DNA of 62,374 nt, filler included, from Stramenopiles sp. TOSAG23-3 (Eukaryota): the NCBI GenBank assembly GCA_900128585.1. It is 3 parts of 3 records of this genome, joined end to end, with 100 filler letters (N's around TTAATTAATTAA, not from the genome) between each part and the next. Parts side by side here need not be neighbours in the genome. Positions count along the whole stretch, not along the records: positions 1 to 30,118 come from LT642231.1; 2 more parts are not named here. One strand, given 5' to 3'. Below, one piece after another: positions 1 through 62,374 of the stretch. Numbering within the stretch: the stretch's first letter is position 1; every line of letters begins with the position of its first letter. The position numbers and the translations under genes were made by a program. Below the pieces are notes generated by a model that was given only the letters and a program-made list of their open reading frames with translations, was not told the origin of the DNA and did not search any database.

Positions 1-97
1 TTTATTCTTCTTCTTTCTTCTTCTTTCTTCTTCTTTCTTCTTCTTCTTTCTTCTTTCTTCTTCTTCTTTCTTCTTCTTTTTCTTCTTCTTCTTCTTC
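1..97. repeat. Interrupted (TTC)n microsatellite
   Basis: TTC units interrupted by TTTC, seen directly; may continue beyond the window edge. Confidence 0.95.
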
Positions 98-381
98 TAA
101 TAATTAATATTAGTTGGTCCGTCCGTATCCGAACTGTCCTCCATTCACTTCGTGCTGCGTGTATATAATAAGGTGTGTAGCTGTATCTAATATAGTAATA
201 TAATAAATATTTGAAGAAGAAGAAAGTTGAATCGCTATTATATGCTGTGATGATGCTAGAGGAGAATAATTATAAATTAATTTAAATAATAATAATAATA
301 CATTTTTTTATTGGACAAAACAAAAAAGGTCTCTCCTCAGCAGTGGACAGGTTCAGAAGAGAAACCTTCGCTCTCTATTTT

Positions 382-1971
382 TTAAACCTCAGGGTCCACA
401 TCGGTCTGCCATCCCTCATCCGACCTCAGATTCTCTGGTATACTCTTCGACAACTCAGAACCGTCGCTGACATGCTCCGTAAAAGGCTCTTCTTCGTCAA
501 AAAACCTCTCCTCCATTATCAGATCGTCGTCTTCGTCTTCCATTGCATCAAATGAGCGCGAGGTGGACTTTCGAATGGTCCCGGACCACAGGGTTCTTCG
601 TACATTCAGTACCTGTTTTTGGAAGAGGGTCTTTCTCGGACCAATGTTCTTATTCTTGATCCTCACCCCAAGCTCTCCCCCGATGATCGCCGTTATGATA
701 CCGGTCAGTCTGCCTTTCAAAGTCCCTGATGCTCTGCGAGCGCGACTCCTCTTCCAAAACGCTGATGCAGACGCGGAACCATCAAAAGCCACGGCATTCT
801 TGACACCGATGTATCCCCGGGCAACGTTGTTGATGTCCATCACGATCTTGGCGCCCAAGAAGACTTCCGCTTTCACGGTTGCGGCCGCGTTAACGGTTGG
901 GGAGATTGCAGTAAATGTTGGGGTAAACTTCCCAATTCGCTTGAACGCTTTGTTCACGTACTCCACCCCAGCAACGACATGAATCCTCCCATTGAGGCCG
1001 GCAGTGGCGGTCGCCTTGCCTTGAAACTGGGCGCTGTACCCTGCCGTGACCGGCGCGCTGAATTGAAGCTTGATGGGCACCACCCCGATTGAGAAGACGA
1101 TGGGCGGTGCCCTGAACGTGAAGAGAGTTTTGGTGGCCGACTTTCTCGTGCGCCTGGACGCAGTCGCTTTAAACTTTACCGTTGCTCTTAAGTCTCCTTC
1201 TGCAGTAAGTTTTACGTGCTTCAATTTCAACAGCTTGACGTGGAACCCAAAGGTCAGCGCCGGGGAAAAACGGACCTGGCATGTTTGGCATGTGACGCCG
1301 ACGGCGCCCCGCCCAGTTAACTTTTTGCCGTTGTAATTCTTTGAGAAGCCTGGGATATTCCAGGTTTTGTCTTTCACGCCCCAGTTTCCAATCAGTCGCC
1401 TGGAATGACGTCTGGAATTGGCGCTGAACTTTCTGTACTCCTCTGCAAACCCTGGCTGGAACTTTGCCGTCACTTTGGCGTGCACGAACACCTCCTCCCA
1501 GTCGGCAGGTCGAACTTTCAGGACAATCGTCTGGCTGTCAGCCGGCAGGTCTTTCTTCGTCTTGACGCTCAAAACCCTCGAGCAGACCCCAACGACATCT
1601 AGGGTGTTCATGTCGAGGCATCCCCCGGCAAGAATCTTGTTGTTGTCCGCGGCAAGCAACTTCTGGAACTCCACCATACCTTCGTGGGTGGCAAACTTGA
1701 CGACCATTTTTTCCTCGGAGCAGCTGGCGTGACGCACGCCGTACTCGGGCAAACGGAAGTGGACGACATCGTCGTGGTGCACAACGTCGTACTTAATGAT
1801 GCTTGGCGCTTCCCTGCCCTCGTGGTAGAAATGTTGCGTCTCATTAATGTGCTTCTTTCCGTACACGGGTATCCCAAACCCTTCGTTGGGGTGCACGTTC
1901 GCCTCTGCGGACGGCAGGGCAGCCGCCGCCACCCAAAGAGCGAACACAAGAAGCATGGTATACTTTGTCAT
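382..1971 (-). CDS. Secreted protein of unknown function (signal peptide, putative pro-region, basic beta-rich domain, acidic tail)
   Basis: 529-aa ATG ORF, GC-rich against AT-rich flanks; hydrophobic N-terminus ending AEA; RRHSRRL at 1393-1413; CxxC followed by long alternating beta-pattern K/R-rich sequence; D/E-rich C-terminus. Confidence 0.85.
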   Translation of the reverse strand: MTKYTMLLVFALWVAAAALPSAEANVHPNEGFGIPVYGKKHINETQHFYHEGREAPSIIKYDVVHHDDVVHFRLPEYGVRHASCSEEKMVVKFATHEGMVEFQKLLAADNNKILAGGCLDMNTLDVVGVCSRVLSVKTKKDLPADSQTIVLKVRPADWEEVFVHAKVTAKFQPGFAEEYRKFSANSRRHSRRLIGNWGVKDKTWNIPGFSKNYNGKKLTGRGAVGVTCQTCQVRFSPALTFGFHVKLLKLKHVKLTAEGDLRATVKFKATASRRTRKSATKTLFTFRAPPIVFSIGVVPIKLQFSAPVTAGYSAQFQGKATATAGLNGRIHVVAGVEYVNKAFKRIGKFTPTFTAISPTVNAAATVKAEVFLGAKIVMDINNVARGYIGVKNAVAFDGSASASAFWKRSRARRASGTLKGRLTGIITAIIGGELGVRIKNKNIGPRKTLFQKQVLNVRRTLWSGTIRKSTSRSFDAMEDEDDDLIMEERFFDEEEPFTEHVSDGSELSKSIPENLRSDEGWQTDVDPEV

Positions 1972-2626
1972 GCTGAATCGCAGTACCGAAACAAAATGCA
2001 GCGGTGAGTGTACAGTGACAACGCTTTTGAACGCGTGAATGGTTGGTCGTCAAGCCCTTTTCTCGATTATCAATCTCACCAATTGGTTTGCTGTTTCTTC
2101 CCCGAAACGTCGTGTTGTTCTTCACGATGAAATAATAATTATACCACCTTTCTTTCTTCAATCATATTTATAATTTATTATTATTACTATTGTATCTCCC
2201 TCCTTGTTTTGTTGTCACGAAGGTATTCTGAACTGTAGTATAATACATATACTGTATTAATAACATTGCTAAATAATTTTAATTAAAAAATGAACTGAAA
2301 TGATATAAATAAAAAAAAACATTATTCTTCTGTATGATATAGTCCATGCTATTTAGTAGTTTAATACTAATACTATCCTTATGTATTTAAAATCGAATAG
2401 TTGTAATAAAAGATCATCATCATCATTATATCATAGCTTTATTTATAAATCAAATCATCACGAAGTAGTCGGTGAAGCGATTTGGGTAGTGCTACGTAAA
2501 TAGAACAACACGTGTGTGGGGCGAGACGCGTGGAGTAATTTTTATTTTCCGAATGAATATGATAAAATTAATAACTTCACACCAGATTTTACATTCATCT
2601 ATCATCGGATAAAAACTCCAAAGAGA

Positions 2627-5380
2627 CTAAAGAACAAAATTAACAATGCTCATGCCCAACTTGCCGGTTTTTTTCTGAGTCTTGCCGGGCACTACGATCG
2701 TTTTCTTCGGGGTCTGACCGCGCAAGACCTTCTCGGCTTCTGCAGATTTCATCACCGCGGCTTCTAGCAAACCTCGATCTCGGCACGACTCTATGGGAAT
2801 CTCTAGTACTGCCCTTTTCTTACCCCCCACCTGGACTACGACGGTGCCGCTGTCCACTGACAGGGCGGAAGGGTCTACGTTGGGCCACGCAAAGGCGCTG
2901 CCAAGTTCACCATCCAGGCGGCGCAGAAGGGTTTCTGTCCTCTTTGGGGCAAACGGCATCAGCATGACCAACATCATTTTGACCCCCTCTAATCGTTCGC
3001 GGCTGACCTGGGACGACACCTTCGCTGCTTTTTCCACGTCTGTCGAACTGAGCATGTTCGAAAGTTTCATCAACTCTGCGATGGTAACATTGAACGCGTT
3101 CCCTGCCTCGAACCGGCTTGTCACGGACTGGATGGTGGAGTGCACCTCACGGCGTATGAATGAGGCCGTCTCGTGAACCTTGCCCCCGTCGTTCTCCCCC
3201 ATTTCCGCTCCGTTCGATTCAGAATGCACCTTGTCTACCAACTGCTCGATGCGCCCCAACCACCTGGCCTGTCCCGCAACGGCGCTCTCGTCCCATTCCA
3301 GGGCCTGCTCTGGCGGTGCGACAAACATGGACGCGAGCCGGGTCACGTCCGAACCGTACTGATTGACGACCGTCTCCGGGTCCACACCGTTGTGTTTCGA
3401 TTTTGACATTTTCTCCCACGCAACGACGGGCACGCTTGCCCCTCCGTGCTCTTCAGGGTCCCGCAGGGACGGCATTCCCTCGCTCTCGTTCTCATAGTCC
3501 AGTTCGCCCGGCAGCAGATACCGTCCAGTCTCCGGGCACTTGAACGTTTTCCCCAGCACCATCCCCTGGGTCAGCAATTTTTTGAACGGTTCAGGATTGG
3601 ACGCGTACCCCGTGTGCCACAAAAACCGTTGCAAAAATCGAGCGTACAACAAATGCATGACGGCGTGCTCGATGCCCCCGATGTACGTGTCCACCGGCAT
3701 CGTCTGCGCCTCGGACTCTTTAGAAAATGCTTCCGCTGTATTGGCCGGGTCACCGTACCGCAAAAAATACCACGAGGAGTCGACAAAAGTGTCGAGGGTG
3801 TCCGGGTCTCGGCTGCAGTTCGCTGCCCCGCACGAGGGACACGTCACATCGTTCCAGCCCGGGCTCTTCGACAGCGGTGTCTCCAGGGCCTGATCGTCCC
3901 GCGAAGGCTCCGCGGGCGAGTCTTCCCCAGCGATCAGAGCGCTGTCGCTTGGCAGCATCACCGGCAAGTCTTCCTCCGGAACCGGCACCGGGCCGCAGGC
4001 TTTGCAGTGAATGATGGGAATGGGCGTTCCCCAAAATCTCTGTCGCGACACTGGCCAGTCCCGCAGCCGAAACTTCTCCGTCAGCCGTCCCGCACCGTTC
4101 TCTTCCAACTCCGCGGCGATGTTAACGATTGCCTTATCGGAGCCCATGCCGGAGTAAGTGCCGCTGTTCAAGAGTTTCCCCTTCCCCGTATAGGCCTTGT
4201 CGTCGACGTCCGAAGGGTCGCCGAGGGGTTCGACGACCGCCTTTGAGTCGATCCCGTGAGACTCTGCAAACACGAAGTCCCGGTCATCGTGCGCCGGGAC
4301 CCCCATGACGGCACCGTCCCCGTACTCGTCAATGACGTAGTCTGCAACGTACACCGGGATGTCTTTGCCCGTCAACGGGTGGGTTGCGTAAACCCCCAGG
4401 AACTTTCCTTTTCCAGATCCATGGCCGTCACTCCCGTCCGCCCACCGGTCACTCTCGCACTCTTTCAGAAATTTCAAAATGTCCTCTTTCGACGAAGCTT
4501 CAGCTCTCTCGAGCGCAAACTCAACCAACGGGTGCCCCGTGGAAACGGCGAGGAACGTGACCCCGAAAATGGTGTCGAGGCGGGTCGTGAACACTTGCAA
4601 CGGCTCAGGCACCGAGTCAGCGTTGACATCGAACAGCACGCTTGCTCCGGACGATTTACCAATCCAGTTTCGCTGCATTTGGCGAACTTTCTCCGGCCAC
4701 CCGTCCATGGTGTCTAAACTGACCAAGAGCTCCTCCTGGTATTCGGTGGTCTTGAAAAACCATTGGACCAACCGCCGCTTCTCCGCAATCGCCCCAGACC
4801 TCCACGATTTCCCGTCGCTGTCGATCTGCTCGTTCGCAAGGACAGTCTTATCGACGGGGTCCCAGTTCACCTCCGACTCCTTCTGGTAGGCCATACCATT
4901 TTTATACATTTCCAGGAAAATCCACTGCGTCCACTTGTAGTAGTCCGGCGAACACGTCATGACGCCCCTGCCCTCGTTCGCTTCCTCTGCCCAATCGAAC
5001 TCCAGCCCAATCGCATCCATCTGTTTCCGCATCGAGTCTATGTTTGACATGGTCCACTTTGAAGGGGACACGCCACGTTCCATGGCCGCATTTTCGGCAG
5101 GCAAACCAAACGCGTCCCACCCCATAGGGTGAAGGACCTTTTGACCCTTCAAACGCCAGAAGCGAGCCAGGCAGTCGCTGATCGTGTACACGCGCACGTG
5201 GCCCATATGCAGCTTTCCGGACGGGTACGGAAACATGGGAAGTATGTACCTGGTCTTGTCCCGCTCCCTCCCCGTACCCATCGACTCTGAGGAAGCAAAC
5301 CAAGCCGTCCCAGAACGGGACACGACGCTACTGCGAGGTCGACCCCACAAACAACGGACTCGTGCAGATACACTCAGCAT
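2627..5380 (-). CDS. LARS2: Leucyl-tRNA synthetase, bacterial/organellar type (probably mitochondrial)
   Basis: MFPYPSGKLHMGH (HIGH), GWDAFGLPAENAA, FTTRLDT and GAVMGVPAHD editing-domain motifs, SRQRFWGTPIP, DTLDTFVDSSWY, KMSKSK; first ATG at 5380 followed by an R/S-rich presequence-like N-terminus. Confidence 0.97.
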   Translation of the reverse strand: MLSVSARVRCLWGRPRSSVVSRSGTAWFASSESMGTGRERDKTRYILPMFPYPSGKLHMGHVRVYTISDCLARFWRLKGQKVLHPMGWDAFGLPAENAAMERGVSPSKWTMSNIDSMRKQMDAIGLEFDWAEEANEGRGVMTCSPDYYKWTQWIFLEMYKNGMAYQKESEVNWDPVDKTVLANEQIDSDGKSWRSGAIAEKRRLVQWFFKTTEYQEELLVSLDTMDGWPEKVRQMQRNWIGKSSGASVLFDVNADSVPEPLQVFTTRLDTIFGVTFLAVSTGHPLVEFALERAEASSKEDILKFLKECESDRWADGSDGHGSGKGKFLGVYATHPLTGKDIPVYVADYVIDEYGDGAVMGVPAHDDRDFVFAESHGIDSKAVVEPLGDPSDVDDKAYTGKGKLLNSGTYSGMGSDKAIVNIAAELEENGAGRLTEKFRLRDWPVSRQRFWGTPIPIIHCKACGPVPVPEEDLPVMLPSDSALIAGEDSPAEPSRDDQALETPLSKSPGWNDVTCPSCGAANCSRDPDTLDTFVDSSWYFLRYGDPANTAEAFSKESEAQTMPVDTYIGGIEHAVMHLLYARFLQRFLWHTGYASNPEPFKKLLTQGMVLGKTFKCPETGRYLLPGELDYENESEGMPSLRDPEEHGGASVPVVAWEKMSKSKHNGVDPETVVNQYGSDVTRLASMFVAPPEQALEWDESAVAGQARWLGRIEQLVDKVHSESNGAEMGENDGGKVHETASFIRREVHSTIQSVTSRFEAGNAFNVTIAELMKLSNMLSSTDVEKAAKVSSQVSRERLEGVKMMLVMLMPFAPKRTETLLRRLDGELGSAFAWPNVDPSALSVDSGTVVVQVGGKKRAVLEIPIESCRDRGLLEAAVMKSAEAEKVLRGQTPKKTIVVPGKTQKKTGKLGMSIVNFVL

Positions 5381-5760
5381 GTTCCAAGTTGCACAGGGTG
5401 CACAAAACGAAAAACGAAACAAGAACTACCCTCCACAGTAACCAAAAACACGCTGCACTCAGTAAATCAACCACAACTCTTTTATTTGTGAATAAAATAA
5501 ACAAACGGCGAGATGTTGCTCAGTCGTTCAAAATCTATGTATATAAGTTCTTATTGATAATTTACCAAATGTTGTAAAGTATAAAAAAGAAACCTCTAAT
5601 GACGAAGTTGAATGAATCGATGTGCGGCCACCATCATGGTTTTATAAATATTTTTGGAGAATCCTCTTCTTCTCCGTCGGTCCTCTTTTTTTCTCTGAAG
5701 AAGAATTGACATTAGAAGGAACACAGCAAAGGTAATGTAAAAAGTGACATATTGCGAAGG

Positions 5761-6191
5761 TCAAGTATCTTTGGCGCGGAATTGAAAAACGGCAACTGAC
5801 TTTGTGTTAACTATTTCAAACGAAGAGATCTTTATGAAAAAAGGATCATTTTTATAAATTTAAACCGCCAAAAGTGCTTTTTAATATACAAAAATATGCC
5901 CATACAGTTTGTTGCTCAAACGCCAACAAATGAATACGTGTTTGTTCGAGCGGGGTTTGGTCCAAATCGTCCATTTCACAAAAAATTGTCCCTAGGAACC
6001 GAATTTCCAAGTCATTAGAGGCCAAACAATTTATAAACGTTCGTTCAGGGGCGAACGTCGTGGGCGGAACGATTGCCTGATCTAAACTTATGCAATTAGG
6101 CGTCCCTCTTGCTTTAATTTGTCATTTTCTGGTAAGACGCTTCCATACTTTGAAAATCGAGTTGGATTTTTTTTCGCGCCAAGGACACTGA
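5761..6191. mobile_element. Possible degenerate MITE-like element with short imperfect terminal inverted repeats
   Basis: Left end tcaagtatctttggcgcggaa versus reverse complement of right end tcagtgtccttggcgcgaaa; no clear TSD and no second copy in the window. Confidence 0.3.
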
Positions 6192-6453
6192 CAACTTTAT
6201 AGAACAGGTGTATACCATGGCATTTTACTTAAAGAAAAACAACGACGGTCGTGTTGTTTGTTTTGCTCACAGCTTCGGTATTTTCGATGTTGCACGTCTG
6301 AAAAATAGTATTTTACTATTATACATGACATTTTTTGTACACTGTGTATTAAATTTACTTGATTATATATTGTAATATATATACGATGATCTTTCCCCAT
6401 GCACCCTTCCAGTTTCCCGGACGACGCGACCCGCTCATCCGAACTTGCTACCC

Positions 6454-7230
6454 CTACTGGTCTGCCACCGTTTGGCGATGAAGCTGGTTCACAACACTCC
6501 CATTGAGGAACAGCAGCTTCCCACACGGCAAAAGCGCTTTCACGATGGACACAATGTCTTCGACGGAGTCATCAAAAATACTGAGGTTTTCAGCAACGCG
6601 TGGGTTGTTGAAATGCTTGCTTAGGACGGCGACAAACATGGATATCCAAGTGGACGCCATGACCAGATTCTCCTGGGGGTCACAGACCAGCGTGTATCCG
6701 CAGCCCAAAATCTGCCTCCAGACTAGAATTTTCGCGGACGCGCACAGCGGACCACGGGGCAACCTCGTAATGCCTTCCTCCGCACCCCCTCTAAAATTAC
6801 TCGAACTGTTCGAGTCTAGCTTCTTCGCACTCGCACCGCTCCCTCCATCCTTGGCCCCGCCAGGACTGCTCGCCCCGTCAGGATTTCGCAAAGACAGGAC
6901 TCGCAAGATGGAGGGCAGCTGGAAAGCGCCACTATTGCTCGTAGACGGCGACGAGATCATCATACCGCCAATATCGCCAATCCCTTCCGTGAAAGAGGAT
7001 ATGCCAGACGTCGACTTGGAGGAAGCCGGGGTCCCCGCCAACGTTTCTAACTCTTTGAAACCGTCGGAGTGTCTGCTTGCCATCCGAAACTGAAACTCTC
7101 TATTAACAACCGCTACAAAGTGTGCCGACCTCTCCTGCATCAGACGGTCGTTGCCTTCCGGGGTAAAGAATTGGGAGTACAAAGGCCTTGCATTCTTATC
7201 GCACGTGTGTATCAAAAAAGCATATACCAT
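6454..7230 (-). CDS. AP5S1: AP-5 adaptor complex subunit sigma-1
   Basis: Starts MVYAFLIHT...LYSQFF, like AP5S1 N-termini (MVHAFLIHT); C-terminal VWRQ..GCGYTLVCDPQENLVMA and LLPCGKLLFLN; ATG at 7230. Confidence 0.88.
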   Translation of the reverse strand: MVYAFLIHTCDKNARPLYSQFFTPEGNDRLMQERSAHFVAVVNREFQFRMASRHSDGFKELETLAGTPASSKSTSGISSFTEGIGDIGGMMISSPSTSNSGAFQLPSILRVLSLRNPDGASSPGGAKDGGSGASAKKLDSNSSSNFRGGAEEGITRLPRGPLCASAKILVWRQILGCGYTLVCDPQENLVMASTWISMFVAVLSKHFNNPRVAENLSIFDDSVEDIVSIVKALLPCGKLLFLNGSVVNQLHRQTVADQ

Positions 7231-7500
7231 TGGAAAACGGCACACTATATATATTATACCAAGACAGCAACTCAACTCCGTCCCATGAAGAATTGAAAAA
7301 ACAAAACAAACAAACGTTAAGGTGGAGTACAAACGATAAGAAGGAATACAACAATAACAGTTCGTTCGTCAGTTTCTATCCTGTGCTAGACTTTCTTATT
7401 CTTCCGGTAGATACAATATTTACACTAAAAACCGATACATGCAGGTGTGGATGGATGGTATTACCAAAAGGTATAATCTAACAAAAAATTACAAAATAAT

Positions 7501-7608
7501 AAAGAAAGAAGAAGAAAAGAAGATATTATTGAAGAAGAAGAAGAAAGAAGAAAAAAAGAAAGAAGAAAGAAAGAAAGAAAGAAAGAAGAAATGAAGAAAA
7601 AGAGAAGA
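7501..7608. repeat. Purine tract (GAA/GAAA repeats) in a divergent intergenic region
   Basis: Seen directly; an opposite-strand (TTC)n tract follows at about 7779-7803. Confidence 0.85.
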
Positions 7609-8106
7609 ATGTTGTTTTTATGCGGCGGCTGTGTTAATTCTAATGCTGTGTATATGTTAGTCTAATTAGAAAATAATATTAAAATATTTTTTAGAAGACG
7701 AATTGCTATTATTTTAACATCACACAGCATCAACAAAAAACAAAAAATTGTTTCTCTTCTCTCCCGATTAAATCTCAATTCTTCTTCTTCTTCTTCTTCT
7801 TCTCTCTGGACGCCTCCTCCCCTCCTCCTTGCCTGCCTTTTTTTGTTTGTTTTTTTGTACCAAAATTTCTAATTAAATATTACCAACACGAAGGATGATG
7901 TTTATACAAAGACGTTTGAGAATAATGCTTATTAATCCATGAAAATATACACTCAACATGAGCATGAATACACCGTAATCCGTAACATTCTTAGGGTGAC
8001 GATAACCGTCACGGTTTTTCATCGTTATTTTTTACCAAGTGGACGAACGGAGTTTCTTGTGCCTCGTGCCTGCTCTGTTAGTTCTTCGCAAGTTTCAAAG
8101 CATAGC

Positions 8107-8364
8107 ATGGCGGGGAAAGGTGAATTGAAAAGGGCTCTTTTGAGGGTCATTCCGACAGGGTTTGTAGTCGGTGCTGCGATCGAGCTGTTCATGATCAAAG
8201 TGAACATTGGCAATGTAAATTTTTATGATACTGCAAAGCGAAAGGAGATGGAGAGGCGCATCGAGCTGCAACAAAGAGGGCAGACCGAGGAATCACACTA
8301 CCCGGACCTGTGGGCAGATAGGAAAGTAGGCGAGCGCCTGCCGCCCCGGAGCAAAAAGGAGTAA
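8107..8364 (+). CDS. SMIM4: Small mitochondrial membrane protein, SMIM4/UQCC5 (UPF0640) family
   Basis: RVIPTGFVVGAAIELFMIKVNIGNVNFYDTAKRKEMERR parallels the SMIM4 core RFLPFFFVLGGTMEWIMIKVRVGQETFYDVYRRK; start taken at the internal ATG 8107. Confidence 0.8.
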   Translation: MAGKGELKRALLRVIPTGFVVGAAIELFMIKVNIGNVNFYDTAKRKEMERRIELQQRGQTEESHYPDLWADRKVGERLPPRSKKE

Positions 8365-8489
8365 AAATTCTTAGCGCCATGCCGAGCCTCATTTTTGAAC
8401 TTCCATTGTGGATAAGCGGCGGGATGCTAAGTTACAAGGTATCGTGGTACACAGCTGTTTTACTTTTTAATATATTAGAGAGTTATTGT

Positions 8490-8605
8490 TCATTGGAATA
8501 TAACTCCTCAGTGATTGACAACCAACGAAACAAAATTAAAAAACCAATTTAGGATCAGGGTTGGAACCGAAATCGTAATTGGTATAAAATGAGAGTCTTA
8601 AAGCA
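8490..8605 (+). repeat. Dispersed repeat (family R1), also at 37168-37237 (+) and 48536-48617 (-)
   Basis: Shares tcattggaatata..tcctcagtgattgacaaccaacgaaac with 37168 and ggttggaac.gaaatcgtaattg.tataaaat..agtcttaaagca with 48536. Confidence 0.85.
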
Positions 8606-8738
8606 TTTTTTTAGAGAGTTAATGAAATTATCGCAAGATTTCCAGAAGAAGAAGCTTTAAGATTTCTGACTCTTTCCTTCCCTAACGACCGCCCACCGCG
8701 TTCTGCTTTCTTCTCCCCACCCTTCTACTTTACTAATC

Positions 8739-9848
8739 TTAGTGGCGGACCTTGAACGCATTCAAGACATGGATTTCTGTGGCCACCTCTTCAACTTTGG
8801 ACCTCCACCTATCCTTGCAACTGTCGACGAACTGCTGCAGTCCATGCTCTATTGATCGCGCCCTGGACCGTAGGGGCGTGCTTGAGCGCTCCGTGGCCAA
8901 AAATGGATGCAGCAGGCACTCTTCCGCGGACAACCTTTCGACAGGGTTTACTTTCAGCAACTTGTCAATAAGGTCTTTCGCCTCTGGCGAAATAAATTTC
9001 CACTCTTCGTCGTCAAAGGAGTACTCCCCTTGTTGGGCCCGCTGAATGATCACATCGTCCGACGAGCCTACCTCCGGGTCAAAGGGGTGGTAGGCGCACA
9101 GCATGACGTACAAAATCACGCCGAAACTAAACATATCTGCTTTATAATCGTACTTTCGCCTTCGGGTAACCTCCGGCGCCGTATAGGCCCAGGTCCCACA
9201 GACCGTCCGGGCTTGCCGTTTCTCGTCCAAAATACGCCCAAGTCCGAAATCTGCGATTCGAAGAGAGCTCTCTGGGTCGTTCTTGGTCTTAAGCATAATA
9301 TTTTCAGGCTTCAAGTCGCGATGAATGATGTTTTTCGCGTGCAAAAATTGCAACGCAGAGCAGACGTTCCGCATGTGCTTCCGGGCGGACTCCTCCGAGT
9401 ACGCCCCGTTCTCAATGAGCCGGTCGAACAACTCCCCACCCTCGCACAGTTCCATAACAATGTGCAGCTCGTTGGATACCAAGTAGACGTCATGAATGGC
9501 CGTGATTGCCGGGTGGGCCCCAACCTTTTCCAGTATTTCAATCTCCTTCCTCAGGGTTGCTTTCTGCTTGTTGGATTCCCGGACCTTGATAATCTTTACG
9601 GCGACTTTCTCCGACGTGCTCTGAATGACCGCTGCGCGGACCTTTGCGAAGTGGCCTTTTCCCAAGGTCTTCCCAAGTATGTATTTCTGACTTATATCGC
9701 GCTGCGAGCTGGGAGCTTGGTCGAGCCTCCCGCTAAGACTCTTTGACATTTGCTCTCTAGAGAGCTCGCTCGTCGCACCACCACCGACAAGCTTCGGCCC
9801 TTCCGCACCAGCGGCTTTTTTCTTTTTTCTGGAAAACTTATTCCCCAT
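8739..9848 (-). CDS. CAMK-group Ser/Thr protein kinase with N-myristoylation/polybasic N-terminus
   Basis: LGKGHFAKV, VAVK, MELCEGGELFD, HRDLKPEN, ADFG, CGTWAYTAPE, ISPEAKDLIDKLL; starts MGNKFSRKKKK at ATG 9848. Confidence 0.95.
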   Translation of the reverse strand: MGNKFSRKKKKAAGAEGPKLVGGGATSELSREQMSKSLSGRLDQAPSSQRDISQKYILGKTLGKGHFAKVRAAVIQSTSEKVAVKIIKVRESNKQKATLRKEIEILEKVGAHPAITAIHDVYLVSNELHIVMELCEGGELFDRLIENGAYSEESARKHMRNVCSALQFLHAKNIIHRDLKPENIMLKTKNDPESSLRIADFGLGRILDEKRQARTVCGTWAYTAPEVTRRRKYDYKADMFSFGVILYVMLCAYHPFDPEVGSSDDVIIQRAQQGEYSFDDEEWKFISPEAKDLIDKLLKVNPVERLSAEECLLHPFLATERSSTPLRSRARSIEHGLQQFVDSCKDRWRSKVEEVATEIHVLNAFKVRH

Positions 9849-10180
9849 ATTGGTGTCCTCGATATAGCGCTCGTCGAAAACAAAAACGAACAAAACGAAT
9901 AACGCGATCAAACAACAATCTTTTTCTTTGCAGGCGACCAGTGAAACGGTGTTAATTGAACCAATGATTTTATAATAATTTCTATTCAATGGACATCATT
10001 TGTCTTTTTCCTTTCTTCTTGCAAAATTTCATTTGAGTATTAATATTATACTACTTGAAAGTGGTTGTTTTTTTTTATATAATAAAAAATAAAAAAAAAA
10101 AAAAAAAGGAAGAAGGAGGAAGAAAAAAAAAAAATCTTCTGTCGTCGTCTGTGTTAATAAAAATAAAATCAATCATCAGC

Positions 10181-10395
10181 CTTCTTCTTCTTCTTCTTCT
10201 TCTTCTTCTTTCTTCTTTCTTCTTCTTTCTTCTTCTTTCTTCTTCTTTCTTCTTCTTTCTCTTTCTTCTTCTTTCTTCTTTCTTCTTCTTTCTTCTTCTT
10301 CTTCTTTCTTCTTTCTTCTTCTTCTTCTTCTTCTTCTTTCTTCTTTCTTCTTTCTTCTTTCTTCTTCTTCTTCTTCTTTCTTCTTCTTCTTCTTC
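10181..10395. repeat. Long interrupted (TTC)n microsatellite
   Basis: About 215 bp pyrimidine-only top strand, TTC with TTTC interruptions. Confidence 0.97.
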
Positions 10396-10582
10396 ATCAT
10401 TCATTTTTTTATTAAAAAAAATAAAAATATTTTGAAGTATTAGTCCCTGCTCTGTGTGTTTATTTTTACAATAATACATGTAATAGCATAATAACACTTC
10501 CCCGAAAAGGATCTAATCTATAATTAAATTTAGGGTATGAAGTTTCTTTTGACTTTTTTTTTTATGAGAGAAAGGAGAGAAA

Positions 10583-10607
10583 GGGGGGGGGGGGGGGGGG
10601 GGGGGGG
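10583..10607 (+). repeat. G25 homopolymer
   Basis: 25 consecutive G inside a purine-rich stretch. Confidence 0.95.
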
Positions 10608-11076
10608 AAGGATGAAAAAAAGTCTGTATTAATATATTAATATACTTTACTTTACTATTAAACTATTTAATAAGTAGGACTAATAAGTACAGGTAGATCA
10701 CAATAATAGTCTAGCTAGAACAGACTAGACTAGTTGTCTATTATAATTAGAGAAGATGGGGCCTGTGTTGTCTGTCCTGCTTGCTCATTTGATAAATTAT
10801 TTAGTAGTATGGAATACAATGGGAAGAAATTAAAAATAAATGACATTATATAACGAAGGACAAGGGGGACAGGACGGAGGAGGAACAGCACGAAGGTGGA
10901 ATGCTTTTGGAAAGTTCCATCGTAGTACTTATGGAATGAACGCATATGGGAGTCTTTTATGTAAAAGTGCACGACGTGCCGTCCACGTATGGAATACAAA
11001 TTAGAGGCCAAGCAAAATCACAATCTGTTGTAAATTGTACACTTCAAACTGTAACAACAATTGGAATCAGGTCAGG

Positions 11077-11505
11077 ATGATGCGAAATAATGTGTTCGTA
11101 GTTGTACTGCTGAGTGTGGTCGCTCTTGGTTTGACGGAAGCATTGTCGAACCCGGCCCTTCGCAGCAAGCGCCAGGTAGCTCTGAACGGGGTCGCCAAAC
11201 TAGCCTTGAAAATTGCCTCGCCAAGTGGCCCAATGTCCTACTCGGGGGTAATGGAGAACAACCTTAGGGAAGAATTAGTTATGAAAAAGAGACTGTCGAC
11301 CAAAGTGGACACATTGACAAAGGAGCTTGACGACATTTTAAGACCGGCAACTGGACCGGTGGCCCAGTCCACACACCTAGGGTTAGAACAGCACGACGAC
11401 GTCAGGGGCAACGAGAAGCCTTACAAAGATGAAAAATTAGTGAACCTGTACCATGGTAAGTCGCCCCAGAACGTTTGGGGGGGCGAAAACCCGGGGAGGA
11501 ATTAA
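11077..11505 (+). CDS. Small secreted protein of unknown function
   Basis: ATG at 11077, signal-peptide-like VFVVVLLSVVALGLTEA, basic RSKR site, short coiled coil. Confidence 0.7.
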   Translation: MMRNNVFVVVLLSVVALGLTEALSNPALRSKRQVALNGVAKLALKIASPSGPMSYSGVMENNLREELVMKKRLSTKVDTLTKELDDILRPATGPVAQSTHLGLEQHDDVRGNEKPYKDEKLVNLYHGKSPQNVWGGENPGRN

Positions 11506-11782
11506 AGTTAATTAAACTATATAATAATACAAGATTGTATTCCTCTAAACAGTTGATTTATTGTAATGTTTATCAGTATAGGATTAGGGTTTGCTAACCG
11601 AAACAAACACTGAATACGGTTCAAACCTTGCTGAAGACTTCTTTTTTAAACAAGAAAATTGGTTGTTATTTTAAGTAAATTGCGAGTAAGACTTCTTTAT
11701 TTTAAATATCCAACACACAAAACTCCTCATCGTAAATTACATTTGTACTGCATACAAATGCACACGCGCTCCACCTGCTACT

Positions 11783-13537
11783 TTAATTGTAACTAAGCCG
11801 GGCATTCTTTCGAACGGCATAGACGACCCTGCCGTCACGATCGTACCCCGTTACCGTCGAGTGCGTCAGCACTTTCATCATAAACGGTAGCTTCAGGATC
11901 GCGAAAGGCAGCGAAAGCAATCCGTACACCGTTCTAATCCAGTACAAAGTTGACCGCAACCTCCACGAAGCGGAGAAGTAGCCGTCGCTGCTGGTGACAA
12001 AGGCCAGCAGCATCAGGGCAAACACACAGAGTGTGATGGTGGTGTCGTACCAGAACCATTTGCTCAGGTGCCCACCTTTTGGAACGTTCAACAGCAAATC
12101 CTTGCTCCTCTGGTCGTACTCTTCCGGGATTGGGTAATCCTCGCCGTCCACCGCGACTGGGTGCCCTTCCCGAATTGCCAACATCCCTTCGTACGACGTT
12201 CGAGGGCGATTCACCTTCGGCAACCTCAAAAACGCGATCCAAGTGAGGCATATTTGTATGCAAAACATGATAGCCCCGAAGACGGTCAGCGTAGGGCCGT
12301 GCGCGCTGCATTCCCTGTCGGGGTCCGTTACGCACAAATAATACAGGGACGCACCCCGACCGGTCCCCAGGACGCCCGACGTCAAGAACTTTGCCGTCTG
12401 AAAGCTCACTATAAAATCAATCAATTGGTACTCATCATCTAAATCCCGCAGCAAGTACAAAAAACACCACCAGATTTCCGAAAAAATTGGAATGAAAGCA
12501 GGGCATGTAAAAAGCCACCATAGCGGATTTCGCGTTCTCGTCCAAATCGACTGGTTGTAGGGGTACAGCGTGTACAACAGATGGGCCTTCAGTCGACCCA
12601 TGTTCAGAAATGAAAAAGTGCTTTCTGACCCCGGCCGCCTGCCCTGGCAGCATCGCCAGCACGGCGCCACACGGTGGCGATGAAATTCACGGCGAGTTTC
12701 CATCATGTCTTCATCGTCGTTCGCCGCTTCCTCTAAAAGTTGGTCCAACGGTTTGCTTCCCGGGAACCCCTGGGGCGACAGCATCAGGCTTCGTACCCCG
12801 TCCTCGGCGGTCAGATCCTTCTGCGCGCTGTCGCCCGTTTGCATTGCCCCGCCGGCCCCCGCAGGGGTACCGTACGTCAGGCGCCGCCGTACGGACGAAG
12901 GCTTTTTTGCACTGCTTTGCCGGTGCACAGCTGGGGACAGGTAAAGTTGTCGAACTTCCGACGTTTGGCGGAACATTTCACGCTTGACATCAGGAATGAC
13001 CGTCGCCAACGTTTCATCGATTGTTTCCAGAACAAAGCTCGGCATATCCTTGTCCTTAATCTCTTCTGCTACGCGCTCGGCAACAGTGTCCATAATATTG
13101 TCCAGCTGTCGGTTGAAGCTCTGGGTGAGAAGGTGGGCAGCATTCTCTCTCGTCTGTAAAATGAGAGATTCCGTAGCATTTGTCGCAGCACTCGCAGATT
13201 TGCGCAAGAGAATCGCGTTCTCCAAAAATATTGTTCCTATTCGACTGTTTAAAACTGTTTGCACAACACCACGACCTAACTGTATTGCCCGCCTTCGCAG
13301 CACCTGGGGAAACCACACCTTCTCGTCCACATGCACATTGTCGCCGCCGCTCGTTTCGTCTTCTTCATCATCCCCATCCCACTTTGAGTTAAGCAATTCG
13401 TGCGTTGCAATAATGAAAAATATGAACACAAAAGTGTTTTCGGCATAGTTTGTACGGTTCAACGCACGTATGCCAACTAACCTCCCCGCATCCTTTACCC
13501 GGCGGGCAAACGTACGGCGGATTCCACGGGCGGACAT
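11783..13537 (-). CDS. Multi-pass membrane protein of unknown function
   Basis: Long GC-rich ORF with first ATG at 13537; several hydrophobic segments in the C-terminal half (LLYTLYPY..WWLF, DEYQLIDFIVSF, YWIRTVYGLLSLPF). Confidence 0.85.
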   Translation of the reverse strand: MSARGIRRTFARRVKDAGRLVGIRALNRTNYAENTFVFIFFIIATHELLNSKWDGDDEEDETSGGDNVHVDEKVWFPQVLRRRAIQLGRGVVQTVLNSRIGTIFLENAILLRKSASAATNATESLILQTRENAAHLLTQSFNRQLDNIMDTVAERVAEEIKDKDMPSFVLETIDETLATVIPDVKREMFRQTSEVRQLYLSPAVHRQSSAKKPSSVRRRLTYGTPAGAGGAMQTGDSAQKDLTAEDGVRSLMLSPQGFPGSKPLDQLLEEAANDDEDMMETRREFHRHRVAPCWRCCQGRRPGSESTFSFLNMGRLKAHLLYTLYPYNQSIWTRTRNPLWWLFTCPAFIPIFSEIWWCFLYLLRDLDDEYQLIDFIVSFQTAKFLTSGVLGTGRGASLYYLCVTDPDRECSAHGPTLTVFGAIMFCIQICLTWIAFLRLPKVNRPRTSYEGMLAIREGHPVAVDGEDYPIPEEYDQRSKDLLLNVPKGGHLSKWFWYDTTITLCVFALMLLAFVTSSDGYFSASWRLRSTLYWIRTVYGLLSLPFAILKLPFMMKVLTHSTVTGYDRDGRVVYAVRKNARLSYN

Positions 13538-14345
13538 TTTTCGATACGAACGCGAAAAGACGCACGATCTATTTACAACCAACACATATTTATACGACCA
13601 TTCATTATGCTCAAAGGTATCTCAAAACGCACAATATATTACTGTTTTACCCTTCACTTTAATTTGTGTCGTGTTAGTCACTTGTATAATAAAAATTGAA
13701 AGAAGAAGAAAAAGAAGTAGTATAATTATTTTTTTTTCTTATTATATCTTCATCAAAAAAATTTGTTTTTTTTGTTTTTTTTGTTGTTTTACCTTACTAC
13801 GAGTAGGTAATAATAATACACCAAGTATAAAATGTACATTATTAATTTCTGAAATGTTTAAATTAGTAACGTAGTATTATTAAAACCGTACCGTACAGTT
13901 TTTCATGTATTTATTTAGATTACATCATTGTTATTTGAACTATTATTTATTAGTTTTGTTCGCAGTACGTACATTATTTATTAGCTAGACTAGTTATATA
14001 TAATAATCTATACTATTACGCTGTAGTTATTATAGATTTGAATTTTTTATTAATTAGTCTGAAATAATAATAATCTTCGTTCTTCTATAATATGTATCTT
14101 CTTTTCTTCTCCTTCATCATTCACACCTTCACACACCACCACCTCACACCACAAAACACAGGAAAAAAAAAGAACAAGTGTAGTTTCAATTTTCAACCCA
14201 AGGTGTGATTCTAACACTGCTTTCCATTTGGTTAAAACAGAACATGAAAAGCACAGTCAATTAACAGAGCCACAAACGACGAAAATAAAAAGTGTTAGAA
14301 CGATAGAAGCCATTCACAAGAAACGAGTGCGACACAGGATTTATC

Positions 14346-16511
14346 ATGCAGCCTAGTCTTGGAAGCAGCGTTTTCGAATTAAACCCCTTGTCGAGCTACT
14401 TGGTGCAAGAGTCTATTGCTCAAGGTGCGGCCCCGGAGTACGATGAAAACGAACGCCTCGATAATCGGGCCATTCCACGTTTATCTCCTACGATGTTTTC
14501 ATCGTCTTTTGCTAAGTTTCCTACCAGTGGTGAGGCTTGGGAAAATATCCCAGTCATCATACGAAACTCGTTTTGTCAAGTTTTGAGCGAGTGCAAAAGG
14601 CTACAGTCCGAAGTTAACGTGTTGAAGCGAGAAAATGCTGCTCGAGCTCAAGTCCCGAACGAGCTGAAGGATGTTGAAATGCTGACAGTAAAAGTAGAGG
14701 CCCTGGAGCAAAACGTAAGGTTAAAGCCTTCGATCGCTTTTATAAGCGAATGTTTGGACAGGAAAGCAAACCGAAGCGACGTATACGCCATGATTCCTCC
14801 CCAGGAAATTGACTTGAAGGGGTGGGACTCGCGGTTTCTTCGGATAGAGGAAAAAGTTGAAACGGTGGCGGAATCGTTTGCGCTCAGTGAGAAATTCAGT
14901 GAAAAATGGAACGACATTGAAAACCGACTCGTTTTTACAAAGATGCTTCAGGGGAAAATTGCAGATATGGAAATCAAGGGACGCAAGAATGAGAAGAAAA
15001 TCAAGGACTTTACAGAGATGGTGGAACGAATGGAGAACAGCGAATCCAGGATCCTGGAAAGCGTTGGACACCTGTCGCAAGCGTTGAAAGGTATAAACGG
15101 AAAAATAAATAATTTCGATGGAAAGGCAAAACAATTAGAAGAAAAAGTTTCTGTTTTAGACAGCAAGTTGAAGGGGGTTCTAGCAAGAATCGATAGTGAA
15201 CACGAAGATTTGGAGCACCATATGCAAGAAGTGGAGCGTCACCAAAACGACCTTGACAAAAAGCCCAAAACCGTTGTCCGACGGTCACCTACTGGAATCC
15301 AAACGAAGAAATACAAGGACGCAATTATAAACGAGGTCAGGGGATGCTTAAAATATGACATATACGAGGTCTTAGGGATGGACAGTCACAACCACAATGT
15401 TAGTTTTGATGAACTTCGGGACGATGTTAAGTTGGCAAAGAAACAAATAAAGCGAATAAAAGAACACATGGGTGAACTAGAGGGAAACGGCAAGGCAAAC
15501 AAAACGAATTTAGAGGAGACCCAACAATCAGTTTCATCTGCCAATGCTCAAACCGAGAAGCTCAAAGAAACCGCAGAAGAAATTAAGTCGCACCAGAAAA
15601 GGCTGGAAAAACACTTAAGAACAAATACTTCCCATCTGAAGCAGCAGATTGATGATTTGGAACAAAAAATTAAGGGTGAGCAACACAAGATGTCTGAAAA
15701 TCTCCATAATGTTGTGAATGAAAATACGAAAGAAGTCAAAAAGCAGAGCGGACACATGCAACTAGCAATCGGAAAAATAAAAGGTTTCTTGAAAACCCTG
15801 GTATCGCTCGAAACATTAGAGGACAAGCTTGCGAACGAAGTGGGAAAGAGTATATCGGACATTAAAAAAGACATCAAGAGGAACAAAGACGCTGTAGATG
15901 AAATACCAGAGCTGAAATCAGTAGAACGGCACATAAAAAAGCAATTACTTGCGCGCGTCGAAGACGACATAGGCAAAAACAGCACCGCGGTCAGCATCAT
16001 AACCAAGCTATGCAGTGAGAATACTGCTATGTTGGGAAATCTTGAACAAAATTTCGACAAGGAATTAGAGACCATAAGGCAGTGCAGCCAGCAGGTTAAG
16101 AGCAACTCTAGCGAATTATCCTTGGCGAGGAAAGACCGCGAAAGGTTGACAGTGATTGAAGGCAAGCTGAATGAAGTTCTAACAGCTGCTGCGGCGACAA
16201 CGGAGCAACCGTCGCTTCTCCAAGACACTGCTGCACAGAGAGCCACGGGCAACACCGAAGGCCATGAGAAACAGGATGGGGAAAAAAGCGCTCCAAAACG
16301 CGAATCTCACACGGACCACCCAGAAGCAACAGAATCTCGTCGACACAAGAAACGTCGCCATACGCACCGCAAATCGAAGAAATCTGGTTCTAGCCGGCAT
16401 GGGCGACGGAAACAACGAGTATCACAGGAAGAGCAAAGTCAAACTCATGCGATTCTTGAGGCGTTGAAACAACAAAAGCGACTGTTAGAAGAGAAGTTGG
16501 CATCGACGTAA
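14346..16511 (+). CDS. Long coiled-coil protein of unknown function
   Basis: 721-aa ATG ORF, E/K/L heptad-rich, basic NLS-like RRHKKRR near the C-terminus. Confidence 0.88.
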   Translation: MQPSLGSSVFELNPLSSYLVQESIAQGAAPEYDENERLDNRAIPRLSPTMFSSSFAKFPTSGEAWENIPVIIRNSFCQVLSECKRLQSEVNVLKRENAARAQVPNELKDVEMLTVKVEALEQNVRLKPSIAFISECLDRKANRSDVYAMIPPQEIDLKGWDSRFLRIEEKVETVAESFALSEKFSEKWNDIENRLVFTKMLQGKIADMEIKGRKNEKKIKDFTEMVERMENSESRILESVGHLSQALKGINGKINNFDGKAKQLEEKVSVLDSKLKGVLARIDSEHEDLEHHMQEVERHQNDLDKKPKTVVRRSPTGIQTKKYKDAIINEVRGCLKYDIYEVLGMDSHNHNVSFDELRDDVKLAKKQIKRIKEHMGELEGNGKANKTNLEETQQSVSSANAQTEKLKETAEEIKSHQKRLEKHLRTNTSHLKQQIDDLEQKIKGEQHKMSENLHNVVNENTKEVKKQSGHMQLAIGKIKGFLKTLVSLETLEDKLANEVGKSISDIKKDIKRNKDAVDEIPELKSVERHIKKQLLARVEDDIGKNSTAVSIITKLCSENTAMLGNLEQNFDKELETIRQCSQQVKSNSSELSLARKDRERLTVIEGKLNEVLTAAAATTEQPSLLQDTAAQRATGNTEGHEKQDGEKSAPKRESHTDHPEATESRRHKKRRHTHRKSKKSGSSRHGRRKQRVSQEEQSQTHAILEALKQQKRLLEEKLAST

Positions 16512-16916
16512 TAGTAGAAATATAAATACCGGCAGTTCGTAAATAAGAAATGTGGGGAACGAAGAATACAGCGTAATAAAATACGTATTAAAAAATTTCT
16601 TCTCCTTCTTCTTCTTTCTCTTCTTTTTTTCCTCCCTACTACTATTCACAGGAGGAGCAGAGCAGCAAAACAATATCGCGCGACGAGAAGAAAAGAAGAA
16701 GAAGAAAAGCGCGAGCGAGGAGGACAGGAGTTGAAGTTTTTTTGTTTGTTGCATGAGATGTGACGGAAAACGTAATAAAAGTATTAATTATTACGTTCGA
16801 TTCTTATCTATATGGTTGTCACGTTCAAAACCATTAAACCCCCACCTGTTTAGAAAGGACACTTTGCATTTTCATGTAAAAGAACAGAAGATCGGTGGAG
16901 AGAAAACGATAAGGGA

Positions 16917-17933
16917 ATGGCAAAGTTTGTGGACTCCCCGTCTGGGTTGGGCTACACGGTGGTGTCTTTAAACAATCGAGTTGTGACTGTGAGTGACAAT
17001 GATGCAGCAGAGGCTAGTCAGGCAGAGTTTGATAAGCGCATAAGTACGAAGGCAGGAAGCACTTTTGCTACCCTAGATGGGGAATCAATATCGTTCACGA
17101 ATAGAGCAGCAACATTAAAAAAATTAACAAAGAACTGGCAATTTATATGCGACTTTGTCGTGCCTAGCTCCACGTCAAGCCCGGAAGCTTTTGACTTTAA
17201 AGTTGCTGGAAAAATTGCAAATACATTTGCTCACCTGAAATGGTGCAAAAGCAAGTCTGAACATGTGTGCAAATGGATGAGGGCACTCTTAAACGATTGT
17301 GGGGACCTGCAAGTCGCGAAAAGATGCATTCTAGAAGTTGACCAGGCAGTTGCCCCTGTAGTTACAGATCTTGGTCGGGTTGAGGAAAAGCTGGAAATAA
17401 TGGTAGCACGGTACAACCAAGGCCCCGCGCACCCACACGCGAAATCTCCAGCAGCACTGGCAGACATTCTAAGGGGAACTACCAAACACAATCTGGAATC
17501 TATAAGAAAAGAGGCAGATTCCATTAGGAAAGGATTGAAAAAGCGTCCAAATGAGGTAAAACTTGAGCGCGAAAGATATTTGAAGTCCATGTCACACCTT
17601 ACTCAATGGGCCTTGCTTTTTCGTGAAGTTTACCAAGCAAACGCATTTATGCCTTTAACGATCCAGCAATACATTGACGTAATCACAGGTTCTCGTATTG
17701 ACGAGGTGCCTGAAATCCCTAAAGTGCACCCAGGATGGACTTCATTGCCCCCCAAATTGGTGAAAGACATAGAAAAGTTGTGTAACGGGGCGTTACCTGC
17801 AGCGCCAAAAGAAGATGAAAGCATGAAGTTACCGCCCGGGGTGGACAGCGAAAAATGGGACCTGATGGACGACGAGGAAAAAGATGCTTTGCTCCCGGGC
17901 TGGAGGGAGCAATTTGCAAAGCTCAAGGTCTGA
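16917..17933 (+). CDS. Hypothetical protein
   Basis: 338-aa ATG ORF with coding-like composition; no motif recognised. Confidence 0.8.
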   Translation: MAKFVDSPSGLGYTVVSLNNRVVTVSDNDAAEASQAEFDKRISTKAGSTFATLDGESISFTNRAATLKKLTKNWQFICDFVVPSSTSSPEAFDFKVAGKIANTFAHLKWCKSKSEHVCKWMRALLNDCGDLQVAKRCILEVDQAVAPVVTDLGRVEEKLEIMVARYNQGPAHPHAKSPAALADILRGTTKHNLESIRKEADSIRKGLKKRPNEVKLERERYLKSMSHLTQWALLFREVYQANAFMPLTIQQYIDVITGSRIDEVPEIPKVHPGWTSLPPKLVKDIEKLCNGALPAAPKEDESMKLPPGVDSEKWDLMDDEEKDALLPGWREQFAKLKV

Positions 17934-18135
17934 TCAGGTTGGTGGGTTCATTTAATATGTAGCTGTCGTATATTGACAACGAGGCTAAGAATCTTAAAGG
18001 GCATGATGCATTGTTTTGATTTTTGATTTGGCATACAATTGCACAAGTTTCTCCACATATGATATGATTATCATAACATACTTACTGCATTTACTCCAAG
18101 CCAAATTTATGCGTAAACAAAATATACTCCAACTC

Positions 18136-18729
18136 TCATACCCAGAGGTTTGTTGGCCCTGTCGGGAACCTTATCTCTGATGAAGCCAACGCGGCAAATG
18201 ATTTTATTTTTTCCTTCCCTAGTCTTTCACGGGGCCCAGCTTTCCAGCCCTTTTGCCTTTGCAGAGTCTTTGCTCTCATACTTTCCGCAGACCGCCCGAG
18301 CAGCATATGATCCGAATCGTTCAGTTGAGCAAACATAGACTTTTGTTTTCTTGACGCTTCAATTTTCTTTTGCCTCCACTCACTGTGCTTTGCATTATCT
18401 ATTGCTTTGCTCATCTCTTCAGCAGACTTTTTCCACTTTATTGCTTTAAGCGTCGGCTCATTGATTTTAAATTCTCTATTTCTGTCCCACGGATCTAGTT
18501 TTACTTTTTTGCGAAGCAGAAGAGGTGTCACAAGTGGGTCAGCTAAACTTGCTTTTACTACATTTTCAGGTATTGGCAAGTGGTAATACGTTTCAACATT
18601 ATTTGTTTTTACGGGGGAAGTTTTCGGTGCCAGCATTCCCCTCCTGTTTCGTCTTCGCTGCCATTTCAGCTCCTGATCACTAGTCCTATCAACTTTCAAC
18701 TGGAAATCAAAATCTCTTGCCAGCCTCAT
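18136..18729 (-). CDS. Hypothetical basic protein
   Basis: 197-aa ATG ORF, K/R-rich, convergent with the previous gene. Confidence 0.65.
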   Translation of the reverse strand: MRLARDFDFQLKVDRTSDQELKWQRRRNRRGMLAPKTSPVKTNNVETYYHLPIPENVVKASLADPLVTPLLLRKKVKLDPWDRNREFKINEPTLKAIKWKKSAEEMSKAIDNAKHSEWRQKKIEASRKQKSMFAQLNDSDHMLLGRSAESMRAKTLQRQKGWKAGPRERLGKEKIKSFAALASSEIRFPTGPTNLWV

Positions 18730-19613
18730 TTTCTCACGCCTGGGGCATTGTAACCGTATAATTTAATTTAAAGCCAGAATTCTGTGGAGGCTATCGATAC
18801 ACGCGCAAACGCATTTGTGCTGATTATAATCGAGAATAGACATTTTGAATATGCGATAATCAATTTGAGATTGCAGCAATAATTCTTATCAATTTTTCCA
18901 ACAACTGTTGTTGCAGTTGTGCTGTTTTATTATTTATTATATAAGTTGAGCGCGGCCAGGTACGTACCAGGTACCAGCAGGTACCTTATTTATTTTATGA
19001 GGAGTCCAGTAGTCCAGTCCAGGCTCCAGGCTCCAGGCGCACAGAAGAAGAAAAGCTTGTGGAGAGATATTATACGACTCCTAGACTTCGTACGTATAAT
19101 ACCATTGACTAGTTTGACATAGCTATAGCATTGTGAAAAAATACTGTTATGAGGAGCTGTTGTTATTCGATTTCTTTGGTTTTCTCTTTTCGTTCCTCGT
19201 AGGCCGTCTGGTTTCATAATAAGGATCAGGAGGCGAATAGCCTTCCTTTCACCTGTACTCAAGTGGAAGTCTGCGTGCAGTGCTATTATCATTTTAATCT
19301 ATAATAAACTATAAATACGAGGAATAGATACTAAAACAAGAAAGTGAAAGAAGAGGAACAACAACAAACATAACAACAACAACAAAACAATAATAAAAAA
19401 ATCATCAGTAAGTAAAATTAAACATCAACAAGGAAGGAAAGGACAACTTCGTACTACATACCCACCCATAGCGCGTTTACCTCATCAATCAAAAGGTTCG
19501 TTTCACTTTCTCTTTGAAACGTCTTGAAATACAAAGCAATAGAGCAGACATTAGCTGCTATAGGCGACCGCTGCTATATTTTTATGGTCTGACGCTCGCT
19601 ACAATTTCAAACA

Positions 19614-22600
19614 ATGCCAAAAATTTTTGTTTCGTCGGATGCTCCAACATTTCAACAAGACGTCTCGGGGTACGATGTGGAGGCAGGGGCTAAAACTGGC
19701 GAGCTTGTAGACAGTAAAGTTTACGATGTGCGCGACACTTTCTCTTCTTATGATAACGTAGGCAAGAACAAAATCAGCAACACAGTTGACCCCAGAGGCC
19801 GGTTGTGGTACTTTCAGGCATTTTGCGTATGGATCATTCTAGTGCCATGTACCATCACGCCAATGTGGTTGTCGCCTCTGGCGTCTGTGTTTTCTCTTCG
19901 AAGCAGTGTATTATTGTTTATCCTGATCTATTGCGAATCCTTGTGGTGCGGCAAGATTGCAATTATGACGTGGGATCTCTGCAAAAACTTTTCTTCTTCG
20001 TTGTTAAAAACCCATTTAATATGTACGGTCTCAACGATAATGTCTTTGTATAGTTTGGCATTGAATGAAAAGCCAAGCATATGGGGGTTCTGCACGTTCG
20101 CGAGGACGATTGTCCTCGGCAAACCTTTTCGCCACGTGCAACAATGTTTCAAAAAACAATTCACAGCGTCATTGCTGCGGCCACTTAATGGTGTAGTAAT
20201 CATACTATACCTGAACCATTTGCTATGCTGTCTCTTCCTGTATGTCGTAGAGACGCAAGACAAGAACGATCGAAGTACCTGGAACATTTACTCCATGTCT
20301 GAACTGAAAGGCACAAACTTCACTGCTCGGCCGTCCTGGGACGAAAAGTACTTGAAGGCGTTGTATTTCACAACACAGACTATTTTTACGGTAGGTTATG
20401 GAGACTGTTCCCCCGTTACCATCGCCGAAAAACAGATAGCAAGCGTGTATACCGTCATTGGTTCAATAATCTTTGGGTTCATTATAGCATGTATCTCTTC
20501 TACAGTAAAACATTACAACATATCTTCATCCCAGGCAAGATATCGGCGGGATGTGCTCAGAAAATACATGAAGCGAAGAAACATGCCTCTCAAGATTTCC
20601 GATTATGCTTTGGCATCATTTGATGTTTATGGCTACGAACTGGGAGGAAAATTTCCTTCCAAAATTCTACATGAGATGCCACGATGTCTGCAGATTGAAC
20701 TGGCACGGTTAGACTCTGATATGCTCCGAAAATTATCCTTATTTCGTGAGGCAGAGGAGGTAGTGGTTCGCCACCTAGCAGAACAAATGACGTCGCATCT
20801 TTATCTACCGTCGGAGACTCTTGCTACGTCCACCAGTTTACAGCAACGACCAAAGATTGAGATAATTCGAAAGGGAAAAGCTTGTATTTTTTCCACTGAT
20901 GGCATTATGAACGGCAACGAAAACAAATGTATTAAACAAAAACTGTACGCCGGGGATGCGTTTGGAGAATTCGAGACATTACAAAAATTAGTGATGGAAG
21001 GAATCGTTGACGTTCCGCACAAGATTGGGTTCCGAAGCACAGAATCGTATACATATCGTAGCAAAACCGTACTAGACACCGCGAGGCTAACAATTTCCAG
21101 CATCATAAAAGTTATCACGTTTCATGACAAAGTTCAAAGTAAGAAAAAGTCAAACCGACGAAAAAGTTTAGTGGTCGATGAAGTTAGCATATCAGCCTTG
21201 CATGACAAGGGGTGTGGCGGAACCGGAAAGCCTATTATATCGATTTCAGAAGATCGGCGCAGTAGTGGATTCCTGGTACCCATGAACGAAAGTACAAATC
21301 GGTCAGCAACAGAACGGGATTCCAAGAAAAGGCCGTTTCTTCTCCCAGTATGCGACATTGCCCTGTTCTTATACGCAGCGTCGCTGTGGAGCACAGCAAC
21401 AACCCCTCTGCGAATTAGCGCTATGTACGGATGCGACATGGATTTTTTTGCCGAGCGCGCTTATTATTTTGGTGCTATGGACGTATTTTGTGACTTGGTG
21501 TTTTTGGCAGATGCAATTTTGCACGTAAAAGAAACGATAAGCGTAAAATCAAGAGCAGGGGTAAACAGCAAGAGCTTGATGCTCAAGATAATTCTCTTTT
21601 TCCCGTTTCACTGGTTTTTCTTTTCTACAAACCAGCATTTGAGTTGGTTTGGCATTACTCGTTTGGTCTCTGTTCATCACATATTTACGGGATTATCAAA
21701 GTTAAAACTTGCGCTGGAAGACAGAGGAATGCACGTAGGGAGTGATGTGTTTCTGCATGTCCGGTGCCTCTTGGTAACTGCCTTTTTTGTGCATCTAACC
21801 AGCTGCGCTTTTATGACAGGTTTTGTGACCAGTGAGTGCACCTCATATCTCGTTGGTGTTTACTGGACTCTGACGACCATGACGTCCACCGGATTTGGGG
21901 ATATAGTTCCAAAGACGAAACCTGGAATGTTGCTGACAATTATGGCCATCTATGTAGGAACGTTTCTCTACGCATTTGTAGTAGCAAGCATAACTGCGCT
22001 GTTTCATGAATCAGGGGTGCACGACGGCGACCCAAGGTATCGCAGAGACATTTGTCGACAGTACATGATCGATCTAAAAATCAACACAGCAACGGAACGC
22101 CGTGCACTATCTTACATAAAATTTTATGCAGGCAAGTTTGGAAATATTGTCGAACAATCGCTGCTGAACCATGAATTACCAGCGAAGCTCTCAAAAAAAC
22201 TGACAAATGCTATCAAAAGCAAGTTTCTTCAGTTGGGATTTTCCCACTTGGAGTCCGAAATACAACAGAAAATAATGGAGCGCATGGCACAGCAATTTTA
22301 TTTCCCCGGCGATACGATGCGTTCCCCATTTCCTGGTGCATACTTTGTGAATCAAGGCTCCGTCGAGATAAAAGATTTTTCGAAGAACCTGACTGCCAAA
22401 CTGGCCGGCGGCACAAGTTTTGGTGTCAGCGATATATTTCAAGTCCAAGAGAGTGATATCAGCGTAAGTTTTCTAGAACCGACAGAAGTTTATTATCTCA
22501 GTAAACATGATTTCTATTCTTCTATTGAAGATGACCCTGAAGTAGACAAAATATTACATACGGGAAAAGATCAGGCAACGGCGGTGCAATCGAACACGTT

Positions 22601-22868
22601 TCAAGCCACTAAGCGAGTGGCAAGTGGAAACGAAGGCACAAAAACTTCAGACAATAGTCGATTGTTAGGAACAGTCAATTATTTGCAAACAAGCGTCGCC
22701 TGGGATGCAGTTCTAGTGTGTGTTTTCATATGGAATTTTATTACACTACCATTTCGGGCTTCATTCATGAACTTTTATGACATGCCCGCCATCATATACA
22801 TGGTTGATTACTTTGGTGACCTGGCCTTTCTTTTTGACCTTTTTGTCAGCTCCAGAAGTCTGGGGTGA
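19614..22868 (+). CDS. Four-repeat cyclic-nucleotide-binding K+ channel (CNGK-like), N-terminal part: repeats I-II and start of III
   Basis: Pore signatures TVGYGD (20388-20405) and STGFGD (21885-21902), each followed by S6, C-linker and a CNBD-like region; the ORF ends inside the S1-S2 region of a third repeat. Confidence 0.9.
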   Translation: MPKIFVSSDAPTFQQDVSGYDVEAGAKTGELVDSKVYDVRDTFSSYDNVGKNKISNTVDPRGRLWYFQAFCVWIILVPCTITPMWLSPLASVFSLRSSVLLFILIYCESLWCGKIAIMTWDLCKNFSSSLLKTHLICTVSTIMSLYSLALNEKPSIWGFCTFARTIVLGKPFRHVQQCFKKQFTASLLRPLNGVVIILYLNHLLCCLFLYVVETQDKNDRSTWNIYSMSELKGTNFTARPSWDEKYLKALYFTTQTIFTVGYGDCSPVTIAEKQIASVYTVIGSIIFGFIIACISSTVKHYNISSSQARYRRDVLRKYMKRRNMPLKISDYALASFDVYGYELGGKFPSKILHEMPRCLQIELARLDSDMLRKLSLFREAEEVVVRHLAEQMTSHLYLPSETLATSTSLQQRPKIEIIRKGKACIFSTDGIMNGNENKCIKQKLYAGDAFGEFETLQKLVMEGIVDVPHKIGFRSTESYTYRSKTVLDTARLTISSIIKVITFHDKVQSKKKSNRRKSLVVDEVSISALHDKGCGGTGKPIISISEDRRSSGFLVPMNESTNRSATERDSKKRPFLLPVCDIALFLYAASLWSTATTPLRISAMYGCDMDFFAERAYYFGAMDVFCDLVFLADAILHVKETISVKSRAGVNSKSLMLKIILFFPFHWFFFSTNQHLSWFGITRLVSVHHIFTGLSKLKLALEDRGMHVGSDVFLHVRCLLVTAFFVHLTSCAFMTGFVTSECTSYLVGVYWTLTTMTSTGFGDIVPKTKPGMLLTIMAIYVGTFLYAFVVASITALFHESGVHDGDPRYRRDICRQYMIDLKINTATERRALSYIKFYAGKFGNIVEQSLLNHELPAKLSKKLTNAIKSKFLQLGFSHLESEIQQKIMERMAQQFYFPGDTMRSPFPGAYFVNQGSVEIKDFSKNLTAKLAGGTSFGVSDIFQVQESDISVSFLEPTEVYYLSKHDFYSSIEDDPEVDKILHTGKDQATAVQSNTFQATKRVASGNEGTKTSDNSRLLGTVNYLQTSVAWDAVLVCVFIWNFITLPFRASFMNFYDMPAIIYMVDYFGDLAFLFDLFVSSRSLG

Positions 22869-25564
22869 AATGGAATCAAATTGCACAGGTTGGTACTTCA
22901 GTAAAAGTTAACATTGTTGCAAGCATCCCATTTGAGGTATTTGCCGCCAACCTTGCGTACGTTACGTATGGATTTGTTCCAGCGTTTGCACTCTGCCGTT
23001 TAAATAAACTTTTGCGATGCCACGTTCTAATCCACCACGCATCCCGAGTTGGGAAACTGTTAGTCCGTTGGAACTGCAAGATTAGTGACAACATGGCGAC
23101 CGTCTTAAAGCTTATAATCGTAATGATCGGCTCCGCGCATATTATTTCATGTGTATGGTTTTTCTTGGCAACATCTACAACTAACGAAACCAATTGGGCA
23201 GAACAAGACGATGGCGAGCTCTTTGCAAATTGTACCGCTCCAAGCAACAAAATCCCGTTACAACTTCAGAATGGGTTGCGCTGGTACCTGAGGTCGTTGT
23301 ACTTCACGATAGCTACTCTGACTACGGTTGGCTTTGGCGACATTACCCCCTCGAATGGTATCGAGCGGGCTTTTACCATTTGCCTGTTTATTATTGGGAC
23401 ATTTATATTCACGTTTATTATCGGTTCACTGGAAAAGATTATTGCCCAGATTGACGTAACATCGACGATTTACAACAGGAAAGTCGAAATGTTGAAAACT
23501 TACTTTAAAACTCGTCCAAAATTATCGAATAAGATACAAACTTTGTGCCTCTCTTACCTGGACCATTTGTGGAACGTTAGAAAAGGCGCAAAATCCGAGG
23601 AAGTTTTCAACATCCTTCCTGGTAATTTAAAAACGGACATAAATTACGTTCAAGTAAAAACGATGCTCTCTCGTTTGTCGGTCGTGAAAATTTTGTCCAT
23701 TGATGTCCATAAGAACATAGCGTCTAAAATGAAGCAGGATATACTTTTACCGGACCAAATTTTATACGAATCGGGCGAAATTGCTGACACCTTGTATTTT
23801 TTGACCAACGGGGAAATTCAGCTTCTGTCCAAGAGCCGTGACATGACATATACGACTGTTACGGCCCCTTCCATTATTGAAGAGGGAGATTTTCTTTTAG
23901 AACTTCGTAGATCCTGTACCGCGAAATCAACTCAGATCAGTGTCCTTCTGTATTTAACGCACGATCAGTTTGAGGAAGCTATTTTTGCTGACAATAAAAC
24001 CAGGCCAGAGGGACATTCGCTAAGGGACGCAGTAGCGCAGCACAAACACGACATAAAAGGGAAAAGTTTAGTGCGGAAATTGCTGCTGAACATGAAAAGC
24101 TCAAAAATGTTAAAAATGCAGGCGGTTGAAAAGAGCGCAAGAGTGTTGAATAACGAAAATGTATGGAGCTTAGATTCCAACCGTAGAAAAGTTTGGGAAA
24201 GCATACTGCTATGCACAATACTCTGCGAGGCAATCGTAACACCTGCGAGGATAGCTCTTGGGCAAGAAAGCGAGTACAATCTGGTGCTCTTTGTTCTTTT
24301 TGGATTTATACTGGATGTGGTGTACACTGCTGACGTGTACTTCAGGGCTACAAAGATGACAATCCTTCTCTCGGATGGAACCGTGCTGAAAAGAAAACAG
24401 GAAATCAAGAAACATTACATGTCCTCTACCGAGTGCAAAACCAACATTTTGACCGCCGTTCCCGTCGATATGATGGTTTTCATTTCATTCCCACTGGCAA
24501 GCCCGGTAGCGCTGGCAGTTTGCCGACTCCCGCGAATAATTCGGTTGAAAGATGTCCCCCGTGCGTTTGACCAGTCGGTTGCCCTAGCAGAGAGTGTCGG
24601 TTGCGTTGTGAGCAATAGTTCCGTCCGTTTTATTAAAATGCTATGCATGATTTTATTGGCATCACATTTTTCTGCATGCATTTTTTTAATTCTATCTTGG
24701 GCGGGCGGATGGGAAGGCGGCATTAAACCATGGACGTTTACAAACAGCGTAGAGGGCCACAAGGTGCTAGAGACTTCGGACGGTGCCCAGTACTCAATAT
24801 CCCTGTACTGGTCTTTGTACACAGTGACATCCATCGGTTACGGAGACATTTCCCCGAAAACCAGTGTTGAAACGTGTTGGGCAATAATTATGATGATGGC
24901 AGCGGCGTTTTTCTGTGACGCAGGGATTACTGCGATTTTATCTCATGGGGTAGACACCACGGATTCGAAAGCAGCGTTGTGCAACGAACGAATTTCTACG
25001 GCGATGAAATTTGTCGCACTTCGTGGTGCGTCAAAAAAGTTTTTGGGGAGAACGAAAAAATGCTACACGGAATTCTACATCAATAACTTTGGAATAGACG
25101 AAAAGGTAGTGTTCAATTCTCTCTCGTTTGCATCAAGCAATGCAATATTACGGGATGCCATTCTCCCATCTATTCGTCGGCACAAACGGCTACAAGCAAT
25201 GCTAAAGGACGACTACGGCCTCGTGATTTCTCTTGTAAATAGCATGACTCCAAAAACATATTACTCAAAAGAACGCCTGCGCGCTCCGTACGAAGAGTGG
25301 CCTGGACTGCTTTACATCCTGAACGGTTCAGTCGTTTGTGTACAACTGAGTGGTTGCACGTATCGAATACCATGTGGGACACTGTTGGGGGAAGCTTGCT
25401 TTCATGGAAAACGAAATACACAGCACAATGGAAACGAAATTATTGCAACATCCTTCTGCGAAACATACACGCTCTCTTCTGAAAGGTACAGCACGCTTCT
25501 GAATGAAGCATCGAGGACGGCTACCAATGAATCCAACTTAAACATGTCTGAAACCTGTGACTAA
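22865..25564 (+). CDS. Four-repeat cyclic-nucleotide-binding K+ channel (CNGK-like), C-terminal part: rest of repeat III and repeat IV
   Basis: Begins at S3 (IVASIPFE) and S4 (RLNKLLR); pores TVGFGD (23324-23341) and SIGYGD (24830-24847); no ATG at the start; overlaps the upstream stop in the -1 frame. Confidence 0.9.
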   Translation: MKWNQIAQVGTSVKVNIVASIPFEVFAANLAYVTYGFVPAFALCRLNKLLRCHVLIHHASRVGKLLVRWNCKISDNMATVLKLIIVMIGSAHIISCVWFFLATSTTNETNWAEQDDGELFANCTAPSNKIPLQLQNGLRWYLRSLYFTIATLTTVGFGDITPSNGIERAFTICLFIIGTFIFTFIIGSLEKIIAQIDVTSTIYNRKVEMLKTYFKTRPKLSNKIQTLCLSYLDHLWNVRKGAKSEEVFNILPGNLKTDINYVQVKTMLSRLSVVKILSIDVHKNIASKMKQDILLPDQILYESGEIADTLYFLTNGEIQLLSKSRDMTYTTVTAPSIIEEGDFLLELRRSCTAKSTQISVLLYLTHDQFEEAIFADNKTRPEGHSLRDAVAQHKHDIKGKSLVRKLLLNMKSSKMLKMQAVEKSARVLNNENVWSLDSNRRKVWESILLCTILCEAIVTPARIALGQESEYNLVLFVLFGFILDVVYTADVYFRATKMTILLSDGTVLKRKQEIKKHYMSSTECKTNILTAVPVDMMVFISFPLASPVALAVCRLPRIIRLKDVPRAFDQSVALAESVGCVVSNSSVRFIKMLCMILLASHFSACIFLILSWAGGWEGGIKPWTFTNSVEGHKVLETSDGAQYSISLYWSLYTVTSIGYGDISPKTSVETCWAIIMMMAAAFFCDAGITAILSHGVDTTDSKAALCNERISTAMKFVALRGASKKFLGRTKKCYTEFYINNFGIDEKVVFNSLSFASSNAILRDAILPSIRRHKRLQAMLKDDYGLVISLVNSMTPKTYYSKERLRAPYEEWPGLLYILNGSVVCVQLSGCTYRIPCGTLLGEACFHGKRNTQHNGNEIIATSFCETYTLSSERYSTLLNEASRTATNESNLNMSETCD

Positions 25565-25781
25565 GAAATGTTTCTCATTCGTCTTTAAAATAAAATTATT
25601 TTTTTACTGCTGGACATAAAATTTTTAAATACTTACAATTAAACAGCCCTTATTTTTTTAAATAAAACGACTGTTTTTGGTACGTACAACAAATACATTT
25701 TTAAAATAAAAATTTAGATTTAAATCTGTTCTTCAGGGGATGTAACACGCGCCTTTAAAAGCCAATGCAAAACATTTTAAT

Positions 25782-26780
25782 TTATACAAAGAACGCAATC
25801 GAGGACATGGCCAAAAATCCTATGGTATAAAACAGCAGTTTGTAATTGTGCAGCCGTTTTGCACTAATCTCACTACGATTCGTTTGAAGCAGTTCTTTTG
25901 CCCCAATCTCCAAAGCCGAGATGTATAAAAACACTCCCGCAACGACAGCTTTTATTAGGTCTGCTATATAATTGTTCCAAGCGGGCGTATCCGCTACCGA
26001 CGGTGGTACAAACATGCCAATGATCATCCCTAACGGTGCACTAATCGCAAACCCAGCCGAAATCTTCAGCATAGTTCTCCATTCTTTGGACATGTTCGCA
26101 GCCGCCCCGCCGAGAGATATCCCTGCAAAGACTTTGTGGGCCATGACGGCAATAACCAACTCTACGTACTCAATGTTGCTTCTTGCTACGGTGATGGAAA
26201 AGCCAAGGAGCAAACTGTGAAATATTAAAGCAAAAAACAGCGAAAGGAACGACCGATTCGACCCGTGCAAATGCTCTGTAATGTGTTTCATATCATGGTG
26301 GTGACCCCCGGGCGAACACGGTACCATCGATCCATACAGCGACTGCGACAAGCCATCCTCCAGCTTGCCCCGCGGGGGGGAAGCCGTTTTCGATATTTCG
26401 AGGTATTCGCCACCCGAAGGTTGAAGTTGAGAGTGACTGTGCCCGTGCGTGCTATTGTCACTGTGACCATATCCCCTAACATTGCGGTGAACGTGTTTCC
26501 TGCCGTGCCCCGACTCCTCCAGCACGAGCAACAGGAGAAACGTTGCGCCGCACGCAAAGTTTGCCCATGGCACTTTCCCCGCGTTTAATGCCGATCCTTG
26601 GGTGTCGGCAAGCTGGTGAACAATTGCCGCCGAAAGCAACACTCCGGCGGAAAACATGTTTCCCAACGAAAACAGGACCCTGTTCCGTTTCTTTAACAAC
26701 GTAGGCAAAAGTACAGAAAAAAAACCTCCAGCAAAAACCACAATGACAAGGATGATTTCTGCGGCTCCCACCGTGGCCAT
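25782..26780 (-). CDS. ZIP (SLC39) family zinc/iron transporter
   Basis: GNMFSAGVLLSAAIVH, His-rich cytosolic loop, ALIFHSLLLG, AVMAHKVFAG, AGVFLYIS; about 8 TM segments. Confidence 0.95.
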   Translation of the reverse strand: MATVGAAEIILVIVVFAGGFFSVLLPTLLKKRNRVLFSLGNMFSAGVLLSAAIVHQLADTQGSALNAGKVPWANFACGATFLLLLVLEESGHGRKHVHRNVRGYGHSDNSTHGHSHSQLQPSGGEYLEISKTASPPRGKLEDGLSQSLYGSMVPCSPGGHHHDMKHITEHLHGSNRSFLSLFFALIFHSLLLGFSITVARSNIEYVELVIAVMAHKVFAGISLGGAAANMSKEWRTMLKISAGFAISAPLGMIIGMFVPPSVADTPAWNNYIADLIKAVVAGVFLYISALEIGAKELLQTNRSEISAKRLHNYKLLFYTIGFLAMSSIAFFV

Positions 26781-27234
26781 GGTTGCACTTGTTACCGAGG
26801 GATAGAAAGGAACAGTTTGAATGAAGTAGCGCGCAAAACATAAAAGTCCCCAAGACTCTAGTAATTAAAACCGCCAAGTTTACTCTTTTAAATAGAAACG
26901 AAATCGGTACGATCAACTTTTCATTATTAAAATTAAAAAAATTTTATTAAAAAAAAACAAAGTAGAAAAAAAAAGATGAAGAAGGAGAATTAAAAAAATG
27001 CGCCACACAGCACACAGCCACACACAAACACACACCACCTGACGACACCTGACGATATTAAATGTTCTGCCGCCACCAAACCATGAATGAAAGAAACAAA
27101 AAATAATTGAAAAAAAAAAAAAGAATAATGTTTTTTCTTTGATCCATTTTATTAAAATATAGAAATAGCATCTACTATTTCTTGTTGTTGGGCTCTTCTT
27201 CTTTTTTATTTTTTATTATTATTAAATCTGGGCT

Positions 27235-27430
27235 GAGAAGAAAGAAGAAAGAAGAAGAAAGAAGAAGAAGAAAGAAGAAGAAGAAGAAAGAAGAAGAAGA
27301 AGAAAGAAGAAGAAGAAAGAAGAAGAAGAAGAACAATAAGAAGAAGAAGAAGAAGAAGAAGAAGAAAGAAGAAGAAGAAAGAAGAAGAAGAAAGAAGAAG
27401 AAGAAAGAAGAAGAAAGAAGAAGAAAGAAA
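27235..27430. repeat. Long interrupted (GAA)n microsatellite
   Basis: About 195 bp almost purine-only top strand, AAG with AAAG interruptions. Confidence 0.97.
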
Positions 27431-27689
27431 AATGGGGTGGTGGAGGTCGGTGGAGGAGGAGAGATATTATTGCATTTACCAAGGTTTCCCAAGTTTGAAA
27501 TGGGATGGTATACGTAGCTATACGTATACGTACGAGGAGTTAAAGAACAGCAAACTTAAAAAATGTACATAGTCGTTCAGTATACACGAAAAGTGTAAAT
27601 ATAAATGTATATAAAGTGCAATTGAATTTCTTCTTTGTTTTGGTATAGTTCAAAATTATCTTACCGGATTCAGTTAGATATATCGAACA

Positions 27690-28439
27690 ATGGGACAAAT
27701 ACATCCCACTGGTCCCAACGTCATTCGTTTCCCGCAAGTCGGCGGCGGCCATAACTGTGATTGTACCAAACCACGTTACGATTTTTTCTACGACCCACGC
27801 CTCGCACAGTTCGGAATAACGGAGCATGATCTTACTACTAAAATGAATGAGGCCAACAGAGTTTTAGATGATCTCAGTCCATCCATGTTTCGAGTTGGTA
27901 TCTTCATTTTTTTTTTTGTGTTTGTAGTGCCAAATGTCCTGCGACAAATAATTCGTCAGGATGGTTGTAGCGATGGCGAGTGTCCTGAAACGATCGAAAT
28001 AATTTCCATCGTGATACAAATGCTCCCAGTCTTCTTCATATGTGGGCTAATCAGCTATTTCATGAAAATTCGTGGCCAAATCTCAAAAGCTATTGACGAC
28101 ACCTTTCAGGACTGGGGAGCAAGGGGTATTACGGTCAGGAGAGTCCCAAAAACGAAACATGCCCAAGGTGCTCTTTACTTGGTTCTTCCGATGCAGCAGC
28201 CGGCACAACCACCTATGGGAGGAGTGCAAATGGTGCCCATGGGAGGGGCAATGGGGATGCATCAGGGAGCAGACGTTCAGCCGATAGCAATGGCCCGACC
28301 GATGCAATTGGTGACGGTCGTGGTCCCGCCCGGAGCAAGTGCTGGGCAAATGCTTCAGATGACCGTCAACGGGAGAATGGTGCAAGTTCAAATACCTCAC
28401 GGACTACAGGAAGGCAATCAATTTCAAATGCAAGTGTAA
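27690..28439 (+). CDS. Two-TM membrane protein with M/Q/P-rich linker and small C-terminal beta domain
   Basis: 249-aa ATG ORF; two hydrophobic helices; C-terminal VTVVVPPGASAGQMLQMTVNGRMVQVQIPHGLQEGNQFQMQV internal two-fold repeat. Confidence 0.8.
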   Translation: MGQIHPTGPNVIRFPQVGGGHNCDCTKPRYDFFYDPRLAQFGITEHDLTTKMNEANRVLDDLSPSMFRVGIFIFFFVFVVPNVLRQIIRQDGCSDGECPETIEIISIVIQMLPVFFICGLISYFMKIRGQISKAIDDTFQDWGARGITVRRVPKTKHAQGALYLVLPMQQPAQPPMGGVQMVPMGGAMGMHQGADVQPIAMARPMQLVTVVVPPGASAGQMLQMTVNGRMVQVQIPHGLQEGNQFQMQV

Positions 28440-28790
28440 GCAAAGATTGATGTGGGTCTGTTTGCCCCCTCCAGCAAATGTATTCCGTATGTATTTAGTT
28501 CCAAAAATCGAACAAATAACTGATGTCTGAGTCTTAATTTAAAGGGAAAAAAACCTTATAGAGTGAATATCAAAACAATTGACATATGTTTTATGATAAC
28601 TGTAAATTAAAAACATTTACTTACATATATTATGATATTTAGATAAACTGAATTAGGTTTTTTTATTTTAAAATTGCGTTTCGAACGTGCGAGAAGGAAT
28701 AGAGAGTATATTTCATATTTACACGCGTGTTTAGAAAAAAATACGACTCGCACAAACTTTACACACACAGTGTTACACGAACTCAACACT

Positions 28791-29540
28791 TTACGACGTG
28801 CCTGAGGATTCAGTTTTAGCAACAGTCCCGTCCGGAAGAAAGAGGTTGATTGGGGAAATGCTGCGGCGGGGCAAACGCCCTTCTCTCGTTGACGAGTTTC
28901 CCTGTTGTTCCCCCGCCTCCACCACCGTGCCATTGTATCTATTCATTGGACCAGGAGGGCTTACAGCGCGTCGGACCTCCTCGACGATAAACCTCACGTC
29001 GTCGGGCTTAAAGCTGGGAAGCACTCTTCCAATTCCTTCAGCAGACCGATGGTTGACTCGTTCGATGCATACCTCAAGAGGGACATGGAGCTCGATGGCC
29101 CATATGTCCGCTCGACCGATGCCGTAATTCTTGGCCAACTGAACCCACGTCTGCCGCTGCTGACGGTCAAAGTTGCACCTATCAATGACGACTCTATTTC
29201 TATTATCCTGCAAGTGCCTGGACGCCCGCGCGTAGCAAGCTTTCCGCGAACCTAGTGTATCTTGATTCACTACTAGCCACCGGCCTGCCTCGAGGGTTAC
29301 GTTCATCAGTTGTGCACTGATGAACGATTTTCCACAACCAGGTGCCCCGACTAAAATAATCAGCCGTGGCCCACTGCTAATTTTGCGCCTCATTCTAAGA
29401 GTCTTTCGAACGTACGATTCGACCTTCGGCGAGTCCGGCGACAACGGCTTCCCATCGTCGTCTCTAGGGTACCGCTGCATGTTCTCATACTGCCGGTACG
29501 CCGGTTCAGACGATGCTCCGCCAAATACCAGTCTAGACAT
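28791..29540 (-). CDS. P-loop kinase-like protein (AAA_33 / polynucleotide-kinase-like)
   Basis: ILVGAPGCGKS Walker A, VNQDTLGSRKAC, VVIDRCNFDRQQRQTW, PLEVCIERVNHR. Confidence 0.88.
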   Translation of the reverse strand: MSRLVFGGASSEPAYRQYENMQRYPRDDDGKPLSPDSPKVESYVRKTLRMRRKISSGPRLIILVGAPGCGKSFISAQLMNVTLEAGRWLVVNQDTLGSRKACYARASRHLQDNRNRVVIDRCNFDRQQRQTWVQLAKNYGIGRADIWAIELHVPLEVCIERVNHRSAEGIGRVLPSFKPDDVRFIVEEVRRAVSPPGPMNRYNGTVVEAGEQQGNSSTREGRLPRRSISPINLFLPDGTVAKTESSGTS

Positions 29541-30118
29541 GTTTCTTCTCTTAACCTCTTCACGCGAACAATCAAATGGAAATGTTATCTATTCTTAATT
29601 ATCTAACATAAATTCCTTTAAACAATACATCTTTCGTTTCTTTTTTTAAATCTTCTTTTTCTTTATAAAGAAAATAATGAATAGTCGTCGTCTAGTATAA
29701 CGTATATATATTTTATAAACGAGGAGGAGTCTAGTAGTTAAAAAATATCTTTTTTTTTCTTTTTTTCCTTCAATATCTTCTTCTTCCTTCTTCTCTTTCA
29801 TTTCATTTTTTTTCGTTATTATGATAAAATAAAATAATAATATAGACATAACAGCTCCATCTTTGGTGGTATTAATATAATTACTACCACCAAAAATACG
29901 TAATTTAAAAAATGATGATGCTGTCTGCTGTCTAGTATTAATAGATTATTAATCTTCGAAGAACTATAAAAATATCTTCTCTACTTTTTTTTAAAATTAT
30001 TATTATAGTTTTGGAGGTCCTTTTCTATTAATACACAATACATTACACAGCATATAAATTACAATAATAAAAAGAATTAATTAATTAAAAAAAAAAGAAG
30101 AAAAAAAAAAAGAATTTT

Positions 30119-30218
30119 NNNNNNNNNNNNNNNNNNNNNNNNNNNNNNNNNNNNNNNNNNNNTTAATTAATTAANNNNNNNNNNNNNNNNNNNNNNNNNN
30201 NNNNNNNNNNNNNNNNNN
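30119..30218. other. Artificial contig-joining linker
   Basis: N44-TTAATTAATTAA-N44, exactly 100 nt, with stops in all six frames; identical to 60145-60244. Confidence 0.97.
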
Positions 30219-30264
30219 GCAGTTCATGAAGGAATGCAAACCTAGAATGTCTAAATCTGGATTT

Positions 30265-30325
30265 CAGTTCGCAGTACATTAATTTTAATTACTTAAAATA
30301 ACAGCCAATTTTCTTGTTTTTTAAA
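30265..30325 (+). repeat. Dispersed repeat family R2, module A
   Basis: cagttcgcagtacattaattttaattacttaaaataacagccaattttcttg; recurs at 48203, inverted at 54150-54770 and about 55005, degenerate at about 36430 and 58550. Confidence 0.9.
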
Positions 30326-31856
30326 GAAATTCTTATTTGAAACCACACCTTGTCTTGCTCCCGTCTAATTAGAAATTATTAAGATTGAAACCAATTAAAA
30401 GCTTTTAAAAACATTATTGAAAATTGAATCGAGATGTTGTCTTTTGCGTCCCCGGGAATTTCTCGCTGATTTGCACCGTACATAATATTTTTGTTAAACA
30501 TTTGTGACACATCAATTGAAGCCGCTGTTCAATAAACGAAACAAGTTATGAGTGAGACACTGGATGAAGAAGTCGATTACGGAGTAGTGGACCATCCTTG
30601 GAATCAGGATCAGTTATTGAAGAATTTAGGTTGGATAATTTAGCAGATTCGCAAATCAGTCAAATTCCCTATCGTTCTAAGGATTGTGGACTAATTGATT
30701 TCGACGAGGAGGATATCGCGACAGTATTCCAGAGTAATGATGTAAACTGCGACGGGATGGATTCGCACAATGCAATAGTACCCCAAGATTAATAGCTTGG
30801 GATCTGAAAGGGTAAAAAGACGGGAAAGGGTAGAGATCATATATTTTTACGTAATTTCAGAGGAGGAAGTGTATAAGGTTTCCATATACCCATATAAAAT
30901 AAAGTTGATGTTTTTGTGATTATTTATTATTTGCCTATTGGTTGGTTTGCACTTCCAAGACATAAGCTTTATCCAAAAAGTAATAGTTAAGGCGTAAGGC
31001 GTAATGTTCAGATTGTTAATACAGTACGCGTTCTCTAAGTAAAAAATGATTGCAAAATATTACAATACCTCACCTCACAGAAATTACCAGAACTGCGTAT
31101 TTTGATCATATTTCCGTACACAAATAAATCACATCAATGATCTTAGCCAGAAAATGGATAATAATTTCCGAGAAGAACATCAATAGTATTTAAATGCTAT
31201 TTTGTGCAATGCTGTATGACCTTGTAATTCCATGAAAATTGCAAAAAACGGTGACCTTCTTCTTCGGAACGTACATCCTCGCCGCCACAATCGCATTTAT
31301 TAGTTGAGTTGCCCTTTGTTATTTCGCACTAGTAATTGCCTGTTGTTACCACGCCCGAAGGAAATCTTTTCGAGTTCGTAGACGACCGACAGAGACCACA
31401 GCAGAGACGACAGGAGGAAACAGACAGCAGACCGATGACTGACGACTATTATCATTGTTGAAACAAAAAATAAGAGATGCACTTGTTGTCGGAAAATGAT
31501 CCATTTCATCGTTGTCAATCATTAATGGTACCTTGGCAATATTGATATATACGGACCATCACGAGGTTTCGTCGACTTTACATAGCACTTCCAGAATACG
31601 CCATCGACGCGAAATCGTAAAAGTAGATTTACTTCAGAGAAGACGTTTGGTAAAAATAGCGGCGTCAGGACACTGATTGTCACTTCTTTCAACTACACTG
31701 ACTCTGCCCACAACATCCCTATCTATAACGAACAATATAAGAACGTTTTATCCCATTGGCTTTTTGAAATCACCTGTCTACACCAAGGCTTCAACTTGTC
31801 TTGTCTAAAGTTGCGCAAATACATTGTCATTTTTGTGCTCCTTGAACGTTAGCAGG

Positions 31857-33065
31857 ATGCCAGAGAGAATTACTTGCATCCTTTCTGCTCTCCCCAGAAA
31901 TGCATTGTTCCAGACAGTAAACGAGTTGTATAACTTTCTATCTCTGAAAGAAGTTAAACGAGCACTGCTGGAAACCCAAAATGCCGCGATTTTCTCCAGC
32001 TTGCAGCTGTTTAATCTAGTGAACTCCAGATATATAGATTTACTCGGAGCTGCAGATACTGTTGGAGGCATGATCTATATGCACCAAGGAAGCATGCATA
32101 TTGCTAACCGTTTACAAACAAGAGTGAGGACAAAAGTAGTTGACTTCGGTTTGTCTGCTACACGTAGAAAAACACGTAGGTATGTCCTCCGAGCCAAGAA
32201 AATTAAAGATTTGGAAGTTAAAGCTAGCATAATTTTACAAACTGCCTACAGGAATTTGAAGAGAGTTAAATGCTTAAAAATTCTAAAGGAAAAGAGTGCT
32301 GCAGCAGCGTTGATTGTAAAACGTTCTCATACAGCTAGTAATTCTATAATACAGTGCTGGCGCAGACATAAAGCTTGGAATCGCGTTTTAAAGACTTTAC
32401 ACAGTAAATCCCTTGGCCAAGAGATTGAAAGTATGTTGCACAGATGGTCAAGTGATAAAGTATGGGAATTAGATGACAGTGCATGGCCTTTGTATAATGG
32501 TGTGCTTGAAAGGGACATCGAGGGTGTAATTTTGCGATTACCACGCTGCGCTAGTGCTTTATTATTCGTCGCCTTGCATATTATAAATAATGCCCTTTCA
32601 TCGCAAATATGTCTTGAACACTATTTTTACAGAATTCTTAAGAGGACAAAAGGTACTTTAGCGCGTTACCAGCTCTTTTTTGACATGAAATTTGCAAACA
32701 TGCCAGAACAAGTGATTAATAGGGTAATAGAACTCTTAGACCCAATAGATCACAGTCTTATGGGGGATTTAGTAATTTGTACAGTGAAAGAAGAACAGCT
32801 GAAAGCAAGGTTTCTTTTGAAAGGTAATATTCCTATTTTGTGCCGAAAAAAACTGCGATTAAATGGAGCAATTTCAGAAATAACTAATTCTGATAATAGC
32901 AGCCTGGGAATTCTACGGCGAAGCAGACAGTGTAATAGATTTTCTGTTGTAACTTTGCAGCTAGTGCCACGAAGAAAAACGTTAATCAAACCAACAAGTC
33001 GTAAATACGCAAAAAGTGAACACCCCCTCAGCCCAGTGGACCATTCTGTTGTTTGGTGGTGGTAA
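31857..33065 (+). CDS. Divergent, shortened COG1-like protein (Vps51/Vps67-type N-terminus) with IQ-like motifs
   Basis: LVNSRYIDLLGAADTV resembles COG1 LVGERYRDLIEAADTI; QLFFDMKF..LDPID resembles the COG1 C-terminal QLLFDLRF..IDPFD; IQ-like ILQTAYR and IIQCWRRH between them; first ATG at 31857. Confidence 0.65.
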   Translation: MPERITCILSALPRNALFQTVNELYNFLSLKEVKRALLETQNAAIFSSLQLFNLVNSRYIDLLGAADTVGGMIYMHQGSMHIANRLQTRVRTKVVDFGLSATRRKTRRYVLRAKKIKDLEVKASIILQTAYRNLKRVKCLKILKEKSAAAALIVKRSHTASNSIIQCWRRHKAWNRVLKTLHSKSLGQEIESMLHRWSSDKVWELDDSAWPLYNGVLERDIEGVILRLPRCASALLFVALHIINNALSSQICLEHYFYRILKRTKGTLARYQLFFDMKFANMPEQVINRVIELLDPIDHSLMGDLVICTVKEEQLKARFLLKGNIPILCRKKLRLNGAISEITNSDNSSLGILRRSRQCNRFSVVTLQLVPRRKTLIKPTSRKYAKSEHPLSPVDHSVVWWW

Positions 33066-33667
33066 GCTCAAGGATAGTTTATCTACAAACAAATGACTTC
33101 TCAGAAGCGACAGGAAGAGCAATTGCTGCTCTGCAGTCCATGTGTCCTCAACCACCCCCGGCTATATATATATAAATTAATTTTAAAATCAAGTAGAACT
33201 GGGTTATTGGTAGTGGACATTTTAAAAATCAATTTCTAATTTTAATTAAAGTTCAGTAAAGAGTACTGTATTTTTTGAACTACTCTGGCATGGATGACCC
33301 GTAGAGTTCGTAATTTTAAGGCACAGGCAATCATAATAATATATTTTATGGAACATATTTAATTATTTTGTCTTCTTGAACGGTTTTACCTGCTTTAATT
33401 TTTGAGCGTCTTATACATGTAACATACAGTATTTATATAAATAATTTTTTAAAAATTATTTCATCTTAAATCATACAGTACTATACAATTTTTTTTAAAA
33501 TTATTTCATCCTTGTTTATATAGTATTACTAAAAAAGGAATCATTCACTGTAATGTTTTTTTTGTTAATTTATTATTTAGTACAGTAGTATTTTCGTATA
33601 CAATTGAGTAGTAGTGATGCTGAGATTTCCATTTTGGAATACAAACTCTGGTATTAGACTAGAGTAG

Positions 33668-34004
33668 ACGAAAATAAAGAGGGAATTTTTAAAAAAGTTA
33701 AACTAACTAAGAAGCTCTGACTATTCCTGTTTTGATGCTATTTCCATGTGCCAAATGTTTCCTTGTTATATATTAACTATTTTTTGAACCAAATGTTTTT
33801 AGCTATGTTATGTTATGTTTTTATTTTTTTTCCCCATTTCCAGTGCTATACCCTGTTTTTTTTCGGCTAAAAACATTTGGTTCAAAAAATAGTTAATATT
33901 AATAACAAGGAAACATTTGGCACATGGAAATAGCATCAAAACAGGAATAGTCAGAGCTTCTTAGTTAGTTTAACTTTTAAAAAATTTGCCATCTTTATTT
34001 TCGT
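33668..34004. mobile_element. Fold-back / MITE-like long inverted repeat
   Basis: Arms 33668-33803 and 33866-34004 are near-perfect reverse complements around a 62-bp spacer. Confidence 0.85.
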
Positions 34005-34530
34005 TTAGTCGTCTAGAGAAAAGAGATAACACATCTACCGAGCGGCTCCTCCCATTCTATCGACAATAAGTAAATCAGAAGAAATAGGCCCCTGCCGAGC
34101 GTCGCGAAGGGTCATTTGATCCAAGTGATAATTGTCGCATTTTATTTACTGTATAAAAAGAGATTTTCTCAATAGGGTTAATAATAATTAATCCTAGTAC
34201 ATTTTATAGTTATTAGGAGGTGGTGTATGAGTGTAATGAGAAGACGTATATAATAGTAAATAAAATACAGACAAAATAGAATGGTAATAATAAATAAAGG
34301 TCGTCGGTTATATTAGGAGGTCCGTTAAAAGAAGTGAAATTCTCATCATCGTTGTGTTTTGATTTTGTACATACAAATCGTCAAACTTCAAACATCCAAG
34401 AAGGACAGAGGGGCTACCAAACTTTTATAATATAGCGCCCTGTTGTTTTAATAATTATTTGTTGTGGACAGGTTAAAAATATCCACATATTTTCGGAGAC
34501 AAACTTAAGAAGTATACAAATTTATTACAA

Positions 34531-35091
34531 ATGGGCGCTTCAGCATCCCCATCGCCATCATCCGCAACTCAAACCTCTATTCGACCGTGGTTGGTAGGAG
34601 TGTTAATTACTATAGCATCTGCATTTTTCTCGACTGTTGGCTTATTGTTGCAAAAGTATGCACACATGAAAGAAGCTAGAAAGTTAGAACAATCGAATGG
34701 TGCAAAAGGGTACAAAAAATGCCTAGGAATTCCGTGCAACATATATTTTGTTTCTGGTTTCTTCATTTTGACATTTGTGCCTTTGCCATTAGATTTCATT
34801 GCATTGTCAAATGCAGGACAATCTCTAATCATACCTGTTGGAACTGGCATGACAATAATTTGGAGTCAAATTCTTTCTCCGTTAGTTCTAAAAGAAAGGT
34901 TTGACCGCAGTGATATAAGCGCAACAGCCGTCGAAGTCTCGTCCTGCTGGCAATGCTTTGGTCCTCTTCTTCTGAAGACTGTATGGAGGACTGTACCTCT
35001 GTGTCGTCATCCGAGAGTGACACTAATAGGGCCGGAGAGTTATTGGATTGCTCGATACTGGCTCCTTTATATTAAAAAAAAACCAAATTAA
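34531..35091 (+). pseudogene. 3'-truncated NIPA/DMT-family magnesium transporter fragment (or first exon)
   Basis: GVLITIASAFFSTVGLLLQKYAH, DFIALSNAGQSLIIPVG, LSPLVLKERF match the first four TMs of NIPA proteins; similarity stops at about 34930 and the ORF runs into repeat DNA. Confidence 0.7.
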
Positions 35092-36190
35092 GTTTATCTA
35101 AATTATAAGTAAATGTTTTAATTTGATGTTATACAATTCAAAGTTAATTTAATGTTAAACTATTCAGGTTAATTTTTTCTTTTTCCTCTCTCCTTCGAAG
35201 ATTATACGTTGTTGTGTTTGAACTAGTTTTTTGTTTTGCTCTTTCTTCTTTTTTTTCTCTCTTGCCTTTTTGTTATACTTCCGTCACAAATACGTAGTGT
35301 GCCTCTTTTCCTCTTAGATTACGTTTAGCGTGTTCTCAGAATTTCTTGTTTTTTGAATAGTCGGGGGCGATTTTTCCTTCGGGTCATTCATCAGTTTATC
35401 TGGCAAAATATTATGGAAAAAAAAAACCTAAAAAAACGAATATTTATAAAAAATCCTAATTCAGTTTAATCTAAATTAAAAAGGAAATAATGGCTGTTAT
35501 TCGGGTATTTATAAATGTCTAAGTATAAAACGAATGCCTCACTGCCACCTGAACGTACGTGGAATGTCAGTTCGCCAGGTATGCCAATTGACCGAAGGGT
35601 AAAATCACCCATGACTGCTCGAAAAGCAAATAACTTTGGGAACAATGGCAGGTCAATGGTGCCTAGAAGAAAATTAGTTCACAAAAGCAAAAATATAAAA
35701 GAAAAGAAGCAACAAGAAAGCATAACAAAAAGCGAAATTACAGAGACTCGAAACGAAAGAAGAAATTTGAGACAGAGAAAAAAAATTAACAATCAAATGA
35801 AAACATTTATCTTTATAATTTAGATAAACTAAGTTAGTTTGTTTTATACATAAAAAGAAAAAGGGGGTTCCATTTCAAGAACAATATCTCCTCCTTTTGC
35901 AGATCCTTCATAAATTTCTGGTCAAGATTCCAATTGGCTAATAGACAGCGGTGCAAATGTTTTTTAGGTGCTCGTTTTCTGTTGTGTTACTCTATGAAAG
36001 AATGATTGGTAATGAGTTTGATCTTAAAGATCATTCCCAAGTTCTGGTCAAGATTTGAATTCGCTAATTGACAGCGGCGTAAATGTTAATCTAAATTATA
36101 AAAGGTTTCCATTTGATTCTAAGTAAATGTTTTCATTTGATTGTAAAACACTCAGGTAATATATTTTTTTAAGCAATTCAGTTTATCTAT
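35075..36190. repeat. Composite R2 repeat cluster including inverted copies
   Basis: agtttatctaaattataa.taaatgtttt.atttgat at about 35090 is inverted at about 35790-35835; ttcaagaacaatatctcctcc, ttctggtcaagatt and acagcgg..aaatgtt modules at 35873-36090 recur at 48330-48435 (-) and 54240-54500. Confidence 0.8.
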
Positions 36191-37167
36191 GGCACGCCAT
36201 ATGTTAAAATTCAAAATGAATGCTGTTATTTATTTATAGATATCTTAATAAGTTACATGACCTATCACACTGAAAATTCTTCCAATTCAACCTCTTCTTA
36301 CAATGTAATTATTTTTGTCCATTGCATTAAAGTTGTACGTACTTCATGTACTGCAATTTTTATGTGCCCATTGTTTTTCTTGAGATCGTTTTATTTAAGT
36401 TATGTATTATGATACCAAAAATTAAAACAAATAAACTGGCTGTTATTTAAGTAATTAAAATTTATTTTCTTCATCTACCTCGAATTGGAATCATCTGCTT
36501 CTTTTGTCCATTAAATTTATAAATGTAAATGATTAAGAAAATCACATGAGCAGAGATAAATTCGCAGTACATGAAGGAAGCAAAACTTTACTGGACAGAA
36601 GGAGCAGATTTACATTCGCGGTATATGGGGAATTGCGTTCTACAGACAACTCCGATGAGCCTAAACGGCTGAATCACCTGCCGGTGTCTTTAAAGCTTGG
36701 ACTAAACTCCACGGGCGCTAATAATCTACCCCTTTCAACATCGCAAGAGTCGAACAGATCCAGGCAACCAAAAACAAATTTAGCCGCTGTTTGAACTCTG
36801 GGGATGATGTGGAAATGGATTCTACAGCTACCTCCGCTAGGTGTAACCGAGTGCTTCACCGGCCGGGTTTTCCAGAATTTGGACCCAAATTCAGAGACGC
36901 TGATAATCTATCCCACCCAACACCAAAAGAGTCGCACAGAGCCAGGCAATCAAAAAACAATTCTAGCCGCTGTTCCAGTTTTGGTAATAAAGGGACGATT
37001 GATTCCCCAAATGACTCTGATGGGTTCGGCGAAGAAGTGGTCTACTCACATGAGTCTTCAAAGATGGATGGAATTACTAGGGGCTTTGGCTGGGAATTGG
37101 GTCAGTTTGTTGAGTACAGATCACCTTTAACAAGAAAAGAAATATTTTCACTTGGTAGTAATTCTTC

Positions 37168-37237
37168 TCATTGGAATATATATAGATAATTCCTCAGTGA
37201 TTGACAACCAACGAAACGAAATTAAAAAATCAAATTA
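37168..37237 (+). repeat. Dispersed repeat family R1 copy
   Basis: Matches 8490-8550. Confidence 0.85.
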
Positions 37238-37421
37238 AAACATCAAGATAGGATTATTAATAGGGTTATATTTAGGGTTATATTAATATTTTTAATAGGC
37301 CTAAATAACATCCAATTTTTTATTTTTTAAAATACCTGAAATGCCCTGACCCTCAAGACAATCACTCCCATAATCAGTAGCAGTACCTAAAATATTTCCA
37401 AAGACTTCATCTTCTCCATCG

Positions 37422-38426
37422 TCAACTTCTTCCTCCTACTGCCCCCCCCCGATAACTTGCAATGTCATTCTTTAAATCGATTTGTTTTAATTCTTCGAAA
37501 CCTTTTATACATACAAAACTATAGAATGCCAAAGTGCCTGCAAATAAACAATTCAACAGCCTGTCGTCGAAATCAATATGGTCCTTCGAAGAGACAAAAC
37601 TGGCAAAAACATTATTTGTAATATGCAACACAATAACATCACAAAAACTTCGTGTCAATGCAAATTGTACGGCATAAAAACTTCCAACAATTAATGCGAA
37701 ACAACATTGTAAAATAACGTAGTTTACGGCATAGTTTGATGAATAAAAGTTGGATACATGCAATAGAGCGAAGAAAAACGATGTTGCTAGAATCGTTTCC
37801 ATCCAAGACTTTAACCGTTTGCGTATTAGAGATACCAGTACAACCCGAAAGTAAATTTCCTCTTTAATGGGATGTATGATCAGCATATTTAAGGCCCGGG
37901 GTAAATCAACCTGCCCAAAGTCAAAACCACCATTGCCTGAATTTTGCTTGAAATAATTTTCCAGACTATAATACTTCCACTCGTGTAAAACAAAACATTG
38001 GTAAAAACACATACCGAAAAATACAATAGTATGTAGAATCACAACTTTAACAGTATTTTCGTGCAGAAAGGGGGGGCTTACTCTGTTGGCCGAGCAGCAC
38101 CAAAATCGTTTATCTCTTCGAAGAAAATATAATATATTGAGCCAAAGGTCTACAACGGCAAAAATGACTTTGCAACTTGACGGTTCTACGACTGCATCGA
38201 AAGTATGCAAATATATAACTTGGTACACGAACTGGAGAAAAGCAGAGAGCGCAGTGACAAGTGCAATTTCTAGGAAGAAGCAAAATATATCAAAAAACAG
38301 GACCAAGGTTTCGTTGTGCCCAACTTCTTTGTCGGCAAAAGGATTTTCGTATACGTATTCGCTTACTTTATTGATCAGCGGAAAAACAGGTTTTCGTCTC
38401 AACCACCGTGCCCTTCTAGTCGACAT
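37422..38426 (-). CDS. CPBP (Abi / type II CAAX protease, Rce1-like) intramembrane glutamic protease
   Basis: EExxxR motif (KEEIYFR), FxxxH (FALLH), HxxxN (HITNN), multiple TMs; first ATG at 38426. Confidence 0.9.
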   Translation of the reverse strand: MSTRRARWLRRKPVFPLINKVSEYVYENPFADKEVGHNETLVLFFDIFCFFLEIALVTALSAFLQFVYQVIYLHTFDAVVEPSSCKVIFAVVDLWLNILYFLRRDKRFWCCSANRVSPPFLHENTVKVVILHTIVFFGMCFYQCFVLHEWKYYSLENYFKQNSGNGGFDFGQVDLPRALNMLIIHPIKEEIYFRVVLVSLIRKRLKSWMETILATSFFFALLHVSNFYSSNYAVNYVILQCCFALIVGSFYAVQFALTRSFCDVIVLHITNNVFASFVSSKDHIDFDDRLLNCLFAGTLAFYSFVCIKGFEELKQIDLKNDIASYRGGAVGGRS

Positions 38427-38848
38427 ATGTTTACACTGCTCTAATACTTCCCGGGGAATTATATTTCGTATATTTCCAAACAGCAATGGAAACCCGAGTA
38501 TATTACAAACTCAATTGGCGAACACTCCCCCAATAATTGGGTCAACAGAAAATCACACCATACTTAAGAGAGCAATCCATATGCACAACTTCTGACTTTG
38601 AACGACGTCTACGAAACAAAAAAAGTACACTTCTGAAAGTTTTTGTTGCAATATTTTGCTTTGTATTGCCATCACAACCCATCAACCCATTCCTTCATAG
38701 TCGGTTTGTGTGCCTGCTAATTTTAGTATGGGCGTACCGTACCGCTGAAAAGTTTTTAATCCATTTACGCACCGCACCGGTCGTGTCCTGTGTCCTTAAC
38801 GGAAGAAGAAGAAAAAATTATTTAAGTGTTAAAAAAAATTAACTTCTT

Positions 38849-39003
38849 TTACTTGTCCGATTTTGTGCCCAGAGGGGGGGGGGCTGCATGTGAGTGAACT
38901 TTTTTTTAATTAAAAAACTAGCAGGGTCACTATACGAATTTATATAGGAAATTATTACAAGTATAAAAAACATTGAATTTTATCGCAAAAGCTTTAATAT
39001 TGC
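38849..39003 (+). mobile_element. Internally deleted copy of the 55893-56349 fold-back element
   Basis: tacttgtccgattttgtg.ccagagggg..gtgaactttttttaattaaaaaactagcagg joined to a segment matching the reverse complement of 56090-56170. Confidence 0.85.
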
Positions 39004-39044
39004 ACCAAAAACTACTATTCAGTTGTACAGAACCTTATAATAAA

Positions 39045-42000
39045 TTAGCGAAACTGGGCCTCATCATCTAGCAAACTGAACAGTGGTACCCGGAATCGAA
39101 AGCCTTGCAAAGAAACCCACTGTAAATCAAAGAAAGGTTGTTCGCGAACACTAATGATATTTCCTGATTTATCGAATACCCCATAAGATAATGAATGCGA
39201 ACCATCATCATTATACGTTGTTTGGTGAACATCAATTGTCAGTCTGACTTTCAGCGAGTTTTTATATTTGGTGAACGCGTCCTGACAGCGGTGCAATGCT
39301 TCACGTGAAAAGCTTGATTCGTTAGACAACCCTTTCGGGTAACAAAAGATAGGGCGTACGAGTATGCATCGTTGCAGTCCCCGTATATTCTGGTGTTCTT
39401 TTGCATTCGTTTTGAAACAGTTTTTCAATTGAAACCCGATCTGTTGAAGAGTTGACAGTATTTCTTCTTTCCAATCAAAATCGTGAATTCCAAGTGCAAT
39501 ATCATAGAATTGCCTTTCTCCTGAATATTCCCGAACAAGAGAACACGTGTTAATCCAATTATCATGCGCCTCTCCACTTAACCAGTGCACAACACTTAAT
39601 CCATTTAATGCTTCGCCAGCTAAATACAGTGTTTGTATCGAAGCAGCGTGAATGAAGTCAATCAATTTCGGCGCATCAACATCATTTTTTCTTTCAAACA
39701 ATCTAAAATATTTTGCCGCCAAACTATTTGTTTTTGTGCCTTTAGGGGTAGATGTTTCAACATAATATTTTCCATCATTCGTGCGACCGATTAACTTACT
39801 TTCCCATCCACCAATTATGTCTTCCACTCGGCCGAACACGAGTACTCGATTTGATACAACTTCACCTCTTGTCTGCGCAACAGTTAATATGTTGTCTAAT
39901 TTATCTTTGGTCGCTGGACGGTCTAGTATGACCTTATCAGCACTTATACGGCGAAGAGGCATTCTATGACTGCCATGATCAACGAAATTAACATCATACA
40001 GCGGCGCAGCTTTGTGTATCGTTACATTGATTATCTTACCTTGCAGCCAACAGTTTTTTAAACCACTCGATTGCACTAAAACTTGTTTACCAAGAGCAAG
40101 CAATTTTCCCACACTAGGAGCTATTGCTCCTTTTGAAAGTTCAGAGTATCGGGAAATATGGACAGGACTGCCAGTTTCCTCGGTACCAAGGTAAGTAAAA
40201 TTTGTGTCAGGTATAGATATAACATTCTGCAGGTTGTGGAGAGCGTCTGAAAATTGGTCACGGGCAACCAAATAGTATTTGCCTTTAGTAACTACATCTG
40301 ACGTTTCCAAGTGATTCCAATGTCGAATCAAGTTCACGTTCACGTTGTACCGGATGGATAAAGATTTTACAGAGTCGGTATTTTTTGCTAGATGAAAAGT
40401 AAAATTCTGGCCCAGAATTATTTCGGTCAATACACCACCGTACAAATGAAAAGTTTTGGACACAGGGTGTGGACTCGTTGCTTTTTGCTGAGCACTGGTG
40501 CTTTTTTTGTAAATATCTGGGTGAGGACCTTTAGTGCGCTGTCCACAATCGGAACAGTCAGTGCCAATCCGACAAACCTGGCTTTTCGAATTTTCACCAC
40601 CGTCATCGCATACCCCATCACCTGCATACTTGCACTTGTCATTGCAAAAGGGGTCTTCTAAAGCAGAATCCTCATCAGTTTTTTTCATATATGCAAACCA
40701 TTTCGAGTCATCCTCCCATTTATCTGAAAATAGTTTCTTTCCAGGCATGAAGTCAGACTGGTACGGGCTAGATAATTTATTTGCACGCCACGATTTTTGA
40801 AACACGTGGGTTTCTTTCATCATATTTATTGACGAGGGCATTGATTTTAAATCGATTTCTTTGATGTTTGGTTTTCTGGATTTGGCAGCCCTAAGATTTG
40901 GTGCTGAAAATCCTGCCTGCAATTGAGTTGGGCGCTTGCCGCAATCAGTACAGTCTGTTCCAAATTCACACGAATTATATTCCGCCTGAAAACCACCGTC
41001 ATCGCAAGATCCGTCATTGGCATACAGACATGTATTTGTGCACAAGCTAGATTTCTCATCTACAGCTTTGACGTCCCTTATATTCTCTTCGTTTTTACGA
41101 TCGTGCAAATCTCCATGATTCCCCATTCTTGCTGTTGCAGGAGAAGAATATTGACCCCTGTCGATGGAAACGAGTGTTCTATCACCATTAGTAGCTTTTT
41201 CACTCTTTATCTCGCCCGAAGAGTCCACGGACGTTATGCCCGCTTTATCTTTCGTCGTCGACAATAAATAACCATTATCTTTATCGGAGTTTATCTGCCG
41301 AACAGTTGCTTTCGTGTGACCACCATTTCGCCTTTCCATCTCTAGTTGTGTCATTTTTGGGTTGATACTATTAATAAATTTATCGTCGCTGCCTTTTAAA
41401 GGATTAGAGGTTCGGTAGAGTGCCTGGGCTTTGTCAGTCATAGACCTACTAATGTCTTCTCTTATTATCTTCTTTTGGTTCCTACCGAATACTGAATTAC
41501 CACTACTTTTATGGTCCTCTTGCCTGTACTCAGCCACACCACTAAAAGATCCGATATGCCCCCCGTCCTTGCCTCGGTATACCGAACTGTTACTTACTAC
41601 AAAATTAGTAGAGGAAGTATTATTTTTGCTGTAATGAGCTTTTTCAAGAATTAGTTTTCCACTTAATCCCTTCTTCTTCAAAAGCGCAACGAAATTCATC
41701 TGTGTGTCGACGTCTAGTTTCAAAATTTCTTTAAACCAAATAGATTGTCGTTCAGTCGTATTTCCAGCTAAGAAACGACCAAATATCGCATTGTTAGTTT
41801 CAGATGAAAGAAGATGCCTTGAACGACTTTGGTTTTCTTTGTTGTTTCCGGAAATATCAATAATGTATTCTTCGCCAGTTGTGATTTTATTTTGAGAGAG
41901 TCTATTCCATTTCCGAAAATTATTTTCCGAGATTGAATACATAGATAAAACAGTTGAAAATGTTTCACCGCCAAGAGCCTTATGAAATGTAAACCGGTTT

Positions 42001-43379
42001 CCATTTACGTATTCTACAACATCTTTATTTGGTATGGGAACTCCATATATCTTTTGTGCATGTTTTACTGAATCAGTACCAACACGCTTTGTATCTTCCT
42101 TTGTTTTCTTTGTTGTACGGGTTTTCTGAATATCTGGGGAGTTATGGTTGTAACTAAATGCTTTTTTTGCTTCTACAACGCTAGCTGTGAAGCTGTTCAC
42201 TATGCCTCCTTTCGACCTTCGATCAAATTTGAACAAAGTGCGGTAGAAATATTTTTTTTCCTTTGGACACTTGGAAATAACATTTGCCGGCTGTGCTAGA
42301 GTCGGCGGCATCAACCTCACGGAACGGCCACCGAAAAGCAATGTGCTACCCCTTTGTTCAGAGTTTATTTTAGTTACAGGAGAGGGAATGCACAATTGGA
42401 TAAATGCACCCCTTCCATCTTTCGCTGTGATGAAAGTTGTATCAAAAAAATTGTAACCCAACCTTGTACTTTCTGGTCTGCCCTGCCAAATATATGTTCT
42501 GCTACGATGAAAGAGAGACAAAAAGAGCAACTTTGCAAATGAAGTATCTCCCTTGTTCAAAAAAATGTAATCACCGGGCAGACCATGGTATTTATTTATT
42601 TCCACCTCTAACTCGTACCTAAGGGATTTCATCAATTTTACAACTCTTGCCATAGTCGTGTTTGTATTCCATATTCCTATCTGCAAAGACAAGCTATACT
42701 GTAAATCTAGGTGGTCTGATACTGACAGGCCTGTACTGCCTCCAACCAATCGCTGTAACGTCGGTCCTATTAGAAAATATTGAATCTGATTTTCATCAAA
42801 AAGAGAAACAATCTTGTATAATATCGAGTACACGCTGTTCTTATTATGTGGTACAATCATACCAAGCCGTAGCTTCTCCGTTCCGTATCGGTTATACGTG
42901 CGAAGAAAGTCTTCCCTTTTAGCTTCCACTAACCTTAAGCGTTGCACAGTGGTTGGCAAAGCAATCCCATGTTTGGCTAAACTTTGTTCTAAAGCATTTT
43001 CTATGTCAATTTTGGTCTCAAGAAGTGTTTTTGCTTCTCCAATCACCTTCAAATATTTTTCTTCTTCGCCCTTCAGTTTCTGTTTCATCTCAAACAATTT
43101 GATTTGGAGTCTTGTTCTCATCGACAGTTTCGTTGGCGAAAGGTTGCCTGCAGACTTTCCACTTTGTTCCACGTAGAAGATAGTTCCAGATACTCCTAAA
43201 AATACCCACCAACCAAGAAAGCAAACTAGAGTACGGATGGGGCGCAGATTTTCACGATGCCTGGGAATACAGCAACACAATGAATCTGACGAATCAAAAT
43301 CATTTCTGTCTATGGTTTTACTAACATATTTCCCACGAACAGTTGGACCCCTATTCTTCGCGCGTTTCCCACTTGACAT
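39045..43379 (-). CDS. Type-II membrane mosaic protein: LicD-like, LysM, 2x Cys-rich repeat, LysM, Tudor/SH3-like and fukutin/LicD-like domains
   Basis: 1444-aa ATG ORF; one N-terminal TM plus coiled-coil stem; LysM-type TFHKALGGETFSTVLSMYSISENNFRKWNRL and TFHLAKNTDSVKSLSIRYNVNVNLIRHWNHL; two CxxxCxYAxDGxCDDGG..C..GTDCxDCG repeats; C-terminal region parallels fukutin. Confidence 0.9.
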   Translation of the reverse strand: MSSGKRAKNRGPTVRGKYVSKTIDRNDFDSSDSLCCCIPRHRENLRPIRTLVCFLGWWVFLGVSGTIFYVEQSGKSAGNLSPTKLSMRTRLQIKLFEMKQKLKGEEEKYLKVIGEAKTLLETKIDIENALEQSLAKHGIALPTTVQRLRLVEAKREDFLRTYNRYGTEKLRLGMIVPHNKNSVYSILYKIVSLFDENQIQYFLIGPTLQRLVGGSTGLSVSDHLDLQYSLSLQIGIWNTNTTMARVVKLMKSLRYELEVEINKYHGLPGDYIFLNKGDTSFAKLLFLSLFHRSRTYIWQGRPESTRLGYNFFDTTFITAKDGRGAFIQLCIPSPVTKINSEQRGSTLLFGGRSVRLMPPTLAQPANVISKCPKEKKYFYRTLFKFDRRSKGGIVNSFTASVVEAKKAFSYNHNSPDIQKTRTTKKTKEDTKRVGTDSVKHAQKIYGVPIPNKDVVEYVNGNRFTFHKALGGETFSTVLSMYSISENNFRKWNRLSQNKITTGEEYIIDISGNNKENQSRSRHLLSSETNNAIFGRFLAGNTTERQSIWFKEILKLDVDTQMNFVALLKKKGLSGKLILEKAHYSKNNTSSTNFVVSNSSVYRGKDGGHIGSFSGVAEYRQEDHKSSGNSVFGRNQKKIIREDISRSMTDKAQALYRTSNPLKGSDDKFINSINPKMTQLEMERRNGGHTKATVRQINSDKDNGYLLSTTKDKAGITSVDSSGEIKSEKATNGDRTLVSIDRGQYSSPATARMGNHGDLHDRKNEENIRDVKAVDEKSSLCTNTCLYANDGSCDDGGFQAEYNSCEFGTDCTDCGKRPTQLQAGFSAPNLRAAKSRKPNIKEIDLKSMPSSINMMKETHVFQKSWRANKLSSPYQSDFMPGKKLFSDKWEDDSKWFAYMKKTDEDSALEDPFCNDKCKYAGDGVCDDGGENSKSQVCRIGTDCSDCGQRTKGPHPDIYKKSTSAQQKATSPHPVSKTFHLYGGVLTEIILGQNFTFHLAKNTDSVKSLSIRYNVNVNLIRHWNHLETSDVVTKGKYYLVARDQFSDALHNLQNVISIPDTNFTYLGTEETGSPVHISRYSELSKGAIAPSVGKLLALGKQVLVQSSGLKNCWLQGKIINVTIHKAAPLYDVNFVDHGSHRMPLRRISADKVILDRPATKDKLDNILTVAQTRGEVVSNRVLVFGRVEDIIGGWESKLIGRTNDGKYYVETSTPKGTKTNSLAAKYFRLFERKNDVDAPKLIDFIHAASIQTLYLAGEALNGLSVVHWLSGEAHDNWINTCSLVREYSGERQFYDIALGIHDFDWKEEILSTLQQIGFQLKNCFKTNAKEHQNIRGLQRCILVRPIFCYPKGLSNESSFSREALHRCQDAFTKYKNSLKVRLTIDVHQTTYNDDGSHSLSYGVFDKSGNIISVREQPFFDLQWVSLQGFRFRVPLFSLLDDEAQFR

Positions 43380-46300
43380 TTATTGCGCAACCTATCTAGG
43401 TGGACACATAACAACTTTCTGTGGTAACTTATGCGTTAGAAGAAAATCATATTATAACAATGCTCACTTTAGCTATTCTTAAGGCCGAAGATTAACCTAA
43501 AGCTTTCAACCAACATATTCTACCAATACTGTTTGTATCTATTAACACCGCAGCCAAGGTGCAGCCGACTCGCATCTCAATAATGGGAAGGCAATGTAAA
43601 ATTAAATATTATAATCCGGACCGCCGGACTTCCATCTCATTGTATTATCTTTTTCGCCTTTTTATTTTTACTAATAGGAAAGGCGACTACCTATTTTAAG
43701 GAACTTACATTTTACGTGAGAATAATTATTGTATTTTATTCCACACAACACCCGGTCAAATAATTGTGATATTTGTGCTGTGTATATTGTTTTTATTTAA
43801 TGCTTCCCCTACTTAAAATAATAAACCCTTTCTCTATGCCACATGAAAAGAGACCTCCACTATGATATGCTCATATTAAAGTACAAACCCACTCAAAAGT
43901 GTTCTTGTCTGCGACCGGGAAAACAATCAAATTAAAATGCAGTCGCTGACGACTGGTGTGAAAAATAGACTTAGTGCGGAAGAATGTGTAACAAGAACTC
44001 AAACGACAAATAATTATTAATAAATACATTGACTGTAACAAGAACACTGCCTTTCTGTGAATAAATTGTATTGTCCACTAGGACACGATTTCCTAGATAA
44101 TGCAAATTTGTTAAATGGTATTCACATGTATTCACACAATTATTGATGTTGGAATCAAGTAAAACGTTTTAATGCAATTGCATTTATGTAAGGAAAAAAT
44201 AAGAAAATATCGTTGTATATGGTAATACAGGAACACAACAAACCACACAGACCATGTGCATGACGTCCGATGTCCGGCACTCTTCGAATGATTTTCTTTA
44301 ATCATCTAATAATAAAATTAGAGGTGTGTGACCCTTTTCTTAGCAGGTTCACAAAAATTAAGGACCAGACACTGTACTATTATCATTATCATACTTTTTA
44401 CAATAGTACACCTTTAACATTTTCAATCTTCGTACCCTACCTGTCTACCTTCATTATTTCAATTAAAGAGTATGGGATTTATCCTCATAAACGTTACGAG
44501 TCAAAAGGTTTTCCTTATCTTCCTTTATATTTCTATATTATAAAATGCTGAAGTATTGTGTTCTGATGCTATCGAATTAACACTGCTAAATTTATGTTAA
44601 AAAAGTGAGAGAGCTGTTTCTCTACCAGAGAAGGGACTCTAATACACTTTACTTTGGGTACACTATTTATTGTACATCTCCTTTACAGTCCAAATGCTCA
44701 ATGAAGCCGCTGAAACCTTGGGTTATGACTTACTTAATGGTTTGTATAATTGTTTTTGTAACACTAACCTACCAAAACAAACAAGAATTACAAGTTAAGA
44801 ACAAATTATATACAAGAATACAAGAAATTGTACTAATAAATCAGAATACAATAAAATTGTACTTAATTAGTACACATTGAAACATATAATTATACAAAAT
44901 AGCATATAAATAACAAAGAGGTGCTCAGCGGAATCTGAGAACATCTCAACGGCGTCATTGAGCATTTGTTTGATTTAGTTTATTGTTCAGCATACTTCAA
45001 CCTCACCAATTTAAAGCTTTGCGGTTGGGCCTTATCTCATTGTGATTTTTGTACATTGCGCCAATGATGTGCCTATTTATTGTGCGTCAACGATCTGTTT
45101 TTCTGCCGTGTCACCGGCACTGGTACGGTTATATTCGGACTTTCAGAGCAAGAGGGTTATTTGTTTTTTTCAGTTTTAATTACTAAATACACAGACCTAC
45201 TCAGGAGACCGCGCACAGCAGTGATGTAGTTTACAGTGACATAACACCTGCGATTGAGTATATATCACAATACTGTCCGGAGGACAACACAGACCCTCTC
45301 CTCCTTGATAGATATTGTTTCTGTTAATCCGGGGCCTTAAACAACATTGATCTGAAACAGTAACCATTTAACCTTAACTGTGTTTATACATCAATTTCTT
45401 GTCACCAAAAGAGGAATACATATTACTATAGTAGAAAATATATTTAAGGGGAAGAAGTTTATTAGTCTGATTCTGTGCTCGAAAAGCTGTTTCGTGACTC
45501 GAATTTATAATAAATTCCGTTACTATAAACGAAACCTTCGTATGTTTAAGGGCGAGAAGAAGATAAAAATATTCATCCTAAAGTTTATTCAGTGAATAGC
45601 ATAGACGAGCACACGGAAACCAGATGACATGGGTAGTCGATGTTCTCGAGGAGCCGGGTTCAGGCTTTTAAATGAAAAGAATGTAATAATCGTCTAGAAA
45701 GATATTAAAGATCAGTGTTATTGGTGCTTCTACTCTTCGTATGTTTATCCAAACAGATTATGAAATAGATTTACAACTGAATTACAATCGCAAGTCCTTT
45801 ACTGTAAGTGGGATTTGATTTGCAAATTTTTAAATTCGTGTCGACAAGCTGCTATTTCCTGTACCAATACTCAAAAAGACAATTTAACTGTATTCTTACA
45901 TGCAGTAACAAGGACATGTGCCCACCGGGAAGAGCTAGTTCAAAATTGTTTTTTATGGAATTTTTTTTTACTGTGTTGTTTTGTTTTCATGCTCTCTGCA
46001 AGTAGTAATTTAATTCAATTCTCGAATAAAAAATCTCAAGAACATATCAATGATTACTTTGTTTTTTCCTTTTACCTGTATGTCCATGTTGACCCGTTCT
46101 ATTTCACTTCCACCGCGGCCTGTTAGAAGGCGTTGTAAACAGAAGGCAAACTTCTAACGTAGGTCTGACAGAGAAGTCGTAATTTATGTCAAACCGTTGC
46201 GCGGCATATCATATTAACCTCAGTAGATCTCTATTCTTTTACCCCTTCGGTTTCTGTGTTGATCTAGTGTGCAATTATTTCAAGTGACAGTAGTATACAC

Positions 46301-46409
46301 ACTCCCAAGGTGTTACTGGACTCACTCACTTCGCTTTGTTTGCTTTCGGGTCAATATTTTTTTCCTACCCTTATTCAGAAGTTGTTAATTGGCATCAGAT
46401 TATTCATCA

Positions 46410-47960
46410 ATGAGTCGTTTGCCTCCAGGTTTTGGTGGAGGATTTTCTCAGAGTGCGACAGGTGAACAACAGAATACTTTTGAAATGCCTGGCCAAAGTT
46501 CCGTCAGACAACCACCATTGCCAGGATTATGGGGCGGACAACAACAGCAACAAAACAACTCTATTGAAAATAATTCTTCCACATGGGATCTAGATTCGGG
46601 TTTTAGTGCTCTGCCAGTAAGGAGAAGTGCAAGCAATACTGAGATCCAGGCCAACAATACACCAGCGCATGACGACAAACTTGAGTCCCCTGGACCGGGA
46701 AAAAGTTACAATTACGCAGCAGCTGCTGCATCCGGTGGAAACTCACGGAAAAATACACTAGGGGTAAATGAAGGTCAGCGTTCTCAGCAACTCAATAATG
46801 CAAACGAGCAGCAATTCCGAGCACCCTGGGTATCCAATGTTGGAAAAACGGCTAGTTTTCCATCCGGGCCAAACCCATTGTCGCAATTGGCAGCACAACA
46901 AAAGGAATTGATCAAGCTACAAGAAAATTTAATGCAAATGATGCAATCGCAGGCTAACGCTGGCTTCAAAGACCCTCAAGTCTTCATGGATTTACAACGC
47001 CAACAGGCCATTGCAACCGCACAATTACAATCTATGCAGGATGCATTTCGTGCCCAACAGCAAACTGTCCCGTCTTTTCCGTATTCACAATCAATTGTGC
47101 TTGGTTCGTGGCCACTTCGGCAGCCCACTGCGCAGCCAACAATAAACCGTGCTGTGGGAAATTTGAACAACGACTATAAGAATGTTCAGATTAGACAGGG
47201 ACAACATATTGTTACAAACAACCAAGAATCGGTGTTCTACCAAGGCCCCGGTCAGCACTCTTCCCGAAACCGTTTTAACAGCGGTAGTAGCACCGGTAGT
47301 GCCGGGTATGATGAAGGATCTTCACAAAATCCTCCAAGGGGGGCCATGACTTACGGCGCTGTTGTAGCTGGAAATACTACTCGCACAGGGACAGTCAGAT
47401 CCTCGGGCGCGAAGAGCTTCGGAAATTTAAATCAAATTGGGAGAGATAAGAGAAATGATAAACGTGGACAAAGTCCCAAAGGCGATAATCGTCGAAGTAT
47501 CCCCGAAATTCCAAATGAAAAAGATTGTGTTGAAGGTCGGGAGAAAAGAACCACTTTAATGATTCGAAATATTCCGAACAAGTACACACAAACCATGTTG
47601 TTGGAAGAGCTTAACGAAGTATTACATCGAAAATTTGACTTTTTCTACCTGCCAATTGATTTTCGAAAGAAAACAAATATGGGGTACGCGTTCATTAATA
47701 TGATCGATCCTGTTGCAACTGTAGTTTTGGTGAAACAATTTCATGGCAAAGGATGGCGCTCTAGTAAAAGTGAAAAAATATGCCAAATATCATATGCAAG
47801 AATCCAAGGAAAGCATGCCTTAGTGGAGCAGTTCCGTAATTCAACTGTTATGTCAAAAAAAAAGCAATACAGGCCTATAATCTTTTTCAGCGATGGCCCT
47901 TCCATAGGAACGTCTGAGCCTTTTCCACCTGGTAACAATAGTTCCAAGCAACGCGTATGA
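46410..47960 (+). CDS. Mei2-like RNA-binding protein (C-terminal RRM3/RRM_2) with a Q/N/S-rich disordered N-terminus
   Basis: RTTLMIRNIPNKYTQ, FDFFYLPIDF, NMGYAFINM, SEKICQISYARIQGK, FRNSTVM; first ATG at 46410. Confidence 0.95.
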   Translation: MSRLPPGFGGGFSQSATGEQQNTFEMPGQSSVRQPPLPGLWGGQQQQQNNSIENNSSTWDLDSGFSALPVRRSASNTEIQANNTPAHDDKLESPGPGKSYNYAAAAASGGNSRKNTLGVNEGQRSQQLNNANEQQFRAPWVSNVGKTASFPSGPNPLSQLAAQQKELIKLQENLMQMMQSQANAGFKDPQVFMDLQRQQAIATAQLQSMQDAFRAQQQTVPSFPYSQSIVLGSWPLRQPTAQPTINRAVGNLNNDYKNVQIRQGQHIVTNNQESVFYQGPGQHSSRNRFNSGSSTGSAGYDEGSSQNPPRGAMTYGAVVAGNTTRTGTVRSSGAKSFGNLNQIGRDKRNDKRGQSPKGDNRRSIPEIPNEKDCVEGREKRTTLMIRNIPNKYTQTMLLEELNEVLHRKFDFFYLPIDFRKKTNMGYAFINMIDPVATVVLVKQFHGKGWRSSKSEKICQISYARIQGKHALVEQFRNSTVMSKKKQYRPIIFFSDGPSIGTSEPFPPGNNSSKQRV

Positions 47961-48202
47961 TGCAGAGTGACTGCTCAAACAATACTTTTTAATGTACAAT
48001 CGATTTGCCTGGTATGTTGGTTCAGTTTATTAAAAAACCAAAATATATGCGCGTGTTATCTAGATATATCTGAAGTTAATATACAACTATCATACACTGA
48101 AATTCCCATAAATTCGTCCTTCCTTGCACACTTGCAAATATGTAAATTTTGTTTTCATCCACTATAAAGTCTTATTTATATCCTTCTTGCAATACTATGT
48201 TT

Positions 48203-48617
48203 TTCGCAGTACATTAATTTTAATTACTTAAATAACAGCCAATTTTTCTTGTTTTTAATAACAGCCAATTTTCTTGTTTTAATAAATAACAGCCAATTTT
48301 CTTGTTTTTTTATAAAGACAACGAGCCCCTTTAAAACATTTATGCCGCTGTGTACTTTCAAGACCAATCAATTGGAATCTTGACCAGAACTTGGGGAGGA
48401 TCTGCAATAGGAGGAGATATTGTTCTTGAACTGACACCCTATCATATAAATAACAGCCAATTTTCTTGTTTTTATAAAAACAAATTTATATAGTTTGCTT
48501 ACTTAAATAACAGCCAATTTTCATGTTTTATAGTTTGCTTTAAGACTAATTTTATATCAATTACGATTTCAGTTCCAACCTTAGCTTAATCTTAACTTGA
48601 TTTTTTAATTTGGTTTT
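48203..48617. repeat. R2 repeat cluster (five tandem or near-tandem aataacagccaatttt units) abutting an inverted R1 copy
   Basis: Units at about 48231, 48257, 48285, 48449 and 48506; ttcaagaacaatatctcctcc and ctggtcaagattccaattg modules on the minus strand at 48365-48432. Confidence 0.9.
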
Positions 48618-49114
48618 TTAAATACATATAAATTTTTTTTTTTATATCCTTCTTGCACTGCCATTTTTTCTGCCTCCTTTGTTTTTCTTGATCAAGTTTT
48701 ACTCTTAATAGTTAGTCTGTACACTATCTTCCTCTTGTGTAATAATATCTAAATAACAGCATTATATTTTGTTTTAATAATAACTGAAGATAATATCTAA
48801 TAGATCACACATTTTGTTTTAAAAAGAAACAACGAAGGAGAAAATGAGAACATTAAACTAGTGATAGAATAGTTTAAGGATTGAGACATCGGTTTACAAT
48901 CAAATGGATACATTTACTAAATTGAATCAGTCACTCAAATGGAAACATTTACTCTATATTTTAGATACACTGGATTTGGCTTTTTGTGTGTAAAAAAGCC
49001 AAGGGGGTCCCAGCCATGAAAGACAAGTCTATTGCTTCTCAGCGTCCACTTGTTTGTGTGTTTAAAAGTTGTTTCCGATCATCACTTAAAGATCTGTTTC
49101 TTCTTCCTCTTATG

Positions 49115-49528
49115 TACTGGCTCCATCTAGTGTCACTATTGGTACTCGGATATCTTTTCAATGGTTTCATCTTCTCCTCAGTCAACTTCTTCATTCTGCT
49201 GTGTTTCCCATATCGAAATCAAAACTTGTTTGATGTATGGAACAGCGGCATGTTTCAAAGACCCTATCACCGTTGCCGATGGACTACGCCGCCACAGTAG
49301 CGGGAAAATGGTAGTACTGCTTCTAACGAGGTTGCAAACTTTGGAAGTAGACACAGAAGAAATGCACACAACAATCACGCCGCTGTTCGGTAACTCATAA
49401 TTTGTACCATGTTTCATTCTGATATGATGGAGATACAGAAGAATGAAGAAGTTGACTATAGAGAGAATGAAGCCGTTGAATATGGTTTAGAATGGGATTA
49501 CCACAACCTTCCTAGATATTCTCCAGTA
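49115..49528. mobile_element. Degenerate fold-back inverted repeat
   Basis: 49157-49228 pairs with 49408-49480 (core agtcaacttcttcattc / gaatgaagaagttgact); inner gaacagcggc / gccgctgttc; outer tactgg..atctag / ctagat..ccagta. Confidence 0.75.
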
Positions 49529-50289
49529 ATATAATTTAGTAAGTTTTTAACAGACGCCATTTTATCTCTCTGCTTCAACCTGCTTGATTTTTGCTTTGTT
49601 CTGTCCAGTATTTATTACATAAATTCTTGTGTTTTCACCATCACAATGGTCTGTTTATAAAAAGGAAAATTATTAAACCGATTACTTCAAACAATAAACT
49701 ATTTTCTTTGATTTTTAAAAAGGAAAACACGTAATACAGGTATTGGAATTATGTGGAACATGCAAAAGACAACTAGACATATATTAAAAAATCACCTAAT
49801 AGTTTTTACAATAGTCCCAAAATCACTTGTAAATTATTTTATTAACATGTGCAGCAAACTTTTCCTAAAGCAAAACTCTAACCGGCACTTTCGTATTTGC
49901 GTAAAAGCACATTGAAGTGCTCATGTGTGGTGAGTCCACTGTTACAGTTGGATTCTTCATCTGTTCGATTTTCATATAAAACAGGGATCTCTGTTATTTT
50001 GTTACAGTTAGTTTATTAATCCTTATCGTTAAGACTAACACATGTTGCTTGTTTTCAATTTCATTAGATTTCCTTGCCCTCGAAAAGTGCATGGGTGTCA
50101 AAAGTAAGGAATTTTTATAAGCAGTAAGGATTTTGTATTTTTTCAATCATTATTAATTCTATAACTATAATTTGTTATATACTTTTTTTTTATTTTCGTC
50201 AATATTATTACTAAATGGTATTGAAGTATAATGTGCTAGACGACTAATATATTATACAGGTTATTTTCCCTTCGAAGTTTTCTGTACAA

Positions 50290-51114
50290 AATTAAGGGGG
50301 AGGTGAAGTGATTTTCGATAAAATGCGAAAAAACGTATATTTTTGTATTCTAATTATTGTTCCTCACGTAAATATTTGTTGTAGTGATAAAAATTGATGT
50401 TGGATTTCGCGAAGAATGAAGAAATGAAGGAATGTTTTGATACTTGCTATTACCTGTATTTTCATTTTATAAAATTAATAAAATGAATACGACGAAGACA
50501 AGATTTGGTTGTTGGACGTTTTCACACTCCAATTAGGTTTAACCCAACTTTTCGCCACAACTTTTGCACCTTTTCTCTAGTGCAGAGAGAACTACTCAAC
50601 CTTTATCTACACTGGCGGGCATTCTGAAGAAAAGAGGTGATGGGGCACGTGTTCGATATATTTTTAGTGCAAACGACGGAAAACTTATCAACTTAGTTGA
50701 CAATCACCATTAGATAATGCTTTCGCACACATGAGGAAGAAACTTTTCACTAAATATATAGTCTTTTTACAAAAACAAATATTTTGAAGAGGTGCCCCCT
50801 CACGTCTTCTCTTCAGAATGTCCACCAATGTAGATAATAGTTGAGTAGTTCTCTCGGCACTAGAGATACGGTTTATAATATTAGTATCAAATTGTCAATT
50901 CAATTTACATACTTCGTCATTTCAACCTTTGAATTTGTTGTTTGTTTTCATTGTAAGCAATCATTTTATAAGAGATGCTGTACCATGTATATACACCGCA
51001 TATATAGAGTTATCATTTAGTATTGCAATATTTTATGTTGTTGGTCAATCTCAAGCACCGATAACTACTTCATTACTCCTAAATTCAAAAAATCACTTCA
51101 CCTCCCCCTTAATT
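50290..51114. mobile_element. Large degenerate fold-back element with nested inverted repeats
   Basis: Perfect 26-bp IR at 50290-50315 / 51089-51114; inner ~75-bp IR at 50574-50648 / 50792-50866. Confidence 0.8.
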
Positions 51115-51421
51115 CAAATTTCACATTATAGTCCACTTTTCATATACAGAAATACCAAAAGGCGTTTGGTCCCTTTTCATATATAGAAATACCATTGGCG
51201 TTTTCTCACTTTTCCGTACATGATGCATTATGGAGTCTGGAGAATACACGGGTCCCATAATCTCACCTTAAGAAAGGGCAGGGGTCATTGTTGCCAGTCA
51301 TATACGGCAGCTGACTTTTTATAGAGAGAGAGCGAGGCTGGTTGGAGCCAGAAAAATAAAATTTGCTACCTTAAATTATTTTGAAGTTCGAACTGTCCTT
51401 CGACAATCATGAACTATATTA

Positions 51422-51530
51422 TACTTGTCTGATTTTCTGTCCAGAGAGTGTGTGTGTGCGAGAACTTTTTCTTAATATATAAAACCAACAGTAAGTTTTA
51501 CGAAAAATAACATATTGAGTAAATGACGAT
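51422..51530 (+). mobile_element. Degenerate copy of the left arm of the 55893-56349 element
   Basis: tacttgtctgattttctgtccagagagtgtgtgtgtgcgagaacttttt..aaataacat. Confidence 0.7.
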
Positions 51531-52412
51531 TATAGTTTTTAAACTTCCAAATAATTGTTTAAGGATCAGTGGAAACGGGGAATATTTTTTTGTACTTAAT
51601 TAATATTTAAATACAGTTAGTTCTTTAGCCCATTGAGCCCGTGACTAGTACTAACGAATGTAAACGTAAACGAAGAATATAAAAACAAAGGGATATATAA
51701 TAGAACTTATAGGCTAACTGTGTTGTTTTTTCTGTGTGGATTGTGTTTCTTCGAAAACATTTTAACTTGTTTGTTTTTGGTCGCGATCTGTAAGTGTCGT
51801 TTGATCAATGAACTGTTGCATTTGAATGAATTCAATGTGCCGTTTGCGGTGTTGAAGGACGATCGATGACTAAGAAAGAGTCTTCACTGCTGTGTGCTGT
51901 TCGTGTCTTCCTTAATCTTCTTCTTCTTGATTTGCTGTGATGATGTTAATCGTTAATATCGACAATTTCCTTCTTCTTCTTTCTTCGCGAACTAAGAATG
52001 TCGAGTTTCCGATCTTGATTGACGTGAACAACGTTACCGGTTGAATTCGCCAAACCACCTAATCTTCGAATGTGTCAATGAGTGACACTTGCTTGTTCTA
52101 GCTGATATAGGCAAGAAGTTCAATGATGACTGGTACAACAATCTTTCCGGAGGTGTAAGTTCCGAGTCAAATTTGCTTCTTCGTTTTGTTTGTTGATGGC
52201 CGAGTTTTTAAATTTTGAGCGTCTTGGATGTTTAAGGTAGACGACTAACAAAGACCAGAAGATCATTCCAACTTTATTACCTTCGTGCTTATTCTTTTGA
52301 AAAGTTGCGTGGGCGTATAGAATTTCAAGAGAAACTTATCCATTACTGATTGTGTCAAATACCAAAATTGTACTTAATTTTCACCCTGGTTTGTAAAATG
52401 CATTGGAGGAAT

Positions 52413-52925
52413 TTAATGAGTAGTAGTGAAATGCATGGTTACAAATCTGAAAGCGCAATTGATCATCGCAGCCCTTTTTGTGCTGAATTTTGATAGGTGG
52501 TTCTGGGCGCTGGGGGTGATTAGATGTGAGCCAGTATACACATCATCCAATTTGTTACAATCTATGTTGAAAAATATTTGTTCATTTGCATCAATATTGC
52601 AGTCAACCCCAATATATCCAGCCTCACACGAGCAAAACCCATCTCGGCAAATACCTCTTCCACTACATGTAACCCCATGAGTCTTTGGGCATAACTCGTT
52701 CTTGTTAGGATCAGCGCCTATGTTTTTGCCTGCTAAAGTACCCAACTTTTCTACAAAACGGATTCCAGTCTTGCTGTGTTCTTCTCTTTCAGTACGGATT
52801 TGGGAGTTAATCATTTTGAAAGATAAGTAGCTCTGTTTTAATGGAACCACATCACCCGCGGTTAAACAGCTCAAAGAAAAAAGAATTGCCAGAGAAATAT
52901 GGGATTGGGCTAGTACTACTTTCAT
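52413..52925 (-). CDS. Small secreted protein with an EGF-like (tenascin-type) domain
   Basis: Signal peptide MKVVLAQSHISLAILFSLSCLTAG; CPKTHGVTCSGRGICRDGFCSCEAGYIGVDC. Confidence 0.8.
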   Translation of the reverse strand: MKVVLAQSHISLAILFSLSCLTAGDVVPLKQSYLSFKMINSQIRTEREEHSKTGIRFVEKLGTLAGKNIGADPNKNELCPKTHGVTCSGRGICRDGFCSCEAGYIGVDCNIDANEQIFFNIDCNKLDDVYTGSHLITPSAQNHLSKFSTKRAAMINCAFRFVTMHFTTTH

Positions 52926-53226
52926 TTTCAGTTTGCTGAATGGAAAGTCGTGGGTAAGATTTCTGTATTATGAATGCTTTTTGGTGATACAATCAGATTC
53001 TGGCTGGAATTGTTGAGGAGCAAGGAATCATGTTTCCCACTTTATTCTGACATGCAAGAAAGAAAGTTGTTAGTTAGAGCAAATAAATGTTCGGAAAAAG
53101 CTGGTGGCTTGACATTTCATAAAGTGTAACATCTACGTGCTGTGTCAATAGTTGAAAAATTGAAATCACAGTAGTAGTGTACAGTGTTTAATGTAATGGT
53201 CGGAAACAATTTCACTTCTTCTCCTG

Positions 53227-54042
53227 GTGATTGCGTTAAGTCTCACCTTCATGTACACGTATAACAAAGAAAATTCCCCGCCGACTGTTATGTGGGCACT
53301 GTGCTTAATAGCAGCAATTTATGGAAATATTGTTCTATGGGATATTTCATGGATCGAGTCTGATGCAGAATATTCCAGATTAATCCATAATGCTTGCGAG
53401 GACATCGAGAAAGAAAACTCCAAAATGACACTGGAAATGGAAAGGCTACAAAGCAATTGCATAGACCAAAAAATACTTACAACTGTTGCTGCCCAACAAA
53501 CCACAGATATGGCAAAACAAGTAGGACTTGTCGATAGCAATGGGAAGTTATTGAATGAAAACATGAAAAAATTCGAGGGGCTTATGGATTCGCCGTCCTT
53601 TACGGGTTACCACATTCGTGTTAAAAGAGTGAGTACAATCCAGGAAGAGAGTAATTATACGGATACTCGTGATAATTACTACAACGACATGATTCGGGCA
53701 TTTAAATCTGCAACATGTGGTGGGGATAAATCTACTTTATCCTTGGATAATAACAGAATACGAAAACGTCTAAAAGCAGCTTTTAAAGATTACAACAATA
53801 AATGCGAAAATTGTTATTCAGAACGAATCGATGTTGACAAGCTTTCGAGTATGGATAGTGATGGTGATTCAAATGTAGCTTTGTGGGAATTTGCAGTTGG
53901 GATATACAAAAATGTATTGCAGCGCAAAATCGGGGCTGAAGGACAACAAATTAAAGACTTGGAGAGCAGTTGTACCCTGATGAGGGAGAGAATTCGTGCA
54001 ATTGAAAAGCACTTGTCCCATTTTGCTAGCAAAGGTATGTAA
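53227..54042 (+). CDS. Membrane protein with coiled coils and an EF-hand; true 5' end uncertain
   Basis: Hydrophobic N-terminal segments; EF-hand loop DSDGDSNVALWE; frame is open from 53197, first ATG at 53251. Confidence 0.7.
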   Translation: MIALSLTFMYTYNKENSPPTVMWALCLIAAIYGNIVLWDISWIESDAEYSRLIHNACEDIEKENSKMTLEMERLQSNCIDQKILTTVAAQQTTDMAKQVGLVDSNGKLLNENMKKFEGLMDSPSFTGYHIRVKRVSTIQEESNYTDTRDNYYNDMIRAFKSATCGGDKSTLSLDNNRIRKRLKAAFKDYNNKCENCYSERIDVDKLSSMDSDGDSNVALWEFAVGIYKNVLQRKIGAEGQQIKDLESSCTLMRERIRAIEKHLSHFASKGM

Positions 54043-54082
54043 GTGTCTTTCTCTACGAAGCACTTGCTAAATCATACGATAA

Positions 54083-55030
54083 AGTAAATGTTTCCATTTG
54101 ACACAGTAATTGTTTTCATTGAATTGTAAACCACTCAACATATTAAAAAGAAAAATTGGCTGTTATTTAAGTAATTTTTTAAAAACAAGAAAATTGGCTG
54201 TTATTTTATAGTAATTAAAATTAAAGAAAAAAGAAGGTGTCAGTTCAAGAACAATATCNNNNNNNNNNNNNNNNNNNNNNNNNNNNNNNNNNNNNNNNNN
54301 NNNNNNNNNNNNNNNNNNNNNNNNNNNNNNNNNNNNNNNNNNNNNNNNNNNNNNNNNNNNNNNNNNNNNNNNNNNNNNNNNNNNNNNNNNNNNNNNNNNN
54401 NNNNNNNNNNNNNNNNNNNNNNTCCAGGACATATTCGTATGTCTCTCCCAAGTTCTGGTCAAGATTCCAACTGGCAAGTAAACAGCGGCATAAATGTTTT
54501 TTGAATGGCTCGTTGTCTGTTGTACTGCTCTAAGAAATAATGATCGGTATTGAGTTTGATAGTTTCGTGTTCGTATACACATACAGATGTAATTTTTTAA
54601 AGCAAGAAAATTGGCTGTTATTTTAGTAATTAAAATTAATGTACTGCGAACTGAACGAACTTTAAGTAATTAAAATTTAGCTTTCTCATGTACCGCGAAA
54701 ATATTAAGTAGAACAAAAAAATTGGCTGTTATTTAAGTAATTAAAATATATGTACTGCGAACTGAACTCTACTGGTGTGATTTTAGTAATCAATATATCC
54801 TTGTCACTTAGTCTTGACTATCATCTTCATATGTACTCTATGCATGATCCGAATCGGTGAGTGAAAACGCGTTAACGCCATAAGACCCATAATCAACTTC
54901 CTCATCCAATATCTCACTCATAGATGAATCATTCCTTGTGTGGTTTTCCAAGCAGCGGCGTGAATGTTTTAAAGTTGCTCATTGTCTGTTGTCATATCAA
55001 TTAAAAACAAGAAATGGCTGTTATTTAAGT
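54083..55030. repeat. R2 repeat cluster spanning a 164-N scaffold gap (54259-54422)
   Basis: Multiple aaattggctgttatt and gtactgcgaactg units; ttcaagaacaatatc before the gap and aagttctggtcaagattccaa after it. Confidence 0.88.
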
Positions 55031-55892
55031 ATGAATAGTTGAAATTTATCGTCTTTATATTACTGCGACTTATCTCTGCTCCAACCGGGTTATTCTAATT
55101 GACCTCTCTAAGATACGCGAAACTTCATTCACGATATTATCTTCATTAAAATCAACTTCTTCCTAATCTGCCGAAAGACCGATAATTTCACTAATTTGCG
55201 AACCTGCTGAATCATCCAATCCATGATTACCAAATGCCGATCCTGGTACCGCAGATGAAAATCACAAGCGAAAACGAAATAGTTCAGGTGTACCGCATTA
55301 CATTGTGACACACGGTAAAAAGAAGTGCCTTCTATTATTTCATGGAAAAAGAAACGTATTTTCAACAATATTAGAAACTCATTATTTACCTGCTGATATC
55401 GTGATTTATACCACAAAAAAAATAACAATGCAAGATACAAAACAAAAAGCTTCGAGAAAGGGGAATTTTGAAGAGTATATATTACGTAAGTGCATCTTTT
55501 GAATTTATATTTTACATTTCATACATTGGAGTAAAATTTCCTGTGGTGCATATAGGCGAAACGAAACTGATGTTACAAATACTGTTATATAGAATATAAA
55601 ATACTTGTCGGACAATGTACCACTAACTAAACTTGGATTTTATACTCAATTAATTTGTTGCGCCTGATCATGCATGGTTTTAAGGCAGAACAGACAGACA
55701 CTGTTTTTGCTCCAATAAGTACGAATTAGAATTCATTATTGTTCTTTTCACAATCAGGCGAAAGTTGGTTAATGTATATCACAAGTAAAAAATAGGAAAT
55801 ACCAATACACCATAAGGGTGATTTTTAACGAATACAGGGAATTAGCAGAGAGGTGTTTTATTTTATTTTCACTATACTATACCAATTTATAT

Positions 55893-56349
55893 ACGTTTTG
55901 TACTTGTCCGGTTTTGTGTCCAGAGGGGTGTGTATGTGTGTGAACTTTTTTTTAATTAAAAAACTAGCAGGTAGTTAGTGTTACACAAAATAACATTGAA
56001 TAACAAGGAAAATGGCGAAAACACTTATTATTTTCCCTACCAAAAAAAGTTCTTTTTTATTTTCACTCTACGCATTTATTGTTACAAGTACAATATTTAA
56101 AGTTTTTGCGATAAAATTCAATGATTTTTTGTACTTGAAACAATATGTGCTATATGAATGCGTAAAGTGAAAATAAAAGAGAACTTTTTTTGGTTAAAAT
56201 AATAAGTTTCCCCGTCATTTTCTTTGTTATTCAATCTTATTTGTGTAACACTAACTCCCTGCTAGTTTTTTAATTAAAAAAAAGTTCACACACATACACC
56301 CCACACACATACACCCCTCTGGACACAAAATCGCACAAGTACAATACGT
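55893..56349. mobile_element. MITE/fold-back element, nearly fully palindromic (~457 bp)
   Basis: 55893-56076 pairs with 56157-56349, with extra pairing caagtacaa / ttgtacttg inside the loop; partial copies at 38849 and 51422 both begin TACTTGTC. Confidence 0.9.
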
Positions 56350-56734
56350 TAATTGAAGATGATGTTTTTTGTATTTGTAATATTTACCTATACAAAACTA
56401 CAGTATTTCATCAATCTTTTTCACCTTAACTTCCCTAAAATCACAAGTTGTGTGAAATTATTACACACTGAATAATAATATAACAAGACATCAGTCTATT
56501 TAAAATCATCGGCAGACACCAATAGAAAGTAATGTACTGTGTCGAATGTTGGCACGCCATCCAACCGAATGTTCGCGAAATGTTGCCCGAAGGCGCCCAC
56601 CGCTCCCTCCCACATGCGCTGAACGAGAACGCAGGACACGTAATAAGTCTATCGCAGTAACACCTTTGGAAACGTGCTTTCTCTAGGGACACAAAACTAG
56701 TTCCTTTGGCTGCCTCATAATAGCTCTGTTAGAA

Positions 56735-58408
56735 ATGGCCGGCGAAAGTGAAGATGACTGGCTTTTTGACTATCTCATGGAAACCTTTCATTCTCCTTCG
56801 TGGGAGGTGCCTGTCATGGCATTTATCGACGAAAATTGTGTTATATTTGACAATGATGAAGAGAATAAATTTGTTTACTCAGAAAAGCATCATGAATTTT
56901 GTCACTTGATCGACAACTTGCTCGGTGCACACCTGTCTGAAGTAGGTGTTTCAGAAGAACAGTTTGCTAAAGTGATCGAGTTTGGATATCAAAAACGGGA
57001 TATAAACCGGAAAGTTTTCGATCAAATAATCGCATGCGATGACTTTTTGACATTCAAAAAGATGATGGTTAAAAGAAATATCCAGCTTGAGTTAGAAGTT
57101 GTCCAGGCGATGCAAAACTCACGCAAACACTTAGGTCAAAGTGGGGCGCAGAAACAATTTCAAGAAGGAAGAAAATACGATGAAAGCTCACAACAGTACG
57201 AAGGGAAGAATTGTTCAACCAATCTGGAAACTGTGAGCGAAAGCAATGTTGAATTAGGAAAAGAAGAAGCAACGCAATTAAAAGCGGCCATGGAAGCTAA
57301 CCTGATAGAAATGCAAGTATATGCAAAGCAAATGGAGCTGGAACAGGCCGAGTTAGAAAAAGCGTTAGCGATTTCTTTGAAATTGGAGGAGGAACGATTG
57401 TACCGACTGAAAGAAATGAAGGAGCAGCAAGAAACCACAGAGCTCTTGAATAAAACAGAAGGGCTCTCCAAACTAAAAGTGTCGATAAAAGACGAATCAG
57501 CTGGGGATCCAGTACTACGAGAGGAACAGAAAAAACAGGAAACCGATGGTCTTGGAGCTGGCAGTTCTGGTAGTAAACACACCATTTTCAAAAAAAGTAA
57601 TGTTGGCAGCTTGGGTGCAGAGAATTCGGAAAACATCAAGGCAGATGTCGGCCATGATTTTACGAAGTGCCAAAAAGAATTAAAGCCAATTGTACCAGGT
57701 AGAAATTGTGAGTCGATGAAAAGATTAAGAAGCGACGATCTGATTGCACTTAATAAAATGCCCTCTCTTAGTGAATTTCAGAGGAGGAAAGATGCCGCTT
57801 TAACCGAATTCAAGAAAAACAAAGAGGAATTGGAAAAACGTAAAGCGGACCAGGATGAGTTGGAGAGACAGTCAAACTTTACGCAAAATGAAATCGAACG
57901 TCGTGCTGCGTACCTACGCAAGCAGAGAGAAATTTTGTTACTGAAAAAGAAAACAGAGCGGGAGCGAAAACTTCGAGATTATGAAGGAAAGAGAAGACAT
58001 GACTCACCATCCCAGAAAGAAGCATTTTTGCAATCTAATCAGAAGCTTAAAGGGATTAAAAGAGATGGATTGGCAAAAAAAAAAGTCGATGGAAACCCTG
58101 GTAATGTTGATTCAGAGGCTCAGAAAAAACGACGGCAAATGGCGATGCAATTAGGGCTGCAAATGAAAAAGGAAATGCTGGATGAGGAAGACTCGAAAAA
58201 TAGCCTTCGCCAAGTCGAGCAGTTTTCTGTATTAGATGAGCAGTTGAGGCAGGCAGAAAAAATGCGCCAAGAAAGGCGACAGCAACACAGTGATCAGCTC
58301 GATAGAATTCGCCAAGATAAGCTGATACGGGCAATGAATATCCAAAGCTCTTCATTTGCAAACAGGGTTATGCACTCATCTGATGAGTTCTCATTTAAAG
58401 AACAGTGA
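56735..58408 (+). CDS. CFAP36: Cilia- and flagella-associated protein 36 (CCDC104/BARTL1)
   Basis: N-terminal BART domain DWLFDY..SPSWEVPVMAFIDENCVIFDNDEENKF..FLTFKKMMVKRNIQLE; C-terminal EIERRAAYLRKQREILL coiled coil. Confidence 0.93.
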   Translation: MAGESEDDWLFDYLMETFHSPSWEVPVMAFIDENCVIFDNDEENKFVYSEKHHEFCHLIDNLLGAHLSEVGVSEEQFAKVIEFGYQKRDINRKVFDQIIACDDFLTFKKMMVKRNIQLELEVVQAMQNSRKHLGQSGAQKQFQEGRKYDESSQQYEGKNCSTNLETVSESNVELGKEEATQLKAAMEANLIEMQVYAKQMELEQAELEKALAISLKLEEERLYRLKEMKEQQETTELLNKTEGLSKLKVSIKDESAGDPVLREEQKKQETDGLGAGSSGSKHTIFKKSNVGSLGAENSENIKADVGHDFTKCQKELKPIVPGRNCESMKRLRSDDLIALNKMPSLSEFQRRKDAALTEFKKNKEELEKRKADQDELERQSNFTQNEIERRAAYLRKQREILLLKKKTERERKLRDYEGKRRHDSPSQKEAFLQSNQKLKGIKRDGLAKKKVDGNPGNVDSEAQKKRRQMAMQLGLQMKKEMLDEEDSKNSLRQVEQFSVLDEQLRQAEKMRQERRQQHSDQLDRIRQDKLIRAMNIQSSSFANRVMHSSDEFSFKEQ

Positions 58409-58524
58409 ATTAATCCAAAGAACAGTAAGTACTTCCTATGCGTCACGCATGGAGTACATCTGAGAATGATAGTCAAGACTAAGTGACAAGAAGGATATTG
58501 AGTTAGAATGGATAAAAGGATTCA

Positions 58525-58745
58525 TTTTCGTGGTACATGAGGAAGATAAATTTTAATTACCTACACAACAGCCAATTATTGTTTTCTCTAAAAAATATGA
58601 ATTAAGTGTATTTTTTTTTCATTTGATTGTAAACCACTCAGCTTCTTGATTTCCTTCTCCATTTTCTTCCTGCCTCCGTTTCGAGTTTCTTGATGTCGCT
58701 TTTTGTTTTGTTTTCTTGTTGTTTCTTTTCTTTTATCTTTTTCGA
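58525..58745. repeat. R2 repeat modules directly upstream of the helicase remnant
   Basis: ttttaattac..acagccaatt and ttcatttgattgtaaaccactca modules; 58678-58745 matches the reverse complement of about 35690-35757. Confidence 0.75.
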
Positions 58746-58866
58746 TGGATCTGCACAAAACACATCGCATGGAGCAAAGTACTCAACAAAAAAAAAGTAT
58801 TCATATTAACTTTAGATAAAAAAACAAATTATATATGCATCGGTTGACTTAACAATACGACAGGAC

Positions 58867-59873
58867 TTGTTTCGTAAAACAAAAGTTGTTTTAGTAGATG
58901 AATTTTCTATGTGGGGCAAAAAACTCTTTGGACACTACGTTGGAAGATGCAATGAACTCTTTAATGATGGTGTTCATGACGAGAACAACAACGGCGAATT
59001 TTTTGGTGGAGTTCCAATGACTATTTTTACTGGTGGTGGGAAACAGCTACAACCGGTATTGGATACTGCCCCATATGCATGCGAAGATAATACTGCTTCG
59101 TCTTTTAAACTTGTGGGGAAACTAGCGTATGACTCAATAAGACATCACTATATTTTAGATGAATCTGTAAGGCAAGTGCAAGACAGGCGTTTTATAGAAG
59201 CTTGTGATGGCAATATAAGTGAAGATAAATATACCGAGTGGAATAAACGAACACTGCTACAAACACGTAAAACTTTTGAGAGTCTACTACGCAGTGACAA
59301 AGCCTCGTTTCTAACACCGACAAATGCACGAAAAGATAAGATTCTAGCAAAGTTTATAAGAAGTGCTTCCAATGTTGTAACTTACCGCAGTGAAGCCAAT
59401 AGTATTGCTTAATTGGAAAATTCAATATGTTTTCAAATGATTTTAAACACTGGCGCAATGGATTTCCCTTACAGGTGGGAAAAGCAGACACAATTCATAG
59501 TAGTCAAGGCATTACTGCAGGTGAAGACGAACAGATTTCAGACATAGTAATCGAAGGCTGGGAAATTAAATGGGAAAATCGATGGCCTGGCTGTTTCTAT
59601 GTTGCCGTTAGCCGGGTAAAGGAACGACACAACTTGTTTTTTTCAACTCCGCTAGATGGAAGATCACTTGCTAGTATTGGCAAGTCAAAGGTTTTTAAGT
59701 TGATTCACGTAGAGGAACAAAAAATAAAAGATGCAGCTTTCAACAAAAGAACGGCTGATGTACAGGCAGAATGTGGTACGAAGGAACAGTTTACTGCGTT
59801 GTTGTCTGAATTTTGTAACATTGTCAATAACAAATGGAAAGGTAAAAATAATGATGTGTCAAAAACCATGTAA
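58867..59873 (+). pseudogene. Disrupted PIF1-family (SF1B) helicase, possibly a rolling-circle transposon remnant
   Basis: Motif II VLVDEFSM, FGG..TGGGKQLQPV (motif III, GD changed to GG), SVRQ (motif IV), FPLQVGKADTIHSSQGIT (motif V), YVAVSRV (motif VI); no Walker A; two ORFs in different frames (58867-59412, 59427-59873). Confidence 0.85.
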
Positions 59874-60144
59874 ATATGTAACAGTATTTATTAATAATTG
59901 ACCTTGAGAGTCTTAAAGCATACTATCATTAGATTTTTTAAAAATAATTGACCATCTAGTTTCCTATATGGTACTTCTTTTGGCCCAACAATACCAATTC
60001 ATGCTATCAAATTTCTGACTTTCATGAAAAATGTACTGAAACACTACAGTTGTATCACACACGGTCTGTTACGATATCACGGTGTGAGATCTGGGAATTA
60101 AGGGACGCGTGCTAGTAGCTGACAACGTTCCTCCAGTTTAGTAC

Positions 60145-60244
60145 NNNNNNNNNNNNNNNNNNNNNNNNNNNNNNNNNNNNNNNNNNNNTTAATTAATTAA
60201 NNNNNNNNNNNNNNNNNNNNNNNNNNNNNNNNNNNNNNNNNNNN
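60145..60244. other. Artificial contig-joining linker
   Basis: N44-TTAATTAATTAA-N44. Confidence 0.97.
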
Positions 60245-62119
60245 AACGACGATATCGAAGGCGGCGAGGAAGAAAGTTGGGGGGAGCTCCCCGCAGAAGA
60301 GGGCGTTTTCCCAGCGGCACAGCCACCCCCCACCGCGCTCTTTTCTGGTCAGCAGGGCGGGCAAACAGAACCCGAGGATGACGAGGAATTCGACAGCGTC
60401 GACGAGGAAGACGACACCGACGAGGAGCGAGGTCGTCGGCAACCGTCGGCCAGCTTGTCAGGCCTGCGCATAAAAAAGAGTGGCAAGCGGGGCGACCAGC
60501 GCCGAAAGAAGTCTCCGTTGATACAGAAGCGTTTCTCAGGGCAGAGGCGGGAAAACAAGATTAAGAAGAACATAAATGCCGTCCGCCACGAAAAAGCCGA
60601 AACCCACATTCCAGACCACGTGCTGGAGCGCATAAAGCGGTTGGAGCAGGAGAACGAAGCGTTGAAAGCTGAAGTAGACAAAGTAAAAAAGCAGCGAAAA
60701 ATGATGGAAAGGACCGTGTCGTCGTTGCGGAAAGAGCGGGCGGAGCTTGAACGATTTACGGTAGAAGAGAAGGAAAGGATGCAGGAATGGAAGCGCAAGG
60801 AGGAGAAGCGAATCAAAGCAGAGCGGCGAGTTTTGGAACGGCAGGCCCGGGCGCAGTACCAAGTCCCCAATAGAAAAGACAGGGCGGAAATTGACGCATT
60901 GAAGGCGACCGTCACGAAGCTAAAGCTTGACGTACAGAAGAAAGACAGCAAGAATAGATTGAACCAGAAGCGTTTGAAAGACCGAAACAGTCAACTGAAT
61001 TCCCAGATCGAGGAGCTTGAGGAAGAGTTACGGTACGCTCAAGAACAGGTCCTGTCCAACCGCTGGGACGATGAGAAGTTGAAGAGCAGGAACGGCAACG
61101 GTGGGACAAGCAGCGGCGGGGCCAGGGCGGCGCCGCGCCAGCCAGCGAACACAAACGAACGAAACAGCTTTGGCTCGGCAAAAAGGCTCGATTCCACCAG
61201 TAACCAAACCCAGCTAGAGTTTAGCCTCAAGGGAGGTCCGCAAAACGACAACGGGAGTGACTCGCAAAGTTTCAACGGCTGGGAAGACAATATGCCCGTG
61301 CAGACCAGTGCGGAAAAAAGGCCGCAGCCTGACAGCAGTAGCTATGCGTTCCCCGACGACGAACAAACCGCAAACACGCACGGCCATAAAAATGAAATGT
61401 TTGGCAGGGATGGCGACGCGTTTTCAGACTCCGAAGATTACCCGGAGCTAGGCCACAGCGTGCACTCGAATTTACGCGGCAGCCACGAGGCGAGCAGACG
61501 GATCGCGAGCTCTCCAGTGAACGCCTCCCCGAACCCAAAGCACACCACTAGAAATTACAACCCCAAACTGTATAAGGGACCGGGTAAAGCGGAGACTGAC
61601 GAGCGAAAGCGCACCGAGAAACCGAAATCTAGAATTCCCGTGGCATCGCGTACGAAGAAAGGCCTCGTGACGCGAAAATTCAAACAGCGCGCTGGTGGCA
61701 GGGACGAAGAAGAGGACGCCGAAGTGATCGAGTACGCCGACGGCAAAAGGGAAAAACGGTTTCCGGACGGGCGACGGTACATTTGGTTCCGCAATGGGAC
61801 CGAAAAGGAGGTAAAACCGGACGGTTCGTCCTGCGTAAAATTTGCGAACGGAGACACGAAAAAACTGGATTCAAAGACTGGCACCATAGTGTATTTTTAC
61901 TCAACCGCAAAGACGACTCACACCACGTTTGCAGATGGCCTGGAAGTGTTCGAGTTTCCGAACCAGCAAAAGGAGAAGCATTTTCCCGACGGATCCAAAG
62001 AAATCGAGTTCACTGACGGCACAAGAAAGTACATCTACCCCGACGGGCAACAGCTCAGCATTTTCCCAGACGGCACTCAAATGATGGAAAGCAGCGATGG
62101 GAAGAAGAAAGTATTGTAA
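60245..62119 (+). CDS. CENPJ: Centromere protein J / SAS-4 / CPAP, 5'-partial
   Basis: Frame open from the contig edge at 60245; coiled coil with ERRVLERQ..PNRKDRAEIDALK; C-terminal Tcp10/G-box repeats (FRNGTEKEV, FANGDTKK, YFYSTAKTTHTT, FPNQQKEKHFPDGSKEI). Confidence 0.95.
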   Translation, partial: NDDIEGGEEESWGELPAEEGVFPAAQPPPTALFSGQQGGQTEPEDDEEFDSVDEEDDTDEERGRRQPSASLSGLRIKKSGKRGDQRRKKSPLIQKRFSGQRRENKIKKNINAVRHEKAETHIPDHVLERIKRLEQENEALKAEVDKVKKQRKMMERTVSSLRKERAELERFTVEEKERMQEWKRKEEKRIKAERRVLERQARAQYQVPNRKDRAEIDALKATVTKLKLDVQKKDSKNRLNQKRLKDRNSQLNSQIEELEEELRYAQEQVLSNRWDDEKLKSRNGNGGTSSGGARAAPRQPANTNERNSFGSAKRLDSTSNQTQLEFSLKGGPQNDNGSDSQSFNGWEDNMPVQTSAEKRPQPDSSSYAFPDDEQTANTHGHKNEMFGRDGDAFSDSEDYPELGHSVHSNLRGSHEASRRIASSPVNASPNPKHTTRNYNPKLYKGPGKAETDERKRTEKPKSRIPVASRTKKGLVTRKFKQRAGGRDEEEDAEVIEYADGKREKRFPDGRRYIWFRNGTEKEVKPDGSSCVKFANGDTKKLDSKTGTIVYFYSTAKTTHTTFADGLEVFEFPNQQKEKHFPDGSKEIEFTDGTRKYIYPDGQQLSIFPDGTQMMESSDGKKKVL

Positions 62120-62159
62120 ACTTTTAGCGCGCGTGAAGAATACATTTTTTCGTATGATA

Positions 62160-62374
62160 TTTTAAGACATAAAAAAACAAATTATATAATTCATTATCAT
62201 AGTTTTTTTTATATCTCTCAATTGATAGTATCATATCATATATGTTTTAAAACTCTCATTTTGTATCAATTTAAGACATAATAACAAATTATATAATAGT
62301 ATGTTTTAAGTCAAAAAAGAAAAGAAAAAAGAAGGTAAAACCGTTCAAGAACCCAAACTCCTCCTTGTTCCAGA
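62160..62374 (+). repeat. Short direct duplication plus a degenerate R2 module at the window end
   Basis: tttaagacata..aacaaattatataat at about 62160 and 62270; gttcaagaac..ctcctcc at 62343-62364. Confidence 0.55.

Follow-up and report, generated by a model that had tools for sequence, protein, structure and literature searches.

A single-gene, four-repeat CNBD-type K+ channel from an uncultured marine stramenopile, in a family separate from animal CNGK

The window, a stretch of 62,374 nucleotides joined from three parts of the Stramenopiles sp. TOSAG23-3 assembly, carries a gene on the plus strand at 19614..25564, with its ATG at 19614 and its TAA at 25562-25564. It reads as one frame of 1983 codons once a run of T residues is given six T. 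In the sequence itself this run is one T short (T5 at 22840-22844), which breaks the frame into a first ORF of 1084 aa (19614-22868, plus strand) and a second, stop-to-stop frame of 908 aa (22838-25564, plus strand); the two overlap by 31 nt in different frames. The first-pass annotation had joined them into "about 1980" codons, close to the actual 1983, and had read the product as four tandem units, each with six TM segments, a K+ pore, a C-linker and a CNBD. The features of the gene are as follows.

19779..21212, plus strand: repeat 1 (aa 56-533), with S1-S6 and C-linker; S4 weakly charged
20388-20405, plus strand: repeat 1 filter TVGYGD (aa 259)
20721-21146, plus strand: repeat 1 CNBD, divergent, with an insertion in the phosphate-binding cassette
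21153..21170, plus strand: NRRKSL basic motif, directly after the repeat 1 CNBD
21303..22628, plus strand: repeat 2 (aa 564-1005)
21885-21902, plus strand: repeat 2 filter STGFGD (aa 758)
22239-22556, plus strand: repeat 2 CNBD, with neither pocket Glu (FGV) nor pocket Arg
22644..24082, plus strand: repeat 3 (aa 1011-1490), containing the frame break
22840..22844, plus strand: T5 homopolymer breaking the frame in the sequence; T6 in natural populations
22994-23047, plus strand: repeat 3 S4, CRLNKLLRCHVLIHHASR
23324-23341, plus strand: repeat 3 filter TVGFGD (aa 1238)
23663-23986, plus strand: repeat 3 CNBD, the best conserved of the four
23873-23917, plus strand: repeat 3 phosphate-binding cassette, with Glu (aa 1423/1424) and Arg (aa 1433) kept
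24149..25561, plus strand: repeat 4 (aa 1513-1983)
24521-24562, plus strand: repeat 4 S4, CRLPRIIRLKDVPR
24830-24847, plus strand: repeat 4 filter SIGYGD (aa 1740)
25211-25516, plus strand: repeat 4 CNBD, divergent; pocket Arg not identifiable

Scanned separately, repeats 1 to 4 each exceed the Pfam cut-offs for Ion_trans (30.8, 30.1, 35.1 and 61.2 bits; cut-off 25) and Ion_trans_2 (48.7, 42.0, 47.4 and 32.1 bits; cut-off 22.5), and they cover our own repeat HMM of 487 positions at 2-479, 4-484, 7-486 and 15-471. The two hallmarks by which the CNBD-channel superfamily is recognised are present in every unit: a six-TM Ion_trans unit with a pore loop, and, after S6, a C-linker and CNBD fold that is found by the CNBD HMM, the structure models and Foldseek alike. 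The G(Y/F)GD K+ signature occurs in all four repeats, as it does in the homologue P0004, and the four filters match those named in the first-pass annotation exactly. Its likening of the protein to CNGK/tetraKCNG channels also holds for the architecture, since a K+ signature and a CNBD-type domain recur in every repeat of a single chain. Pairwise identity between repeats is flat at 17.6-20.2%, and in repeats 3 and 4 the S4 segment still carries a basic residue at every third position, three to four in all.

The CNBDs differ in how readily they are recognised. Of the Pfam models suggested earlier, Ion_trans marks all four units, but cNMP_binding passes its cut-off (27.5) in repeat 3 only, at 37.6 bits; repeat 2 stays below it at 23.1, and the cNMP_binding scan of repeats 1 and 4 gave no match. 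All four domains are recovered by an HMM of the CNBD alone, trained on 376 repeat units from other families (R1 26.0, R2 48.4, R3 55.0 and R4 24.0 bits). The canonical pocket Glu and Arg are both retained in repeat 3 only. SthK matches this repeat at 105 bits, and in an ungapped phmmer alignment to it the two Glu residues coincide, as does the Arg with that of PRTA. The repeat 3 motif IEEGDFLL-x-LRR is common to P0003, P0004 and P0005, with the Gly of the FGE motif substituted in P0003 (IEE). Across the family described below, however, the pocket Arg of repeat 3 is found in just 8 of 39 units (Tyr in 15, His in 5, Gln in 5), which indicates that canonical nucleotide binding is not family-wide. 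We further note that the NRRKSL motif, whose RRS is kept in P0004 and P0005, resembles an RRxS kinase consensus and may be a kinase site.

Structure prediction, which the first-pass annotation had proposed, agrees with this domain assignment. AlphaFold2 models of the half-proteins R1+R2 and R3(part)+R4 (mean pLDDT 70.1 and 79.0) show, in each modelled unit, six TM helices and a pore helix, together with the helices of the C-linker and a beta-roll that has helices on either side. Their best Foldseek matches are SthK, LliK, CNGA1/A3, TAX-4, HCN and AKT1, with target-normalised TM-scores reaching 0.71 and 0.75 across some 415-490 columns that span full CNBD-channel subunits. Channels of the SthK, LliK, CNGA, HCN, KCNH and AKT1 types are thus the best sequence and fold matches of each unit; they are built from separate subunits, as homo- or heterotetramers, whereas here four diverged units are fused.

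Per-repeat trees place the protein in a distinct, previously unnamed four-repeat CNBD-type family ("family A"), separate from animal CNGK/tetraKCNG, in which each repeat position is orthologous across members. Sixteen cluster representatives of full length place their repeats in every one of the four positional clades, R1 joining R1 and likewise for the other positions; with fragments counted, 42 proteins reach at least one clade. FastTree support is 0.971 for R1 (24 units), 0.991 for R2 (33), 1.0 for R3 (39) and 0.996 for R4 (34), and the corresponding IQ-TREE SH-aLRT values are 97-99. All 16 of 16 members have the filter glycines unchanged. By the repeat HMM, four complete units are present in 53 of the 152 proteins surveyed; a profile search with family A returned six proteins. 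A pairing of R1 with R3 and R2 with R4 within family A, hinted at by YFT/YW motifs before the filters and by a FastTree grouping of R2 and R4 as sisters (0.93), was dropped, as it is absent from the IQ-TREE analysis with more families and the identities between repeats are flat.

We consider it likely that the gene specifies one family A chain with a pseudo-tetrameric K+ pore, repeat 3 as its sensor and K+ efflux as its output. Judged from the sequence and the half-protein models, the chain would fold on itself to form a K+-selective pore, as CNGK does. The repeats appear to be specialised: repeat 3, with its Glu/Arg pocket, is the likely cAMP or cGMP sensor, and the degenerate CNBDs of repeats 1, 2 and 4 probably have a structural part, as a gating ring. 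On opening, the channel would release K+ and hyperpolarise the cell, a fast electrical output of cyclic-nucleotide signalling with a possible link to motility or feeding behaviour. Gating by cAMP or cGMP is putative, as is the role in flagellar control raised in the first-pass annotation. CNGK resides in the sperm flagellum, where the response is hyperpolarising, and ApCNGK is activated by nanomolar cGMP through its third CNBD. As a precedent, a single cGMP bound at that domain gates ApCNGK (PMC4749565).

There is an appreciable possibility that this four-repeat K+ channel is not opened by cyclic nucleotides at all, its CNBDs being structural or binding something else and its gate answering to voltage, pH or another cue. 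The pocket Arg is missing from three of the four CNBDs, that of repeat 3 is uncommon in family A, and the S4 segments of repeats 3 and 4 retain their basic residues. In zebrafish DrCNGK the gating signal is pH in spite of canonical CNBDs, so that the ligand is not predictable from sequence (PMC4749565), and the CNBDs of KCNH channels are described as having no role in regulating opening (PMC7576140). What favours a nucleotide-sensing third repeat over this alternative is the presence of Glu and Arg at canonical spacing in repeat 3 of P0003, P0004 and P0005, together with the scores of its CNBD, the best of the four and above the Pfam cut-off.

The locus is one real gene, encoding a 1983-residue polypeptide with four non-identical units of S1-S6, K+ filter, C-linker and CNBD fold. 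The public protein P0003, also of 1983 aa, is 99% identical over 100% coverage and runs as one uninterrupted chain, reading DLF-CQLQK at the break site; the frame break aside, the product of the gene in the window differs from it at 7 of 1983 residues and contains no other stop. Four sequencing runs were compared, one of them without cover at 22840-22844, and the three independent runs that do cover the site (X6 and X7 from DNA, X17 from an RNA library) all carry an extra T behind 22839. Because T6 is present in all three, we conclude that natural populations have a single gene. RNA-library contigs cover parts of the gene, and the two RNA runs, X16 and X17, reach just 12 and 10 of its 30 bins, so that gaps in them carry no meaning. 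A metatranscriptome contig of 263 nt from X17 spans 22612-22873 across the junction with the frame restored. Transcription of two separate proteins, or a count of fewer than four six-TM units, is thus contradicted by this contig and by the four Pfam-positive units, and the earlier joining of the two ORFs is upheld. The split is a one-base deficit of the assembly or of an individual cell, without counterpart in nature. Population variants (7 synonymous and 11 non-synonymous, some from low-depth contigs) are uninformative on constraint and give no sign of strong purifying selection at population scale.

A frameshift that is real in the sequenced organism would make the gene a fresh pseudogene, or a pair of half-channels comprising R1, R2 and part of R3, and part of R3 with R4. 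T5 is what the window itself reads, and words sampled from the window are all present in the four possible source runs. We nevertheless hold this to be unlikely, given the sixth T in every covering run, one of them an RNA library, and the otherwise intact coding sequence. The break also lies inside S2-S3 of repeat 3, leaving neither half with a complete third unit, and homopolymer miscounts are a frequent assembly error.

The first-pass annotation had left open whether the chain is an ancient CNGK orthologue or an independent quadruplication. The per-repeat trees and AU tests favour the latter, with an origin apparently separate from that of animal CNGK. In a tree set that holds neither Salpingoeca nor sea-urchin CNGK under its own name, all four repeats of the animal-type family form one exclusive clade in three analyses (FastTree 0.92; SH-aLRT 99 and 100). 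That family takes in sponge and Pocillopora (coral) proteins, and its member P0016 is 82% identical to a protein of the sponge Oopsacas minuta. Grouping the third repeats of family A and the animal-type family is rejected by the AU test (p 0.012, delta lnL 56.8), as is grouping their first repeats (p 0.0048, delta lnL 56.5), while a single clade of all family A repeats is not rejected (p 0.56); these trees rest on LG+G4 and short searches with very divergent repeats, and deep nodes among the family A repeats shift between analyses. True orthology to animal and choanoflagellate CNGK, with an inherited four-repeat gene whose trees are misled by divergence, could draw on the similar overall architecture, the K+ filters in every repeat, the best-kept CNBD in repeat 3 as in ApCNGK, and the saturation of the repeats. 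The exclusive animal-type clade, the two rejected groupings and an identity of only 23-26% to animal-type members make it very improbable.

This protein and CNGK are both single chains of about 2000-2400 aa with four repeats of 6TM, GYG/GFG pore, C-linker and CNBD in the non-swapped CNBD-channel fold, and in both the most canonical nucleotide pocket is that of repeat 3 (PMC4749565). They differ in that the family A repeats have no positional orthology to those of CNGK, inter-repeat identity is lower here than in the sponge protein (20.8-28.7%), three CNBDs are degenerate, and the host is no animal but a marine microbial eukaryote with few introns. In the available text of three papers, CNGK is confined to animals and one choanoflagellate (PMC4749565, PMC6259924, PMC7576140). 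The tandem CNBD channels with two repeats that occur in SAR protists likewise concatenate 6TM-CNBD units, and their repeats specialise and co-evolve, with some CNBDs partly reduced (PMC7576140); they have two units where this protein has four. Proteins with two units in our set, one of them from Pythium insidiosum, group in separate R1 and R2 clades that do not belong to family A.

Public data yielded at least two other families with four repeats, both with oomycete proteins: Saprolegnia parasitica SPRG_00987, Thraustotheca and Aphanomyces are represented in family C, and Phytophthora, Achlya and Lagenidium in family D. Like family A, they are protist proteins in which the repeat HMM detects four complete units per chain, but their positional clades are separate from those of family A, and no named oomycete protein falls inside the family A clades in the per-repeat trees. 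Family D shows a pairing of R1 with R3 and of R2 with R4 (SH-aLRT 99 each); no such pairing is resolved in family A. In its available text, a study of the membrane proteome of Phytophthora zoospores says nothing about tandem CNBD channels (PMC12223298).

Public data thus contain several families of this kind, one of them in a marine microbe that appears to have built its four-repeat CNBD channel independently. Fusion of four channel subunits in one chain is how Nav and Cav gained asymmetric pores, and to our knowledge CNGK has until now been the only K+-channel example. The evolution of subunit concatenation and repeat specialisation becomes testable on replicated natural experiments, and the channel is put forward as a candidate through which cyclic-nucleotide signals might take electrical effect in uncultured protists of the ocean. 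A bolder and, in our estimate, rather doubtful proposal is that pseudo-tetrameric CN-type K+ channels arose repeatedly (in animals/choanoflagellates, in family A and in at least two oomycete-containing families) and that family A converged on CNGK in using its third repeat as sole cAMP/cGMP sensor. If true, a free-living flagellate would possess a sperm-like, ultrasensitive route from chemical signal to hyperpolarisation, with single-molecule sensing.

Two other ways of joining the frames at the T-run can be set aside. A short intron at 22845-22888 (44 nt, GT...AG) would also restore the frame, at the cost of 15 residues; it is ruled out, as the lost residues have aligned counterparts in the S2-S3 region of both P0004 and P0005, P0003 reads straight through, and no splice joint was seen in the gene in any of the four runs compared. 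Programmed -1 ribosomal frameshifting or transcriptional slippage is extremely improbable: a -1 slip on the CUU-UUU codons would yield exactly the junction of P0003, but the sixth T is already in the DNA of natural populations, so there is no evident need for recoding.

Scanning the window for Rfam families and tRNAs gave no hits. Look-up leads for the channel are mixed (Haptophyta and Chlorophyta), and those for a Mei2-like neighbour gene point to Streptophyta and Perkinsozoa. The host is an uncultured, globally distributed and abundant marine microbial eukaryote. The window also encodes a BART-domain protein and a Tcp10_C (CENPJ-type) protein, the sole basis for attributing cilia to the organism.

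The first-pass annotation had joined two frames of the window into one channel chain of about 1980 codons.

19614-22868, plus strand: upstream ORF, ATG start, 1084 aa
22838-25564, plus strand: downstream open frame, 908 aa stop to stop

The two frames share 31 nt, in different frames, and their joining is borne out by P0003, one of two matches from 3285 candidates in a long-protein word-index search: an uninterrupted public protein of 1983 aa, which sets the length, with 99% identity to the locus product over 100% of the query. Across the junction P0003 reads ...DLAFLFDLF-CQLQKSGVKWN..., a reading that needs a T6 run in place of the T5 of the window (22840-22844). Four public runs generated in other studies supplied contigs for alignment to 19000-26000, and the extra T lies behind 22839 in all three runs that cover the site (two DNA metagenomes and one metatranscriptome library, whose contig spans 22612-22873), the fourth being without cover at the T-run; spliced joints were reported in none of the four. 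A 44-nt GT-AG intron would also repair the frame but was rejected: it lacks read support and would cost the protein 15 residues that have aligned counterparts in the orthologues. Leaving the frame break aside, the window product and P0003 disagree at 7 of 1983 positions. The five-T run reflects an assembly miscount or else a frameshift private to the sequenced cell; whichever its origin, natural populations carry one 1983-codon ORF, and the channel gene is a genuine one, intact in nature.

For the Pfam scan (curated cut-offs) the locus was split into four pieces, and all four exceed the thresholds of both Ion_trans (30.8, 30.1, 35.1 and 61.2 bits) and Ion_trans_2 (48.7, 42.0, 47.4 and 32.1 bits). 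The gene had been rightly described, and the four selectivity filters match the earlier description exactly. Unit boundaries are those of a repeat HMM of 487 positions.

20388-20405, plus strand: filter TVGYGD of repeat 1 (unit aa 56-533)
21885-21902, plus strand: filter STGFGD of repeat 2 (unit aa 564-1005)
23324-23341, plus strand: filter TVGFGD of repeat 3 (unit aa 1011-1490)
24830-24847, plus strand: filter SIGYGD of repeat 4 (unit aa 1513-1983)

Identity between repeats within the channel is just 17.6-20.2%, which marks them as old and specialised. S4 bears little charge in the first two repeats; in repeats 3 and 4 it retains a basic residue at every third position, three to four per segment. 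Pfam cNMP_binding passes its cut-off in repeat 3 only (37.6 bits), falls short of it in repeat 2 (23.1 bits) and gave no match in the scan of repeats 1 and 4. A CNBD-only HMM built on 376 repeat units drawn from other families, and therefore untrained on this protein, finds a CNBD-homologous stretch behind every pore (26.0, 48.4, 55.0 and 24.0 bits for R1-R4). These analyses show one polypeptide that carries four pore units with a K+ signature and four CNBD-fold domains.

Two AlphaFold2 models, each covering part of the chain and taking family alignments as input, were obtained for R1+R2 (1009 aa, mean pLDDT 70.1, pTM 0.56) and for R3 (from S3) with R4 (908 aa, mean pLDDT 79.0, pTM 0.59). Every modelled unit combines its transmembrane helices and a pore helix with C-linker helices and a helix-flanked beta-roll. 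The top Foldseek matches in the PDB are whole subunits (SthK, LliK, CNGA1/CNGA3, TAX-4, HCN1/4 and AKT1), with target-normalised TM-scores of up to 0.71 and 0.75 over ~415-490 columns. By sequence, the solved channel closest to repeat 3 is SthK (105 bits).

An exhaustive phmmer search of 1.84 billion representatives with the first 1084 residues gave 5420 matches at E<=1e-3 and 47 at E<=1e-30, headed by P0005 (1936 aa, 33% identity, 655 bits) with a runner-up at only 213 bits. P0003 is collinear with P0004 (2087 aa; 34% identity, 1939 columns).

Channel units in 152 proteins (150 listed phmmer matches, P0003 and P0004)
Four units, all complete: 53
Four units, three complete: 13
Four units, two complete: 1
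Five units, four complete: 6
Three units: 26
Two units, both complete: 43
Two units, one complete: 3
One unit: 7

Public data thus commonly contain four-repeat CNBD channels. In a per-repeat FastTree of 537 units, each P0003 repeat falls in a well-supported clade in which nearly all members are the corresponding repeat of other proteins (R1 0.971, 24 units; R2 0.991, 33; R3 1.0, 39; R4 0.996, 34), with IQ-TREE SH-aLRT values of 97-99. Sixteen full-length proteins are present in all four positional clades, and 42, fragments counted, touch at least one. The channel thus belongs to a conserved family, here family A, with position-specific conservation.

The nucleotide pockets differ among the repeats.

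Repeat 1: FGE present, cassette carries an insertion; motif not conserved in P0004 and P0005
Repeat 2: FGV, without Arg
Repeat 3: Glu and Arg align ungapped to the SthK Glu and PRTA Arg; conserved in P0003, P0004 and P0005
Repeat 4: LGE, Arg not identifiable

We propose that the single chain would fold into a pseudo-tetrameric K+ pore, with repeat 3 as the putative ligand sensor and the remaining CNBDs structural, and that opening would hyperpolarise the cell. The chief alternative, a channel without nucleotide gating, is a serious contender though somewhat short of probable; it is favoured by the pocket Arg being retained in only 8 of the 39 family A repeat-3 units, and the repeat-3 pocket is the one that keeps both residues in P0003, P0004 and P0005. 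Just past the repeat 1 CNBD lies a basic motif, retained as RRS in P0004 and P0005.

21153-21170, plus strand: NRRKSL (aa 514-519)

It resembles an RRxS kinase consensus site, which hints at possible regulation by a cyclic-nucleotide-dependent kinase.

The animal-type family is represented by P0016, which shares 82% identity with a protein from the sponge Oopsacas minuta and has relatives among Pocillopora coral proteins; short motifs from the third repeat of Actinia CNGK (PMC7576140, supplement) find their best matches in this family. All four animal-type repeats fall in one exclusive clade (FastTree 0.92; SH-aLRT 99 and 100), in agreement with the published placement of CNGK repeats in a clade of their own (PMC7576140). 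Constraining A_R3 to group with animal R3 costs 56.8 lnL units (p-AU 0.012) and A_R1 with animal R1 56.5 lnL (p-AU 0.0048); keeping all A repeats as one group is not rejected (p 0.56). Between the ancient orthologue and the independent quadruplication that had been offered as alternatives, per-repeat trees and AU tests thus speak against the former and for the latter: the channel is not a CNGK orthologue, and two separate quadruplications appear the best reading of trees that are LG+G4 short searches on very divergent sequences, hold no sea-urchin or Salpingoeca CNGK under its own name, and shift in the deeper order of A repeats between analyses.

CNGK is reported from marine invertebrates, fish and S. 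rosetta, with gating by one cGMP at the third CNBD in ApCNGK and by pH in DrCNGK (Fechner 2015, PMC4749565). Among K+ channels it is described as representing the 4x6TM type, its domains being nearly identical (PMC6259924). Pozdnyakov 2020 (PMC7576140) confines four-repeat CNGK to metazoans and choanoflagellates, and gives two-repeat tandem CNBD channels for dinoflagellates and oomycetes. Whereas that survey reported only two-repeat forms for oomycetes, we find four complete units in proteins from annotated genomes of Saprolegnia parasitica, Thraustotheca, Aphanomyces euteiches, several Phytophthora and Achlya (P0171, P0166, P0172, P0176-P0179). In the per-repeat trees none of these lies inside family A; they split into two further groups, the first with its own R1-R4 clades and the second pairing R1 with R3 and R2 with R4 (99 SH-aLRT each). 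In the open full-text literature searched, no paper describes four-repeat CNBD channels outside Holozoa. The architecture itself is already known and the proteins sit unannotated in databases; new relative to the literature searched is that CNBD K+ channels appear to have been concatenated repeatedly and independently, and that an abundant marine protist has such a channel. An unusual array is seen in long chytrid proteins (P0167, P0169 and P0170; Boothiomyces, Terramyces), where seven consecutive CNBD-only repeat-HMM matches come after no more than a single channel unit, full or partial.

The window also encodes a BART-domain protein and a Tcp10_C/CENPJ-type protein, which fit an organism with centrioles or cilia and are uninformative on the channel. 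Other genes include the following.

2627-5380, minus strand: LeuRS matching the Pfam leucyl-tRNA synthetase editing-domain model
6454-7230, minus strand: AP-5 sigma subunit
39045-43379, minus strand: 1444-aa protein with a LysM match
46410-47960, plus strand: Mei2-like RRM_2 protein

Because these four are long uninterrupted ORFs, the genome looks intron-poor; GC is ~45-50% within genes versus 30-35% between them. Six long ORFs (249-721 aa) match no Pfam family at E<=0.001 and are possibly lineage-specific genes.

11783-13537, minus strand
14346-16511, plus strand
16917-17933, plus strand
27690-28439, plus strand
31857-33065, plus strand
53251-54042, plus strand

A further ORF lies antisense within a protein-kinase gene and is probably a chance open frame.

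8739-9848, minus strand: protein-kinase gene
8907-9746, plus strand: 279-aa antisense ORF

At least half of the stretch's sampled words are contained in 15 of 24 listed runs; the runs containing the stretch come from 13 studies dated 2015-2025, nearly all labelled marine or seawater metagenomes. The locus (19000-26000) is found in marine metagenomes at >=99% identity, and given this identity across 13 studies the organism seems widespread and genetically uniform.
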